A stretch of DNA of 64,000 nucleotides from an uncultured Verrucomicrobiae bacterium (GCA_963719495.1 CAVRCI010000001.1:160001-224000), one strand, 5' to 3'; shown: positions 1 through 64,000, counted from the stretch's first letter. Numbers and translations are program-made. The notes: generated by a model from the letters alone, not told the origin.

Positions 1-1
1 C

Positions 2-640
2 GAGGTCGCATCCAAGGCCTTCCGCGAAGATCTCTTCTACCGACTCAACGTCGTCCGCATCCACCTCCCGCCCCTCCGCGCCCGCGTCGAGGACATCAAA
101 CTCCTCGCCGAATACTTCCTCCAAAAAGCCGCCCACCAGCGCCACCGCCCCCTCCTCCAACTCTCCGAGGAAGCCATCCGCGTCCTCGAGGGATACCCCT
201 GGCCCGGCAACGTTCGCGAACTCGAGAATACCATCCTCCGAGCCACCGTCCTCGCCACCACCGACGTCCTCCTCCCCAAGGACATCCCCCTCGGCCTCGC
301 CTCCAACAGCGTCGACCCCCTCCAAGTCGAACGCTCCGACGTCCCCAAACCCACCGTCGAGCCACCCCACCCATCACCACCAACCACCCATCACCAACCA
401 CCACCCGCGACCCCACCAGCGACGATCGACTCCGCCATCGACCTCCTCTTCGAAGCCGCCGCCACCGACGACGCGATCCAACTCCTCCCCTGGCTCGAAC
501 GCGAATTCACGTTCAAAGCCATGACCCGCACCGCCAACAACCAAGTCCAAGCCGCCAAGCTCCTGGGAATCACCAGAGCCACCCTAAGAAAGCGCCTGGA
601 AAGAAACGGAGCGCTCGGCCCCCACGAAGAAGACGATTAA
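2..640 (+). CDS. sigma54-dependent (NtrC/Fis-type) transcriptional activator, 5'-truncated by window edge
   Basis: Frame 2 reads FREDLFYRLNVVRIHLPPLR...YPWPGNVRELEN...NQVQAAKLLGITRATLRKRL (AAA+ C-terminal motifs plus Fis HTH); stop TAA 638-640. Not in the supplied ORF track. Confidence 0.93.
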   Translation, partial: EVASKAFREDLFYRLNVVRIHLPPLRARVEDIKLLAEYFLQKAAHQRHRPLLQLSEEAIRVLEGYPWPGNVRELENTILRATVLATTDVLLPKDIPLGLASNSVDPLQVERSDVPKPTVEPPHPSPPTTHHQPPPATPPATIDSAIDLLFEAAATDDAIQLLPWLEREFTFKAMTRTANNQVQAAKLLGITRATLRKRLERNGALGPHEEDD

Positions 641-939
641 AAGCAAGCGCATCAAGGAACGGCGCTTTGCAATCGTCGCACCAACCCAATCTGGCAAAGC
701 CAGATATTCCCCATTCAGGCTACTTCAAGCTGCGGCGGCTTCCAGTCGCCAAGGCTCAACTTAAGAATGAACCGAAAAGGTTCACAACCGGACGATCGAA
801 CCCATCCGATTCACAAGCTCCAAAGTGAACCACTGCGTCCTCATCGGCACCCTCATCCGCATCCGCTTCGCGACCCTCCTCGCCATCATCCTCTCCTGAG
901 CCACCGCCTTCACTCTCTTCGCCGTCGTCAACTAAGCCC

Positions 940-1842
940 GTGCTCCACGCCACCCTCCGCGCCCGCTACCTCCGGAAAGGAGCCACTCCCGCCCGCGCCA
1001 CCCTCTGGGCCACCCGCGACCGCCTCCGCATCGAGGCCGCCCACCACACCGCCCGCATCGTCCGCACCGAAGGCACCGCCAACTTCCCCACCGACGACCC
1101 CCGCCCCGTCGCCATCTTCTCCCACTTCGAATCCGCCGGCACCGTCGCCGACTCCACCCTCGCCTACCTCGAAGCCCTCCGCACCGTCGCCTCCGCCATC
1201 GTCTTCGTCACCACCTCCGGCGACCTCACCCGCGTCCGCCACCTCGCCGACCTGGCCATTCTCCGCACCAACGTCGGCTACGACTTCGGCTCCTGGAAAG
1301 TCGGCCTCACCGCCGCCCACGAAACCATCACCACCCAAGGCATCATCCTCGCCAACGACAGCGTCTACGGCCCCCGCCGCCCCTTGGCTCCAATCGTCGA
1401 ACGAATGACCCCAAGCCCGTTTTGGGGCATGACCGATTCCCACGAAATCACCCCCCACCTCCAAAGCTACTTCCTAAGCGCCACCCCAACCGTCACCACA
1501 TCCCATTGGTTCCAGCGTTTCTGGAAGCAGGTCCGCCACGTCCCCAACGCCTACAAATTCCTCATCGTCCGCTGCTACGAAATCGGCCTAAGCGAACTCG
1601 CCACGTCCAACCAAATCACCCCCACCGCAGCATACCCCATCGAAACCTTCGCCCTCCCCAACTCCGATCTGACCACCCTCAACCCCACCCAAAATTACTG
1701 GCGAGAACTCGCCACCCACAAGACCTTCCCCTTCCTAAAAAAAGGAATGCGCCGCCCGGAAAACCGAAAAAAATACCAAGCCGGAGACATCGAAGAAGTC
1801 ATATCGCAGGAATTCGGTCCACCTAAAGCAATTTCAAAGTAA
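940..1842 (+). CDS. rhamnan synthesis protein F (RgpF)-family protein
   Basis: Motifs NVGYDFGSW, IILANDSVYGP, FWGMTDS..PHLQSYFL and YEIGLS are typical of RgpF-like domains. Confidence 0.8.
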   Translation: MLHATLRARYLRKGATPARATLWATRDRLRIEAAHHTARIVRTEGTANFPTDDPRPVAIFSHFESAGTVADSTLAYLEALRTVASAIVFVTTSGDLTRVRHLADLAILRTNVGYDFGSWKVGLTAAHETITTQGIILANDSVYGPRRPLAPIVERMTPSPFWGMTDSHEITPHLQSYFLSATPTVTTSHWFQRFWKQVRHVPNAYKFLIVRCYEIGLSELATSNQITPTAAYPIETFALPNSDLTTLNPTQNYWRELATHKTFPFLKKGMRRPENRKKYQAGDIEEVISQEFGPPKAISK

Positions 1843-2229
1843 CTGGCGACCTCGATAAGAGCCGACGAAAACGGGGCGAGGACGTCTCGTCCTCGTGTTT
1901 GGATCAGGAAGGCGGGACGCCCTCCCACCGCTTGCCGGATCACATCGTCCAATCAATTTGAAAGTGCTCTAACCAGAAACAACCGACCGAAAACGGAAAA
2001 CCCCTGTATCGGTCTCCGTGCCGGAGACCTCACGCTTGCGTTGAAGCCAATCTTGCGACGGAATTGAGAACCCGTTCTGTAGCGAGCACCGGCAACCCGC
2101 GCCAGCGGGAGCCGACCGCTTTGACTTTCCGTATCCTTTGCTACCTTCGCGACCTTCTGTTCAAACCTGTATTTGTATCCGAGCGTCAGTGTTGACTCGG
2201 ACGCTCCCGCTCGCCACTTGAGTCCCGAC

Positions 2230-3516
2230 CTACCCTTCCCCAAACAAACTAGCAATCCGCCCAGCCAGCTTCCGCCGCGCCACCGAAAACGAAAAAAACC
2301 GCCGCCCCAACTCGAAATTTACGTCCCCCCAATCCTCCCGTAATCTGGCGTTCCCCAAGACCTCCCGAGTCTGCTCCACCACCTCGTTCGTCACCAGCTG
2401 CGACATCTCGATCACCTGAAACCCCAGCGGATCAATGTCCCGTGCGTAAACCGCGTAAGAATTCACCACCACCGGTTTCCGAAAATAAATCGCCTCCAGA
2501 AACGCGTTCCCAAACCCCTCGTAGGAACTCGGATAAGTCACCAGATCCGCGTGCGGATAAACGTCGTTCAGCGTGTAGACCTTCTCCCCCCGCGCGTTCA
2601 CCCCGCGCCGCTCCCCGACCCGGTCCCAGATGTCCACCGCGTCGATCCCTGCATCCACGATCCGCTCCCTAAGAAGCTCGAGGTAATCATTCCCCTCGTC
2701 CCCCGCCGGGTGCGAAAAGATCAGCTTCAGCCCCGGCATCTTCAGCCGCCGCAGCAATTCGATTGCGTGCTCGATCCCCTTCCGCGCCACCAACCGGGTC
2801 GGCTGCAGCACCAGAACGTCCGAATCCTTCACCCCGATCTCCGCCCGGAAGTCCCGCGTGTAATCGTCGATCCCCGGAGCCGGCGTCTCGAAGTCGATCA
2901 CGTTGGGCACCACCGTCGCCGGTTGACCGAATCGCTGCGCCAATTCCCGCTGCTGCATGGAATTGATCACCACGTGCTCCGTCTGCGGCAACCGAGGCGG
3001 AAAGGCCGCCCCGAGATAATCCGCCGCGGAAGTCGTCATGAACCGTTCCCGCTCCCAGGCAAAATCATGGTGGTGCGCAATCGTCGGCATCCCCGTCTCC
3101 GCCATCACCTCCGTCATCGCCAACCCCAGCGGCACGTGCATCGGAATCGCCAGAATGTTCTGCGGAATGAGCAGCTCGAGCTCGTAGCGCTCGATAAACC
3201 GATAGATCGAACTTTTGAGCCGATCCTTCATCCCATGAACCCGGTCCGAGATCTCGCGGGGCCGAGTCGTTTTCCCAAAAAGATGACCCTGCACATCCAC
3301 GACATAAGGATGCCCAAAGAACGCCAGCGGATCCAAGTGACTCACCGCGTCCGGCTTATCCAGCAACCCCGCCATCCAATAGCACGTCGCCCCCTCCGCC
3401 TCCAAAATCTGCGCCCACTTCGCCGCCTCCAGCGTCACCCCATCCGTCCCGTGAAACCGGGTCGAGATGAACCCAATCCGCTTCGGAACCCGAGTCAAAG
3501 AAACCGACAAACTCAT
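2230..3516 (-). CDS. GT4 glycosyltransferase, mannosylglucosylglycerate-synthase-like
   Basis: RIGFISTRFHGTDGVTLE N-terminus; HHHDFAWER, QPTRLVARKGIEHAI, YPSSYEGFGNAFLEA (GT-B EX7E); neighbours a GpgS-like gene. Confidence 0.8.
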   Translation of the reverse strand: MSLSVSLTRVPKRIGFISTRFHGTDGVTLEAAKWAQILEAEGATCYWMAGLLDKPDAVSHLDPLAFFGHPYVVDVQGHLFGKTTRPREISDRVHGMKDRLKSSIYRFIERYELELLIPQNILAIPMHVPLGLAMTEVMAETGMPTIAHHHDFAWERERFMTTSAADYLGAAFPPRLPQTEHVVINSMQQRELAQRFGQPATVVPNVIDFETPAPGIDDYTRDFRAEIGVKDSDVLVLQPTRLVARKGIEHAIELLRRLKMPGLKLIFSHPAGDEGNDYLELLRERIVDAGIDAVDIWDRVGERRGVNARGEKVYTLNDVYPHADLVTYPSSYEGFGNAFLEAIYFRKPVVVNSYAVYARDIDPLGFQVIEMSQLVTNEVVEQTREVLGNARLREDWGDVNFELGRRFFSFSVARRKLAGRIASLFGEG

Positions 3517-3565
3517 TCGACCCCATCAGAAGCAGGAACCCCGCCAACCCAAACAGATAGCCACG

Positions 3566-3601
3566 TACAAAACTTCGATGCGGCCGCATCGAAGTTTTGT
3601 A
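3566..3601. repeat. perfect 36-bp palindrome between divergent genes
   Basis: TACAAAACTTCGATGCGGCCGCATCGAAGTTTTGTA equals its own reverse complement. Confidence 0.95.
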
Positions 3602-3638
3602 GGTCGCGGTGGGCCGACATCCTGCTTTCGATTGATCC

Positions 3639-5273
3639 GTGCCATTCATCGAAGACCACCTCCGCACCCTGTATCCGGCGAGCCTCGGCCTCCCCCAAGC
3701 CATCGAATCCCTCATCGAGGAATTCCAAAAAAACAACCCTCGACCCGCCAAAACGGACCCCGCCCCCCACCAGGAAGTCATCCTCATCACCTACGCCGAC
3801 CAACTCACCTCCCCGGACAAAAGCCCCGTCGCCACCCTCCACGCCTTCCTCACCCACCATTCACCAGCCAAGCTCACCCTCCACCTCCTCCCCTTCTACC
3901 CCAGCTCCTCCGACGACGGCTTCAGCGTCATGGACTACACCGCCGTCGACCCCGCCAACGGCACGTGGGACGAGGTTCTCGCACTCGGCGAAGACTTCGG
4001 GCTCATGTTCGACGCGGTCTTCAACCACGCTTCCGTCCAAGGAACGTGGTTCCAAAAATTCACCACTCGGGAGCCCGGCTGGGAAACCACGTTCTTCACC
4101 GTCGAAGGCGAACCCGACCTCCGCGAAGTCGTCCGCCCCCGCACCCACCCACTCCTCACGACCTTCCCCACCGCCAGCGGCCCCAAGCGAGTCTGGACCA
4201 CCTTCAGCGCCGATCAAGCCGACCTCAACTTCGCCGACCCCCGCGTCCTCCTCCGCCTCCTCGACGTCCTTCTCCTCTACGTCGCCCGCGGCGCCCGCTT
4301 CATCCGCCTCGATGCCATCGCGTTCCTGTGGAAAGTCCCCGGCACCACTTGCATCCACCTCCCCGAAGCCCACCGCGTCATCCAGCTCATGCGAGCCGTC
4401 CTCGACCAGGCCGCACCCCACGTCCGCCTCATCACCGAAACCAACGTCCCGCACACCGACAACGTCTCCTACTTCGGCGACGGCACCAACGAAGCCCAGC
4501 TCGTCTACAACTTCGCCCTCCCACCCCTCGTCTTCCACACCCTCCTAACCGGCGACGCAACCAAGCTCCAGAGCTGGGCCCGCTCCCTCGACCTCCCCAC
4601 CGATCAGGTCACCTTCTTCAATTTCCTGGCGTCCCACGACGGCATCGGAGTCAACCCAGCCCGAGGCCTTCTAACCGAAGAAGAAATCGAAACCCTGGTC
4701 GAAACCACAAAATTCCACGGAGGCTTCGTCTCCATGAAAACCCTCCCCGACGGCACCCAGATCCCCTACGAACTCAACATCAGTTACTTCGACGCGCTCA
4801 ACGCCCCCACCCATCACCACTCACCCGTCACCAATCACGAAGCGGTCCCCCGCTTCCTCGCCGCCCACGCCATCATGTTCGCCCTCCGCGGCATCCCCGG
4901 CATTTACTTCCACAGCCTCTTCGGCAGCCGCGGCGACCGCCAAGGTGCCATCGCCAGCGGAATCAACCGCCGCATCAATCGTCAAAAACTCACCGCCGCC
5001 GATCTCGCCAACGAGTTAGCCGACCCAAGCTCCCTCCGCTCTCAAATCTTCACCGGCCTCCGCGCCCTCCTAGATCAGCGAACCAACAACCCCGACTTCA
5101 ACCCCTACGGTTCGCAGGAAATCCTCGAATCCCCAAAAGAAGTCATCGCCATTCAACGAGGCCAAACGCTCTGCCTAACCAACATCTCGCCCACCCACGT
5201 CACCGCCCACAACGAGACCCTCGCGCCCTACGAAACCCGTTGGAAAAAGACCCCACCAAATACCATTCACTAA
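3639..5273 (+). CDS. GH13_18 sugar phosphorylase, likely glucosylglycerate phosphorylase
   Basis: HLLPFYPSSSDDGF, RLDAIAFLWK (nucleophile), ITETNVPH (acid/base), ASHDGIG and PYELN. TETN and YExN match glucosylglycerate phosphorylases rather than sucrose phosphorylases (ExH, YQxN). Confidence 0.85.
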   Translation: MPFIEDHLRTLYPASLGLPQAIESLIEEFQKNNPRPAKTDPAPHQEVILITYADQLTSPDKSPVATLHAFLTHHSPAKLTLHLLPFYPSSSDDGFSVMDYTAVDPANGTWDEVLALGEDFGLMFDAVFNHASVQGTWFQKFTTREPGWETTFFTVEGEPDLREVVRPRTHPLLTTFPTASGPKRVWTTFSADQADLNFADPRVLLRLLDVLLLYVARGARFIRLDAIAFLWKVPGTTCIHLPEAHRVIQLMRAVLDQAAPHVRLITETNVPHTDNVSYFGDGTNEAQLVYNFALPPLVFHTLLTGDATKLQSWARSLDLPTDQVTFFNFLASHDGIGVNPARGLLTEEEIETLVETTKFHGGFVSMKTLPDGTQIPYELNISYFDALNAPTHHHSPVTNHEAVPRFLAAHAIMFALRGIPGIYFHSLFGSRGDRQGAIASGINRRINRQKLTAADLANELADPSSLRSQIFTGLRALLDQRTNNPDFNPYGSQEILESPKEVIAIQRGQTLCLTNISPTHVTAHNETLAPYETRWKKTPPNTIH

Positions 5274-5962
5274 TCACCCATCACGCAACTCCTCACCCCC
5301 CCCCACCCCCCGTCCTCGCCGAACCACCAGGTCCGCCACCCGGCAGCCCGCGGCGGCACCACGTCATTATCCTCCCGATCGCCGACCATCATCACCTCGC
5401 CCGGCGCGATCCCGAGATGCGCCAGCCGCGCCGTTAGCATCCGGAAAACGTGCGGATTCGGTTTACTGAACCCACTCTCGAACGACCAAACGCACAGATC
5501 CCGCTCGAACCAATCGACCTCGACCCCGCAAGCCTCCAGCTCGCGCAAAGTGTAAGCCTGCGCGTTCGAAGCGATTCCCAGAAGAATCCCCCGCCCCCGG
5601 CACGCCGCCAGAAACTCCAGCGCCCCGTCCATCACCCGCAACGACCGCCGCAACTGCATGTGCCGATACAAAAATTCCGCCTCCCCCCGTTCCGAGAGCG
5701 TGCCCAGTTCCGGCAAAGCCCGCCGCATCACGTCCCGCCAAACCACCTCGGGAAAGTCCACCCCCAACCGCACAGCCACCGAATGATCCCGCTCCACGAT
5801 CGAGCGGCATCCGGCATCGAACCCCGCCAAACTCAGCACCGGAGCCTCGCCGAAAGCCGCCGAATGAAGTTCAGCCCACCGGGCCTCCGCGTCCACCGGC
5901 CCCGGCCCCACGTCCAGAATCGTCCGATAAACGTCACAAATCACCGCCCGCATCCCCGTCAC
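5270..5962 (-). CDS. HAD-superfamily hydrolase (putative phosphatase of the solute pathway)
   Basis: Motif I variant CDVYRT, motif II ASN, motif III KP, motif IV GDREDND; GTGA overlap with the upstream glycosyltransferase. Confidence 0.85.
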   Translation of the reverse strand: MTGMRAVICDVYRTILDVGPGPVDAEARWAELHSAAFGEAPVLSLAGFDAGCRSIVERDHSVAVRLGVDFPEVVWRDVMRRALPELGTLSERGEAEFLYRHMQLRRSLRVMDGALEFLAACRGRGILLGIASNAQAYTLRELEACGVEVDWFERDLCVWSFESGFSKPNPHVFRMLTARLAHLGIAPGEVMMVGDREDNDVVPPRAAGWRTWWFGEDGGWGGVRSCVMGD

Positions 5963-7578
5963 TCCATCAAAATCGCAAACAAAAACCCAGCCCCCAAGCG
6001 TTCCCGAATCATCGCACCCTGAATCTCACCCCCTTCGCACCCTCGCGGCTTCGCGTGAGACCCCTCACTCCAAAAGCGCGCCGTATACCGCTCCACCCCC
6101 AACTCCGCTTCCGTCGCCACCGGCCAGGGAGTCACCGCCAACTCACCCCGCCAATCCCCCATCCCCGGATTCAACCCCGCACAAGCCGCCCAGGACTCCT
6201 CCGGAGGAATTGCCAGCACCGCCAACTGCCCAGCCAGCGTCAACCGCCCAAACGCCACAAGAGGGGTCACAAGAGGGGTCAGTCCGTTCATTGGTTCAGA
6301 ATCAAAAGGCACAAAAGGGGTCAGTCCGTTCATTGCAAAAGGGGTCACAAAAGGGGTCAGTCCGTTCATTGGTTCAGCAAAAGGGGTCGCAAAAGGGGTC
6401 AGTCCGTTCATTGGTTCAGAATTGCCGTCAATCAACCATCGCGGCGCTTCCGCCAATTCCCGCACCTCCTCCGGCAGACCCTCCCGCCACCGCGAGAAAA
6501 CCGCCCCCTGGCGCTTCGCCTCCGCCTCCAAATCCACCAACTCCGCCGCGATCCACACCTCATCGTAAGATTGCGGAAACCGAAACCCCCAGCCCTCGAG
6601 ATCCGGCATCACGTTCGGCAAACGCCGAGCCACCAGCGGCTTCCCCGCCGCCGCCGCCTCCAGATACGGCAGCCCAAACCCCTCCTGCACCGAGGTCATC
6701 ACCACCGCCTCGCAACCAGCGATCAGGTCCCCAATCTCCGGCCCATCTCCACTCGCCAACAGAGAAAACCGCACCCGCCACCCCCCCCGCTCCGCCGCAC
6801 CCATCAGCGCCCGAGCGTAACTCTCCTCCTCCCGCGAACTCACCCCCGCCGTCGTCACCAACCACCCCTCCGGCCGCAACCAACGGTGAAGCAGCACCGC
6901 TTCCGCCAAATTCTTCCGCCTCAAAAACCGAGTCGCCGCCACCCAAACCGGCCCATCATCGCCCAGCAACTCCCGCAACCAACCCGCGGAAGAACGGCCG
7001 CCACCTCGTCCTACCGCCATCACCGGATTCGGCAAAAGCAAGCTGCCCTCCACCCCCCGGGCATCCTGCCCATTGATCACCGCATGACGCAAAGCCGGCG
7101 AAAAAATCACCCGCCCCACCTCCGCCAGATCCGTGACCCCGGCCTCCGTCATTTCGGCCCACCGCCCCCACCGATTTTCGAACCAAAAGTCATGGTGATG
7201 CGACACCACCCGCCGCCCCCGCTCCGCCAGAGCCACCACCTCCCGAGCCAGCAGAAGATTCCGCCCCAACCCCAGATTGTGAACCCACACCACGCACCCC
7301 CGCTCGCAGATTCCCTCCAAATCCGGTCGCACCACCTCCCCCTGATCCGCCGAATACCCACACCCCGCAGCCACCACCACCTCCAGCGCCACGTCCCCCA
7401 GAGCCGCCCGCAACCCCGCCACCCACTCGTCCGCTCCGCCCTCGCCAACCAGCAAAGTCACCCGCCGCACCCCACCCGCCCGCGCCAGAGCCGGAAGAGC
7501 CATTTCGATCACCCGCCGCACCCCACCCGGACGCAAATGATAATGCATGACAACGAAATGGCCCGAAAACGGCTTCAT
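5959..7578 (-). CDS. GT4-like glycosyltransferase containing an in-frame tandem repeat insertion
   Basis: HYHLRPGGVRRVIE, HHHDFWFE, TRFLRRKNLAEA, TSVQEGFGLPYLEA; start placed at MKPF. Confidence 0.82.
   Translation of the reverse strand: MKPFSGHFVVMHYHLRPGGVRRVIEMALPALARAGGVRRVTLLVGEGGADEWVAGLRAALGDVALEVVVAAGCGYSADQGEVVRPDLEGICERGCVVWVHNLGLGRNLLLAREVVALAERGRRVVSHHHDFWFENRWGRWAEMTEAGVTDLAEVGRVIFSPALRHAVINGQDARGVEGSLLLPNPVMAVGRGGGRSSAGWLRELLGDDGPVWVAATRFLRRKNLAEAVLLHRWLRPEGWLVTTAGVSSREEESYARALMGAAERGGWRVRFSLLASGDGPEIGDLIAGCEAVVMTSVQEGFGLPYLEAAAAGKPLVARRLPNVMPDLEGWGFRFPQSYDEVWIAAELVDLEAEAKRQGAVFSRWREGLPEEVRELAEAPRWLIDGNSEPMNGLTPFATPFAEPMNGLTPFVTPFAMNGLTPFVPFDSEPMNGLTPLVTPLVAFGRLTLAGQLAVLAIPPEESWAACAGLNPGMGDWRGELAVTPWPVATEAELGVERYTARFWSEGSHAKPRGCEGGEIQGAMIRERLGAGFLFAILME
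6257..6423 (+). repeat. tandem array of GGGGTCAG-type repeat ends inside the glycosyltransferase
   Basis: Four copies of AGGGGTCAGTCCGTTCATTG plus three short CAA(A/G)AGGGGTC(A/G) stutters; translated as repeated (SEP)MNGLTP. Confidence 0.95.
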
Positions 7579-7629
7579 TCCACCATTCACCATTCACTCA
7601 TCACCAATCACCAGCCACAATTCACCCAC

Positions 7630-8838
7630 ATGGCAGACTTCTTTCAGACCGGCTCGATGGCCACCCTCCACCGCCTCGGCACGCCCGACCTCGAGCGCCT
7701 CGAGCGCGAACTCGCCGACTTCTCCGCCGAGCGACCCATCGCCCTCGTCCTCCCCTGTCACGTCAAGGAACTCGGCACCCCCGCCCTCCGCGACATCATC
7801 GCCATTCTCAAAGACGCCACCTACATCCACCAGATCGTCGTCGGCATCGACGGAGCCGACGCCAAGGATTGGAAGCGAGCCCGCAAAACCTTCGCCGCCC
7901 TTCCGCAGATCACCACCCTCCTCTGGAACGACGGTCCCCGCATCAAGAGCCTCATCGAGCGCCTCATCGCCTCCGACCTCGAACCCGGCCCCACCGGCAA
8001 AGGCCGAAATCTCTGGCTCTGCTTCGGCTACGTCCTCGCCAGCGACCGCGCCCGCGTCGTCGCCGTCCACGACTGCGACATCCTCACCTACGACCGCGCG
8101 CTTCTCGCCCGCCTCTGCTACCCCGTTGCCAACCCCACCCTCGGCTTCGACTTCTGCAAAGGCTACTCCGCCCGCTTCTCCCACAAGCTCAACGGCCGCG
8201 TCATGCGCCTCCTCGTCACCCCCCTCCTTCGCTCCCTCCAGAGCATCCTCGGCGAGCACCCCTTCCTCGTCTACATGGACACCTTCCGCTACCCCCTCGC
8301 CGGCGAAGTCTCCATGGACATCGACATCCTCCGCCGCACCCGCATTCCCGCCGACTGGGGCGTCGAGATCGGCATGCTCGCCGAAGTCTTCCGCGTCGTT
8401 TCACCGAAAGCCATCTGCCAGGTCGACCTCGCCGACCGCTACGACCACAAACACCAGGAAATCTCCGCCCGCGACGCCAGCAAGGGCCTCAACAAAATGG
8501 CCGTCGACATCGTCAAATGCGTCTTCCGCACCCTCGCCGGCCACGGCATCAAACTCGACCGCGGCCTCTTCGATACCCTCCTCTCCGCCTACGTCCGAAA
8601 AGCCGAGGACACCGTCCGCTTCTACGCCGCCGACGCCGCCATCAACGGCCTCGACTACGACCGCCACCAGGAAGAACTCGCCGTCGCCACCTTCGTCCGC
8701 AGCATCCGCGGAGCCAGCCAGGACTACCAGGACGACCCCCTGGGCGCCCCGTTGATCCCCAACTGGAACCGAGTCATCTCCGCCCTCCCCGACTTCTTCG
8801 AAACCTTCAACGAAGCCGTCAAAACCGACAACGCTTGA
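7630..8838 (-). other. antisense shadow ORFs over gpgS (not genes)
   Basis: The minus-strand ORFs 7594-8259 and 8401-8850 lie antisense to a well-supported plus-strand CDS. Confidence 0.2.
7630..8838 (+). CDS. gpgS: glucosyl-3-phosphoglycerate synthase (GpgS-like GT-A glycosyltransferase)
   Basis: True start MADFFQTGSMATLHRLG; GKGRNLW, HDCDI (DxD), FCKGYSAR..LNGRVMRL, FRYPLAGE, DWGVEIG, YDHKHQ. Confidence 0.8.
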   Translation: MADFFQTGSMATLHRLGTPDLERLERELADFSAERPIALVLPCHVKELGTPALRDIIAILKDATYIHQIVVGIDGADAKDWKRARKTFAALPQITTLLWNDGPRIKSLIERLIASDLEPGPTGKGRNLWLCFGYVLASDRARVVAVHDCDILTYDRALLARLCYPVANPTLGFDFCKGYSARFSHKLNGRVMRLLVTPLLRSLQSILGEHPFLVYMDTFRYPLAGEVSMDIDILRRTRIPADWGVEIGMLAEVFRVVSPKAICQVDLADRYDHKHQEISARDASKGLNKMAVDIVKCVFRTLAGHGIKLDRGLFDTLLSAYVRKAEDTVRFYAADAAINGLDYDRHQEELAVATFVRSIRGASQDYQDDPLGAPLIPNWNRVISALPDFFETFNEAVKTDNA

Positions 8839-8897
8839 GTTCCAAGCCAAGCCAGCGACACTTAAGTCTTAATTCTCAAAACTGCAAACCTCACAAG

Positions 8898-9131
8898 ATG
8901 CTCAAAAGGCACACCCCATCCTTGGAAACCGTCTGGCAGCAATGGGAAAGCCGGAAACGCGCCCGCAAATGGCTAGCGTCCCGCCCCCAGCGCCCCGACC
9001 GCAAACCCACGCCCCCCAACAGCGAGCCGTGGCTGAAAGAACCACCGCAATCCGTGTCCGATCTCGTTCACATCTCCGACCGCGTAGCCGAAATCACCCA
9101 ATGGGTTCACCAACGGCTGAACAAATCCTAG
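8898..9131 (+). CDS. small hypothetical protein, likely partner of the downstream nucleotidyltransferase
   Basis: 77-aa ORF MLKRHTPSLETVWQQWESRK... overlapping the start of the NTase gene. Confidence 0.45.
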   Translation: MLKRHTPSLETVWQQWESRKRARKWLASRPQRPDRKPTPPNSEPWLKEPPQSVSDLVHISDRVAEITQWVHQRLNKS

Positions 9132-9790
9132 AGGGCATCGCCGCCACCCACCGGGTCATCATCCTCGGAGGCCTCGCCGTCATCGCGCACGGACATCCCC
9201 GAACGACCGACGACTCCGGCATCTGGCTCGATCCCAATCCCGGCATCGACGCGTGGTGTCAAACGATCCGCAAAGCCCTCCAGAGCATTCCAAATTATTA
9301 CCTCTTCGACATCGAATTTCAGGATTCAATCGACCCGGCCGACCTCGAATCCACGATCAACCGAATCGGCATGATCCGGATCGCCGGCCTCAACCGCTAC
9401 CTCGACATCTTTTACCAACCAAACCAACTGGAACCTGAGGACTTCGACGAGGCCTAGGAAAGTTCGTCCCTTCGGCTCGGCGAGACCAAGGTCCTCGACG
9501 AACCCTACCTCATCGCGACGAAGATCGGCACCCCGCGCAAACGAGACGTCGACGACATCCACTTCCTCGAAGGCCGCCTCCAAGAAACCCTCGCCCCCCG
9601 CCTCAAAGTCTGCGACCTCCCCGAAGCCGAGCGAGCCTTCACCCGCTACGCCGACCACGTCACCTGCCTGGCCGCCATGGAAAACCCAACCAAATCCATC
9701 CGCTACCTAGGACTTCAAGTCCTCCAAGAGCTAGCCGCCGAAAACAACCCCTTCGCCCAAGAAGCTCTAACCAACCTCAAGACCGAATAA
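9101..9790 (+). pseudogene. nucleotidyltransferase (AbiEii/DUF6036-like) with premature stop
   Basis: IILGGLAVIAHGHPRTTDDSGIW (GGxA...RxTxDxD, last Asp lost); in-frame TAG 9455-9457 at FDEA* (probably W); frame continues LIATKIGTPRKRDVDDIHFL to TAA 9790. Confidence 0.8.
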
Positions 9791-9881
9791 GGGCGCAGCC
9801 CCTGGAGGGCGAGGCTCCCGCCGAGCCACCTCGGCACCAAACCCCGCCCAATCCCACCACCCCCCGCCGAATCGGCAAAGG

Positions 9882-9962
9882 TGGGGAACGCACGCCTCCC
9901 GGCGTGCGAGATGCACCGTCCCGGTGCATCCCATCGGCAAATCGAGCAGAGCGAGAGAGCCG
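9882..9962 (+). repeat. double-hairpin REP-like element (copy 1)
   Basis: TGGGGAACGCACGCC-TCCC-GGCGTGC GA GATGCACCG-TCC-CGGTGCATC...GCGAGAGAGCCG; homologous copy at 44605-44684. Confidence 0.85.
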
Positions 9963-10066
9963 CATCGAACAATTCTCGCCCCCGCCGCGCCGAATTGCCT
10001 ACCCTCCGTCCGCAACAATCCTGAAAATCACGTAAATCCTGTCCAAAAACTCAGGAAAACGCCGCC

Positions 10067-13000
10067 ATGCCTAAAGACACCACCATCCAGAAGATCCTCC
10101 TCATCGGCTCCGGCCCCATCGTCATCGGTCAGGGCTGCGAATTCGACTACTCCGGCGTCCAAGCCTGCAAAGCCCTCAAGGAAGAAGGCTACACCGTCAT
10201 CCTGGTCAACTCGAACCCGGCTACGATCATGACCGATCCCGAGTTCGCCGACCGCACCTACATCGAGCCCATCACCCCCGCCATCGTCGAAAAAATCATG
10301 GAGCGCGAGAAGCCCGACGCCCTCCTCCCCACCCTCGGCGGCCAGACCGCGCTCAACTGCGCCATGGACCTCTTCCACAACGGAGCCCTCGAACGCCACG
10401 GCGTCAAAATGATCGGAGCCAACGCCGAAGCCATCCGTCGCGGCGAAGACCGCCAGCTCTTCAAGGACATCATGGTCGAGATCGGCCTCGACATCCCCGT
10501 CTCCGGGACCGCCCACACCATGGAACGCGCCTGGGTCGTCGCCGAAGAAATCGGCCGCTACCCCCTCATCATCCGCCCCGCCTACACCCTCGGCGGCTCC
10601 GGCGGCGGCATCGCCTACAACCGCGACGAATTCGAATCCATCGTCCGCCACGGCCTCGACCTCTCCCCCACCACCGAGGTCCTCATCGAAGAATCCCTCC
10701 TCGGCTGGAAAGAGTTCGAAATGGAAGTCATCCGCGACCGCGCCGACAACTGCGTCGTCATCTGCTCCATCGAAAACTTTGATCCCATGGGCATCCACAC
10801 CGGCGACTCCATCACCGTCGCCCCCATCCAGACCCTCACCGACAAGGAATACCAGGCCATGCGCGACGCCAGTTTCCTGATCATCCGCGCCATCGGCGTC
10901 GAGACCGGCGGATCCAACATCCAGTTCAGCGTCGACCCGAAAACTGGCCGCATGATCGTCATCGAAATGAACCCCCGCGTCTCGCGCAGTTCCGCCCTCG
11001 CGTCCAAGGCCACCGGATTCCCCATCGCGAAAATCGCCGCCAAGCTCGCCGTCGGCTACACCCTGGACGAACTCCAAAACGACATCACGCGCGAAACCCC
11101 CGCCTGCTTCGAGCCCACCATCGACTACGTCGTCACGAAAATCCCCCGCTTCACCTTCGAGAAATTCCCCCGCGCCGACGCCACCCTCACCACGCAGATG
11201 AAAAGCGTCGGCGAAGCCATGGCCATCGGCCGCACCTTCAAGGAGAGTTTTCAAAAAGCCATCCGCTCCCTCGAGATCGGCCGCTTCGGCTTCGGTGCCG
11301 ACGGCAAAGACAAGCCCATCGACCCCGAAGAGCTCGACCGCCTGCTAAGAGTCCCCACGGTCGACCGAATCTTCGCCATCCAAGCCGCGTTTAGCGCGGG
11401 CTACACGGTCGACCAGGTTCACAACCTGTCCAAGATCGACCCCTGGTTCCTCCACAACCTGAAGGAGATTTCGGATTTCGGATCTCGGATTTCGGATTTG
11501 AATTCTCTCAGCTCACCCAATCCGCAATCCGCAATCCGCAATCCGCAATCGCTTTTGCGTCGCGCCAAGAAGCTCGGCTACTCCGATCGCCAACTAGCCA
11601 CACTCACGGGAGAATCCGAAGCGACCGTTCGTGAGCGACGTAAAAGCCTCGGCGTCATCCCCACCTACCGCTTGGTCGACACCTGCGCCGCCGAGTTCGA
11701 AGCCTACACCCCCTACTTCTACAGCACCTACGGCGACGAAAATGAAATCCGCCCGAGCGAAAAGAAAAAGGTCATGATCCTCGGCGGCGGCCCCAACCGC
11801 ATCGGTCAAGGCATCGAATTCGACTACTGCTGCGTCCACGCCGCCTTCGCGCTCAAGGAAGAAGGTTGGGAAACCATCATGGTCAACAGCAACCCCGAAA
11901 CGGTCTCCACCGACTACGACACCAGCGACAAACTCTTCTTCGAACCCCTCACCCTCGAAGACGTCCTCAACATCTACGAAGCCGAAAAGTGCGACGCCGC
12001 CATCGTCCAATTCGGAGGCCAGACCCCGCTCAACCTCGCCGCCGACCTCCAAGCCAACGGCTGCACCATCATCGGCACCCAACCCGCAAGCATCGAAAAA
12101 GCGGAAGACCGAAAGTTTTTCGCCGCCATGTTGGACAAACTGGGTCTCCAACAAACCCAAGGCGCCACCGCCACCACCGAAGACGAAGCCGTCAAGATCG
12201 CCACCGAAATCGGCTACCCCGTCCTAGTCCGCCCAAGTTTCGTCCTAGGCGGCCGAGCCATGGAAATCGTCTACGGCGAACAGGACCTCCGCCGCTACAT
12301 CGCCAACGCAATAGCGAGCGAAATGAACATCAGGGGGAGCGCGCCCGTCCCGGGTGCGAGTTCCGGCGTCCCCGCCGGAACCACGGCGGAGCCGTCAAAC
12401 GGGGGCGAGGGCGTCCCGCCCTCCACGACAGCCAACCCGGCAAAGCCGGCACTTTCCTCCTCCCGCCCAATCCTCATCGACCGCTTCCTCGAAGACGCCA
12501 CCGAAATCGACGTCGACTGCATAACGGACGGCATCGACTGCGTCATCGGCGGAGTCATGGAGCACATCGAGCAAGCCGGCATTCACTCCGGCGACTCAGC
12601 CTGCGTCATCCCATCATTCTCCCTTTCCTCCAAGATCCTCACCGAGATCAAAGAAGCCACCAAGTCGATGGCCAAAGAACTCCAAGTCCGCGGCCTCATG
12701 AACGTCCAGTTCGCCGTCAAAGACGAGCAACTCTACGTCATCGAAGTCAACCCGAGAGCCAGCCGCACCGCCCCGTTCGTGAGCAAAGCCATCGGCGTCC
12801 CCCTCCCCAAGCTCGCCGCCAAGATCATGGCCGGCAAGACCCTAAAGGAACTCGGCTTCCTCGAAGAAATCATCCCGCCGCACTTCAGTGTAAAGGAAGC
12901 CGTCTTCCCCTTCATCAAATTCCCCGGCACCGACATCACCCTCGGACCGGAAATGCGATCCACCGGCGAAGTCATGGGCATCGACGCCGACTTCGGCCTC

Positions 13001-13441
13001 GCCTACGCGAAAGCCCAGATGTCCGCCCAACCCGCCCTCCCCGAGAGCGGCAACGTCTTCCTCAGCGTCCGCGACAGCGACAAACCCGCCATCGTCCCGG
13101 TGGCCAAGGAATTCATTAGCCTAGGCTTCACCATCTACGCCACCGCCGGCACGGCAACGGCCCTCAACGGGGCCGGAGTGCCGACGAGCCCAATCTACCG
13201 CCTCAGCGAAGGCCGCCCGAACGTGTTGGACATGATCAAAAACGGCGACCTCCAATTCATCATCAATACGCCCAGCGGCCAGCAGCCCCGCCTGGACGAG
13301 ATCAAAATCCGCAGCGCCGCCACCGCTGCCCGCATCGCCACCATGACCACCGTAAGAGGAGCCCAAGCCTCGGTCGCCGCCATCCGTTCGCTCAAAGAGA
13401 AGCAACTCGAAGTGAAGAGCCTCCAGGAATACCACGCGTAG
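10067..13441 (+). CDS. carB: carbamoyl-phosphate synthase large subunit
   Basis: [65 protein letters not shown] and C-terminal MGS domain; two non-canonical insertions. Confidence 0.99.
11467..11550. repeat. inverted heptamer arrays inside carB
   Basis: (GATTTCG)-type x5, short spacer, then (CAATCCG)x4; encodes [28 protein letters not shown]. Confidence 0.92.
12334..12425 (+). repeat. REP-like hairpin element inserted in frame in carB
   Basis: GGGGAGCGCGCCCGTCCCGGGTGCGAG (12334-12360) is identical to 25709-25735; followed by GTTCCGGCG-TCCC-CGCCGGAAC and GAGGGCG-TCC-CGCCCTC hairpins. Confidence 0.9.
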
Positions 13442-13459
13442 GGAAAAGACAAATGCAGG

Positions 13460-13830
13460 GCCTCGCGCAAAGCCACCAAGCCGCGAAGAATACAGGAATC
13501 AATCCAAACGCCTCATGTTGAGAACTACGAACGCGCAAGCGAGTCAAAAACCCGGGGATGACTCGATCAACGGCAACGAAGCCCATTCTTCCAAATCTTT
13601 GCGACCTTTGCGGCCTTCTGTTCAAAGCCGCATTTGTATCCGCATTCCTCTTTGTTCTCTTCGTTCCCTTTTGTTCAAAACAGCCCATGTCATCGGAAGC
13701 AAAGCGAAACACCTCCGGCTTTTCAGGACTGACATGACCGCTGCCCAAGAACGAGACGTCCACATTCAGAACCGGCCCCGACAAAAACCTCGGAATCACT
13801 CTCTGAATTTCCGCGCCCCTGCGTGAGAAA
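13460..13830. repeat. intergenic cluster of short repeat remnants
   Basis: CTTTGCGACCTTTGCGGCCTTCTGTTCAAA (like 2136-2165), TCTTTGTTCTCTTCGTTCCCTTTTGTTCAAAA, and TGTCATCGGAAGCAAAGCGAAACA (like 28021). Confidence 0.7.
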
Positions 13831-13841
13831 ATCAGGCCACC

Positions 13842-14382
13842 ATGCTCTCTGAACTCGATATCGTCCGCGACGTCTCCACGAAGCTAAGCGCGACCGGTAT
13901 TGAATAAATGCTCACCAGCTCGATGGCGATGAACTACTACGCCGAGCCGCGCATGACCCGGGACATCGACATCGTCGTCGCGCTCGTCCCGTCAAACGCG
14001 ACGACCATCGTCCGCTTGTTCGATCCGGACTACTACGTCTCGCCCGACGCCGTCGCCGAATCCATTCGCGACGAGTGGATGTTCAATCTGATCCACAACG
14101 AGAGCGTCATCAAAGTGGACTGCATCGTCCGGAAATCGACACCCTACCGCCGCGAAGAATTCCAACGACGCCGACAAATCACCGCCACCGACTTCTAAAC
14201 GTGGATCGTCAGCAAAGAGGACCTCAATCCTCTTTAAACTCGCGTGGGCTAAAGATTCGAAATCCGACCGCCGGCTTCAGGATGTCCGAAACCTCATCGC
14301 CAGCGGATACGATGACTCAATCACCAAACGCTGGGCGCAACCGCTCGGTGTCGATAGCCTTTGGCGATCATGCCTGAGCTGA
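13842..14382 (+). pseudogene. nucleotidyltransferase pseudogene
   Basis: MLSELDIVRDVSTKLSATGIE*MLTSSMAMNYYAEPRMTRDIDIVV...DF*TWIVSKEDL[+1]ILFKLAWAKDSKSDRRLQDVRNL; TAA at 13905 and 14196, frameshift near 14226. Confidence 0.85.
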
Positions 14383-14627
14383 GCGACACCCCGCCCGAGA
14401 TCGCCGCCATGGTCCGCGAGCGACTGATGGCCCGCTCCGGAGCCGAGAGGTTCGAAATGGGCTCCCGAATGTTCGACGCCGCCCGTCAGATGGTCCTCGC
14501 GTCGTTTCCGACGGACATATCCGAGGAACGCCGTCGCCAACTCCTCTTCGGGCGCATCCACGGGAAGTCATTGGCCTCGACGCAAGTTCCCGGCAGCCAC
14601 CCATACCAGCCAAATGTGTCAATATGA
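14370..14627 (+). CDS. small helical protein, typical partner of such nucleotidyltransferases
   Basis: SDTPPEIAAMVRERLMARSGAERFEMGSRMFDAAR...; overlaps the NTase stop; its own stop lies in a GGGGTC-type repeat. Confidence 0.65.
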   Translation: MPELSDTPPEIAAMVRERLMARSGAERFEMGSRMFDAARQMVLASFPTDISEERRRQLLFGRIHGKSLASTQVPGSHPYQPNVSI

Positions 14628-14643
14628 ATGACCGACCCCTTTC
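14613..14643 (-). repeat. GGGGTCGG-type inverted repeat
   Basis: AATGTGTCAATATGAATGACCGACCCCTTTC, exact reverse complement of 20322-20352. Confidence 0.95.
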
Positions 14644-15609
14644 CGTGCCGCTGGGCATGTTCAGCGAAAGAGACCGCTTCCAGGACGGGACCGCGTCCTC
14701 GACCGAAGTGAACCGCAGGACGCCGCTCGTGGTAAAGTCGCCCCGTTGCACTTGGCCGCTCAAACCAACGTGAGCAACGCTCCCGGTCTCCCCGGAGAGC
14801 TCGATCACCCTTGCCTCCACCCGGGGGGCAACGAGCGAACCTCCGCCGAGCGCGAAACTGGCAGAGCCGATCACCGTGACGTTCTCGCCGAGCGTGACCT
14901 GCGCCCGGCCGTTTCGACCCAGATCGACGGAGAAGTCCCCGGTCTGGATCGCGCCATCCACCCGGACCTTCGAATCACCATCGGCCCGGATCCCGACCGA
15001 ACCGAGCGAGAACCAGCTAGACTCTGGCTCGTCGACAAAACTCACGAGCGAGCCCGCGAGCTGAACGTTGCTGGGACCGCCGCCCCGGAAGTCGAGGTCG
15101 ATCGTGGGCGACCGGATGTTGCCCGTGACCGCCATCGATGATCGTGCGTTCAGTCGCACGGCGAATGGGGACGAGAGGTCGCCACTCAAGCGGACGGGGC
15201 CGTCGGTCGAGATCTCGAGCCCATCGCCCGAGATGGAGGCCTTGAAGTCGAGGCCTCCTTCGTCTCGGTGGCCCAACTCGACGAATCCCCCCGGGGCAAT
15301 CTGTAGTTCCGTTCCCCGTCGACCGAACTCGAGGACATTCTGCTGACTGTAGACCGCCAGCGAACGAAGCGTCAAAGCGGCGGGGAGATCGATCACGGGC
15401 CGAGGCTCGTGCCGCGACGGAAAAACCCCGACGAAGGCGTCGGCGGTCGGGCCGTTCGGGACGGGGCCAAACCATTTCGCTGGCTCGTTCCACTCTCCCC
15501 CGCCGGAGGGCCGCCACGTCGAGTTCTGGGCGTAGGCGCCGATGGAGCCGACCAGTGCGACGACGAAAAAAACAACGTGACGCAAACTTCGGGAACGGAT
15601 GATCGGCAT
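14644..15609 (-). pseudogene. 3'-truncated secreted autotransporter-passenger-like protein
   Basis: Signal peptide (HVVFFVVALVGSIGAYA-Q), then STWRPSGGGEWNEPAKWFGPVPNG and Gly-rich beta strands. The frame runs into the repeat (ERGRSFILTH) and continues to 14368 only as non-homologous readthrough. Confidence 0.6.
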
Positions 15610-15769
15610 ATCTTGGAAGCAACCCCGTGGTCTCACACGAGACCCTTCGATGCAACCCAAATCGCGTCCGAAGTCGGAATCGCGACCGAAGATTGGCCCC
15701 GCGCCCGCGCGCGGCTTCACACCGAGGTCAGGCGGCGACCTTGGCTGGAGGTGGTGATCCTACCCAACA

Positions 15770-16012
15770 GGAGGGGTCGAGGAGGGGTCGGTCATTCATA
15801 TGGGCAAGGAGGGGTCGGTCATTCATATGGGCATATCGAGAGGCTATATCTGTGATCCATTGCGAGGCAAATGTGTCAATATGAATGATCGACCCCTTCC
15901 GACGACGTCACACCAATTATCGAAAATGTGTCAATGTGAAGGACCGACCCTTTTGACGCCATTCATGATCGACCCCTTCCCTGACCGACCCCTCCCCGAG
16001 CCCTTCCCCCTT
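15770..16012. repeat. cluster of GGGGTCGG-type repeats forming a MITE/REPIN-like hairpin with stuttered ends
   Basis: GGAGGGGTCG(GTCATTCATATGGGCA) x3 (15770-15836) facing AAATGTGTCAATATGAATGATCGACCCC (15869-15896); further copies at 15924-15954 and 15965-15993. Confidence 0.92.
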
Positions 16013-16096
16013 CACACCGGGGAGAGATGGGAAGTCGTGAGAATCGATGCGCCGATGCCTTGACGGTATGAGAAGACTTCGATCAAATCAGTTTCG

Positions 16097-19000
16097 GTGA
16101 AAATTATCGCTCGAGGACATGAGGCGCTTACAAATCTTTCTTGGAAGCGAAAAAGTTCCCATAAAAATCAGAGCAGTTTGGGAATCCTATCGACTTCTTC
16201 GTGCAGGTGTTGGGTTTTCGCGCTGGTGTTCGCTCTGGTTGGAGTAAGTCCTGAAACCGGACTGGGGGAGGCTAAGACCGTTTCCGCAGGATATGGGCAG
16301 TCGCACTCTCTGTTCATCAAAGCTGATGGGACTCTCTGGGGGATGGGATCTAATGGGCGCGGTCAACTCGGTATCGAATCCGCTGCCGATCAGCATTCTC
16401 CTATTCTGATATCAGAAAATGTTTCGGCAGTTTCTGCCGGACATTATTACACCTGCTTTATCAAAACCGATGGAACGCTTTGGGGATGCGGAGCGAATGA
16501 ATCCGGTCAGCTGGGAGATGGCACTTTGGAGGATAGGTTAGTGCCGGTATTGGTCGCGACCGATGTGGTGTGTGTGGAGACACTTGAATTCAACACATTC
16601 TTCATCAAATCTGATGGCACCCTGTGGGCTCATGGCAGAAATTCCTATGGAGAGTTGGGTGACGGAGCATCGAGTAATCAATCAACTCCAATCCTCATTG
16701 CGTCTGATGTGCTGTCTGTCGCCCAGGGAGGGAATAGCTTTTACGGTCCTTACGTCCTATTTATCAAATCTGACTCCACGCTCTGGATGATGGGAGCCAG
16801 CTTTTTTCCGGGTCAGTTTGGAGACGGTTCAATGCGACAAAGGCCCGAGTTGGTGACAATTGATGTTAAATCTGTTTCGGCAGGGGGCGAGCACTCGGCA
16901 ATTTTGAAGACTGACGGCTCGCTTTGGACGGTGGGTGCAAACTATTATGGTCAGCTCGGGGATGGGACGTTGACTCGCCGGACATCGCCTACGCTCATAG
17001 CGACTGGCGTAGCGTCTGTCTCAGCCGGAGGATTGGTAACGTTTTTTGTTAAGAATGATGGGACGCTCTGGGCGGCAGGACCTTATGACGTAGAAAATAC
17101 GCTGGATTTTTATTATGGCAGTCTGGAACCCAATCCCAACTTGCGGATGGTAGCGTCGGATGTCTTATCCGTCAGCGCAAGAGATCCGTATTTCTTCATC
17201 AAAACCGACGGACGATTGTTCGGTATGGGCCATAACTGGCGTGGCAAACTTGGAGACGGCACGACCACTTTTCGATCGACTCCGGTCCTCATTACCGGAA
17301 GTGTTTTAACTAACTCGCGCCGTGCCACCGTCGCGAGCGTAACGCCCAATCCTGCCCCGCTTCAAAACGCCAAACAACTCGTCACCATCACCGGCAGCGG
17401 CTTCGAGCCGGATTGCGGCGTCACTCTCCGCGACCATCGCGCGGGAATTGTGTATCCGAACCGGACGAAGATTTCGCAGACCGGGGACACGGAGATTGTT
17501 CTGAATCCGAACTTCGGCGCGATCCCCGCGCAGTGGAGTGTCGAGGTGATCAATCCGGACGGGCAATCTTCGGGCGTCCACCGCTTTCAGGTTGGTCAGC
17601 CGGTTGTTCCCGGCGACACCATCCAATCGTTTCAGATTGTTGCGGCTGACGCCGCCTCGTCGGCGGTCGGCACGGGGGATTTCAAGCTGGCGACCACGTC
17701 CGCCTCGGCATCGAGTCTGCCGTCGAGGGTCTTTCGAGCCATCGCGACATTCTTCGATGGGTCCATCGCCGATCTCACCAACAGTTCGAGCTGGAGAGTG
17801 ACGGGGGATAGCCGGGCAAGCGTGGATCATGGGACGGTGAGTCTGGGGCCGGGCGCATATGCGACTTCTCTGAACTTGTCGGCGAGTTTTCAGGGAAGTG
17901 ATGGCGGACTGTATGCGACCCGGGAGGTGACGGTGGTCCCGCCGTTCGTCGTCGGAATCTCCTCGGAGATTGGCGAATTTATTCAGACGAACGTGACGTT
18001 TTACGCCACATCGCCCGGCGTGAGCGGGTCGGCCGTGTCGCATGCTTGGACCCGCGATGGGGTTGTCCAGTTTGGCAGTTCCGACTCCATCAACTTGAAT
18101 CTGACAACCGGTCGGGAATATCTGATTGGAGTCACGGCAGCCGACCGGGATGGGCGTGAGGACAGCGACTACATCTATTTCTCGCTGAACCGCACGGCGT
18201 TGCTCGAGCCGACCACCAGCCTCGCGGTCAACCCGAAAGAGGGATCGCTTTTGGACTCCAACGAGTCTGTTGCGCTATTTAACAGCACCGCGAAGAAGGC
18301 GCGCGGTGTGGCTGTGATCATCCATGGACTGACCGATACGGCGTTCACCCAAATTCCCAATGAGTTGGCTTGGCCGGCGCGGATGGCGAAAGCCATCGAG
18401 GCGCGACTGAGCGGCTCGGTTCCCTACGTCGTGATGTATGACTGGAGCAATATGGCGAATCCGAACCGTTTCCGAGGGGGGGACCGGGGTTTCGGCATAC
18501 TTCCTGATACGGTGGGAGGCTATCTCGACAACATCCTGTCAATCCGAGCCTACGGTCTTGCCCAGGGAAAGGTGCTCGCTGATTTGCTGATCGACGCCGC
18601 CGAGGAGGGTCAACTCGACCGGACAAAGCCGGTGCATTTGATCGGTCACAGCGCGGGCGGCTTCGTAGCAGGCGAATGTGGATTGGGTCTGAAGAGAGCG
18701 GGTTTCAGCAAAGTGCAGGTGACGATGCTGGATACGCCAGCGGCGGACGAAAAGCCGTTTCGGAGTCGAGGGTCCGGGTTTCGTTTGGAACGCTACATCG
18801 CCTGTCAGTTCAGCGGGGCTCCCCCGAATTACCCGCCGACGTTGTATCGCACGATTGGGGCAAACAAACTAGAAGTTTGGAACCGCGATTTTGAGAGCTA
18901 TCGGCGCGATATTTCGAACTCGAGTGGGAATTCGACTCCCGCGTTTGCACAATATTCGCTCGATTTGAAGCTCGCGCCGGATTCCTTCTACCATCGCTAC

Positions 19001-20026
19001 GTGATCGATATCGGATCATCGAACTTTCTGGAGCAGCACAGCTACGCGCACGAGTGGTATACAGCGTCAATCGGAGAGTCGAAGCCCCAAGAGGCTGGGG
19101 GATTTGATTACTCGTTGTTTCTCCGCGATGCCGATTTTCCCGGAGCTGTTGTTGGTCAATCTTTGAAGACGGCGTTTGCTGATGGAGAAGGCTCGGTGTC
19201 GCTGAGTTTGGCTGCACCGCTGACGCCGCTCATGGGCTTCATGACGTTCGGACAGGTGACGGAATCGGGAGAGATTTTTACGCTCACCGAAGAATCGAAC
19301 TCCGGCGTCTTTTTGGATACGACGCTTCCGGCGGAGGTGGAATCCCTGCTTATCACCTACAAGTGGCGGAACATCGGGGATGGCGATTTCCTCAGCGTCC
19401 ATTGGAACGACGAACCGCCGTTGGCGGTCATTCCAGCCGTGAGGGCGGAGGCGCACACGGAGATCGAGTTCGAAGTTCCTCTCGCCTCCTACGCTGGCCA
19501 GACGGGGCGGCTGACGGTCAAGTTAATCTCGCGTAATGAGCGGAACGCGGAGGTTGAGTTGAGCGGGCTGATGTTTCAGACGAGTGACGATGCGGATGGC
19601 GATGGGCTCTCCGCTGCCGAGGAGGAAGCTCACGGGACCGATCCGCAGAAGCCCGACAGCGACGGTGACGAGCTGCCGGACAACGTCGAAATTTTAACCA
19701 CTCTCACGGACCCGCTTTCTCCGGATACCGACGGTGACGGGTCGTCGGACTACGACGAACTGATGGCCGAGACGGATCCGCGATCAGCCGCGTCGGTGCT
19801 GCGCATCACGTCGTTTTCCAGAGTGACTCCTAATCGAACCGAGGTTCGCTGGTCATCGGTCCCCGGCAAGAGCTACCGGGTGCTGCGAGGCGATAGTCCG
19901 CGTGGAGGCACGTATCGGGTGATCGGGCGGGAACTGGCTGCGACGGGCGGTGAGATGATCTTTAGCGATGACACGTCTGACGCTGCAGAACGCGGCTTTT
20001 ATTGGGTCGAATTGGAGCCGTTTTGA
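16097..20026 (+). CDS. large secreted multidomain protein: RCC1 repeats, IPT/Ig-like domains, alpha/beta-hydrolase, Ca-binding DxDxDG repeats, Verrucomicrobia-type C-terminal domain
   Basis: Repeated (F/I)KxDGTLW.G.N..GQLGDG; VTITGSGF (IPT); IIHGLTD...HLIGHSAGG...LDTP...HSYAH; DADGDGL/DSDGDEL/DTDGDG; ends WSSVPGKSYRV...GFYWVELEPF. Start codon uncertain. Confidence 0.85.
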   Translation: MKIIARGHEALTNLSWKRKSSHKNQSSLGILSTSSCRCWVFALVFALVGVSPETGLGEAKTVSAGYGQSHSLFIKADGTLWGMGSNGRGQLGIESAADQHSPILISENVSAVSAGHYYTCFIKTDGTLWGCGANESGQLGDGTLEDRLVPVLVATDVVCVETLEFNTFFIKSDGTLWAHGRNSYGELGDGASSNQSTPILIASDVLSVAQGGNSFYGPYVLFIKSDSTLWMMGASFFPGQFGDGSMRQRPELVTIDVKSVSAGGEHSAILKTDGSLWTVGANYYGQLGDGTLTRRTSPTLIATGVASVSAGGLVTFFVKNDGTLWAAGPYDVENTLDFYYGSLEPNPNLRMVASDVLSVSARDPYFFIKTDGRLFGMGHNWRGKLGDGTTTFRSTPVLITGSVLTNSRRATVASVTPNPAPLQNAKQLVTITGSGFEPDCGVTLRDHRAGIVYPNRTKISQTGDTEIVLNPNFGAIPAQWSVEVINPDGQSSGVHRFQVGQPVVPGDTIQSFQIVAADAASSAVGTGDFKLATTSASASSLPSRVFRAIATFFDGSIADLTNSSSWRVTGDSRASVDHGTVSLGPGAYATSLNLSASFQGSDGGLYATREVTVVPPFVVGISSEIGEFIQTNVTFYATSPGVSGSAVSHAWTRDGVVQFGSSDSINLNLTTGREYLIGVTAADRDGREDSDYIYFSLNRTALLEPTTSLAVNPKEGSLLDSNESVALFNSTAKKARGVAVIIHGLTDTAFTQIPNELAWPARMAKAIEARLSGSVPYVVMYDWSNMANPNRFRGGDRGFGILPDTVGGYLDNILSIRAYGLAQGKVLADLLIDAAEEGQLDRTKPVHLIGHSAGGFVAGECGLGLKRAGFSKVQVTMLDTPAADEKPFRSRGSGFRLERYIACQFSGAPPNYPPTLYRTIGANKLEVWNRDFESYRRDISNSSGNSTPAFAQYSLDLKLAPDSFYHRYVIDIGSSNFLEQHSYAHEWYTASIGESKPQEAGGFDYSLFLRDADFPGAVVGQSLKTAFADGEGSVSLSLAAPLTPLMGFMTFGQVTESGEIFTLTEESNSGVFLDTTLPAEVESLLITYKWRNIGDGDFLSVHWNDEPPLAVIPAVRAEAHTEIEFEVPLASYAGQTGRLTVKLISRNERNAEVELSGLMFQTSDDADGDGLSAAEEEAHGTDPQKPDSDGDELPDNVEILTTLTDPLSPDTDGDGSSDYDELMAETDPRSAASVLRITSFSRVTPNRTEVRWSSVPGKSYRVLRGDSPRGGTYRVIGRELAATGGEMIFSDDTSDAAERGFYWVELEPF

Positions 20027-20080
20027 AGCGGAACCGGGGCCGGGAGTATTGGCGCTGCCGCACGGTTTCCTGGAAGAGAA

Positions 20081-20133
20081 GGGCCGGGAATGGGGTCAGG
20101 GCCGGGAATGGGGTCAGGGTTCAACTCTTGACA
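20081..20133 (+). repeat. stuttered GGGGTCAG-type repeat end
   Basis: GGGCCGGGAATGGGGTCA x2 followed by GGGTTCAACTCTTGACA. Confidence 0.85.
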
Positions 20134-20139
20134 GATTGC

Positions 20140-20290
20140 GACGGAATAGCCCGATCAAACACCGGGATCTTCCCGACACTCTCACGCGCGAACGCCTTTT
20201 CGCCCTCGAGCCGACGCACCTACTTTCGGCCTGCAACGCTGTCTACCTTGAACTCACCGACCGCTTCCGGTGTCCTCTAATTACGGCAGC
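20140..20290 (+). pseudogene. degenerate PIN/VapC-like toxin fragment
   Basis: RERLFALEPTHLLSACNAVYLELTDRFRCPLITA resembles the VapC C-terminal L(S/T)xYDAxYxxLA...PLxTxD motif with the acidic residues lost; no start. Confidence 0.5.
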
Positions 20291-20305
20291 CTCAAAACCC
20301 CGGCA

Positions 20306-20497
20306 ATGGGGGTCAGGGCAAGAAAGGGGTCGGTCATTCATATTGACACATTCAAGACTGAGGTCAGGCGTCAATTTCTCCCGGTGGGACGATGGAAGAA
20401 GGATAAGTCATTCATTTTGACGTATTTCCCCTTCGCGGATTGGAGATCGAGCCCGTCGATATGCTCAGATGAATGATCGTCTCTTGCTCGACCCCTT
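20306..20497. repeat. GGGGTC-type repeat cluster
   Basis: ATGGGGGTCAGGG, GAAAGGGGTCGGTCATTCATATTGACACATT (20322-20352), degenerate GTCATTCATTTTGACGT, and inverted ATATGCTCAGATGAATGATCG...CGACCCCTT. Confidence 0.85.
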
Positions 20498-20611
20498 CTC
20501 CGTGACTCTGGTGGCCGGTGCCCGGCTGAAGCAGCGAAATCCCCGCAAGGTCGAGCCGCGTCCGGCCAATCCTCGAGCCTTCGGCGGAGCGAACCCACTT
20601 TTGACCGAACG

Positions 20612-21844
20612 TCAGGCCGTCCGGTCAATGCGCATCGGCACCCACCGTACGTAGGTCCCCATCCTCCAGAACCATTCCATCGGACCGTAGCGGAAAATCC
20701 TCAGCCACCACCCCGACCACATCAATTGCAGGCCCACAATTCCTCCCGCCACGGCCATCGTAGTACCGACCCCCATCGTGCCGTAATACCCCAGCCCGTA
20801 GCTGTAGAACACCCACCCTGCCACGAGGCTTTGGAGCAAGTAATTCGTCAACGCAGTCCGCCCCACTGCCGCCACCGCGTGAACGCCCCGACCGCCGCGA
20901 GTTCCCCAATGCATCAGCCCCACCAGATAGCACCACGCAAGAGCCGTCGCAGCGGGAAACCCGACCAAGCAATAGACCGCCCACCACACCCTTGAATCTG
21001 GTCGGAAGGTCGAACCCCACGCCGCTATCGCGCTTCCAATGATGGCCAGAGCGAGCAGGCGCCCCAGCCCCCACTGCTTCCACTCGCTTCCATCGGGGAA
21101 CCAGCCCGTTCGCACCGCGTCATACCCCAAGACCACCAAGCCCAGAGAGAACGGCCAGAAGACGATCGTCATCCCCTGCATGACGAGCGCTTCAAAAAAC
21201 CGAACGACGACGATCTCGCCAAAGTCGCCAGCCCGATAGGCCTCGTCCAACTTCTCAATCTGTTCACCGATGAACTGATCGAATTCGGGATCTTCCTCAG
21301 AGGGGATTGCCGCCATCGCCGCCAGCCCAAGCACGACGAGCACCAGACACGCCCCCGCCAGAACCCGTCGCCCCCCGGCACCCAGCTTGCGGACCAACAG
21401 CAACGCCAACCCCAACGAAGCGTATGCGCACAAAATGTCTCCCCACCACAAAAACACCATGTGCACGAGACCAATGAGAAACAGCACGACCATCCGCCGA
21501 ACAACCAATCGCCTGATATTCCCGCCCGCCGCCGCCAACCGATCCTCCTGCCACGCCAAGCCCGCACCTAAAAAAAACGCCAAGATCGTCACGCACTTGC
21601 CGACAACCACCACCTCGAGCGCAAAACTCAACCCCAGCACAACTCCCAATGACTGCTTCGGTGGCTCACTCAGAAACGCCAGATAAAAGTCACTCGAAGC
21701 GAATCCCTGGATATTGGCGAAGATCAACCCCAGCACCGCCGCGCCGCGCGCGACGTCCACCCCCACCCGTCGAGTCCCCGCAGGCACCGGCATCACCTCC
21801 GGCAACGGAGGCGGCAACGAATCCGTTCCATCGTTTTCTCTCAT
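20612..21844 (-). CDS. DUF418 (YeiB-like) membrane protein
   Basis: DVARGAAVLGL, RRMVVLFLIGLVH...WWGDIL, VGRTALTNYLLQS, FRYGPMEWFWR. Confidence 0.9.
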   Translation of the reverse strand: MRENDGTDSLPPPLPEVMPVPAGTRRVGVDVARGAAVLGLIFANIQGFASSDFYLAFLSEPPKQSLGVVLGLSFALEVVVVGKCVTILAFFLGAGLAWQEDRLAAAGGNIRRLVVRRMVVLFLIGLVHMVFLWWGDILCAYASLGLALLLVRKLGAGGRRVLAGACLVLVVLGLAAMAAIPSEEDPEFDQFIGEQIEKLDEAYRAGDFGEIVVVRFFEALVMQGMTIVFWPFSLGLVVLGYDAVRTGWFPDGSEWKQWGLGRLLALAIIGSAIAAWGSTFRPDSRVWWAVYCLVGFPAATALAWCYLVGLMHWGTRGGRGVHAVAAVGRTALTNYLLQSLVAGWVFYSYGLGYYGTMGVGTTMAVAGGIVGLQLMWSGWWLRIFRYGPMEWFWRMGTYVRWVPMRIDRTA

Positions 21845-21947
21845 CAGTTTGAACTCCGTGATCGCTTCTCCCGTTCCTTCACCCTACGACGCTCCGCTCT
21901 CAAAACGGTATCCAATTCCGCATTCCGCAACTTATCAGATTGCAATT

Positions 21948-23080
21948 GGGGTCAGTGTGCAAAAACGAATTCTCAGTCCCCGGCATCTATGCGATGCACC
22001 CACTGGACAAATTCTTCCGGCACCTTGCGCAACCCATTCGCTGAATCCGAAATTCGAAGCTGCTGACCTGCGTTGGCCGCGCTTTTCATTTCCAGTCGAT
22101 CCGCGATCCACCCCAACGACGCCGTCGTCCGCTGGCGAATGACTCGCGCCAACTCCACTTTGCGCGGATCACTCCCCATGATCCCACGAAGATCCTCCTC
22201 ACGGAGGCCCGCCGCCCGAAGCCCCCCTTCCGCCAGTTCTTCCGCCTGCTGCAACCCATGAGCCAGCCGCTGGGGAGTGCGCTGGTAGGCTCGCGAGGCT
22301 GGCTTGTCCACCTTGCCCTCCAGCATCTTCCTCAATCTCTCCGCAAACGCTTCACTTCCCCAATACCATCCCCGGCGCAAATGACTCATTCGCGCATCGA
22401 AGTGCTCCGGCACCGCAACCAACCCACTTTCCTTCTTCTCCTGCAAACCCCGCCGGTCCAAGTGCTCCACCATCTCGCGCCGACCGGCCACCGTGTCCGA
22501 ATGCCCCAACCTTCTCAACCCGTCAGCGGCAGCAAGCCACTTTGGGCGATTCATCGGTTCCAAAGCGTACCCTCCAGCCACGCTGCTCCAGCGGTAATCG
22601 AGAACGCTGCCACCCGATTCGATCTTCACAAGACCCGCTCGAATCGGGTTGAGGTGAATGTAATCCAGTACCTTGCCGTAGTATCCAACCTCATCCCCGT
22701 CGATAATCACTGACTTATAGCGATCCCCAAAGACACGACCCCACACGCGATGCCGCAGGTTGAACCTTCGCGTATAAGTATTTTGAACCCACTTCATACC
22801 CTCCACCAGGTTCGGCTCCGGCGTCTCGATCAACAGGTGGTAGTGATTACCCATCAACACCCAACCGTGAATCCCCCATCCGGTCCGCCCACAGACTTCC
22901 GAAATCACCTCGAGGAAGAATCGACGATCATCGTCGTCCTCGAAAATTGCCTCCCGCCGGTTACCACGTGCCATCACGTGATAAAACGCGCCCGCGTATT
23001 CCAATCTCAAACTCCTCGCCACCCGCTAAACAAAGACCGCAAGACGGTATACGGTCAATTGCTTTTTGCACACTGACCCC
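21948..23080 (-). mobile_element. Y1 HUH (RAYT-like) element bounded by 18-bp perfect inverted repeats
   Basis: GGGGTCAGTGTGCAAAAA (21948-21965) and TTTTTGCACACTGACCCC (23063-23080) tightly bracket the transposase ORF; the right end is followed by a duplicated CTGACCCCCTTTTCC. Confidence 0.88.
21973..23022 (-). CDS. REP-associated tyrosine transposase-like Y1 HUH endonuclease with C-terminal HTH-like region
   Basis: YHVMARGNRREAIF, VLMGNHYHLL (HUH), YIHLNP (catalytic Tyr), YRWSS; C-terminal SLGWIADRLEM. Confidence 0.93.
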   Translation of the reverse strand: MARSLRLEYAGAFYHVMARGNRREAIFEDDDDRRFFLEVISEVCGRTGWGIHGWVLMGNHYHLLIETPEPNLVEGMKWVQNTYTRRFNLRHRVWGRVFGDRYKSVIIDGDEVGYYGKVLDYIHLNPIRAGLVKIESGGSVLDYRWSSVAGGYALEPMNRPKWLAAADGLRRLGHSDTVAGRREMVEHLDRRGLQEKKESGLVAVPEHFDARMSHLRRGWYWGSEAFAERLRKMLEGKVDKPASRAYQRTPQRLAHGLQQAEELAEGGLRAAGLREEDLRGIMGSDPRKVELARVIRQRTTASLGWIADRLEMKSAANAGQQLRISDSANGLRKVPEEFVQWVHRIDAGD

Positions 23081-25250
23081 CTTTTCCCTGACCCCCTTTT
23101 CCCTCGACCAACCACGCAATATCGTTCGCGTCCAACACCGCCCACCGGTCCGAAGCCAAATGCCAGATGTCTTTTGTCTGGAGGCGATCGTCATTCAGCA
23201 CGCACTTCGCGAATACTCGGCGCATCTCGACGTTCTGAAGCGCCCGACCGACTACCGACCGGTCCGAATCAGTGGCAAAAGGCAGATAGTTCCGACTCTT
23301 CGAAAGCCACACCTCGACCGCGAGAGCCGCAATCTCCGGCACGTCGAGATGATCCAGAGCCTTCGCGAACGCTTGCCCGGCCAATTCCTCCCGGCAATTC
23401 AGCGAATCGAAACAATGCGTCCACTCGATGCACTTCCGGAGCAGAGGGACGAGGTCTTCCGTCCGCACGTGCCGCGGTAGAAGATCAGACAGCACGCGCC
23501 GGTAACTCCCGAAATAGTTGTTTGCTCGCAGAGCGTGGATCGCTGGAAGCGCGTCACTCACGGACCAAATCGTCGGGACCAAACGCGCGAGAGCATCGCC
23601 TCGGATGGAATCTTGCGGATCGTTGCCCACGGTCCCTTCAGCCAGCGGAATCAACTCCGCGAGTCGCTCCTCCGGAACACTTGCGCAAAGAGCATCCGCC
23701 GCAGCTTCGCGAATTTGCTGCGATTCGTCCGAATCGCGCAAAACCTCGAAGTAGTCATCGCAGAGCTCAGGGATCTGACACGCCTCAGCGATGTCGAACG
23801 CGACACGACGCGCGATGATCCCATCCGACCGACTGCGCAAAACCGGATGGATTTGCTCGGCCAATCCAGGATGCGACAACCGTTTGTAAAAAGAGCGATA
23901 CTGCCCGTCGTCGAAAATTTCCTCGCGGCGGGCGCCAGCAAGAATTGCGTCCACCAACTCGCGCTTAAACTCGCCGTTGATTCGCGCGATGTCACTGCGC
24001 AACAGAATCTCTGGTTCGATTTGGAGGAGGTGACGTAAAAAATCCGCGTGGCCTCCCGCAATCCACGCTGCCAACTCGGCCAATTGGGGTGCCACGTGTT
24101 CTCGACCGGCATCCCGTCGACAAAGGAGTCGACGAAGCTGAACGGTGGGAAGCTGAACAAGCCGCAGGGCAGCCAGGCACTCCGCAACCGTTTGATGAAT
24201 AAAGACAAACCGTCCCTCCCCCACGCCGGTGAAAAGGGCTGTTTCGACCACATGGCTCTGAGCAGCCTCAACAACAAGCTCGCGGGAGAACGATTCATCG
24301 TCCAGAAGCCCGTCAAGTCTCACGACTGACCGGCCACTCAGCAGCATCACTGCAGCAAGATTGGCAGCGGACATCAGGCGCTCATCCTCCGTGGGGATGG
24401 CCATCGTCTTACTTCTGCGCCGAGTCAGGCTGGCTCGTTCCAGACTATGCTCGGCATTCAGACGACGCACGGCACTTTCGTAAAGCTCGCGGTGTGACCA
24501 GTCCGTCACCGATCCCGATTGAAATTCTTTCAACAAAAACGACAGCGTCAGCGGTCGTGCCGCCATCGGAGCGACCTGCGCACGATACGCCGCTTCAACG
24601 AACTCATCCGCATTGATCTCAAACGACTCCGCTGCGCTCCTCGCGTCAACCTGCCGAAGAGGGCAGAGCTCCGGGACCAAACGGTCTTGAGGATCTATTT
24701 TCCAAAGATCGAAAAACTCTGATTCCGCCGTGACCGGCCACTCGGCGATTCGGCAGGCCAGCACAACTTTCAGCCGAGCAACCGGGTATCCGCGTAAGTC
24801 GGCAGTAAGCGATTCCACCAACTTGGGTGCTTGGATCATCCCTTCGTCGACGCTGTCGACGAAAAGAGTCGCTGTTTCAGACTCATTGCCAACCCAACGG
24901 TGCCACGAAGGACTTCCAAAGACTTGGTGCCGGAAATCTGCGTAGTCGACGATCTTCAATAGGTTTGCTTCGACGACGATGTCACCACGTTTCTCGTGAG
25001 CCTCGCGAAGTCGCTGCAACTCTGTTGACTTGCCCATCGCCGGCTCGCCGCAGAGAACGATGGGAGCCGTTTCGAACAGCAGCGCGTCCGTGGCACGCAG
25101 GTGTTGGTTAGCTTGAGTCCAAACAGAATCCGACTCCGGATCATCAAGGAAGGCTTCACCGAATCCGCATGAGATGCTTTCCCCACGACGGCACCAGAAC
25201 CGCCGCCAATTTAGAGGTTCTCCGGAAAATAAACGATAATCGGTAGGCAT
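23055..25250 (-). pseudogene. NACHT/STAND-like NTPase with helical repeats, apparently 3'-truncated by the RAYT element
   Basis: Walker A CGEPAMGKST, Walker B LFVDSVDE, LACR, RPLTL, FIHQTVAECLAA, HEAT-like region; last residues (GKGGQGKGGQCAKSN) are translated repeat. Confidence 0.75.
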
Positions 25251-25320
25251 ATCCGGGAAGCGGGAAATCGTTCGGTGGAGTTACCACTATTCCAATCAAC
25301 TCTGTCCATCCCGTAGAGGC

Positions 25321-25645
25321 CTCGATCTCGGCTACAACCGGAAACCGGTCGCCTTCACCGGCGACCCCACAACCAACACCCGCCTCGTCCCCGAGATCCG
25401 CGTCCTCTGGCAGCACGAATTCTTCAACAACAGCCGCAACATCGGCAGCGCGCTTGACGCCCGGATCCGGTCCCGGCTTCAACACCAGCACCTCCTAGCC
25501 CGGCCGCGACAGCGTCTTCGCGGGAGCCGGCGTCAGCACCCAACTCGGCGACCGCTGGAATGCCAGCGTCTATTACAACGCCGACTTCGGTCGCCAGGAC
25601 CTCACCAGCCACAGCGTCAGCGCCAGCCTCGGCTGGAAGTTTTAG
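25321..25645 (+). pseudogene. autotransporter beta-barrel C-terminal remnant
   Basis: LVPEIRVLWQHEFFNNSRNIGSALDA[frameshift]GSGPGFNTSTS*PGRDSVFAGAGVSTQLGDRWNASVYYNADFGRQDLTSHSVSASLGWKF; terminal aromatic beta-signal. Not in the ORF track. Confidence 0.8.
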
Positions 25646-25708
25646 GGTCGAGCTGGCATCGCTGCCCGGCGCAAACTTGATCGCCCAAACCGACCAAGCT
25701 CATTGCCC

Positions 25709-25756
25709 GGGGAGCGCGCCCGTCCCGGGTGCGAGCGACGGCGTCCCGCCGAAGCT
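25709..25756 (+). repeat. double-hairpin REP-like element
   Basis: 27-bp identity with the carB insertion, followed by CGGCG-TCC-CGCCG. Confidence 0.85.
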
Positions 25757-25779
25757 CCGGGCGGCAGCCGGTCAGCCCG

Positions 25780-26343
25780 CTAAAGCTCGAGAAAATTCCC
25801 CAGCAATCGCTTCCCCTCCGAAGTCAGGATCGACTCCGGATGAAACTGCACGCCATACACCGGCAGATCCTTGTGCCGCAACCCCATGATCTCGCCTTCC
25901 GCCGTCTCGGCGGTGATCTCCAGGCAATCCGGCAGCGTCTCCCGCCGCACGAGCAACGAGTGATACCGCGTCGCCTCGAACGGCTCCGGCAATCCCGCAA
26001 AGACGTCCGTCCCCCGGTGTTGGATCGGCGACGTCTTGCCGTGCATCAACCGCTCCGCCCGCACGACCTCACCGCCGTAAACGTCCCCAATGCACTGGTG
26101 CCCAAGACACACACCGAGCAACGGCACCTTCCCCCCGAACTCCCGAATCACGTCGTTACTGATCCCCGCCTCCTGCGGCGTGCGCGGACCCGGCGACACG
26201 CAGATCCGCTCCGGCCCCATCGCCGCGATCTCGTCGATCGTGATCTCGTCATTCCGCCGCACGACCGGCCCCGCCCCCAACTCGCCGAAATACTGAACCA
26301 AGTTGTAAGTGAACGAGTCGTAATTATCGATAATGAGAATCAT
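25780..26343 (-). CDS. trpG: anthranilate/aminodeoxychorismate synthase component II
   Basis: True start [44 protein letters not shown]; overlaps the trpE stop. Confidence 0.95.
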
Positions 26344-27845
26344 TTCGTTTCCTCCGCCAAGGTGCGGGCGAGCTCGATGGCCCGCGCCGCCGCCATCGCC
26401 TTGTTCACGCTTTCCTGATACTCGCCCTCCGCCGTCGAATCCGCAACCAAACCCCCGCCCGCCTGCACGTAGGCTACGCCGTCCTTGAGCACGATCGTCC
26501 GCAGCGCGATGCACGAGTCCAGATTTCCATCGAAGCCAAAATACCCGACCGCCCCCGCGTAGACGCCGCGCTTGCTCTGCTCGAGCTCGTTGATCACCTG
26601 CATCGCCCGCACCTTCGGCGAGCCCGACACCGTGCCCGCCGGAAACGTCGCCCGCATCACGTCGAAACCATTGCGGTCCCCCGCCAGTCGACCCGACACC
26701 TGCGACACGATGTGCATCACGTGGCTGTAGCGCTCGACGGTCATAAAATCCTCCACGACCACGCTCCCAAACTCCGCGATCCGCCCGACGTCGTTGCGCG
26801 CGAGATCGACGAGCATGAGATGCTCCGCCCGCTCCTTGGGATCGGCCAGTAGCTCCTGTTCGAGCGCCACGTCCTCCGCCTCCGTCTCGCCTCGCTTTCG
26901 TGTGCCGGCGAGTGGGCGGATTTCGATCAGCCCGTCCGTCACGCGCACGTGAACCTCCGGGGAACTCCCAACGATCGAGAACCCATCCTCGACCCGCAGA
27001 CAGAAGAGATAGGGCGACGGGTTCACGAACCGAAGCGCGCGATACAATTCCAGCGGCGTCCCCGCGAAGTCCGCCTGAAAACGCTGCGATGGCACCATTT
27101 GGAAAATGTCCCCCGCGCGGATGTATTCCTTGGCCGCCTCGACCATGTCGAAATACTGCTCCCGCGTCGTGTTGCAGGCCATCGGCCCCGCCGACGGCAC
27201 GTCGCCCGTGAACATCGGCTTCACTTCGAGCGGCTCCGACAGTTTCCCGAGCGCCGCCAGGATTCGTGACACCGCGTCGGCGTAATTCGCCTCGAGATCC
27301 GTCCCCTCGACGAACGCGTTCGCCATCACCTTCATCCGGCGCTTCCGGTGATCGAACGCCACCATCGTATCCGTCATCAGGTAAAACAGATCCGGCACCC
27401 CAAGCTCGTCCTTCGGGGCCGCCGCGACCGTTGGCTCGACCCACCGCACCGCGTCGTAGGCGAGGTATCCGACCGCGCCGCCACGGAATTGAGGCAGCCC
27501 CTCCTGCGGCGCGATCCGGTATCCCGCCATCCGGCGCTCGAGCTCATCCAACGGATCCGTCGCGGTCTCGTATTCCGACACCTCGCCCCGCTCGACGACG
27601 CGCATCGAGCGGCCGTGAGCGCTCATCGTCCAGCGCGCCCCGGTGCCCACGAACGAATACCGTCCGACGTGATCACTCTGCTCCGCCGATTCGAACAGGA
27701 AGCTCGGCGCATCCGTCCCCAACTTCTCGTAAGCCGACACCGGCGTCTCGTAATCCGTCACCAATTCGCACCACACCGTCACGACATTGGAATCGGCGGC
27801 GAGCCGAATAAATTCGTGCAGAGATGGCTGGAACGAAGGTCTCAT
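26340..27845 (-). CDS. trpE: anthranilate synthase component I
   Basis: [57 protein letters not shown]. Confidence 0.96.
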
Positions 27846-28020
27846 CGAGCGGAAGAGACAACCAAGCCCCCGCCCACCACTCAACCAAAATTGGACCGCC
27901 GACCCACCCAGCTCTCTGCAGCCGTCTCGCCGTGTGAGACGCCACGCTGGACGTCCTGACCACGCAAACCACGATCCACCAACCCGGCACCCACAACCAA
28001 CCGCGAAGCGTCCCCGCCGC

Positions 28021-28123
28021 TGTCATGTTGAGCAAAGCGAAACATCTCTGGCCTACACTCCTCCCGTCCCGTCGACCGCAATCCTGAAGAAGCCAGAGAT
28101 CCTTCGCTTCGCTCAGGATGACA
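28021..28123. repeat. long imperfect inverted repeat (TGTCAT...ATGACA REP-like hairpin)
   Basis: TGTCATGTTGAGCAAAGCGAAACATCTCTGGC pairs with GCCAGAGATCCTTCGCTTCGCTCAGGATGACA. Confidence 0.85.
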
Positions 28124-28169
28124 CGTGCCACGATGGGCCCCCGCCGGGGCCGCTTCCCCAGTCCCCCAC

Positions 28170-29021
28170 CTACTCCGACTCGAACGACGTCATCTCCCCC
28201 GAAATAAAGCCCACAAACACGCTCACCTTCGCCGCCAACGGCACCCGCAGCTCGTCGTCCGAAAGCCAGAACTGCCCGCCGCGGAATTTATCGTAATCCG
28301 TCAATCGCTTCAGCTTCTTACTCTTCACCTCGATCTTCCGAAGATTCATCGACAGCCGGATCGCCTTCCGCGCCCGCCCCATCACCTCGATCGTCTCCCG
28401 CCCCTCGACTTTCACGCTCGCGTGGAACGGCGAATCCCCCGGATAAGCGAGAAAATTGACCTCATCCCCCTCGTCGAGCGGCTGACTCCGCACGAACAAC
28501 AACCCACCCAGCATGTCGAAAATGTCCCGCACCTCGACCCGCTTCCACTTCCCCACCTTCTTGTCGACGCTGACGACACGCTGACGCCACACTTGATCCG
28601 GCTGAAACCGAACGTTCGTCGTGATCGTGCGGTCGCTGTAACGGTCGTATTCCCAGAAGTAATCCGGTTTGAGTGTCCGGGCGTCGATCCACGCCCGGTG
28701 CTCCGCCTCGAAATTCCAGAGCAACCCCGCCAGCCCCAGCGACTCGCCGGTGACCACCACTCGATACTCCGGCTTCGCCCCGAAACGCCCCCCCGCCCGG
28801 GTCACCTCCACCTCCGCCGACGCGGCCTCCATCACGTTCGACCAGCCGAACGAATAGCTCGCCTTGAACGGCTCGATTGGTGGGAAGTCGCCCGGAGTCG
28901 GCGCCGTCAAATCCGCCAACAGTTTGTCCAATTTTTCTTCCGCCCAACCGTCCGTCGGAGCCGCCGCCGTGATGACTCCGAGCAGCAGGCCCGTCCACGC
29001 GGCCGCGATCCCCCGTCTCAC
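28170..29021 (-). CDS. DUF3108-like secreted protein
   Basis: Signal peptide; YSFGWSNVMEAA, DIFDMLGGLLFVRSQPL, FWLSDDELRVPL; GTG start overlaps the batE stop. Confidence 0.75.
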   Translation of the reverse strand: MRRGIAAAWTGLLLGVITAAAPTDGWAEEKLDKLLADLTAPTPGDFPPIEPFKASYSFGWSNVMEAASAEVEVTRAGGRFGAKPEYRVVVTGESLGLAGLLWNFEAEHRAWIDARTLKPDYFWEYDRYSDRTITTNVRFQPDQVWRQRVVSVDKKVGKWKRVEVRDIFDMLGGLLFVRSQPLDEGDEVNFLAYPGDSPFHASVKVEGRETIEVMGRARKAIRLSMNLRKIEVKSKKLKRLTDYDKFRGGQFWLSDDELRVPLAAKVSVFVGFISGEMTSFESE

Positions 29022-29788
29022 AAGGTCTCCCCGGGCACGACCATCGTCAGATCCGCCGTCGGCACCCAGCCGCGTGTCCCGCTCGCGACCTCGACGTAGG
29101 TCCACGCCCCGCGCGGCGACAGCACCCCTACCGCCGCACCGGCGGCCAGTTTGTCGACGGCGGCGGAATTCTTCGCCGGACTCGCGAGCGCCTCCGCTCC
29201 ACCCTCCGACGTCACCATCGCCAGATTCGCATCCGCGATTCGGGGGTCAGCCACCATTCCCATCGCAAAGGCCACGCTACCAATCACCAACGCGGCGATC
29301 GCGCCAGCCAGCCAGACGGAATGCCGCCGATTTCCGATCACGATTGGGACCAGCGCGATGAACCCCGCCCACCCCAACGCCGCACCGAGCCCTTGCAGAA
29401 CCCCCGGGTGGACCACGGTCGTCACGTCGTTCAGCCACGATCTTGGGCGCATCGAAATCGCGTGATCGGCGGCGAGCAACGCAAGGTTGTTGTTGGCCGA
29501 CCGCATCCCCGGGTCCAACAGCAGCGCTCGGCGGTAAGCCAACGCCGCGTCCACGGTCCGCCCCGATTTTTCCCGCGCCACCCCGAGGTTGTAGTAGACC
29601 TCGGCGCTCGAATGCCCGCCCTGGATCAATTCCTCGTAGGCGGCGATCGCCTTCGGATAATCCTCGACCGCCATTTCGAGGTTCGCCTTCGCCAGCGCCC
29701 CGTCGTCCGCCCGGACCACCCCGGTCAGCGCGAGAGCCACGACGAAGACCTTCCCCGCGAATCGCGCGGCTTTCGACCAATCGCTCAT
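29018..29788 (-). CDS. batE: BatE-like TPR + SH3 membrane protein
   Basis: TPR (VYYNLGVA...YRRALLLDP), two TM segments, C-terminal SH3-like WTYVEVASGTRGWVP. Confidence 0.8.
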   Translation of the reverse strand: MSDWSKAARFAGKVFVVALALTGVVRADDGALAKANLEMAVEDYPKAIAAYEELIQGGHSSAEVYYNLGVAREKSGRTVDAALAYRRALLLDPGMRSANNNLALLAADHAISMRPRSWLNDVTTVVHPGVLQGLGAALGWAGFIALVPIVIGNRRHSVWLAGAIAALVIGSVAFAMGMVADPRIADANLAMVTSEGGAEALASPAKNSAAVDKLAAGAAVGVLSPRGAWTYVEVASGTRGWVPTADLTMVVPGETL

Positions 29789-31632
29789 CGCCCACCCCCC
29801 AACCGGGTCAATGCGGCCCGGATCGCCTCCCGCTCTTCCGCCGTCACCCGCACGGCGACCCCGCTCGCAAATTTCCGCTCGTCCGATTTCCCCATGAGAT
29901 CACTCAGGACCTCCGCGTCCTCCGCCGGGACTTCAGCCCCGCCCAGCAAGTCCGCCCGGTCGACCGCGCCCCTCGTCTCCACCAGCGCGTCGAGATCCTC
30001 CTCCGCGATCTCGAGGAACGCGTCGTCGTCCAGATCCGGATCCCGAAGTCGCTCGACGAGCGTCAGGTGCCGCCGACGCCATTCCGTCCGCTTCGCCCGC
30101 TCGCCGGAGCGCACCCGTCGCATCACGAACACTGCCGCGACCCCGACGAAGGTGAGGAAAGCCAGCGTATTGGCCACGATGAATCCAGCCTGCCGGATCG
30201 GAGGCGCGAAGGACCGCCGCGTCGCGGATTCGAGCACCCCCGCCCGCCCCGGCAGTTCCGGCGAGGACGCTTCGGCCTTCGCCGTTTGCCCACCCCCCGC
30301 GGCACCGCGCGAAGAATCCGGCGTCGGCTCGGCGACGGAGGCCTCCGCAACCACGGCGACCGGATCCCCTGCCAGCGTCACGTATTCCTCCTTCGTCGGA
30401 TCGAAGTAGGAAAACTCCACGCCCGGCGTCGCGGTCTGCCGCGCTTTCGCGATCATCATGAAGTCATACGTCTTCACACCACCGAACCCGACCGAATCCG
30501 CGGCGTCGAATTGATCCGTCGGCGGATACAGCTTCCACCCCTCCGCACCCACGAGCCGAGGTTCCCCCATCGCGCTGAAATTTCCCCGCCCGTTCACCTT
30601 GACCTCGAGGGTCACCGGATCGCCGGGCGCTGTCGCCTTCGGTGCCGCGTCGACCGTCATCGCGAAATCTCCGATCGCCCCCGTGAATCCCTCCGGCTTC
30701 CCACTCTTGGGCAATGGCCGGACCTCGACCTTCATCGGATCGCTCGTGACCGCGATTTGCTCGGAGTCCGACATCATCGAATTTCCGAAGAACTGACTGA
30801 ATAAATCATCGAAGCCGCGCGGGGCCTGCGAAGGCACCTGAACGACCGCCGCCATGCTCACCGCCGGGATCTCGAGCTCGCCGGACTTCACCGGGGTGAT
30901 CGCGCTCTGGAAGCTGAAAACGTGATACGCCGTCCCACCGACGACCTGCTCGCCCCGCTTCGGAGCGGTCAAATCCTCGACCGTAAACCCCTCGCCGCTG
31001 AACGTCGGCTGCTCCTGCAGGAGGCGGAATCCGTAGTTTTTGTTGAAGTAAAACCGGATCTCCACCGGCACCATCTCGCCGACGAAGACGGATTCGCGTG
31101 GGATCACCATCTCGGCGTAGGCAAGCCGCGCATCGGGGTCGGGCCGGCCCGGGTCCGCCACCGGCGGCTGCGCCCCACCGCCACCCGGCTGCCCGGGAAC
31201 GACCGGGATGGCCCGCCGAGTCTGCGGCGCCCGCCCGCCAGTCACGTCGAGCGTGAGCGCGCTCGTCGACATCGTCCGTCCATCCACGTCCAACTCGATG
31301 GCGGGAATCTCGAACCCACCCTCGCGCTGGGCAACCACTTGGTAGGTGAACACGACCGAAGTCGAGAACTGCAGATTGTTCATCTGCACCTGGGTCGAGC
31401 GCCCCCGCTGGACGATCGACAACCCGTCGACGTCAATGGTGCGGGGAGCCGTCGCGTTCGTCGAACCATCGACCTTGATCTCCAATTGGATCGGCACCCC
31501 CATCATCGCCTGATCCGCCGACAAGGTGGCCGTGACCGAAGTCGCAGCGTGCGAGAACGGAACGGAAGCGCAAGCCACCAAAGCCAGCGCCAATCCCCAT
31601 TTCAAATTTCTCATTCCTAATTTCAAATTCAC
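29785..31632 (-). CDS. batD: BatD family protein
   Basis: Signal peptide, repeated BatD Ig-like domains (GGFEIPAI, VRPLPKSGKPEGFTGAIGDF, FSYFDP), C-terminal TM. Confidence 0.88.
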   Translation of the reverse strand: MNLKLGMRNLKWGLALALVACASVPFSHAATSVTATLSADQAMMGVPIQLEIKVDGSTNATAPRTIDVDGLSIVQRGRSTQVQMNNLQFSTSVVFTYQVVAQREGGFEIPAIELDVDGRTMSTSALTLDVTGGRAPQTRRAIPVVPGQPGGGGAQPPVADPGRPDPDARLAYAEMVIPRESVFVGEMVPVEIRFYFNKNYGFRLLQEQPTFSGEGFTVEDLTAPKRGEQVVGGTAYHVFSFQSAITPVKSGELEIPAVSMAAVVQVPSQAPRGFDDLFSQFFGNSMMSDSEQIAVTSDPMKVEVRPLPKSGKPEGFTGAIGDFAMTVDAAPKATAPGDPVTLEVKVNGRGNFSAMGEPRLVGAEGWKLYPPTDQFDAADSVGFGGVKTYDFMMIAKARQTATPGVEFSYFDPTKEEYVTLAGDPVAVVAEASVAEPTPDSSRGAAGGGQTAKAEASSPELPGRAGVLESATRRSFAPPIRQAGFIVANTLAFLTFVGVAAVFVMRRVRSGERAKRTEWRRRHLTLVERLRDPDLDDDAFLEIAEEDLDALVETRGAVDRADLLGGAEVPAEDAEVLSDLMGKSDERKFASGVAVRVTAEEREAIRAALTRLGGGR

Positions 31633-31638
31633 CTCAAA

Positions 31639-33702
31639 CTACCAATCCTTTCGCACGTCCTGGTAATTCTGCCGCTCCATCATCTGGACGCGCTCCTCGT
31701 CACCCTGCATGGATCGCAGAAGATTGCGCGCCTGCGCTTCCGACATCTCGCCGTCCGGCGTCTCGGGCTCGGCCTCCCCGCCCTGCCCCGTCTCCCCATC
31801 TTCTTCGCCCGGTTTGTCGCCCTGTGATTTCAGATCGCCGTCCTTCGGCTCGCCCGGAGTCGGCGATGGCTCGGCACCGCCCGGCTCCTGGTCGCCGGGG
31901 TTCTCGTCGGGCTCGGGCTGGTCTTGGCTCTCTCCACCCTCGGTTGATGGTTCGGATTCCTCGTCCGACTTCTCATCCCCGGACTCCCCATCCTTCGAAT
32001 CCGGCTGATCCTGCTGATCGCCTTCCTCACCCTTTTGATCGTCCGGCTTCCCGTCCTCGCCCTTTTCATCCTGCTGATCCTGCTGGTCTTCCTGGTCGTC
32101 GCCCTCTTCGCCTTCTTTTTGCTGATCGTCCTTCTCCTGATCCTGTTTCTGATCGTCCTGGTTCTGATCCTCTTTCTGCTCGTCGTCCTTTTTCTCCTGA
32201 TCCTGCTTTTGCTGTTCCTGCTCCTTTTCGAGGTCCTCAAGCATCTTCTTCACGATGTCGCGATTCTCTTCCGCCTGGCTGTTGCCGGGATCCAGATCCA
32301 GCGCCGCCGTGTAGTGGTCGATGGCATCCGTCCAATCCGCCTTTTTCGACTCGGCGGACTGCGCCGCCTCACCCCGCCGCGTCAGCGAGTTCCCCAGATT
32401 GTAGGACGCATCCTCCCGCAGCCCCTCGTCCTCCGCCAGCAGCGCCTCGGTGAAGAGGTCGACCGCCTTGGCGTAGTCGCCCGACTGGTAGGCCGCTGCC
32501 CCGGCGTTGAACTTGAGCTTCTCCGACTCCGGCAGCCGCGACGCCTCGTCTTCAAACTCCGCCATCGCCCCCGCGTAATCCCCGGCCCGATAACTCGCGA
32601 ACCCATCCGCGCGACCCACGCCCGTTCCCACCAGAAGCAGAACCCCCACGCGCACCGCCACCCGGGTCGCCGACTTCCGCCGCGACCACCGACCTTCGCC
32701 CAGCAAAATCCAGAGCGTCAGACAGACCAACGCCGCCCCCAGCGGCCATTGATATTGCTCGATTGGTTGCCGCGACGACATCATGCCAGTCTCCTGCTCC
32801 TCGAGCGGCTCGATTCCTCGCTGAAACAGCTCGCGCGCCACGTCCGGCGTGAGCTGCGTGTAAAATCCGCCCGTCACCTCCGCAATCTCACCGAGCCGGA
32901 CCGCGTCCAGCTTCGACTGCACCGGTTGCCCCGACGCGTCACGGACGAATTCCTGCCGCCCATCCGGGGTCAGCACCGGAATCAACGCCCCTTCGGCGGA
33001 CCCCAGGCCAATCGTGAAAATCCGAATCCCCTCCTCGCCCGCCCGCTTCGCCGCGGCCACACCGTCCGCGTCGAGTTCTTCTCCATCCGTCAAAATCACG
33101 AGCGCCCGAATCACACCCTCGGCCTTCCCAAACGCGTCGATCGCCGTCTGGATCGCCGCCGCCAGGTTCGATCCACCCCGCGGGATCACGTTCGTGTCCA
33201 GCTCGTCGAGCGTCGTCAGCACCGCGTTGTAATCCAGCGTCAGCGGAGCCTGCAAAAACGCCGATCCCGCGAACGCGATCACCCCCAACCGGTCCCCGCG
33301 CAGCAACCGCATCAAATCCTGCGACACCAACTTCGCCCGCGCCAGCCGCGTCGGCGTCACGTCGGTCGCCAGCATGCTCCGCGACGTGTCGACCGCCAGC
33401 AGCACGTCCCGACCCTTCGTTTTGATTTCGCGCTGAACGTATCCCATCCGCGGCTTCGCCATCGCCACGATCGCGAGACCGATCGCCAGCAACACGAGCC
33501 CCGCGCGCGTCCAGCGCATTGTCGGATTCACGCCCGAAGCGAGTTGCTGCCGCAGCCGCGGCGCGACGATCCGCCCGATCAACGCGCTCCGTTTCGCCTG
33601 CGCCCGCCAAAAAAAGACCGCCAGCGTCGGCACCAACAACAGCGCCCACAGCCAAAGCGGCTCTCCGAAGGTCAGAGCGGTTTCTACGGCAGTCGTTTCC
33701 AT
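31639..33702 (-). CDS. BatB/BatC fusion: VWA domain + TPR + Q/D/E-rich linker
   Basis: MIDAS DTSRSM, PTRLARAK, PLTLDY, LTDGE; TPRs; acidic tail ending QARNLLRSM...KDW. Confidence 0.9.
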   Translation of the reverse strand: METTAVETALTFGEPLWLWALLLVPTLAVFFWRAQAKRSALIGRIVAPRLRQQLASGVNPTMRWTRAGLVLLAIGLAIVAMAKPRMGYVQREIKTKGRDVLLAVDTSRSMLATDVTPTRLARAKLVSQDLMRLLRGDRLGVIAFAGSAFLQAPLTLDYNAVLTTLDELDTNVIPRGGSNLAAAIQTAIDAFGKAEGVIRALVILTDGEELDADGVAAAKRAGEEGIRIFTIGLGSAEGALIPVLTPDGRQEFVRDASGQPVQSKLDAVRLGEIAEVTGGFYTQLTPDVARELFQRGIEPLEEQETGMMSSRQPIEQYQWPLGAALVCLTLWILLGEGRWSRRKSATRVAVRVGVLLLVGTGVGRADGFASYRAGDYAGAMAEFEDEASRLPESEKLKFNAGAAAYQSGDYAKAVDLFTEALLAEDEGLREDASYNLGNSLTRRGEAAQSAESKKADWTDAIDHYTAALDLDPGNSQAEENRDIVKKMLEDLEKEQEQQKQDQEKKDDEQKEDQNQDDQKQDQEKDDQQKEGEEGDDQEDQQDQQDEKGEDGKPDDQKGEEGDQQDQPDSKDGESGDEKSDEESEPSTEGGESQDQPEPDENPGDQEPGGAEPSPTPGEPKDGDLKSQGDKPGEEDGETGQGGEAEPETPDGEMSEAQARNLLRSMQGDEERVQMMERQNYQDVRKDW

Positions 33703-34706
33703 ATCGTTTGTGAAAGCAGCACTTCGCCCGTGATCAACGTCACGCCCAGCAGCACGAACCAATGAAACCAATCCGTGTATTGGGCGACCTTTTCAACCTC
33801 GACCTTGCTTTTTTCCAGCTGATCGATTTCGCCAAAAATTTCCTCCAACGACGCCGTGTTCGTCGCCCGAAAGTATTCGCCGCCCGAGATCGCGGCGATC
33901 TGCTTGAGCGCTTCCTCGTCGAACTGCACGGGCACGTTCTGGTAGCCCACGATCCTTCCACCCTGCGCCCGCATCGGATACGGCGCCAGTCCCCGCGTCC
34001 CAGCGCCAATCGTGTAGATCCGGATCCCCAGCGCTTCCGCCGCCTCGGCCGCGGTCAATGGCGTGACCTTGCCCGAATTATTATCCCCGTCGGTCAGCAA
34101 CACGATCAGCTTCGTCTTCGCCTCCTTGTCCTTGAGCCGGTTCGCCGCCGACGCGATCGCCGACCCAATGGCCGTCCCGTCCTCGACCAGCCCAATTTGC
34201 ACCCGCTCGAGATTCCTCAGCAGCCAATCGTGGTCCAGCGTGAGCGGACTCACGAGGTAAGCCTGACCCGCGAACGCCACGATCCCGATCCGGTCGTTCG
34301 GCCGCTGCTCGATGAATTCGCGGGTCACCCGCTTGACCGCCTCAAGCCGGTTCGCCCGCTGCGTCCCGATGGAGAAATCCTCCGCCAGCATCGAGCCCGA
34401 CACGTCGATCGCCAGCATGATGTCGATCCCGCTCGCTTCGGTCCGCGTGATCGTCTGACCCGATTGCGGCCGCGCCGCCGCGATCACGAACGCCGCAAAG
34501 GCCACCAGCGAAAGCGCCGTGAGCAGGTCCCCCGCCCGCGACCGCCGCCGCACCCCGATGGCCTCCAACGTCGTCGTCGACGAAAACACCACGCCCGGCG
34601 TCCCTCCGAACTTCCCCTTCAGCACCGCCAGGATCGGAATGAGCACCAGCAAGCTCAGCACCCACGGATACGCAAACCCGACACCGAATATCTCGAACTC
34701 GTTCAC
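33684..34706 (-). CDS. batA: BatA VWA-domain protein
   Basis: DIMLAIDVSGSM, DRIGIVAFAG, GTAIGSA, LLTDGDNNSG. Confidence 0.92.
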   Translation of the reverse strand: MNEFEIFGVGFAYPWVLSLLVLIPILAVLKGKFGGTPGVVFSSTTTLEAIGVRRRSRAGDLLTALSLVAFAAFVIAAARPQSGQTITRTEASGIDIMLAIDVSGSMLAEDFSIGTQRANRLEAVKRVTREFIEQRPNDRIGIVAFAGQAYLVSPLTLDHDWLLRNLERVQIGLVEDGTAIGSAIASAANRLKDKEAKTKLIVLLTDGDNNSGKVTPLTAAEAAEALGIRIYTIGAGTRGLAPYPMRAQGGRIVGYQNVPVQFDEEALKQIAAISGGEYFRATNTASLEEIFGEIDQLEKSKVEVEKVAQYTDWFHWFVLLGVTLITGEVLLSQTIWKRLP

Positions 34707-35218
34707 GCCCGCACCCCCTTCGCGCTCTCTTCGACGAACCCTGCCGCACTCTCGAGCAGCGCCCGGCTGTCCTCCTCCGTCGCGTGGACCCGCGCAAATT
34801 TAATGAGATCCGCCTTCTCGAGAAATGTCGCCAGCAAGGCCCGCTCCTCGTCCGAGAAATTCCGATCCTCAGCGATGTCCGCCAGGAATTCCATCGTCGT
34901 CCGCGTCGTCGCCCGCCGCCCCCGAGTCTCCTCGATGAATCGCCGCAGCACCTCGGATACCTCGATGCTGAAATCGTAGACGTCCGTAGTCGCCACCCGC
35001 TCCCTCAACCCAGCCAGCTTCCGCCGAGCCCGATCCCGACTCGAAACCACGCGCCCGGGCCTTTTCCGCAAAACGAAGAACCAAACCAGCAGCCCGACCA
35101 ACGCCACCACGGCAAGCGCCGCCAGCACCACCATCCAAACCGGATAGGGAAAAAACTCCACCGGCCCCGCAATGTCATGCAAGGGAGCCGGGGTCGCCGC
35201 TGGAACTTCAGGATTCAT
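34703..35218 (-). CDS. DUF4381-like single-TM protein of the Bat operon
   Basis: PLHDIAGPV, TM helix, LRRFIE..TTMEFL, ADLIKFA. Confidence 0.8.
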   Translation of the reverse strand: MNPEVPAATPAPLHDIAGPVEFFPYPVWMVVLAALAVVALVGLLVWFFVLRKRPGRVVSSRDRARRKLAGLRERVATTDVYDFSIEVSEVLRRFIEETRGRRATTRTTMEFLADIAEDRNFSDEERALLATFLEKADLIKFARVHATEEDSRALLESAAGFVEESAKGVRA

Positions 35219-35266
35219 TCACCACCAATCACTATTCACTAATCACCAATCACGCGCCACCCGCGC

Positions 35267-36151
35267 TCACCCACCCTGCCTCCGCTCGCGTTTCTCGAAA
35301 AATGCCCGCAGCGGCAGCAAATAATCCCGGTCGGTCCGGAGCGGGATCACGTCGATCCGCCGTTTGCGAAAGAGCCGCTCCAACTCGGCGTGGCGCTGAT
35401 CCTGAATCGCCACGAAGGCATTCGCCACCGACCGCGTCGACGTATTGATGTCGATCTGCCGGCCCGTCTCGGCGTCCTGCAGCGTGATGATCCCGATCTC
35501 GGGCAATTCCTCCTCGCCGGGATCGATCACTGGCATTGCCACCAGATCGTGCCTCTTGCCGGTGAGCGTGAGCGCCGTCGAAAAATCGGGACTGAAAAAA
35601 TCGGAGATCAAAAACACCACCGCCTTCCGAGGGACCACCTTGTTCAGATAATCGAGCGCCGCGCCAACGTTCGTTCCTCGCATCCGCGGCTCGAAGTAGA
35701 TCATTTCCCGAATCAGCCGCAGCGTGTGCAGCCGCCCCTTCTTCGGCGGAATGAAAAGCTCCACCTCGTCCGTGAAGAGCAGCAACCCGACCTTGTCGTT
35801 GTTCTGAATCGCGCTGAACGCGAGGATCGACGCCACCTCCGCCGCCAGCTCCCGCTTGCTGTTCTCGACGCTGCCGTAATCACCCGAAGCGCTCACGTCC
35901 ACGAGCAGCATCACCGTCATCTCGCGCTCCTCGGTGAATTTCTTCACGAACGGCGCATCCATCCGCGCCGTCACGTTCCAGTCGATTGTCCGAATCTCGT
36001 CCCCCGCCACGTATTCGCGAACTTCTTCGAAATTCATCCCCCGCCCCTTGAACACGCTCTGATAAGCCCCCGCAAAGGAAGCTTCGACCAGCCGCCGCGT
36101 GCGCAGCTCGAGCCTCCGGATCTTTTTGAGGATTTCCTTGGGGTCGTTCAC
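35267..36151 (-). CDS. DUF58 protein (MoxR-associated)
   Basis: SVFKGRGMNFEEVREYVAGDEIRTIDWNVTAR, DVSAS, ISDF. Confidence 0.95.
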   Translation of the reverse strand: MNDPKEILKKIRRLELRTRRLVEASFAGAYQSVFKGRGMNFEEVREYVAGDEIRTIDWNVTARMDAPFVKKFTEEREMTVMLLVDVSASGDYGSVENSKRELAAEVASILAFSAIQNNDKVGLLLFTDEVELFIPPKKGRLHTLRLIREMIYFEPRMRGTNVGAALDYLNKVVPRKAVVFLISDFFSPDFSTALTLTGKRHDLVAMPVIDPGEEELPEIGIITLQDAETGRQIDINTSTRSVANAFVAIQDQRHAELERLFRKRRIDVIPLRTDRDYLLPLRAFFEKRERRQGG

Positions 36152-36624
36152 TTCGGGTTCGTGAATGGGGAATGGTGAACGGTGAATGGTGGGAATGCCT
36201 CCTCGCTAAAGTCTTCCTGGACCACGGAACGATAATCAGTGTCGGGGGCGTTTTTGCAGAAATCATCCGCACGATCCATCATACGACAAAGCCGACCGCC
36301 CAGGCGTTGGTAGTGGTCAAGGAGGGGTGCAAACTGCTCGTCCGTCAGGTAGCCATCGAGCCTCGCGTGATCGATCCACGCCTGCGTTTCATTCGCTTCG
36401 CCTAATGCCTCGTCCAGCTTACTGATGAAGACTTTGACGTATCTCCGTCGTCCCCAAGCCTCGGCGATCATCGCTCCGACGGCTCGCGAGCTTCGCCGAA
36501 CCTGACCCGTCATCGAAAAGCGCTCATCTCGCGGAAAGACTTTCGTAATCTCGAAGATCCGGTGAGCACCGTCCCGAGCAGCCTGATAAACGATCAAATC
36601 CAAAAACGACTTAGCAACTGCCAT
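36148..36624 (-). CDS. four-helix-bundle protein (23S rRNA IVS / TIGR02436-like)
   Basis: SFLDLIVYQ, FPRDERFSMTGQVRRSSRAVGAMIAEAW.RRRY, EANETQAWI; flanked by inverted heptamer repeats. Confidence 0.92.
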   Translation of the reverse strand: MAVAKSFLDLIVYQAARDGAHRIFEITKVFPRDERFSMTGQVRRSSRAVGAMIAEAWGRRRYVKVFISKLDEALGEANETQAWIDHARLDGYLTDEQFAPLLDHYQRLGGRLCRMMDRADDFCKNAPDTDYRSVVQEDFSEEAFPPFTVHHSPFTNPK

Positions 36625-36663
36625 CGAACCCCCACCATTCACCATTCACCATTCACCAATCAC
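36161..36663. repeat. inverted heptamer arrays flanking the four-helix-bundle gene
   Basis: GTGAATG-type x4-5 (36161-36197) and CACCATT x3 plus CACCAAT (36633-36663). Confidence 0.9.
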
Positions 36664-36677
36664 GGCTGTAACCAGCC

Positions 36678-37670
36678 TCACGGCACCGGAATCCCCGCGA
36701 AGATCTTCTCCACGATCATCTCGCTCGTCACCTCCTCCGCCTCCGCCTCGTAGCTCACGGCCACGCGATGCCTCAGGATGTCCAGCCCGATGCTCTTCAC
36801 GTCCTGCGGCGTCACGTAGCCCCGGCCCGCCAGATACGCGTTCGCCTTCGCGGCGAGCGTCAGGAAGATCGTCGCGCGCGGCGACGCGCCGTAGCGGATC
36901 ATTCCGTCCAGATTCAACTTGAACGATCTCGGGTCCCGGGTCGCCCAGACGATGTCGACGATGTAATCCTTCACCCGGTCGTCGACGAAGATCGCGTTCA
37001 CCGTCTCGCGCGCCCGGATGATCTGCTCCGGCTCGACCAGGGCGTTCACGTCCAGCTTTGGAGCCGACGTCGCCATCGCGTCCAGGATCGCCCGCTCCTC
37101 CGTGCGCGTTGGATAACCCACGTTCACCTTGAGCATGAACCGGTCGAGCTGCGCCTCCGGCAGTTGATAAGTCCCCTCCTGCTCGATCGGGTTCTGCGTT
37201 GCCAGCACCAGGAACGGATCCGGCAATTTGAACGTCTTCTCGCCGATGGTCACCTGCCGCTCCTGCATCGCCTCGAGCAGCGCGCTCTGGACCTTCGCCG
37301 GAGCGCGGTTGATTTCGTCGGCCAGGATCAGATTTGAAAAAATCGGACCCAGCTTTGTGCTGAATTCGCCGTCGCGCTGATTGTAGATCAGCGTGCCGAT
37401 CAAATCCGCCGGCAGCAGATCGGGAGTGAACTGCAGCCGCTGAAATCCCGTGTTGATGCTCGAAGCCAGCGTGCGCACCGTGAGCGTCTTCGCCAATCCC
37501 GGCACGCCCTCGAGGAGCACGTGGCCATTGGTGAGCAGCCCGACGAGCAGGCGCTCGACGAGCACGCTCTGACCCACCACCACCTTCCCGATTTCCCGCA
37601 GCAGCGGCTGCACCCATTGACTCGTCTCCTGGACTTCTCGATTCAGTTCCTGCGTTGTGACACTACTCAT
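36678..37670 (-). CDS. moxR: MoxR family AAA+ ATPase
   Basis: HVLLEGVPGLAKT, RLQFTPDLLPAD, DEINRAPAKVQSALLEAM, ATQNPIEQEGTY.LPEAQLDRF, GASPRA. Confidence 0.97.
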   Translation of the reverse strand: MSSVTTQELNREVQETSQWVQPLLREIGKVVVGQSVLVERLLVGLLTNGHVLLEGVPGLAKTLTVRTLASSINTGFQRLQFTPDLLPADLIGTLIYNQRDGEFSTKLGPIFSNLILADEINRAPAKVQSALLEAMQERQVTIGEKTFKLPDPFLVLATQNPIEQEGTYQLPEAQLDRFMLKVNVGYPTRTEERAILDAMATSAPKLDVNALVEPEQIIRARETVNAIFVDDRVKDYIVDIVWATRDPRSFKLNLDGMIRYGASPRATIFLTLAAKANAYLAGRGYVTPQDVKSIGLDILRHRVAVSYEAEAEEVTSEMIVEKIFAGIPVP

Positions 37671-37799
37671 AAATAAGGGGTAAGACTCTCGCGGGGACCT
37701 TCGCCCGTCGCGGAAATTCAGACAAGCGCCCGGCCAAGTCGTTCAAAATCAGCTCGGACGAATCCGCCCGAGCCGCCTCGACTCAGGGGCAAAGGCGCG

Positions 37800-40700
37800 T
37801 CAGCGCTGCGGCTTGAAGATGATTTTCACCTTTTCGACGATGCGCTGTCCGTCCGCCGTGGTCGCCCGGACTTTCGCGATGACCTTCCTCCGATCCGGCA
37901 GTTTCCGCGCCCGGTAGATGAATCGATTGCCGCGGAGTTTGGCGTTTTTGAACCCACCCTTCCCGGCCTTCACTTCGATTCGCACGATGTCGCCGGTCAG
38001 CGTCCCCTTGATCTTCGCTTTCCCGCGCTTGCCGATGACCCTCCGAGGCGCGTCCACGGAAGGCGCAACCGTCGGCACGGGCGTTACGGGCACCGGCGGG
38101 GCCGCCGCGACCGGCTCGTAGTTCTGGTCATACGGCTCGTCACCAAAGTTCAACACCGAGACCACTTCCGACAACAGATTCGCGTAAGCCGAGTCCGCGC
38201 TGCTCGCCGTGATCCGCAAATCGTAGGCTCGATCGCCGTCGGGCTCGGCGTCGTCCTCCCCGGTGATGACCAGCATTTGTTGAAAATTCCAATTATCGGG
38301 CGTGAAAACGAACGACGTGGCCGACAGCCGACCTTCGGTGGGATCGAGCCCGCTGACCGTCAGCGTGACATCCGCCGACGGGCGGAAGGTCAGAGCCAGC
38401 TTGAGCGTTGCCGAGGCGCCCTGCTCCGACGTGTCGAGCGCAGTCTGTCCTTCGAGTTCGATCCCCGGCCCCGACCCGCCTTCGTTGTCGATGATGGACA
38501 CTTCGATCTCGTCCTGGCCCTTGACGTCCGAGGTCTCGAACGTGATTTGAAGGGCGAGGATGCGCTCCGGGATGGACCTCCCGTTGTCGATGGTCTCGAG
38601 AGCGATCGTTTTCGGGAGTTCGTCGCCGTCCACCCACGTCAGCTCCCCACTGGTCGCGACGTAGTCCGTGCCCGCGATCGCGGTTTTCTGAATCGCTCCG
38701 AAAGTCGCGGTGACCTCTCCCGGCACCGGCGGACGGGCGATCTCGATCTGTCCGGTCGTTCCCTCCCGCACCGTGACCAACGGACCCTTCGGCGGCGGCG
38801 GAGCCGCGAGGTCCGTCGAGAAAATCGCGCCATTCGTGCCACCCGCCACGACTCGACCGTCGGCCCCGACGGCTAAAGTCTGGAAGACCGTCCCCCCCTG
38901 ATTGGTCGGAACGATGACCCGCTTCCAGGTCGCTCCATCGTCGGCACTGGTCAGCGCAAAGACCTTGTTCACGTTGGACGGAGACGGCGTCCGGTAGGAA
39001 CCAATCGCCAGCCAGCGCGACCCCGACTGAACAACGTCCCAGATGTTCCAATTGAAAAATCCGTCTTCCACCTGCTCCTCGCTCAGATTCACCCGCACTC
39101 TCCATGAGTCGCCGTCGTCGTCACTGGTCAGGATCTCGTCCCGACCCAGCAGGAGAATGCGGCCCGTCGAGCTGGCACGGGCGCGTCTGACCTCGAGCAC
39201 CTTTGTCGCGGGATCGCCGGACACTCCGTCCAGGCCAGCGAGTGATTGGAGGACGGCACTCCGGGTCCAGGTCTCGCCATTGTCGTTGCTGATCACCAGG
39301 CTCGGATTGAACGACGCGAAGGTGTTCGTGGGCACAACGATCACGCCGCTCGTGGAGGTCACGATCGCTCGCGGCGTCTCGTTGAAGCCGAGCCCCGCGA
39401 CGCGCGGTGCCCAAGTCTCCCCATTGTCGTCGCTGACGTGAAAAACACCCCGATTGCTGGCGTTTTTCCCCACCGCCGCCATCACCAGTCGACCCGTCGC
39501 TGTCTCCGTGAAAAAGAAGCCCCCGGACGAGGAGTCGCCGCCCACGTTTCGCGTTTGCCAAGTGAATCCCAGGTCGTCACTCACCCGAACCGACTGCGTC
39601 CCGACACCCGGGTGAACCAGACGTCCGCCGATCTCGACCATCCCAAATCCGTTCTCGCCCGGAGCCCGCAGCTCCCACGTCAGACCATTGTCCAAGCTGG
39701 CCCAGATCCCATCATTGGCAGTCGCGAAGACGACCCCACCGAATCTCCCGATGACCCTCAAATCCGGCCCCACCCCGGGGTCCCAGGTTTTCGTCCACGA
39801 ACTGCCGGAGTCCGTGCTCCGCCACGCCGACTCGCTCGTTCCGACCGCCACCAGCGACGACGCTCCCGTCTGCACGGTCGCTCCCCGCGCGCGCACCGTC
39901 GCATCGGCCACGCTCCAGGTCTGGCCCGAAGTGGTGCGGTAGGCACCCTGCCCGACCGCCGCGATTCCACTACTGGTCCCGAACGAATCTCCGTAGATCC
40001 GGGGCTGCGCGTAGGCCGTCCAGGAACGAGCGCCATCGAAAGGATTTGGCGAGACGAGCGAATAGATCGCATCGACCCGTCCCGTGTCGATGAACCCATC
40101 CTTCGGAATGAATTGCGCCGCCTGGGCCACGTAATTCCCGCCCTGCACGACGACGTCCAGCAGCCAGAGCGCACGCCGATTTTCGAACGAAAGCTGATTC
40201 CCCGAGCTGTCGGAGATCGACGCATTCGACATCGTGTAACCATTCCAGCCCGAGCCATCCGCGCTGTCCAAAGCGGTCGACAAACCCGTGGCCACCATCC
40301 GCCCCCCCGCGTTCGCGACCTTCGACAACGGACCGAACGCAAATTTCGCCTGGGTCCACGTCGAGCCATTCGAGCTCCGGTAGATCAGACCGCCAAGACT
40401 CCAGTAGCTGAAGAGTTGATTGCTCACCGTCGTCGTCCCGTAGGCGATCAACTCGCCGGTCGGACTCACGTGCAGCCCGGTCAGATTGACTCCGTAGAAG
40501 GTGAATCCGAGGAAATCCGCCGTGTCGAACGGGAATGGCTGACTTGTCCACGTCTCGCCATTGTCACTGCTGCGGAGCACGGTCGTCTTCGCCGCAAAGG
40601 CAAACCGCCCGCCCGGCGCGTCGGTCATCACCGACGCCAGGGCCACCACGCTCGTCGCACCGCCGAAGGCCTGAATCGCGGAGACGCCGCCGCTCACCCG

Positions 40701-40949
40701 CGACCCGTCGACCCGGATCTCACGGAATTTCCAATTCGATCCATTGTCGTCGCTGATCATGAGCCCGCCGCCGGAGCTCACCGCGATGATTCGTCCCGTC
40801 CCCGTCTGCGTGGCGGCGATGTAGGACAATCCCGGGGTCAGATCTCCGCGCCGCCCCGTCCATTCATCCCCCAATCGCTGACCCGATGCCGCGAAAACGG
40901 TCAATAACAGCAGCGAAATTCCACCCGAAATGCGACTCAATCGGTTCAT
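37800..40949 (-). CDS. secreted Asp-box (BNR) beta-propeller protein with Calx-beta/Ig-like domains and basic C-terminal domain
   Basis: Signal peptide; many S-x-D-x-G-x-(T/S)-W boxes; TAIAGTDYVATSGELTW (Calx-beta); FTPDNWN..ITGEDD..DGD; Pro/Val linker, then K/R-rich tail. Confidence 0.85.
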   Translation of the reverse strand: MNRLSRISGGISLLLLTVFAASGQRLGDEWTGRRGDLTPGLSYIAATQTGTGRIIAVSSGGGLMISDDNGSNWKFREIRVDGSRVSGGVSAIQAFGGATSVVALASVMTDAPGGRFAFAAKTTVLRSSDNGETWTSQPFPFDTADFLGFTFYGVNLTGLHVSPTGELIAYGTTTVSNQLFSYWSLGGLIYRSSNGSTWTQAKFAFGPLSKVANAGGRMVATGLSTALDSADGSGWNGYTMSNASISDSSGNQLSFENRRALWLLDVVVQGGNYVAQAAQFIPKDGFIDTGRVDAIYSLVSPNPFDGARSWTAYAQPRIYGDSFGTSSGIAAVGQGAYRTTSGQTWSVADATVRARGATVQTGASSLVAVGTSESAWRSTDSGSSWTKTWDPGVGPDLRVIGRFGGVVFATANDGIWASLDNGLTWELRAPGENGFGMVEIGGRLVHPGVGTQSVRVSDDLGFTWQTRNVGGDSSSGGFFFTETATGRLVMAAVGKNASNRGVFHVSDDNGETWAPRVAGLGFNETPRAIVTSTSGVIVVPTNTFASFNPSLVISNDNGETWTRSAVLQSLAGLDGVSGDPATKVLEVRRARASSTGRILLLGRDEILTSDDDGDSWRVRVNLSEEQVEDGFFNWNIWDVVQSGSRWLAIGSYRTPSPSNVNKVFALTSADDGATWKRVIVPTNQGGTVFQTLAVGADGRVVAGGTNGAIFSTDLAAPPPPKGPLVTVREGTTGQIEIARPPVPGEVTATFGAIQKTAIAGTDYVATSGELTWVDGDELPKTIALETIDNGRSIPERILALQITFETSDVKGQDEIEVSIIDNEGGSGPGIELEGQTALDTSEQGASATLKLALTFRPSADVTLTVSGLDPTEGRLSATSFVFTPDNWNFQQMLVITGEDDAEPDGDRAYDLRITASSADSAYANLLSEVVSVLNFGDEPYDQNYEPVAAAPPVPVTPVPTVAPSVDAPRRVIGKRGKAKIKGTLTGDIVRIEVKAGKGGFKNAKLRGNRFIYRARKLPDRRKVIAKVRATTADGQRIVEKVKIIFKPQR

Positions 40950-41039
40950 TGCGCAAGCCTGTTGCGCGGGGACTTGATCGACAAGCGGGAAATTTTCAGC
41001 AGCCGAGCGAAACCACCGCCGACAGCCAAATCGACGTTT

Positions 41040-41429
41040 TCACTTCACCAGGAGTGGCCCGACGTCGAACGAATCGCCGACCTCGACCGCGTCGTATTGC
41101 GCCTTGCCCAGCCAGACGTTGAACGGCTCCGGCGGTCCGTCCGTCTGCGGCACGTCGACCGTGAGAATGTATTCGCCCGCCTTTTTGCCGGTCTTCAAAC
41201 CATCTTCGCCGAAAGTGATCTGCTCCTCCGCCTGCGGCACGAATTCCTTCGCCACGACCGTCCCCGTCATCCGCGCGGCAACGACACCCTGACTGCTCAT
41301 CCAGAGGGCGAAAACAATCCCCGCCAGCACCAGGACGCCCATCGCCACCGCCGACACCACCAGGCCCCACGGCGTCTTCACCTTGATCGTTCGAGAATTG
41401 CGCTCCGGCATGGGGGGATGATACGCCAT
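41040..41429 (-). CDS. small single-TM hypothetical protein
   Basis: One TM helix, then a beta-rich domain ending YDAVEVGDSFDV. Confidence 0.65.
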   Translation of the reverse strand: MAYHPPMPERNSRTIKVKTPWGLVVSAVAMGVLVLAGIVFALWMSSQGVVAARMTGTVVAKEFVPQAEEQITFGEDGLKTGKKAGEYILTVDVPQTDGPPEPFNVWLGKAQYDAVEVGDSFDVGPLLVK

Positions 41430-41481
41430 CAGTCGAGGCCGTCCCGAGTGAAAACTTGATCGGCGCGCCCCGAAGTCCTGG

Positions 41482-42636
41482 CTAGTCGACCTTTGCGCGG
41501 AGGCTCCACGGTTTGGGGCCTGGAGCCGCTTCGACTTTGTCCCAATCGACGAGGCTGGCCAATGCCGTGACGCCGAGCCGGCAGAGGTGCCCCATTTTTC
41601 GGCCCGGTCGCGGCTCCGTCTTGCCGTAGAGGTGCAGCTTCACGTCCGGGTCACGCAGCAGCAGGCTCCAATCCGGCTCGCCGTCCGCCCAACGGTCGCC
41701 CAACAGATTCACCATCACCGCCGGAGTCAGCAAATCGACCGATCCAAGCGGCAAACCGCACACCGCCCGCAGCTGTTGCTCGAACTGACTCGTCACGCAG
41801 GCGTCGAACGAATAGTGCCCCGAATTGTGCGGCCTCGGCGCCATCTCGTTCACGAGCACGCCACCGTCCGGCAGCAAAAAACACTCCACCGCGATCACGC
41901 CGACCACTTCCAACCGATCCAGGATCTTAGCCGCGATTTCCCGTCCCGCGACCGCCGCCGCCGCCGGGATCCGCGCTGGTACGATCGAGCGATCCAAAAT
42001 GTGGTTCTGGTGCTCGTTCTCGCTCAGCGGAAAAACGCTCACCTCCCCGTCGCGACCGCGCGCACAGATGATCGAAAATTCCTTCTCGAACTCGACCCAG
42101 CCCTCCAGCACCGCCCGCTCCGCGCCCAACCGCGTCCACACCTCCGCCGCGTCGGCCCCGGCCAGCACGCGCACCTGCCCCTTCCCATCGTAACCCGACT
42201 CCGCCGTCTTGAGCACCCCGCCGCGCTCACCGAGTTCGGTCATCGCCACCGCCAATTCGTCCGCCGAAGCCACGACCCAAAACGGCGCGCACGCGATCCC
42301 ATTCTCGCGCAGGAACACCTTCTCCCGCTCGCGGTTCTGACAGACGTGCAAGACCCGCGCCCCGGGAAAAACCTCGCACCCCTCGCTCACCGCCTCGATC
42401 GCCGCCACGGGGATGTTTTCGAATTCGTAGGTCACCACGTCCACCTCGCGGCCAAATTTCCGCAATGCCTCGACGTCCGACCAAGCCGCCGCCACCTGCT
42501 CGTCCGCCACCTGCCCCGCCGGCGAGTCCGGCGTCGGCTCGAACACCCGCACCCGGTAGCCCAACCGCTTCGCCTCTAGCGCAAACATCCGCCCGAGCTG
42601 ACCACCACCCAGCAACCCGATCGTCGATCCCGGCAT
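41482..42636 (-). CDS. purK: N5-carboxyaminoimidazole ribonucleotide synthase
   Basis: IGLLGGGQLGRM, VTYEFENIP, GYDGKGQ, NEMAPRPHNSGH, HLYGK..RPGRKMGH. Confidence 0.97.
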   Translation of the reverse strand: MPGSTIGLLGGGQLGRMFALEAKRLGYRVRVFEPTPDSPAGQVADEQVAAAWSDVEALRKFGREVDVVTYEFENIPVAAIEAVSEGCEVFPGARVLHVCQNREREKVFLRENGIACAPFWVVASADELAVAMTELGERGGVLKTAESGYDGKGQVRVLAGADAAEVWTRLGAERAVLEGWVEFEKEFSIICARGRDGEVSVFPLSENEHQNHILDRSIVPARIPAAAAVAGREIAAKILDRLEVVGVIAVECFLLPDGGVLVNEMAPRPHNSGHYSFDACVTSQFEQQLRAVCGLPLGSVDLLTPAVMVNLLGDRWADGEPDWSLLLRDPDVKLHLYGKTEPRPGRKMGHLCRLGVTALASLVDWDKVEAAPGPKPWSLRAKVD

Positions 42637-42715
42637 CACCACGCCGCCCCCTGATCCGGAATTCCTTCCCGTCCCCGTTCCGTCCCGCCTAATGTCCCCG
42701 ACCGCATCTCTCTTC

Positions 42716-44602
42716 ATGGAACGGGTCATTTACGCATTCGCACTCGCCGTCGTCACCACGATTCGCGCCCTCCCCCTCCCCGTCTGCTTCGCGCTCGGCC
42801 AGGCGATCGGTGCCACCCTCTGGCTCCTCGTCGTCCCCTACCGCCGACTCGCCCACGCCAATCTCGCCAAAGCCTTTGCCGGAGAAAAATCCCCCGCCGA
42901 GCTGCGCCGCCTCACCTTCCGCCACTTCACCACCCTCGGAGCCAACGCCTGCTCAGCGTTCAAGGTCGCGGCCATGACCGAGGACCAGCTCCGACGCCAT
43001 CACACCATCGAAGGCCTCGAGCACGTCACCGACGCCCTCGCCGCCGGCAAAGGCCTCGTCCTCGCGATCTCCCACATCGGCAACTGGGAACTCTTCGCCC
43101 AGGCGAATTTCCACGCCCGCCCCTGGAAGACCGCCACCGTCTACCAATCCCTGCGCAACAAACAGCTCGACGACCTCATCAACCGCGACCGCCGCGCGAA
43201 GGGCACCGCCACCTTCGACCGCAAACGCGGCCTCAACAAAGCCCTCGGCTTCCTCCGCGAAGGCAACCTCGTCGCCATCCTCGTCGACCAGCATGCCGGC
43301 GACTCCGGCCTCTGGACCCCCTTCTTCAACGCCCTCGCCTCCACCTCTCCCCTCGCCGCCTCCCTCGCCTGCCGCACCGGCGCGCCCATCGTCCCGATGG
43401 CCGTCTTCACCGCCGGCTTCGCCCGTTGGCGCATCTCCGCCCGACCCGCCATCCCCTACGATCCGGAGAATTCCGAGCAGCTCACCGCCGACGTGAACGC
43501 CGCGCTCGAATCCCAGATCCGCGAGTCGCCCGCCGACTGGTTCTGGGTCCACAACCGCTGGAAAGTTCCCCACCCCGACTTCCTCCTCGCGCGCGCCAAA
43601 CGCGGCGTTTACCTTCCCCCCGACACCGATCCCGCGACCTTGAAACCCTTCCGCATCCTCATTCGCTCCAGCAATTGGCTCGGCGATGCCGTCATGAGCA
43701 GCCCCGCCGTCCGCGCCATCGCCGCGGGCCGACCCGACGCCCGCGTCACCATCCTCACGCGGGAAAAACTCGCCGACTTCTGGCGCACGGTCCCCGGCGT
43801 GCACGACGTCATCGCCGTCCCTTCCGACGCCGGCGTGTTCAAGGTTGCCATGCGCATCCGCGGCCGCTTCGACGTCGCCATCATTTTCCCAAATTCCTCC
43901 CGCACCGCGCTCGAAGCCTGGCTTGGGGGCATCCGCCGCCGCGTCGGCTACGAAGGCGAAAGCCGCCGCTGGATGCTCAACCAGATCGTCCGCCCGGCAA
44001 AAAACCGCATGTGGCCCCGGCACCAGGCCTACCACTACCTCCGCATGGCCGACAGCGTGGGAGCCGAGCGGGGCGAACTCTCGATGCCGGCCGCGCCCCG
44101 GCCCGAAGGCCCGTTCCGCATCGGCCTCTGCCCCGGCGCCGAATACGGCCCCGCCAAGCGCTGGTATCCAACCCGTTTCCGCAAGGTCATGCAATCGCTC
44201 GCCGAAAAGCACCCCGACGCCACCTTCGTCATCGTCGGCACCGACGCCGATGCCCCCGTCGCCCGCGACATCATTCAGGGCTTCGACGGCAAAGTCGAAG
44301 ACCTCACCGGCCGCACCACCTTGGCGCAACTTCTCAAGGAACTCGCCCGCCTGCACGTCCTCGTCACCAACGACACCGGCACCATGCACCTCGCCGCCAG
44401 CCTCGGCGTCCCCTGCGTCGCCCTCTTCGGCAGCACCGAGCCCCTCCTCACCGGCCCTCTCGGCGACCATCACATCGTCATCCGCCACCAGGTCGAATGC
44501 TCCCCCTGCTACCAAAGAAATTGCCCGCTCGACTTCCGCTGCATGGAAGCCATCACCGCCGAAGAAGTCACGGAAGCGGTAGAAACGATCCTAGCCCGGT
44601 AG
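42716..44602 (+). CDS. fusion of lipid A late acyltransferase (LpxL/HtrB-like) and heptosyltransferase II (WaaF, GT9)
   Basis: N-half SHIGNWE, LVDQHAG, WFWVHNRWK; C-half NWLGDAVMS, CPGAEYGPAKRW, NDTGTMHLAA; one open frame. Confidence 0.92.
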   Translation: MERVIYAFALAVVTTIRALPLPVCFALGQAIGATLWLLVVPYRRLAHANLAKAFAGEKSPAELRRLTFRHFTTLGANACSAFKVAAMTEDQLRRHHTIEGLEHVTDALAAGKGLVLAISHIGNWELFAQANFHARPWKTATVYQSLRNKQLDDLINRDRRAKGTATFDRKRGLNKALGFLREGNLVAILVDQHAGDSGLWTPFFNALASTSPLAASLACRTGAPIVPMAVFTAGFARWRISARPAIPYDPENSEQLTADVNAALESQIRESPADWFWVHNRWKVPHPDFLLARAKRGVYLPPDTDPATLKPFRILIRSSNWLGDAVMSSPAVRAIAAGRPDARVTILTREKLADFWRTVPGVHDVIAVPSDAGVFKVAMRIRGRFDVAIIFPNSSRTALEAWLGGIRRRVGYEGESRRWMLNQIVRPAKNRMWPRHQAYHYLRMADSVGAERGELSMPAAPRPEGPFRIGLCPGAEYGPAKRWYPTRFRKVMQSLAEKHPDATFVIVGTDADAPVARDIIQGFDGKVEDLTGRTTLAQLLKELARLHVLVTNDTGTMHLAASLGVPCVALFGSTEPLLTGPLGDHHIVIRHQVECSPCYQRNCPLDFRCMEAITAEEVTEAVETILAR

Positions 44603-44604
44603 GA

Positions 44605-44684
44605 TGGGGAACGCACGCGTCCCGCGTGCGAGATGCGGCGTCCCGCCGCATCACCCGGCAATTTCGAGCAAAGCGAGAGAGCCG
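44605..44684 (+). repeat. double-hairpin REP-like element (copy 2)
   Basis: Homologous to 9882-9962 with compensatory stem changes. Confidence 0.85.
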
Positions 44685-44720
44685 ACTGAGTTCCACCACT
44701 CACCAATCACGAGCCACCAA

Positions 44721-45182
44721 TCACGCGAAGCCCCGTCGCATCACCGTAACAGCCCACCCATTGGCCGTCGACTCCTCCACCCGTTCGAACCCACTCCGTG
44801 CGAACAGCGATTGCCGTTCTTCCGTAAGACACCAGATCTCCGCGTGACCCGCCTCCCGCGCCGCGTCCACCGCCCGCGCAATCAATTCCGTCCCCACGCC
44901 GCCGCCACGCCACTCCGCGTCGACGATGAGACTCGCCACCCACGGATTCCATTCCGGCGGCGCGCCCGGTAAATCCCCGAAAACGACGCTCACCGACCCG
45001 ATCACCCGATCCCCGTCCAGCGCGACGAACGTCACCGGCAGCCCGTCGTCCGGCTCCGACAAAAATTCCCGCAACGCCACGCCCGCGTTCCAATCTTCGT
45101 AAAGGTGACCCCACTCCGCCCCGTGCCACGAAGCCAACCGCGCCGCCCACTCCGCCCGCCGATCCATCCGCACAATCCTCAC
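44721..45182 (-). CDS. GNAT family N-acetyltransferase
   Basis: PWVASLIVDAEWRGGGVG (motif A), LFARSGF; start placed at GTG 45182. Confidence 0.85.
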   Translation of the reverse strand: MRIVRMDRRAEWAARLASWHGAEWGHLYEDWNAGVALREFLSEPDDGLPVTFVALDGDRVIGSVSVVFGDLPGAPPEWNPWVASLIVDAEWRGGGVGTELIARAVDAAREAGHAEIWCLTEERQSLFARSGFERVEESTANGWAVTVMRRGFA

Positions 45183-45376
45183 GCCCGAATCTTCCCCGTC
45201 CCCACCCAGCAATCCAACGCAAAACCGTCCCCGCAGCCGGGGTGTGATCAACAAGGTCCTCGGTAAAGCCCGGGCCTTACCGCTGGCGAGCCGGAGCTTG
45301 CCCATCGGAGGGCCGAGGATCCGGGGGTCCCCGAACAGGGAGTGGCGAACGAACGAACGAACGAATGAATCCGCTC

Positions 45377-45410
45377 CCGATAAAACGTAACGGCCGTTAC
45401 GTTTTATCGG
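45377..45410. repeat. perfect 34-bp palindrome
   Basis: CCGATAAAACGTAACGGCCGTTACGTTTTATCGG. Confidence 0.95.
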
Positions 45411-45622
45411 TAGACTCCGCGGGAATTGGGGGGGGGCGTCTGGATGAGGCGGGAGACCCGATGCTGCGAGGCCTTGGGCCGTGGCGATCTTCCACGGACT
45501 CGTCGCCAGCCTCCTGGCGTCCCCTCGGTCAGACGTTCGTCGCGTTCACAAGATTCTTCTTCCGATCAGGACGCGCTTTCGATCACACCCCCGCAGCCGG
45601 GCGCCTCGGAACCCCGCCCCCC

Positions 45623-45638
45623 TGGCACGCGCGCTGCT
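45623..45638 (+). promoter_or_regulatory. putative sigma54 -24/-12 promoter
   Basis: TGGCACGCGCGCTGCT versus consensus TGGCAC-N5-TTGCW (one mismatch), 17 nt before ATG 45656. Confidence 0.55.
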
Positions 45639-45655
45639 CGCCCATAGGTCCCGGA

Positions 45656-46324
45656 ATGATTCACGCCAATTGTCGTGCCCGGTTCACCGCGGATGATTTC
45701 GATTTTATCGTCCGCTCGCTCAGCCACTCGCCCCGCGACGCGGTCTCGCTCGCCGACCTCCTCCTCGACGCCGACAGCCGCGATGAAGTCCTCGAACACG
45801 ACGCCCTTTCCGACGCAATCCTCGACTCCGTCGACACCCTCCGCATCTCGTCGCACCTCTACTTCTACGTCCTCTGCCGGAAGGTTCTGAAAAATACCAG
45901 CGTCTCCAGCCGCGACGCCGCCGACTACATCGCGGCTATGCTCGAGGCCTACTCGCACACCGGCCGGGGATCCGCCGCCACACCCGCCCCCTACCTATCC
46001 GATCTCCTGATCGCCCTCCGCGAGGCCACGCCCGCCGAGGCGTTCCGGCTCCGCGCGCACCTCGCGAATTCCGCCCTCTTCCTCTCCGGCGTCTTCGCCA
46101 ACAATATCGACAAGCGCGCCCAACGCGGTGCGCCCGACCTCTCGTTCTACGAAAGCCTCGGCAGCTCGAGTTTCCACGCCGCCGCCGGTCACCGCGACGC
46201 CCGCCGCTTCGAATTGGATCATATCTTCGAAGAACTCGCCGCCGGCTTCCACGACGCCCGTCTCGCCCTCAACGACCTCGCCGACCGCCTCTTCCACTTC
46301 GATTCGCCCGCGACGCCAATCTGA
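45656..46324 (+). CDS. conserved helical hypothetical protein
   Basis: MIHANCRARFTADDFDFIV...HLYFYVLCR...ALFLSGVF...YESLG; host-like codon usage. Confidence 0.8.
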   Translation: MIHANCRARFTADDFDFIVRSLSHSPRDAVSLADLLLDADSRDEVLEHDALSDAILDSVDTLRISSHLYFYVLCRKVLKNTSVSSRDAADYIAAMLEAYSHTGRGSAATPAPYLSDLLIALREATPAEAFRLRAHLANSALFLSGVFANNIDKRAQRGAPDLSFYESLGSSSFHAAAGHRDARRFELDHIFEELAAGFHDARLALNDLADRLFHFDSPATPI

Positions 46325-46363
46325 GATCTTGCGCAACCGTCCGCAACCCGCTCGAACAGCGCG

Positions 46364-46798
46364 ATGCAAACGCTCCTAGGAATTGCCACAGTCTGGTGCC
46401 TCGGCTTTCTCTACCTCGTCGGAGCCATGCCCGCGGGAGTGGGCTTCGGACTCCCGATCGTCGTCACCGCGATCATTGCGTGGACCGGATACGCCGCCGG
46501 CGCGTCCGTCGTTCTCCTCGCCGGCGACGGTCTCCGCGACTGGCTCATGCGAAAGCTGAAGGTGTCGAAAACACCCGACCGCTCCAAGCGACTCTACCGG
46601 ATGTGGGACCGCTTCGGCCTCTGGGCCCTCGCCTTGCTTGCCCCCGTCTCCATCGGCCCCCAAGCCGGTTTCCTCGTCGGCCTCACGCTCGGCGCCCCGA
46701 AGTGGCGGCTCGCCACCGCCCTAGCCCTCGGCGCCATCCCCTGGATCACCCTCTTCGCCGTCCTGACCGCCCTCGGCGTTCAGCTCGTGAACGAATGA
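46364..46798 (+). CDS. small multi-TM protein (small multi-drug export-like)
   Basis: Four hydrophobic segments; RFGLWALALLAPVSIGP. Confidence 0.65.
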   Translation: MQTLLGIATVWCLGFLYLVGAMPAGVGFGLPIVVTAIIAWTGYAAGASVVLLAGDGLRDWLMRKLKVSKTPDRSKRLYRMWDRFGLWALALLAPVSIGPQAGFLVGLTLGAPKWRLATALALGAIPWITLFAVLTALGVQLVNE

Positions 46799-46804
46799 GT
46801 CTCT

Positions 46805-46896
46805 AACCGCGAATGGACGCGAATTCACGCGAATAGCTTCGAATGATCAGGTCGAAATTTTTTCCGATTCGCGTCCATTCGCGTCCATCCGTGGTT
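46805..46896. repeat. inverted decamer repeat arrays overlapping the RND gene 3' end
   Basis: AACCGCGAAT GGACGCGAAT TCACGCGAAT ... ATTCGCGTCC ATTCGCGTCC ATCCGTGGTT. Confidence 0.88.
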
Positions 46897-49800
46897 CTGT
46901 ATTCTTCCTCCGCTTTTCCACCAATTTCTCGACCACGTAGAACGCCACCGGCACCAGAAAGATCCCAATCAGCGTCGACGCCAACATCCCGCCGATGACC
47001 GCCGTCCCGAGAATCCGCCGTGACACCGCGCCCGACCCCGTCGCGATCCACAGCGGCACGCAGCCCAGGATAAACGCGAACGCGGTCATTAAAATCGGCC
47101 GCAGCCGCAGCTTCGCCCCCGCCAGCGCCGCGTCGTAGATCGATTTCCCCTTCTCCAATTCGGCCTTCGCGAACTCGACGATCAGGATTGCGTTCTTCGC
47201 GCTCAAACCGATCAACATCACCAACCCGATCTGCGTGTAGACGTCGTTCTCGTAAAACCCGGCCTCGAACCGCCGCAGCAGCAGCGCCGCGAACGCGCCA
47301 AAGACCGCCACCGGCGTGGCCATCAAGACGCTGAACGGGAGACTCCAGCTCTCGTATTGCGCGGCCATGATCAAAAACACGAACAGCAGCGACAACCCGA
47401 AGATCACGCCCGGCGACACGCCCTGCGCCGCCTGTTGCTCCTGGAAAGACATCCCCGAATAATCGTAGCCCATCTCCGTCGGCATCGTCGCGGCGAAGAC
47501 CTCCTCGAGCGCCGTCATCGCCTGTCCGCTGCTGTAGCCCGGCGCGCTCGTCGCGTTGATCTGCGCCGACCGATACATGTTGTAGCGCATCGTGAATTCC
47601 GGCCCCATCCGCGGTTCGACGTTCACGAGCGCGCTCAGCGGCACCGGGTCGCCCTGATCGTTGCGCACGTAGAACAAGCCGAGGTTGTCCATCGAATTTC
47701 GGAAATCCCCATCCGCCGCGAGGTAGACCTGCCACTGGAGACCGAAGCGGTTGAAGTAATTGATGAAAACGCCGCCGAGAAACGCCTGCAACGTCTGGTA
47801 AACCGACTCGATCTGGACGCCCTGCTTGAGCACCTTCTGGACGTCGACCTCGACGCCGAGCTGCGGCACGGACGGCAACAACGTCGTCGTCACGCGCGAA
47901 AGCTCCGGTCGCTTCTCCGCCGCCTCGAGGAAATTCTGCGTCTGCTCGGCGAGGAACTCGACCGATCCACCCGAACGATCCTGCAGGATGAACGTCGCGC
48001 CGCCCGACGTGCCGATGCCCGGAATCGCGGGCGGCGGAAACGCGAAAGCCATCGCGCCCGGCACCTGCGAGAACTCGCGGTTGATGTGCTGCAGGATCGC
48101 GGGCACCTGCGTGTCCTTCGTGTGGCGCTCGCCCCATTCCTCGAGCGTGATGAAGAAGAACGCGCTGTAGGTCATCGTGACCTGACTCATGAGATCGTAG
48201 CCCAGCACGGTCGTCACCGACTCGACGCCCGGCGTCTTTTCGATGATCGCTTCGAGATCCGTCGCAACTTCGCCGGTGCGTTGCAGCGACGACGCGTTCG
48301 GCAACTGCGCGAGCCCGAAGACGTAACCCTGGTCGTCGTTCGGGATGAAGCCCGGAGGCAGCTTCCAACCCATCACGACCGTGCCGCCAACGAGAATCGC
48401 CAGCCCGATGAGCGTGATCACGCACTTGCGGATGAGCAGACCCGACGTCTTGACGTAACCGTCGGTCACCCGACCGAACCCCCGGTTGAAGAGTCGGAAA
48501 AACTTCGCCAGCCAGCCGTTGGACTCCGTCTTCGGCTTGAGCAGCATCGCCGCGAGCGCGGGGCTGAGAGACAGCGCGTTGAAGGCCGAGATCGCGACCG
48601 AGACCGCGATGGTGACCGCAAACTGCTGATACATCTCGCCGGTAATCCCCGGGATGAAGATCGTCGGCACAAAAACCGCGATCATCACGAGCGCGGTCGC
48701 GACCACCGGCCCCTGCACCTCGCCGACGGCCTTGAACGCCGCGTCGCGCGGCGACATCCCACGCTCGATGTGCTGCTCGACGGCCTCGACGACGACGATG
48801 GCGTCGTCCACCACCAACCCGATCGCGAGCACGAGCCCAAACATCGACAGCGTGTTCACGGAAAATCCAAACACCGGGAAGAACGCGAACGTCCCGATCA
48901 GGGACACCGGCACGGCGATCAGCGGGATGAGCGTCGCCCTCCAGCCCTGGAGGAAAATGAAGACGACGATGATGACGAGAACGATCGCCTCGAAGAGCGT
49001 CTTCACGATGTCACGCATGCTCTCGGTGACCGCGAGCGTGGTATCGAGCGCGACTTTGTATTCGAGTCCGACCGGGAAGCCGAGCGCCGCCTCCGCCATG
49101 ATCTTCCGAGCCTCCGCCGCCGCGTCGAGGGCGTTCGACCCGGCCTGCTGGTAGAGTGCGATGACGGCCGAAGGCTTGCCGTCGAAGCGGCCCTGAATCG
49201 CGTAATTCTGAGCGCCGAGTTCGATTCGCGCGACGTCGGCGAGCGTGACGTTCGAGCCGTCGGCTTCCTCGCGAATGACGATGCCGCCGAATTCCTCCTC
49301 CGTCACCAGCCGGCCCTGCGCGATCACGGAATACGTGAACTCCTGCCCCGCCGGCACGGGCGAGCCGCCGATTTGACCCGCGGGATTCACGGTGTTCTGC
49401 GCGTTCACGGCGCTCACGATTTCCTGAACGGTGATGTTCAACTTCGCGAGCGCGTCGGGTCGCACCCAGAAGCGCATCGCGTATTGCCCGGCGCCGAAGA
49501 CGTTCACGTTGCCGACGCCGTTCACGCGGGCGAGGTCGTTCGTGAGATTGATGTAGGCGTAGTTCGCGAGGAACGTCGCGTCGTAGGTCGAGTCGGGCGA
49601 GTAGAGCGCGAAGATGAGGAGCGGCGCGGACGTCGCCTGATTGACGGTCACGCCGAAATTCCGCACGTCGGTCGGCAACTGCGACGTGGCCTGATTCTGC
49701 CGCATCTGGGTGAGGATCTGGTCGGTCGTGCTGTCGGTCTCGACGCCGAAGAACACGTTGAGCGTCATCTGCCCGTTGTTCGAGTTCACGGAATACATGT

Positions 49801-50029
49801 ATTCCATGTCCTGCACGCCGTTGACCTGCTGCTCGATCGGCGTGGCGACCGAGGATTCGACCGTGAGAGCGTCGGCCCCCACGTAGGTCGTCGCGACCTG
49901 GATCTGCGGCGGCACGATGTTCGGAAACTGCGCGATGGGCAGCCCGAGCAGGCTCACCAACCCGAGGATCACGAGGATGATCGAGATGACGATCGCGACG
50001 ATCGGCCGGTTGATGAAAAACCGCGACAT
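46847..50029 (-). CDS. RND efflux permease (HAE1, AcrB/MexF-like)
   Basis: FFINRPIVA, GLVVDDAIVVVE, GLSAKNAILIVEFA, RLRPILMT. Confidence 0.97.
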   Translation of the reverse strand: MSRFFINRPIVAIVISIILVILGLVSLLGLPIAQFPNIVPPQIQVATTYVGADALTVESSVATPIEQQVNGVQDMEYMYSVNSNNGQMTLNVFFGVETDSTTDQILTQMRQNQATSQLPTDVRNFGVTVNQATSAPLLIFALYSPDSTYDATFLANYAYINLTNDLARVNGVGNVNVFGAGQYAMRFWVRPDALAKLNITVQEIVSAVNAQNTVNPAGQIGGSPVPAGQEFTYSVIAQGRLVTEEEFGGIVIREEADGSNVTLADVARIELGAQNYAIQGRFDGKPSAVIALYQQAGSNALDAAAEARKIMAEAALGFPVGLEYKVALDTTLAVTESMRDIVKTLFEAIVLVIIVVFIFLQGWRATLIPLIAVPVSLIGTFAFFPVFGFSVNTLSMFGLVLAIGLVVDDAIVVVEAVEQHIERGMSPRDAAFKAVGEVQGPVVATALVMIAVFVPTIFIPGITGEMYQQFAVTIAVSVAISAFNALSLSPALAAMLLKPKTESNGWLAKFFRLFNRGFGRVTDGYVKTSGLLIRKCVITLIGLAILVGGTVVMGWKLPPGFIPNDDQGYVFGLAQLPNASSLQRTGEVATDLEAIIEKTPGVESVTTVLGYDLMSQVTMTYSAFFFITLEEWGERHTKDTQVPAILQHINREFSQVPGAMAFAFPPPAIPGIGTSGGATFILQDRSGGSVEFLAEQTQNFLEAAEKRPELSRVTTTLLPSVPQLGVEVDVQKVLKQGVQIESVYQTLQAFLGGVFINYFNRFGLQWQVYLAADGDFRNSMDNLGLFYVRNDQGDPVPLSALVNVEPRMGPEFTMRYNMYRSAQINATSAPGYSSGQAMTALEEVFAATMPTEMGYDYSGMSFQEQQAAQGVSPGVIFGLSLLFVFLIMAAQYESWSLPFSVLMATPVAVFGAFAALLLRRFEAGFYENDVYTQIGLVMLIGLSAKNAILIVEFAKAELEKGKSIYDAALAGAKLRLRPILMTAFAFILGCVPLWIATGSGAVSRRILGTAVIGGMLASTLIGIFLVPVAFYVVEKLVEKRRKNTEPRMDANGRESEKIST

Positions 50030-51324
50030 CAGTTCGCCGGGGCGGGGGTCGACGTGGCGGTCGCGGCGGGCGTCGCGCTCGCGGCGGGCGCGGGCGATGG
50101 GGCGGGCGTCGCGTCCGGCTCGAGGGTCGGGCCGGCCTGGCTCGGCTCGGCTTCGTCGAGCGAACCCTTCTCCGCGGGGTCTTCCTCGTAGGGCTCGGTT
50201 CGGACGACCGCGCCGTCCTTGATTTTTTGCAATCCTTCCACGACGACCACGTCACCCGCGACCAGCCCCTCTTCGATCACTTGAAGGCTCCCGACCGTGG
50301 GCCCGGTCGTCACGGCTTTGAGCGTCACTTTGTTGCCCTCCCCGATCACTCCGACCCGGCTGATCCCCTGCAGATCACCGACGGCGCGCTGCGGGATCGC
50401 GATGCCGTCGGGCAGGACCTTGGTGACCGCCGTCACGAGACCGAATTGGCCGGGGCGCAGGAGATTGCCGGGATTCGGAAAGATGCCTTGGAGCGAGAGC
50501 GATCCCGTTCCGGCGTTCACCGTGCTGTCGACCGCCGTCAACTCGCCGGTGCGCGGGTAGACGTCGCCGTTAGCCAGCGTGAGGGTGAGCGCCGTCATGC
50601 CGCCCTTTTTCTCGGGCTGGCCGATGGGTGACTTCGACGGGTCGTCGAAAAATTGTTGGATGAAATCGATGTATTCCTGCTCGGCGGCGGAGAAGTTCAC
50701 CTTGATCGGATCGACCTTCGTGACCGTCGAGAGCACGCCGGTCGAGGGCCCGACGAGGTCGCCAACCTGCGCGGTCGCGATGCTCGAAATGCCGTCGATG
50801 GGCGACTCGATGTTGGTGAAATCGAGGTTGAGCCGCGCCTGTTCGACCGCCGCGTTGGCGGAGTCCGCCGCCGCTTTGCTGGCCTGGTATTGCTGCAGCG
50901 TGTCGTCGTATTGCTGCTGACTGATGACCTCTTTTTTGTAGAGTTCCGCCGAGCGGTCGGCATTGAGCTTGTCCTTGGTCAGCTGCGCCAGGGCTTGCGC
51001 CGCACCACCCTGGGCCTGCGCGAGAGTCGCCTGGAAGGGCCGCGGATCAATCTTGAAAAGGACGTCACCTTTCTTGACGAGCGAGCCGTTTTGATAAACC
51101 TGCTCGAGCAAATAACCACTCACCTGCGCGCTGATCGCGGCGTTCACGTCGCCATCCAGTGTGCCGACCCACGTGTGCGAGAGCGGGACGCGCTGCGTCT
51201 CGACGGTCATCACCTGAACGAGCGGCGGCTGGGGCGTCGGAGCTTTCGGCTTTTCGCAAGCCGTGAGCAGCGCGAGCGCCGCCAGAAGTCCCGCGGAGGA
51301 CCGAATCGAATAACCACGCCTCAT
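50029..51324 (-). CDS. RND periplasmic adaptor lipoprotein (MFP)
   Basis: Lipobox LTAC, AQVSGYL, GDVLFKIDPRPF, ESPIDG, PNPGNLLRPGQF. Confidence 0.95.
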   Translation of the reverse strand: MRRGYSIRSSAGLLAALALLTACEKPKAPTPQPPLVQVMTVETQRVPLSHTWVGTLDGDVNAAISAQVSGYLLEQVYQNGSLVKKGDVLFKIDPRPFQATLAQAQGGAAQALAQLTKDKLNADRSAELYKKEVISQQQYDDTLQQYQASKAAADSANAAVEQARLNLDFTNIESPIDGISSIATAQVGDLVGPSTGVLSTVTKVDPIKVNFSAAEQEYIDFIQQFFDDPSKSPIGQPEKKGGMTALTLTLANGDVYPRTGELTAVDSTVNAGTGSLSLQGIFPNPGNLLRPGQFGLVTAVTKVLPDGIAIPQRAVGDLQGISRVGVIGEGNKVTLKAVTTGPTVGSLQVIEEGLVAGDVVVVEGLQKIKDGAVVRTEPYEEDPAEKGSLDEAEPSQAGPTLEPDATPAPSPAPAASATPAATATSTPAPAN

Positions 51325-51336
51325 GGACGCAGAGTT

Positions 51337-52293
51337 CTAACCAGCCGGGCCGGTTCGACAATCCCAAAACACCTCGCCCGCCCGGGCTTCGAGTGCCGTC
51401 CCGTCGATCCCGGACCCAATGAGCACGGCGACGGGCGCTTCCACGCGCGACTCGGCCCCGATCGGCAGCCACTGGACGCCGCCGTCCTCGATCCGCTGAA
51501 AGACGTGAAATTCCTCCGGCGAATCCGCCAGCTTCGCGAGACCCTTCACGCGGATGACTTCGCGCGGCAGCCCGGCGAGAAACGCCGCCAGCACGGGCCG
51601 CTCGACCACCGGCGGAAGGTCGATCTGGATCGAGGAAAAATGGTGCGCCGCGTGCCGCGAGACGTCCGGCTTTCGGATTCGATACGTCGTCCCGCGCTCG
51701 GGCGAATCACGCACACTTTCCCCGACGGCACTCAACTCTTTCGCGAATTCCACGGCGTCCACCCGCGGCGCGACGACCGCGTGTTTGGCGAAGGAAACTT
51801 CCACAGCCGACCGCCGCTTTTCGTCGATCTCATCCCACCGCGACAGATGAAGAAACGCCGCCGTCCGCACCTGTTCGAGCTCGAGCGAGTTGTGCCAGAA
51901 GCGCTTCTGCCATCGCTTCGCGTCGATCACCGAGAGCTGAATCGGCTGCGTGAGCGCCCGGAGCCCCGGTTCGAGCGCGAGCAATTCGATGAGCGCCTCC
52001 GCGTCCGTCGTCCCGTTCGTCTCGACGACGACCACCCGCCCCGGCCCCGGCTCGAAGGCCGTGAGCGAGTTGACCAATTCGTCGCGTGACCCGCAGCACA
52101 CGCAGCTCCCGCTGATCGGCACGACCGTCTCCGTCAACTCGCGCAGCAGCTCGGCGTCGACCCGCGCGTTCTGGTAATCGTTGATGATCACGTGCGGTTG
52201 CAATCCCTCCGCGGCCATCGCGGGGAGCAGGGAGCGGAGGTAAGTCGTCTTCCCGGCACCGAGAAATCCAACGAGAAGAACGAGCGGCGTCAT
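51337..52293 (-). CDS. CobW/COG0523 G3E GTPase-like metallochaperone
   Basis: GFLGAGKTT, GSCVCC, VETNG, C-terminal VIRVKG. Confidence 0.88.
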   Translation of the reverse strand: MTPLVLLVGFLGAGKTTYLRSLLPAMAAEGLQPHVIINDYQNARVDAELLRELTETVVPISGSCVCCGSRDELVNSLTAFEPGPGRVVVVETNGTTDAEALIELLALEPGLRALTQPIQLSVIDAKRWQKRFWHNSLELEQVRTAAFLHLSRWDEIDEKRRSAVEVSFAKHAVVAPRVDAVEFAKELSAVGESVRDSPERGTTYRIRKPDVSRHAAHHFSSIQIDLPPVVERPVLAAFLAGLPREVIRVKGLAKLADSPEEFHVFQRIEDGGVQWLPIGAESRVEAPVAVLIGSGIDGTALEARAGEVFWDCRTGPAG

Positions 52294-52307
52294 GGGAACT
52301 ATCGGGC

Positions 52308-53708
52308 TTAGACCGATACCGTCGGCGGGCGTTCGAGAAATTTCCCGGGATTCAGGTTATCCGCCGGATCGAGCGCCGCCTTGATCGTCTGGTGGAGCGC
52401 CCGCAGCTCGGGCGTGGTCGCCTGATCCCACCAATCTTTTTTCGCCAGACCGATGCCGTGTTCGCCCGAGATCGCGCCACCCCATTCGAGGACTTTCGCA
52501 AAAAGTTCGTCCAGCGCGACGTGTACCTTCGTCCGAACTTCCGGACGGTCGTAATCCGCGGCCATGATGTTCACGTGAATGTTCCCGTCGCCCGCGTGAC
52601 CGAAACACGCGATCGGGTAGCCGCACCGCTTCTCCAACCCCTCCGCGAACCGCACGAGATCCACCAACCGCCCGCGCGGCACGACGATGTCTTCGTTCAA
52701 TTTCGTCAGCCCCGTCGCCCGCAACGACATCGAAAAACCGCGCCGCAACGCCCACAGCTCCCGGCAATCCGCGTCCGTCGTCGCGGTCACGACCTCCGTC
52801 GCGCCACTTTCGCCGAGCAGCTTGGCCAGGTCCTTCGTCTCGCCGAGCAGACTGGCGACCTGCCCGTCGATCTCGATGAGCACGTGCGCGTTCCCCGGCG
52901 GGACGCGCGTCAACGCCCCATTCGCCCGCGCCGCTTCGAGCGTGAACCGGTCCGCGACCTCGACCGCCGCCGGCAGGAACCCCCGCCGAAACACCGCCTG
53001 CACCGCCCCCGCCGCCGCCCGCATCGACGGGAACCCCGCCGACAGCACCGCCCGCGCCGGCGGATCGGGCAGCAACCGCAACGTCGCCTCGGTCACCACG
53101 CCCAACATCCCCTCCGATCCCACGAACATTCCAATGAGATCGAACCCGGTCTTGTTTTTGTGATTCCGCCCACCGATCCGCACGACCGTCCCGTCGGCCA
53201 GCACGATCTCGAGACCGAGCACGTAATTCCGCGTGACTCCATATTTCAAACACCGCGGGCCGCCCGCATTCGTCGCGATGTTCCCGCCAAGGCTGCAGTT
53301 ATCCAGGCTCGCCGGGTCCGGCGGATAAAGCAGGCCCTTCCGCTTGGCCCGCGCCTGCAGCCTTCCGGTGATCACCGCGGGCTGCACGACGGCCACAAAA
53401 TCCCGCGCGTCCACCGCGAGGATCCGGTTCATCCGCCGCGTCGAAAGCACGATCCCACCCCGCACCGGCACGCAGCCACCGACGTAACCGTAACCCGCCC
53501 CGCGCGTCGTCACCGGCACGCCCGCAGCGTGCGCCGCGCGCAGGACGAACGCCACGTCCGCCGTCGATCCCGGCAGCACCGCCAAATCGGGCGCCTGCGC
53601 GGCGAACCACTTGTCGCCGGCGAATTCCGCGAGCCGAGCCGCGTCGCTCACGACGTGCTCGGACCCCAGACGACGGCTGATTTTCTGACGCAGCGCTCGT
53701 TCGATCAC
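52308..53708 (-). CDS. FAD-linked oxidase, glycolate oxidase GlcD-like
   Basis: YPPDPAS..SLGGNIATNAGG..KYGVTR, GSEGMLG, FGHAGDGNIH, ISGEHGIG, NPGK. Confidence 0.93.
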   Translation of the reverse strand: MIERALRQKISRRLGSEHVVSDAARLAEFAGDKWFAAQAPDLAVLPGSTADVAFVLRAAHAAGVPVTTRGAGYGYVGGCVPVRGGIVLSTRRMNRILAVDARDFVAVVQPAVITGRLQARAKRKGLLYPPDPASLDNCSLGGNIATNAGGPRCLKYGVTRNYVLGLEIVLADGTVVRIGGRNHKNKTGFDLIGMFVGSEGMLGVVTEATLRLLPDPPARAVLSAGFPSMRAAAGAVQAVFRRGFLPAAVEVADRFTLEAARANGALTRVPPGNAHVLIEIDGQVASLLGETKDLAKLLGESGATEVVTATTDADCRELWALRRGFSMSLRATGLTKLNEDIVVPRGRLVDLVRFAEGLEKRCGYPIACFGHAGDGNIHVNIMAADYDRPEVRTKVHVALDELFAKVLEWGGAISGEHGIGLAKKDWWDQATTPELRALHQTIKAALDPADNLNPGKFLERPPTVSV

Positions 53709-53788
53709 GCCCGCACTATCCCGAATTCTCCGACCACGTAAAGCGCCCGGCTGGCTTCCGCCCCGACTTTTTGCTTAGACTCCGCGCG

Positions 53789-54538
53789 ATGTTCTTCCGC
53801 CGCCGCGCCCCCGCCAGCCCCGAGTCCGCCTCCGCCGCACCCGGTTCTCGCCAGCGTCCCATCGGCGAACTCACGTCCTTCCTCGAGGACGTGCGCGCCC
53901 GCGGCTTCCGCCCGCGCGGCATTCTCGACGTCGGAGCGCACCGCGGCGATTGGACGCGCGCCGTGGCACCAATTTTTCCCGACGCCGCGTTCATCCTCAT
54001 CGAACCGCTCGCGGAAATGGCCGACGACCTCGCCCGCACCGCCCGCGACGTCCCCCGCTGCACCGTCCTCCCGCACGGCGCGGGTCCTGCGACCGGCGAA
54101 TTCTTCCAGACCGTCAGCCCCGACCTCGCGGGATCGTCGTTCCTCCCCAAACCGAAGCCCGAGAAAATCGACGCCGGCCAGCAGCGTCCGACCCGCGTCG
54201 TCACCCTCGACTCGGTCGTCGCCGAGCACCCCGGCTTCCACCCCGACCTCGTCAAACTCGACGTGCAGGGATTCGAACTCGAAGTCCTCGCCGGAGCCAC
54301 CACCCTCTTCGGCCACACGGAACTCTTCATCCTCGAGACGTCGCTCTTCTCGTCCTCTCGCCGCCTCCCGACGACCCGCGACGTCATCGCCCACCTGGCC
54401 GACCGCGGCTACGAACTCTACGACGTCACCGGCCACCTCCGCCGCCCCCTCGACGGCGCCCTCGGCCAGATCGACCTCGCCTTCGCCCGCGCCGACGGCC
54501 ACCTCCGCCGAATCCTCCGCTGGGCCGCCGAGACTTGA
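53789..54538 (+). CDS. FkbM family methyltransferase
   Basis: ILDVGAHRG, TLDS, LVKLDVQGFELEVLAGA. Confidence 0.9.
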   Translation: MFFRRRAPASPESASAAPGSRQRPIGELTSFLEDVRARGFRPRGILDVGAHRGDWTRAVAPIFPDAAFILIEPLAEMADDLARTARDVPRCTVLPHGAGPATGEFFQTVSPDLAGSSFLPKPKPEKIDAGQQRPTRVVTLDSVVAEHPGFHPDLVKLDVQGFELEVLAGATTLFGHTELFILETSLFSSSRRLPTTRDVIAHLADRGYELYDVTGHLRRPLDGALGQIDLAFARADGHLRRILRWAAET

Positions 54539-55300
54539 TCAAAGAGGTTTCGAACGCGGAACCCCGTCGCCGATCACGACGTCCTGGATCCATCGGCGCA
54601 CCCGCGCTCGCTCGCCGGCCGGAAACCCGTGCGCGACTCCCACCATGGTTCGCGCCGTCACCTCGAGTCCGGCGTCTCGCGCGGTCAGAACCATCGGTTG
54701 CATGAAACCCAGACTTCCGTTGTAGCCGTCGCCCCACGCCAGATAGCAAAATTTCCCATCCAGTTTCTTGGCCGCCCGCTCTTCCCGACAGCCCCCCTCG
54801 ACGATCACGAACGCGTCGAACCGATCCACGAAACCCGCCCGTCCTTGCGCCACGTAACTCCCAACGGTGTGCGCTCCGTTGCTCAGTCCGGCGACCACCC
54901 GCGCCCCCGTTTCCGCGTTCGGCACTTCGGCGAAAAGGCGTTCGATCATCACCAGATGGAACTCCCAGATTCGATCCATCCGCCCTCGCTGCGACGCCTC
55001 GAGCGGTCGCGCCCCCCCACCGGGATACGGCATCGCCGCGACCACGAATCGCTCGAAGTCCACCAATCCAGCCGCCCCAGCCGGATCCGCGCCACCCCTT
55101 CCCCCCGCGAACCACAACAGCAAAGGCACGGGCGTCGTCACGTCGTATCCGTCGGGAAACGAAACCCCGAATCGCGCCGACTCACCGCGCTGATCCTCCC
55201 CGAGGCTTGGGCATTCGAAATACCGCACCTCCGCCGCGCCGACGCCGCCCCCGATCACCCCGGCCATCAACACCACCAGCCCTACCCACCCCGCCCTCAT
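54539..55300 (-). CDS. secreted alpha/beta-hydrolase-fold protein
   Basis: Signal peptide, PLLLWFAGG, VAGLSNGA (GxSxG), VAHGF; ATGA-coupled to the upstream giant gene. Confidence 0.75.
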   Translation of the reverse strand: MRAGWVGLVVLMAGVIGGGVGAAEVRYFECPSLGEDQRGESARFGVSFPDGYDVTTPVPLLLWFAGGRGGADPAGAAGLVDFERFVVAAMPYPGGGARPLEASQRGRMDRIWEFHLVMIERLFAEVPNAETGARVVAGLSNGAHTVGSYVAQGRAGFVDRFDAFVIVEGGCREERAAKKLDGKFCYLAWGDGYNGSLGFMQPMVLTARDAGLEVTARTMVGVAHGFPAGERARVRRWIQDVVIGDGVPRSKPL

Positions 55301-58300
55301 CGCAACGCCCGGGCCAAAAATTCCTGACTCATCCGCACCACCTCGCGCGTCGGCTGATGGGCCACCCCCGGGAGAATCCGAAACTCCGGCTCGCAACCCG
55401 CCGCCCGCAACACCGTCACGAATTGCTCGGCGGCCGCGCGCCGGTTAAAATCGTCGATTCCCGCGTCGTCGGCTTCCCCCACCGTCACCAGAGTCGGAAC
55501 CCCGCGGAGTTCCCCCATCGGACACTGCCCCGCCAACCCCTCCAACCACGCCCACGTCGACGCGCTGTGCGCCGACAGGGCCGCCGTCCGCGCCGAATTC
55601 CACCGTGAGAACGATTGCACGAACTGCGCCCCGCCGCCGTAGCCGTGCAAAAGCCAGCGCTCGTCGTTCAGCGGCGTCCGTTCGCCGATCTTTGCCACCG
55701 CCCGCACCAGAGCTTCTCCCGACCACGACTGCGCGTTTTGATAAGCGGCGAGCGCGTGACCGAGCCGTCGCGGGTAGTCCGCCGAGTTGAACTGCGGTGC
55801 CACCAGCACGAGGTCATTCTCGTCGGCGAAGCGCGCCCACGCCGACTCCCCGTCCAGCATCGGCAGCACCCCTTCCTGCATCGAAGGCGCGAGGACCAGG
55901 ACCCGACGCCCGCGAGCGTCGTCGCCATCCCCCCCGCTCGGCACCCGGTAAAAAACCGTCAGCTCCGGGTTGTTGAGCTGCGGCGTCCGCACGCGCACCG
56001 CGCTCACGCCGCGCGGAAGCCGGGCCCGCTCCGGATCGAAGCGCGCCTCTTCGAGCGCCCGCAACGCGTCCGCCGCCACGCTGCCACTCTCCGTCGCCCG
56101 GAGAATCCAATCGCGGTAATTCGGCCCGATCCGATAAGACGCCCGCACGTTTCGATCCTTCGCCCGACTCACCGCGCTCCGAAACGCCGTGATCGCCTCC
56201 GCGCGCTGACCCGTCACCCGCAGCACCCGACCGAGGTGGTAATCGGCCGACGCCCGGATGGCCTCCGTGAGCGCTTCCGACGAATCCTTCGACATCGGTG
56301 CCGCGGCCACCTCCCGCAACCACGCTTCAGCCTCCGCGTCCCGTCGACCCTGCGCTAAAACGATTCCGCAATCCACCAGCATCGCCCGATCATCATCGAA
56401 CAAGGGCCTCCCCAGAAAGACCCGTCGCAGACCCGGCAACCGCTCGCTCGCCATGCGCTCGGCCAACGCCGCCGCCGAAGTCCCGATCGTCACGTCGCCG
56501 TCCGTCCGCGACCACCACCGCCGCCAATCCGCGGGCTTGCGGCTCGCCATCGCCCGCTCGAAGGCCCGCTCCTCCGCCGCCAACAAGGCCGCTCGATCCC
56601 GGAAATGCCCCGGCCCCGCGTCCATCTGATCCGCCAGTTGCTCGCCCGATTCCGCCCGGGTCAGTTCCCGCCAATCAAGCATGTTGCGATCCCACGTCCG
56701 CGCCGTTCGGTCCGCCACCCCACACCGCGCCGCGGCCACCCGGGACGCCGCGCGGAAATCCTCGTGCCACGTCGCGTAATCCTCGTCGCTCACCACCTCC
56801 CGGAAAAGCTGATTGCAGAGGCGATGAAAGAAATACGCCACGTAGGTCTCGACCCGCTGGTATTCCTCCGGCGTCTCGGCGCGCCCCAGCCAGAAGGCCA
56901 GGGTGTCCGCCGCGTAGTCCGCCATCTCCCGCCAGTGCCTCGCCGGGGCGCCGGGGTCCACGTGGCCCAGACCGATCCAGGGTCGACCCACCGACTCGAG
57001 GGCCGACCGCATCGCCCCGTAGGCAATCGTTCCCGCCAAATTCAGGCAGCGAGGAAATTGCTCCAGCCACTCTGGCTCCACCCGAATCAAGCGATCCCCG
57101 CGACCCTGAAAAGCAATCGCGAAGGCGAATTCCCGCCTGAGTTCCTCGTCATCGAAAAGCGAAAACGCCGACCGCCCGATGGCCGAAACGTCGTTCCACT
57201 CGATCCGCGGTTCGCCCTCGTCGGAAATTTCGACCCGAAACCGCTCCGGCCCGTAAAAGTCCTCCGGTCGCCGCGCGTCCGCGTCCCCCCCCACCACCCG
57301 CGCCAGGTAAAGGATCGTCCGCGTCAGCTTCGCCAGACTATCGCGCCTCGGCAGCGCCTCGTCCGGCAGCGCTTCGAGCCGCCGCAACAACGCCGCCGAC
57401 TCCGCCGACAGCACCTCCGGCGTCATCCCCGCCATCGAATCGAAGAGCCAAAAATACCGCGCCGCCACCCGAGCCGGATGAGCTTCACCGCCGGAACTTT
57501 CGGCGCTGAACTCCCCCAACTCCGCCACCGCGTCCATCGTCTCGCCGCTGAAATGCCCACCATTCCCCGGCCACTGCAAAAACGCCTGCAGCCGCTCGAA
57601 CTCCAGCCAAGCCCGCATCGGCTGGTCCTCCGGCAGACGGGCGATGAGGTCATCCCGGCGCGCGAAGTCGAGAAATCCGTCCAGGCCATCCTTCCCGTCG
57701 CTTCCCTTGCGCAGTGCCATCCCGATCGCCTTGGGGTGCGTCGGGTTCACCAGCAGCAATTGCAGTAGGTGGACGTTCCGATCCGCCCGGTTCTTCGCCG
57801 CCGATATCGAGTCCAGAATCTCCCCCTCCGCCGGCAAATCGATTTCGACCCGACCAGCCGTGGCCCCCTCTTCCCAGCCCGATTCGGCGGCGACGAGATC
57901 GGGCAGCGTCCCGCGGAGCAGCGCACCCCAACCACTCCGCTCCGTCGGCAAATCCGTCGTCAGCGCACCGACGACCTCGCCCGAGATCGTGTTCACCAGC
58001 GACCAATCCACCCGCCAGCGCCCGGTCGCCTCCCGGCTCAATTCGCCCCGGAGCGCCCGTCGCGAGACGAAACCCACGCTCGTTTCCCAGCGCGCCCCCT
58101 CCGTGTGACTCGTCCGCGCGAGCAAGTCGTATTCATCCCGGATCAACCCCAGGGACTCCGGCAACAACAACTCCGGTCCCGCCAACGCCTCAACCGCTTC
58201 CATGGCCACCGCCGTCGCCGCCGCGTCCGATGCCCCGCCGCCTCCGGTGCCTTCCGCCACCGTCACCCCCAGGAAAGTCACGCCATCGCGCGGTCGCGCA

Positions 58301-59343
58301 TCTGCGCCCACCGCCGCGCCCCGCCCCACCAGACCCAACTCGACGAAACGCCGCATCGCCGCCGCGAACCCCGTCAGTCCCACCGCGTCGTAGCACCGCG
58401 CCTCCCAGAGATAGGCCGGCACGAATTGACTGTTCAGCTCGTAGGCCCGCTGGAACTCCGCCGTCGCTTCCAACGGTCGACCCGCCGCGAACAGCGACAC
58501 GCCCCGGTAGTAGGGTTCCAACGCTTCCGGCTCGACCCTCTGCCGAAACACCGGGCGCTCGTCCTCCGCCGACTCGCCGAGCCTTTCCTCCAAAAATTCC
58601 GCCACCACCCGGGGCAGCCGCGCCCCCGGGAACCGACTTGTCATTTCCCCCAGCGCCTCCCCGCGCGAACCCGTCACCGACACGTGCACCCCACCCGCGC
58701 CGCCATCCAAACGAACCAAAAAGTCCGCCCCGGGAAACGCCTCCATCCCGTCCGCACCCTCGGCCCGGAACCCCGCCTCCGCCGACTCCCGCTCCTCGAG
58801 CACCCGCAGCGTCAGCTCGCGATCCAACCCGCGATACCCCCGCCGCTCGCACCAATCTCTCACCGCGAAACCCGCCTCACCCAATTCCGATCCCTCGCCT
58901 TCCACAACCGCCACGCTGACCCCGCGGCCACTCCCTTCGCTCGATTCGAGGCGCAGTCCCGTCACCGCCCCGGCCAATCCCTCCAGCTCCGCGACCCTCA
59001 TCGCGCCAGCCTGCTCTCCGGTCGCGGCGTCGACCGCGAACACCTCCCACCCCTCGCCCACCGCCGCGACCCCGACCAACCAATCCGCTCGCAATACCCG
59101 TCCCATCGCCACCAAATCGCGCCGCTCGGCGCTCAGGACCCGTTCCTCGAACACGAGCTTGATCTCGTCGCGCGAAACCAGCTCGACCCCCGCTTCATTC
59201 GACAACGCCGCCTCGACCAGAGCCGCGGCATCGAGCGCCGCCGGGGTCGTCGCCACGACCGCCACGCGGGATCGATCCTCAGCCCACAAACCCGCCAACC
59301 CCAACCCGAACCAACTCAGCAAAAACAGCAATCGAACATCCAT
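55297..59343 (-). CDS. ~1350-aa secreted protein: CsgG/TolB_N-like domains, TPRs, C-terminal alpha/beta-hydrolase-like domain
   Basis: Signal peptide; VELVSRDEIKLVFEERVL..MGRVLRADWL; TPR YYRGVSLF...AYLWEARCY; C-terminal LVLVAPQF, LHGYGGGAQF, VGEADD, GVAHQ. Confidence 0.8.
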   Translation of the reverse strand: MDVRLLFLLSWFGLGLAGLWAEDRSRVAVVATTPAALDAAALVEAALSNEAGVELVSRDEIKLVFEERVLSAERRDLVAMGRVLRADWLVGVAAVGEGWEVFAVDAATGEQAGAMRVAELEGLAGAVTGLRLESSEGSGRGVSVAVVEGEGSELGEAGFAVRDWCERRGYRGLDRELTLRVLEERESAEAGFRAEGADGMEAFPGADFLVRLDGGAGGVHVSVTGSRGEALGEMTSRFPGARLPRVVAEFLEERLGESAEDERPVFRQRVEPEALEPYYRGVSLFAAGRPLEATAEFQRAYELNSQFVPAYLWEARCYDAVGLTGFAAAMRRFVELGLVGRGAAVGADARPRDGVTFLGVTVAEGTGGGGASDAAATAVAMEAVEALAGPELLLPESLGLIRDEYDLLARTSHTEGARWETSVGFVSRRALRGELSREATGRWRVDWSLVNTISGEVVGALTTDLPTERSGWGALLRGTLPDLVAAESGWEEGATAGRVEIDLPAEGEILDSISAAKNRADRNVHLLQLLLVNPTHPKAIGMALRKGSDGKDGLDGFLDFARRDDLIARLPEDQPMRAWLEFERLQAFLQWPGNGGHFSGETMDAVAELGEFSAESSGGEAHPARVAARYFWLFDSMAGMTPEVLSAESAALLRRLEALPDEALPRRDSLAKLTRTILYLARVVGGDADARRPEDFYGPERFRVEISDEGEPRIEWNDVSAIGRSAFSLFDDEELRREFAFAIAFQGRGDRLIRVEPEWLEQFPRCLNLAGTIAYGAMRSALESVGRPWIGLGHVDPGAPARHWREMADYAADTLAFWLGRAETPEEYQRVETYVAYFFHRLCNQLFREVVSDEDYATWHEDFRAASRVAAARCGVADRTARTWDRNMLDWRELTRAESGEQLADQMDAGPGHFRDRAALLAAEERAFERAMASRKPADWRRWWSRTDGDVTIGTSAAALAERMASERLPGLRRVFLGRPLFDDDRAMLVDCGIVLAQGRRDAEAEAWLREVAAAPMSKDSSEALTEAIRASADYHLGRVLRVTGQRAEAITAFRSAVSRAKDRNVRASYRIGPNYRDWILRATESGSVAADALRALEEARFDPERARLPRGVSAVRVRTPQLNNPELTVFYRVPSGGDGDDARGRRVLVLAPSMQEGVLPMLDGESAWARFADENDLVLVAPQFNSADYPRRLGHALAAYQNAQSWSGEALVRAVAKIGERTPLNDERWLLHGYGGGAQFVQSFSRWNSARTAALSAHSASTWAWLEGLAGQCPMGELRGVPTLVTVGEADDAGIDDFNRRAAAEQFVTVLRAAGCEPEFRILPGVAHQPTREVVRMSQEFLARALR

Positions 59344-59365
59344 CACGAAAAGAATCTGCAACCAT

Positions 59366-59391
59366 GACGCCGCTGAGACCCGGATCCTTGG
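59366..59391 (-). promoter_or_regulatory. putative ECF-sigma promoter for the giant gene
   Basis: CCAAGGAT-N14-CGTC on the minus strand, 22 nt before ATG 59343. Confidence 0.65.
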
Positions 59392-59485
59392 GATTTTTTC
59401 CGGCGACCTCGAGACAACTCCGAGCGAGCCACCCGACCCCACTCCCGGCTCCTTCGTCAATTTTTTCCGGAAACCAACGAAAGTT

Positions 59486-59511
59486 CCAAGGATTCCGCCC
59501 GGCCCGCCGTC
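59486..59511 (+). promoter_or_regulatory. putative ECF-sigma autoregulatory promoter
   Basis: CCAAGGAT-N14-CGTC, 22 nt before ATG 59534. Confidence 0.65.
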
Positions 59512-59533
59512 TCACCTGATAGAACGACCCACG

Positions 59534-60052
59534 ATGCCCGATGACCCCGAAGAACCCGAATGGATCTCCCGAGCCACCCGCGGCGATTCCGACGCCTTCA
59601 CCGAACTCTTCAAACGCTACCACCCCATGATCCACGCCTTCGCCTACCGCCTCGGACATTCCGCGACCGACGCCGACGAGATCGCCCAGGTCACGTTCGT
59701 AAAAGCCGCCCGCTCCCTCGCCACCGTTCGGGGGAATTTCAAGAGCTGGCTCTTCCGCATCGCCCACAACACCGCCACCGACCACCTCCGCTCCACGCTC
59801 CGCCACCGTCGCCTTACCGAGGAAGCCACCGCCCAAGCCGACCAATTCACCCCCACCGATCCAGACCACGCCCCCATCGCCGCCGCGCTCGCCAACCTCT
59901 CCCCCGATCTTCGCGCCGCCATCGTGCTCACCTTCTACGAAGGCCTCACCCACGCCGAGGCCGCCCGCGTCGCCGGCTGCGCCGAGACCACCATCTCGTG
60001 GCGGGTCTTCACCGCGAAACGCAAACTCAAAAAAATCCTCGCCCGCCCGTGA
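59534..60052 (+). CDS. ECF sigma-70 factor
   Basis: GDSDAFTELFKRY, DADEIAQVTF, FKSWLFRIAHN, EGLTHAEAA...TISWRVFTAKRKL. Confidence 0.95.
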   Translation: MPDDPEEPEWISRATRGDSDAFTELFKRYHPMIHAFAYRLGHSATDADEIAQVTFVKAARSLATVRGNFKSWLFRIAHNTATDHLRSTLRHRRLTEEATAQADQFTPTDPDHAPIAAALANLSPDLRAAIVLTFYEGLTHAEAARVAGCAETTISWRVFTAKRKLKKILARP

Positions 60053-60642
60053 CCGATCCCGACCTCCATCGCCTGCTCGCTCGCCTCCCGGCCCCGCCGC
60101 CCGCCGGCCCCGCCGCCCGCGGTCGCGCCCACCACCGCGCCCTCATCGCCCTCGCGCAGCCAGGCGTCGCCGCCGCGAGTCCGTCTCGCCGACGTCGGCC
60201 CGCCCTGGTCGCGTCGGGTCTCGCCGCGATCCTCGCCATCCTTTTCTTCATCGCCGTCCAACCGACCCGCTCGCACCACCCGGACGTCGCCGCCCAACGC
60301 GACCTCCTCCTCGAAATCGAGCGATCCTTCCCCTCCCACCTCCAAGCCGTCATCGAACGCGACGGAGCCATCGAACTCGTCCTCGCCGAGCAGCCCACGC
60401 CCCCGACCGATCAACGTCTCCTCGTCGAAATCTCGACGCCGCGTGACCGCATCCGCATCCTCAGCTACAGCGGTCGCACCGTCTGCGTCACGGTCGCCGG
60501 ACGCCCGCTCTGCTTCGAACTCCTGCTCGCCGACAACGACGACGTCATCGTCTCCAGCGACCACTTCATCTGGACGCCCGACCACCCCGCCACCCTTGCC
60601 GGCACCACGCTCCGCGCCGAACGCCTCGCCTCTTCCCGATGA
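60049..60642 (+). CDS. putative single-TM anti-sigma factor
   Basis: GTGA overlap with the sigma gene; short cytoplasmic N-terminus, TM ALVASGLAAILAILFFIAV, extracytoplasmic domain with two Cys. Confidence 0.7.
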   Translation: MTDPDLHRLLARLPAPPPAGPAARGRAHHRALIALAQPGVAAASPSRRRRPALVASGLAAILAILFFIAVQPTRSHHPDVAAQRDLLLEIERSFPSHLQAVIERDGAIELVLAEQPTPPTDQRLLVEISTPRDRIRILSYSGRTVCVTVAGRPLCFELLLADNDDVIVSSDHFIWTPDHPATLAGTTLRAERLASSR

Positions 60643-61361
60643 CATCCCCGCGTCTCACTCGTCCGGCACTCGCCATTGCGCTGCTCGCCGGAGCCACCGC
60701 GCTCAGCGCGCCTCCCGGCATCCGTTACGCCCCCGACACCCCGCCACCCGTCCTCCACGTTCGCGGCGGAGCCTCCTGTGACGTCCCCCTCTTGATCGAA
60801 ATCGATGCGTCCGGCCCCATCCACCTTTTCGCGCAGCTCACCCAGCTCTCGTCCTCGCTCACCGCGCCCCTCGGACCCGTCACCGACCTGGGTCCCGTTT
60901 CCGCCTCTCAACCCATGTCCGTCCCGCTCGACGTCCCCGACGTCACGACCCCCACCGAGGTTCTCGTCCGCTTCTCCGCCCGCGGCCCCGCGGACACCGA
61001 CCCTCCCCTCGCTCACGGTCAACTCCGCCTCGTCGTCCACCCGTCCGACTCCCTGGACGGACTCCGCACCTTCGCTCGCCGTCATCCCCTCGGCGTCTTC
61101 GGAACCAGCTCCGAGATCCGCGCGTTTCTCGAACGGGAGCGCGTCGCGTTCAAGGATCTGGGCGAGGCCCCACCCCGCAATCCGCCCGTCAACCTTCTCG
61201 CCATCGGCTCGGGCGACGACCTCCTCGCCAGCGTCCGGGTCGCCGTCACTCCAGACGGCCCCCGCCGCCGAGTCACCTTCCCAGCTCTCCCCGACCTCGG
61301 GACAAACCCGCTCACCCAAGAAACCTTCCTCCTCATCCTCAACCAATCCATCCAGCCATGA
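60639..61361 (+). CDS. secreted hypothetical protein
   Basis: Signal peptide; ATGA-coupled on both sides. Confidence 0.7.
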   Translation: MTSPRLTRPALAIALLAGATALSAPPGIRYAPDTPPPVLHVRGGASCDVPLLIEIDASGPIHLFAQLTQLSSSLTAPLGPVTDLGPVSASQPMSVPLDVPDVTTPTEVLVRFSARGPADTDPPLAHGQLRLVVHPSDSLDGLRTFARRHPLGVFGTSSEIRAFLERERVAFKDLGEAPPRNPPVNLLAIGSGDDLLASVRVAVTPDGPRRRVTFPALPDLGTNPLTQETFLLILNQSIQP

Positions 61362-62287
61362 GATTCCTCATCCCAGCTCTCACCCTTCTGACGTCCTTCA
61401 TTGCCCACGCGGAACCCACCCCGCCCGCACCGCTCACCGCCGCCGTCCTCGACTTTGCCACGACCGGCGAAGCGCTCGAAGGCCGCGGCAACGAGGTCGC
61501 CACCCTGCTCGCCGCCCACCTCTCGACCTCGCCCGATCTGTTTCTCGTCGAGCGGCAGGAACTCGATCAACTCCTCGGAGAGCAGGAACTCAGCCTCTCC
61601 GGGACGGTCGACCCCGCCACCGCGGCCCGCGTCGGAACGATCACCGGCGCGAAGGTCCTCGTGACCGGACGGCTCTTCACGTCGGGCAAAACTCACTACC
61701 TCGTCGCCAAAATCATCGGCACCGGGACCACCCGGATGTTCGGCGAAGTCGTTCCCTTCGGCGACCTCGGCACCCTCGACCAAGCCACCGCCACCCTCGC
61801 CCCCAAGGTCGCCGACGTCATCAGGCGGCAAAGCCAGGCGCTCGCCGCTCCACCCGCCGATCCAGCCGCGCTCATCGAAAGTCTGCGCGAGGCGGTCGCG
61901 AACCAATCCCTGCCAACGGTCTCCGTCGACATCGCGGAAGAACACATCGGCCAGACCACCATCGACCCCGCGGCCCAGACCAAGCTCCAGAACCTGCTCG
62001 CCGCCGTCGGTTTCGAAGTCATCGATCCCACCACCAGCACCGCCCCGCCCGACGTCACCATCAGCGGCGAAGCCTTCAGCGAATTCGGTTCCCGCCGCGG
62101 GGCCCTCGTCTCGTCACTCGCCCGCGTGGAGATCAAAGTCACCCGCAACGCCGACGGCGCCCTCCTCCTGGCCGACAGTCAGGCCGACGTCGCGGTCAAC
62201 CTCGCCGAAAACATCGCCGCCAAGGAGGCTCTCGAAAATGCCGCGCGCAAACTCCTCCCCCGCATCGTCCCCACCCTCGTTCCCTGA
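61358..62287 (+). CDS. CsgG/HfaB (TolB_N/FlgO-like) domain protein
   Basis: AAVLDFAT...LVERQELDQLLGEQELSLSGTVDPATAARVGTITGAKVLVTG; second similar alpha/beta domain. Confidence 0.85.
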   Translation: MRFLIPALTLLTSFIAHAEPTPPAPLTAAVLDFATTGEALEGRGNEVATLLAAHLSTSPDLFLVERQELDQLLGEQELSLSGTVDPATAARVGTITGAKVLVTGRLFTSGKTHYLVAKIIGTGTTRMFGEVVPFGDLGTLDQATATLAPKVADVIRRQSQALAAPPADPAALIESLREAVANQSLPTVSVDIAEEHIGQTTIDPAAQTKLQNLLAAVGFEVIDPTTSTAPPDVTISGEAFSEFGSRRGALVSSLARVEIKVTRNADGALLLADSQADVAVNLAENIAAKEALENAARKLLPRIVPTLVP

Positions 62288-62291
62288 CTCC

Positions 62292-63288
<997 letters not shown>

Positions 63289-63358
63289 ATCCACCGCCCG
63301 CCCCCGGACCGAAGTCGCCGGGACTTCGCCGGGCGGATTCTTCTCCAGCTGAGTTGTT

Positions 63359-64000
63359 ATGGAATGGTGGCACGCCGTCGTCCTCGGACTCGTCGAGGGA
63401 CTCACGGAATATCTCCCGGTCAGCTCGACCGGACATCTCATTCTCACCCAACGCCTGCTCGGCATCGAGTCGAATGAATCCGCGGACGCCTTCGCGATTT
63501 GCATTCAATTCGGCGCGATCCTCGCCGTTCTCGGTCTCTACTTCAGCCGCGTCCGGCAGATGGCCGAAGGCGCGCTCGGTCGCAATCCGGAAGGCTTCAA
63601 GCTCGGCTTGAACGTCGTCGCCGCGTTCTTCCCCGCCGCCATCGTCGGGCTCCTCCTCGAAAAACCAATCAAGAAATTCCTTTTCGGTGGCGACGCCTGG
63701 GGCCTCTGGCCGACCATCGCCGCCTGGCTCATCGGCGGGATCGTCATTCTCTTCGTCGCCGCCCGCCGCGATCGCGCGACGAAGACTCCCAACGCACCCG
63801 GATCGAAAGCCACGCTGCTGGAGCTCACCTGGAAGGGAGCCGTCATCATCGGCCTCATCCAGTGTCTCGCCATGTGGCCCGGCACGAGCCGCAGCCTCGT
63901 CACGATCCTCGGCGGCCTCGCCGTCGGGCTCAACCTCGCCGCCGCTGTCGAATTCAGCTTCCTCCTCGGCCTCCTCACCCTCACCGCCGCGACCGCCTAC
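63359..64000 (+). CDS. uppP: undecaprenyl-diphosphate phosphatase, 3'-truncated by window edge
   Basis: MEWWHAVVLGLVEGLTEYLPVSSTGHL, IQFGAILAV, QCLAMWPGTSRS, EFSFLLG. Not in the ORF track. Confidence 0.96.
   Translation, partial: MEWWHAVVLGLVEGLTEYLPVSSTGHLILTQRLLGIESNESADAFAICIQFGAILAVLGLYFSRVRQMAEGALGRNPEGFKLGLNVVAAFFPAAIVGLLLEKPIKKFLFGGDAWGLWPTIAAWLIGGIVILFVAARRDRATKTPNAPGSKATLLELTWKGAVIIGLIQCLAMWPGTSRSLVTILGGLAVGLNLAAAVEFSFLLGLLTLTAATAY

Follow-up and report, generated by a model that had tools for sequence, protein, structure and literature searches.

Whole and truncated genes pieced together at TIRtron ends between carB and trpG in an uncultured Verrucomicrobiae bacterium, with a candidate one-ended reaction behind their junctions

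TIRtrons and their enzymes, the TIRYTs, were named in 2013 (Di Nocera et al.; PMC3733652), and related names are subclass 2.1 of TnpA-Y1 (Quentin et al., 2018; PMC6006769) and RAYT group 1 (Bertels et al., 2017; PMC5581495). As in the element described here, where the extension is a predicted one, a Y1 HUH gene for a protein of ~350 aa with a C-terminal helical extension lies between inverted repeats (TIRs) whose core is of the type GGGG(A/T)(C/G)A(C/G). A genome has more than one such enzyme, each with different TIRs, the TIRs occur as singles, dimers, and clusters, and some duplication and horizontal transfer are reported. Subclass 2.1 is the second largest Y1 subclass and is present in 14.9% of strains (PMC6006769). 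The main text of the papers on this subclass assigns it no substrate or reaction, gives neither a cut position nor a rule for junctions, mentions no bias for one strand and no connection with truncated genes, and calls for assays (PMC6006769; PMC3733652; PMC5581495). Our literature search, which left subscription journals mostly outside, returned no paper on a TIRYT mechanism or junction rule.

The window analyzed is a stretch of 64,000 nt from an uncultured Verrucomicrobiae bacterium (CAVRCI010000001.1:160001-224000), to which all coordinates refer; the host genome is labeled G000 and its relatives G001 to G005. The island between carB and trpG (13842..25645) combines whole genes with cut ones, pieced together at TIRtron inverted-repeat ends. 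Because carB and trpE/trpG are not neighbors in any of the four relatives where both were found, it lies on a synteny break. At its left end is an AbiEii/DUF6036-like nucleotidyltransferase (NTase) pseudogene (13842..14380, + strand), which is the ancestral carB neighbor and shares 88–89% identity with the DNA that follows carB in G002 and G003; the intact G002 ortholog matches AbiEii by profile. The initial annotation correctly saw a broken gene here, and the cause is two in-frame stops and one 1-nt indel rather than a repeat; a relative in run X1 has neither the stop at 14196 nor the extra base at 14227. A small partner ORF (14361..14627, +) without a Pfam or NCBIfam match is homologous to relatives up to ~14569, and its stop codon lies inside a solo family-C TIR (14613..14639, − strand), whose outer end faces right. 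At about the same position G002 and G003 also carry a TIR, each then followed by different DNA. Of the next gene (14644..15609, −), which encodes a secreted passenger-like protein, the N-terminal 322 codons are left; it breaks off 4 nt outside TIR-C and is 41% identical, up to its last codon, to P0242 (1070 aa), which emerged from a full scan, a word search having returned no longer homolog; a full-length paralog lies at G000 C2:720455-723508. A region with an 86-bp MITE with family-C ends (15768..16005; MITE at 15811-15896) follows, with linker and partial-TIR units stacked on both of its outer sides.

The following gene encodes an RCC1-repeat/IPT/alpha-beta-hydrolase/TSP3 protein (16097..20026, +; 1309-aa open frame), with a GC content of 0.51 over its first kb; it was not found in five congeners, and TIR outer ends face it from both sides. 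It is followed by a family-B TIR with one 18-nt tandem unit (20080..20143, +) and an internal piece of vapC (PIN; 20150..20301, +). The carB islands of G002 and G004 hold an intact vapC to which this piece is 76–78% identical, and its label is supported by the intact PIN gene of a relative. The 3′ end of this piece is cut ~7 nt outside a partial TIR, and its 5′ end is joined at the inner side of TIR-B. The segment 20302..20495 holds a partial TIR-B (20309), a TIR-C (20326-20352), and a B2-like remnant, along with the 86-bp MITE in a decayed, inverted copy. The DUF418 membrane protein gene (20612..21844, −) is whole, and homology of its upstream region to G002 ends 7 nt short of TIR-A; in G002 this gene is 1 Mb from carB, in a segment absent there in G000, G001, G003, G004, and G005. 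We rejected an excision from beside the HAD gene of G000, because that site is unbroken in these five genomes and the insertion is in G002 alone. TIRtron A (21942..23102), with linkers outside its two family-A TIRs (21948-21971 and 23057-23080) and a 15-nt tandem unit at its right end, contains the TIRYT gene (21973..23022, −; 349 aa). Beyond it are the N-terminal 716 codons of a NACHT-type protein (23103..25250, −), cut 7 nt outside TIR-A and matching residues 3-713 of a 1385-aa homolog at 53% identity, and the 3′ remnant of an autotransporter barrel gene (25348..25645, +), which adjoins trpG and whose left break has no TIR. The missing C-terminal half of the NACHT protein has no match anywhere in this assembly; its label comes from a P-loop NTPase match, with antiphage-like EruA/HyoA scores below the cut-off, and that of the barrel from an Autotransporter ORF of G001. 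No Rfam match was found within 13400-26000.

Much of what the initial annotation had read from the island was borne out. GGGGTC-led repeats are present at 14613-14643, 15773-15992, 20092/20110, 20309/20326/20490, 21948, and 23075/23090, and the three truncations are real (passenger, 322 of ~1070 aa; NACHT, 716 of ~1385 aa; VapC, cut at both ends). Two junctions, the NACHT/barrel break (25250-25350) and the VapC 5′ end, are not at a repeat outer end. The labels RCC1, DUF418, HUH, VapC, NTase, and barrel stand, while "autotransporter passenger" comes down to one weak PATR match (E 0.012) on the full-length passenger homolog. The HUH gene is indeed bracketed by its own motif, at 21948 and 23080, the only island repeats that belong to the local TIRYT; the others belong to the families of other enzymes.

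The island repeats form three TIR families, each with its own enzyme in G000, at C13:310543 for family C and C9:55206 for family B, and enzyme clade matches TIR family in a tree of 38 proteins. The bare GGGGTC hexamer was rejected as the signal, since its 70 matches show no enrichment over shuffles (67.5 ± 8.3); the real repeats are 17–31 nt long, with 152 genome sites at no more than two mismatches from 10 family cores. A count by family gave 13 dispersed family-A, 42 family-C, and 47 family-E sites, plus others. The family-C core, GGGGTCGG, is one base off the published TIRtron consensus. The repeats at 14613-14643 and 20322-20352 are 100% complementary over 31 nt. TTGAC is found at +19 to +23 in many TIRs. 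The 86-bp MITE has three more genome copies with common 4–5-nt linkers, the linkers thus being common to copies at four sites, and its fold is a single long stem (z −4.9); single TIRs are no more structured than their shuffles (of five tested, four at z 0.15 to 0.53 and the fifth at −1.8). On C15 of G000, and in G002 and G004, 3′ fragments of TIRYT genes form arrays that are anchored at a TIR.

The local HUH gene is probably a TIRYT (RAYT group 1, subclass 2.1), judging from its length, motif, and TIR. It matches Y1_Tnp in Pfam (E 2.7e-11), its HUH motif is H60-Y61-H62, and the catalytic Y121 stands in Y-x-x-x-N-P; among 117 homologs Y61, H62, and Y121 are invariant, and H60, N125, and P126 are kept in at least 90%. 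In a structure search the catalytic domain resembled TnpA-REP and IS200/IS605 structures, the closest solved one being 4ER8 (TnpA-REP; Foldseek E 9.7e-7). A C-terminal helix-turn-helix (HTH) is predicted from helices modeled at 286-298, 303-310, and 315-324 (pLDDT 80–89, falling to 47 when this domain is folded in isolation); no Pfam HTH scored on it, LexA_DNA_bind was weak in 8 of 117 homologs, and an Atlas lead was Bac_DnaA_C on 11% of one cluster. A sigma-70 promoter scan upstream of the gene gave no sites. The two TIRs of TIRtron A are 92% complementary over 24 nt, and their core, GGGGTCAG, fits the GGGGWSAS-type consensus (PMC3733652). Copies of this 1.16-kb element that are 97% identical and have the same ends (21944-23100/23102) lie at two unrelated loci of the sister species G001, whose carB and trpE regions share only 83% identity with those of G000, which shows that TIRtron A moves as a unit. 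The flanks hold no GTAG-tagged REP hairpins, and NF047646 (62 bits; cut-off 80) and the IS200/IS605 profile NF033573 (19.8 bits; cut-off 55) stay below their thresholds on the protein; as for IS91/ISCR, TIRtron A has two equivalent TIRs, and the protein matches Y1_Tnp only.

The junctions follow a fixed rule, in which a linker of 4–7 bases is carried with the repeat, the partner is variable, and there is a replication-strand bias. In the island all four outer ends with a testable homolog break 4–7 nt from GGGG, among them the cuts in the passenger, VapC, and NACHT genes, and the linker letters are not derived from the cut gene. The claim that these repeats join unrelated DNA thus holds as far as the breakpoints map to them, at ~5 nt outside GGGGTC and not at its boundary; in the comparison of carB-trpG loci, repeat-segmented content differs at the carB locus in G002, G003, and G004. 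Genome-wide we collected 125 independent outer junctions, 45 of which have an unbroken homolog ending within 60 nt. These end 3–7 nt out in 21/45 cases, vs. 13/81 at non-TIR GGGGTC (1500 control sites; Fisher p 3e-4), and the other 24 lie outside 3–7 nt (6 at 0–2, 18 at 9–48), some coming from other IS ends. By partner, 25 are distal, 19 direct within 30 kb, and 1 inverted at 10 kb; fold-back junctions (0/45) were rejected. No target duplication was seen at TIR junctions, and a reading of the linker as one was discarded because unbroken homologs carry on in other letters. There is no fixed dinucleotide at the cut, and 70 different linkers among the 125 junctions are more than pure carry-over explains.

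The same offset recurs where the flank itself has been copied. In G000 and the fetched loci there are 109 distinct outermost tandem units, 68 clean and 41 not, and the copied flank is at least 4 nt in 67 of the 68 (mode 5); 49/68 fit 4–7 nt vs. 35.3 expected if uniformly placed (P 1.5e-4), with a small excess in units of at least 17 nt (11/22 vs. 7.7). Microhomology is at most 1 nt in 45/68, which argues against slippage. Among 150 neighboring same-direction TIR pairs, 24 rows hold long anchored duplications, 12 of them distinct with a clean end (78–1177 nt), and the last five linker letters match the upstream TIR in 9/12. Tandem copies of linker and partial repeat span 9 nt to 1.2 kb. Untemplated addition of the linker at each event was rejected because the linker is identical in 68/109 outermost units and 9/12 long duplications. 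Less in keeping with the rule, in G003 a duplicate of the carB 3′ end and NTase has a TIR at one end and none at its variable end.

Solo TIRs carry GGGG on the C-rich strand in 48 cases vs. 17, and island majorities do so in 25 vs. 4 (29 islands; p 1e-4), while background hexamers lie on the G-rich strand in 602/791. The bias is weaker in the relatives (27 vs. 13; islands 12 vs. 5, p 0.14) and is not seen for short tandem units at paired ends (11/25 vs. 12/26); three other GGGGTC-led repeats are unbiased, and two unrelated repeats are biased as well (0/57, 42/7). That the G-rich strand is the leading strand is a generality applied here to unordered contigs. Together with the enzyme family, the strand bias suggests that the repeats may be acted on as single-stranded DNA.

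On balance we consider it probable, if by no wide measure, that the island is TIRtron scar tissue, left by enzymes that nick their own TIR ~5 nt (4–11) 5′ of GGGG and join the tyrosine-linked end to a variable free 3′ end. The C-terminal HTH would bind the cognate TIR, and Y121 would form a 5′-phosphotyrosine on the linker-GGGGTC strand. The attacking 3′-OH would be a nascent end, either the nick's own 3′ end after short fill-in, giving tandem units of 9–58 nt on either strand, or a lagging-strand end at a fork. Such an end would produce duplications of 0.08–1.2 kb when it lies inside, deletion of the flank with a cut gene when it lies outside, and an arm swap when another TIR supplies it. Recurrent rounds at the same spot, together with MITE and TIRtron insertion, would build and erode the patchwork. 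It is known that the 5′-phosphotyrosine of an HUH enzyme is resolved by an added 3′-OH oligonucleotide (PMC8266576). More tentatively, group 1 RAYT/TIRYT may move in a third way among HUH enzymes: guided by its HTH, such a nickase would cut beyond a linear TIR, at a set distance from it, and ligate the end so made to any nascent 3′ end at the fork; at least five orthogonal enzyme-TIR pairs would then form a network duplicating, deleting, and importing accessory genes at fixed spots without an integrase.

The junction data are compatible with either strand, as a cut 5 nt 3′ of GACCCC yields the identical joint, and we regard the opposite polarity, which would leave the island outcome unchanged, as a doubtful but serious reading. 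In solo TIRs GACCCC lies on the G-rich strand, which would serve as template for the lagging strand, the template used by IS608 and ISDra2 (PMC5027513). The catalytic domain fits TnpA-REP and IS200/IS605 structures, and the same junctions would be expected. Against this, units of 9–13 nt would call for a tiny circle and a second cut within the bound TIR, single TIRs do not form hairpins, and the variable site has no sequence preference, although known Y1 enzymes choose cuts by guide base pairing (PMC8266576). An ordinary insertion hot spot, at which entire TIRtrons and MITEs enter dispensable DNA, host deletion, slippage, and homologous recombination between repeats make the fragments, and no one-ended reaction takes place, seems unlikely to us. 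It accords with the movement of the TIRtron as a unit, the point-mutated and TIR-free breaks in the island, the DDE IS copies that crowd the same islands in relatives, and a microhomology deletion at G004 C3:119396, which took the TIRs too and was for this reason rejected as an empty site. The enrichment of repeats at truncated genes, a test proposed in the initial annotation, is also weak, with 16/125 outer vs. 7/125 inner sides scored as coding-frame cuts (p 0.08) by a crude codon score that is 59% sensitive at random positions. Yet host processes have no fixed offset of 4–7 nt or floor of 4 nt (67/68) and would need microhomology, the flanks of TIRtron A are unrelated, the missing NACHT half is absent from the assembly, and solo TIR ends outnumber paired ones and are strand-biased.

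We find an integron-like capture, with TIRs as cassette sites and an array kept by the host as an adaptive gene store, quite improbable. TIR islands at carB in 4/5 genomes examined have reshuffled content, with their TIRs mostly of one polarity, TIRs cluster (104/125 junctions have another 0.2–10 kb off vs. 51 expected), two whole foreign-looking genes have TIR ends facing both sides, and one TIR family is joined to the partial TIR of another at junctions. The array that had been proposed is not supported, however, in that the cargo is found outside the TIR pairs, its genes differ in orientation and about half of them are cut (3/5), two junctions have no repeat end, and neither an empty/filled cassette pair nor a clean empty site was found among the loci compared, the relatives being different species. 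In addition, the enzyme is mobile and no resident integrase, the carB locus of G001 has no TIR island, and the one integron integrase of G000 (TIGR02249, over the cut-off) is at C2:176417 on another contig, with none in the window. That mis-assembly at the repeats produced the patchwork is hardly credible. Contigs of a sediment run that are 95–100% identical to short island pieces (depth 1–6) include none shown to bridge a junction, and a joint in that run, 14640>15810, has a 27-nt side and resembles another MITE. However, perfect repeats are at most 31 nt in a 419-kb contig, the same type of junction occurs in five other assemblies, and non-target linkers are not a product of an assembler.

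The nick-and-join reading is directly testable, because the junction rule gives the substrate (cognate TIR and 12 nt of flank), a predicted cut position, a strand, the catalytic mutant Y121F, and controls from families A, C, and E. If true, it would identify one origin for the truncated genes and the tandem amplifications of accessory islands, offer small orthogonal nick-and-ligate enzymes, and explain the C-terminal transposase fragments beside prochlorosin genes, such fragments having been reported in Prochlorococcus (10.1101/2020.03.09.984088).

TnpA-REP and RAYT groups 2 and 3 (PMC8266576) share with this system the 4ER8 fold, the Y-x-x-x-N-P motif, and non-autonomous mini-elements of two inverted ends, whereas here there is no GTAG-tagged hairpin and no fixed CT cut, distance sets the offset, the enzyme gene itself moves, and the protein has a predicted extra C-terminal domain. 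IS200/IS605 elements (IS608, ISDra2) are alike in the Y1 fold, the lack of target duplication, and the replication-strand bias, but have asymmetric subterminal hairpins and a conserved target tetranucleotide in place of symmetric linear TIRs with one-ended deletions and duplications (PMC5027513). No motif common before the joint was found here, in contrast to the fixed target of IS200/IS605. IS91/ISCR elements are similar in outcome, with an HUH enzyme, one fixed and one variable end, co-mobilized adjacent DNA, and no target duplication, and differ in their distinct oriIS/terIS ends, the lack of TIRs, and a target tetranucleotide (PMC13181058). In the present system the two TIRs are equal and each can serve as the fixed end; its enzyme is a Y1 from the IS200/RAYT clade. 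In integrons and IS26-type patchworks, too, unrelated accessory genes form arrays that repeats divide into segments at a recurrent locus, and new elements land at old ones. The island differs from both in having no tyrosine recombinase, attI, attC, or DDE enzyme, and in carrying cargo that is often cut mid-gene.

The bare GGGGTC hexamer occurs at chance level (70 vs. 67.5 expected), but the longer repeats are real: a repeat search recovered them at the positions noted in the initial annotation, and clustering of all GGGGTC sites resolved several families. In the studied genome (G000; 4.54 Mb, 16 contigs), the island's HUH gene has six relatives of full length; each lies between a TIR pair of its own, and the pairs fall into five TIR families. 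A tree built on 38 intact proteins, taken from G000 and fetched loci, showed that TIR sequence tracks enzyme clade. The island repeats at 14.6, 15.8-16.0, and 20.3-20.5 kb belong to family C, whose enzyme is encoded at C13:310543, and those at 20.1 kb, with a partial one at 20309, to family B (enzyme at C9:55206); only the repeats at 21948 and 23080 (family A) belong to the local HUH gene. Many TIR families carry TTGAC(A) at TIR positions +19 to +23 (e.g., 20344-20349), which is an inward -35-like box and also half of a GTCA...TGAC dyad; a promoter scan upstream of the local TIRYT gene gave no full site.

The HUH protein (TIRYT-A, 21973-23022, minus strand; 349 aa) matches Y1_Tnp, scores under the cut-offs of the canonical RAYT and IS200 models, and has the H60-Y61-H62 and Y121-x-x-x-N-P motifs conserved among 117 homologs. 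Its predicted structure (pLDDT 87) best matches TnpA-REP (4ER8), followed by the ISDra2 and IS608 TnpA proteins, and the C-terminal helical part may be an HTH. In length, motif, and TIRs, the element fits the TIRYT/TIRtron class named by Di Nocera et al. (PMC3733652), which is equated with subclass 2.1 (PMC6006769) and with RAYT group 1 (PMC5581495). A match was found in 21 of 31 related genomes, G000 counted. TIRtron A (21942-23102) moves as a unit: the congener G001 has two copies, 97% identical, that span exactly 21944-23100/23102 and sit at loci with no relation to carB or trpE, although G001 and the window share only 83% identity in the carB and trpE regions themselves. Arrays of TIRYT 3' fragments that differ in length but all have the right TIR as their anchor were seen at C15:2281-5105 of G000 and in two fetched loci (L013:9113-15105 and L015); they resemble the C-terminal fragments reported in Prochlorococcus (10.1101/2020.03.09.984088).

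The window corresponds to C1:160001-224000 of G000, and its named homologs suggest Verrucomicrobiota. The island lies between carB (10067-13441) on the left and trpG/trpE on the right. Because these borders are on separate contigs or 450 kb distant in the four congeners where both were found, it represents a synteny break. In G002, G003 (two copies), and G004, a TIR directed back at carB lies after that gene, and most of the next TIRs are directed away; TIRYT 3' fragments, vapC, IS genes, and further cargo accompany them in an order that varies among the three; no TIR island was seen at carB in G001, and no clean empty site was found among the compared loci of relatives. Other differences were observed around carB. 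Within carB itself, an in-frame insertion of ~46 codons (12301-12460) is shared with G002 and missing from G001, G003, and G004. A dispersed ~200-bp repeat between carB and the NTase gene (13513-13725), with copies 85-90% identical on several contigs, is missing at the corresponding site in G003 and in a relative represented in sequencing run X1. At L019 (G003 C1:1942228-1944349), on a contig other than that of native carB, the carB 3' half and NTase pair are duplicated, ending at a TIR; the variable end has no TIR.

The proposal that island breakpoints fall at repeats is supported at four places. The passenger-like gene, which has a full-length paralog on C2, ends at codon 322 of ~1070, 4 nt outside TIR-C; the NACHT gene ends at codon 716 of ~1385, 7 nt outside TIR-A; the vapC piece ends ~7 nt outside a partial TIR; and homology of the DUF418 upstream region to G002 stops 7 nt outside TIR-A. 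That every piece is bounded by a repeat is not the case: point changes interrupt the NTase gene, the break at the 5' end of vapC sits on the inner side of a TIR, and no TIR marks the joint between NACHT and barrel. The RCC1/hydrolase and DUF418 genes have open frames. None of the four large cargo pieces lies inside a TIR pair; the pairs enclose an 86-bp MITE, one decayed MITE, and the TIRtron. Three full-length homologs used as queries found no match to the NACHT C-half in the G000 assembly. The cut NACHT protein (23103-25250) has a below-cut-off likeness to the antiphage proteins EruA and HyoA, and its family comprises at least 144 homologs of ~1400 aa, most without a name.

Genome-wide, 152 TIR sites gave 125 independent outer junctions, for each of which the same genome was searched for a homologous, unbroken copy of the outer flank. 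Such a homolog, ending within 60 nt, was found for 45, and its end lay 3-7 nt before GGGG in 21, 0-2 nt in 6, and 9-48 nt in 18; the 1500 GGGGTC sites used as controls yielded 81 ends of this sort, 13 of them at 3-7 nt (Fisher p = 3e-4 vs. TIRs). The linker, i.e., the nucleotides between break and GGGG, differs in its letters from the unbroken copy and is therefore not a target duplication. Linkers are 72% purine, of 70 kinds, and common to sister MITEs.

Many TIRs bear stacked units, each a linker plus a partial TIR. G000, together with loci chosen for holding TIRs or TIRYT genes, supplied 109 distinct outermost units. Of these, 68 were clean duplications; the copied flank measured no less than 4 nt in 67 of them (mode 5), and microhomology was at most 1 nt in 45. 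A length of 4-7 nt fits 49 of the 68, where 35.3 would be expected (P = 1.5e-4), and the excess was weaker for long tandem units (11/22 vs. 7.7 expected). The usual copied length depends on TIR family (C, 4-5; E, 5; A, 5-9; F, 9-11 nt). Units of this kind also accompany TIRYT genes that belong to the class's other families, with four clean TIR units among 28 loci. Longer TIR-anchored duplications span 78-1177 nt, and 9 of the 12 distinct ones with a clean end repeat the last 5 linker letters of the upstream TIR. Upstream of carB, a second TIR cluster (6263-6420, plus strand) consists of family-E TIRs with stacked units of 12-42 nt.

Solo TIRs have GGGG on the C-rich strand in 48 cases and on the G-rich strand in 17 (25 vs. 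4 by island majority), opposite to background hexamers (602/791 on the G-rich strand); paired ends are evenly split, as pairs must be. In relatives the preference is the same but weaker (27 vs. 13; islands, 12 vs. 5). Of other repeats led by GGGGTC, three have no strand bias, and two GGGGAC-led repeats are strongly biased. One of the latter, an abundant REP-like repeat that is found after trpG (25703-25762) and genome-wide, has its 13-nt core on the G-rich strand in 57/57 copies, and the other shows the opposite preference (42 vs. 7). If the G-rich strand is taken as the leading strand, in line with established knowledge, the GGGG strand would be made as Okazaki fragments, with the GACCCC strand as lagging-strand template.

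HUH enzymes yield a 5'-phosphotyrosine and a 3'-OH, and the adduct is resolved by an added 3'-OH (PMC8266576). The simplest fit, toward which we lean slightly, is a nick ~5 nt 5' of GGGG, leaving a tyrosine-linked end that would be ligated to a nascent 3' end. Such joining would produce the tiny tandem units, on either strand, if a short fill-in came first; a 3' end from inside would give the long duplications and TIRYT 3'-fragment arrays, one from outside an adjacent deletion and a cut gene, and one from another TIR an arm swap. An IS608-like version, with the cut on the opposite strand, predicts identical joints (PMC5027513), and we consider it possible, if doubtful.

The remaining explanations fit these junctions less well than does a nick 5' of GGGG. 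Plain insertion followed by host decay is unlikely. An integron-like store, as the initial annotation had proposed, is very improbable and was not borne out, in that single TIRs fold no hairpin, the island has no Rfam match, and the window lacks an integron integrase. Mis-assembly is scarcely credible.

Other mobile DNA was noted on C2 of G000. An integron integrase scores over the curated cut-off at C2:176417-177349, and the 130 kb before it (C2:42470-174249), a region of low GC skew, holds seven copies of another repeat and is possibly a large cassette array. At L038:14105-16947 (C2:762105-764947), segments have multiple counterparts in G005 at 99-100% identity, which shows that these two species exchanged mobile DNA very recently.

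The feature is real, and its kind of element is already known by name. Literature searches found no account of the cut position, of a linker carried with the repeat, of the strand bias, or of islands with several enzymes; part of this might be visible in supplementary flank alignments. One-ended transposition of IS91 is alike in outcome (PMC13181058), but the TIRtron is not a member of the IS91 family, and its reaction signature is testable and undescribed in the literature searched.
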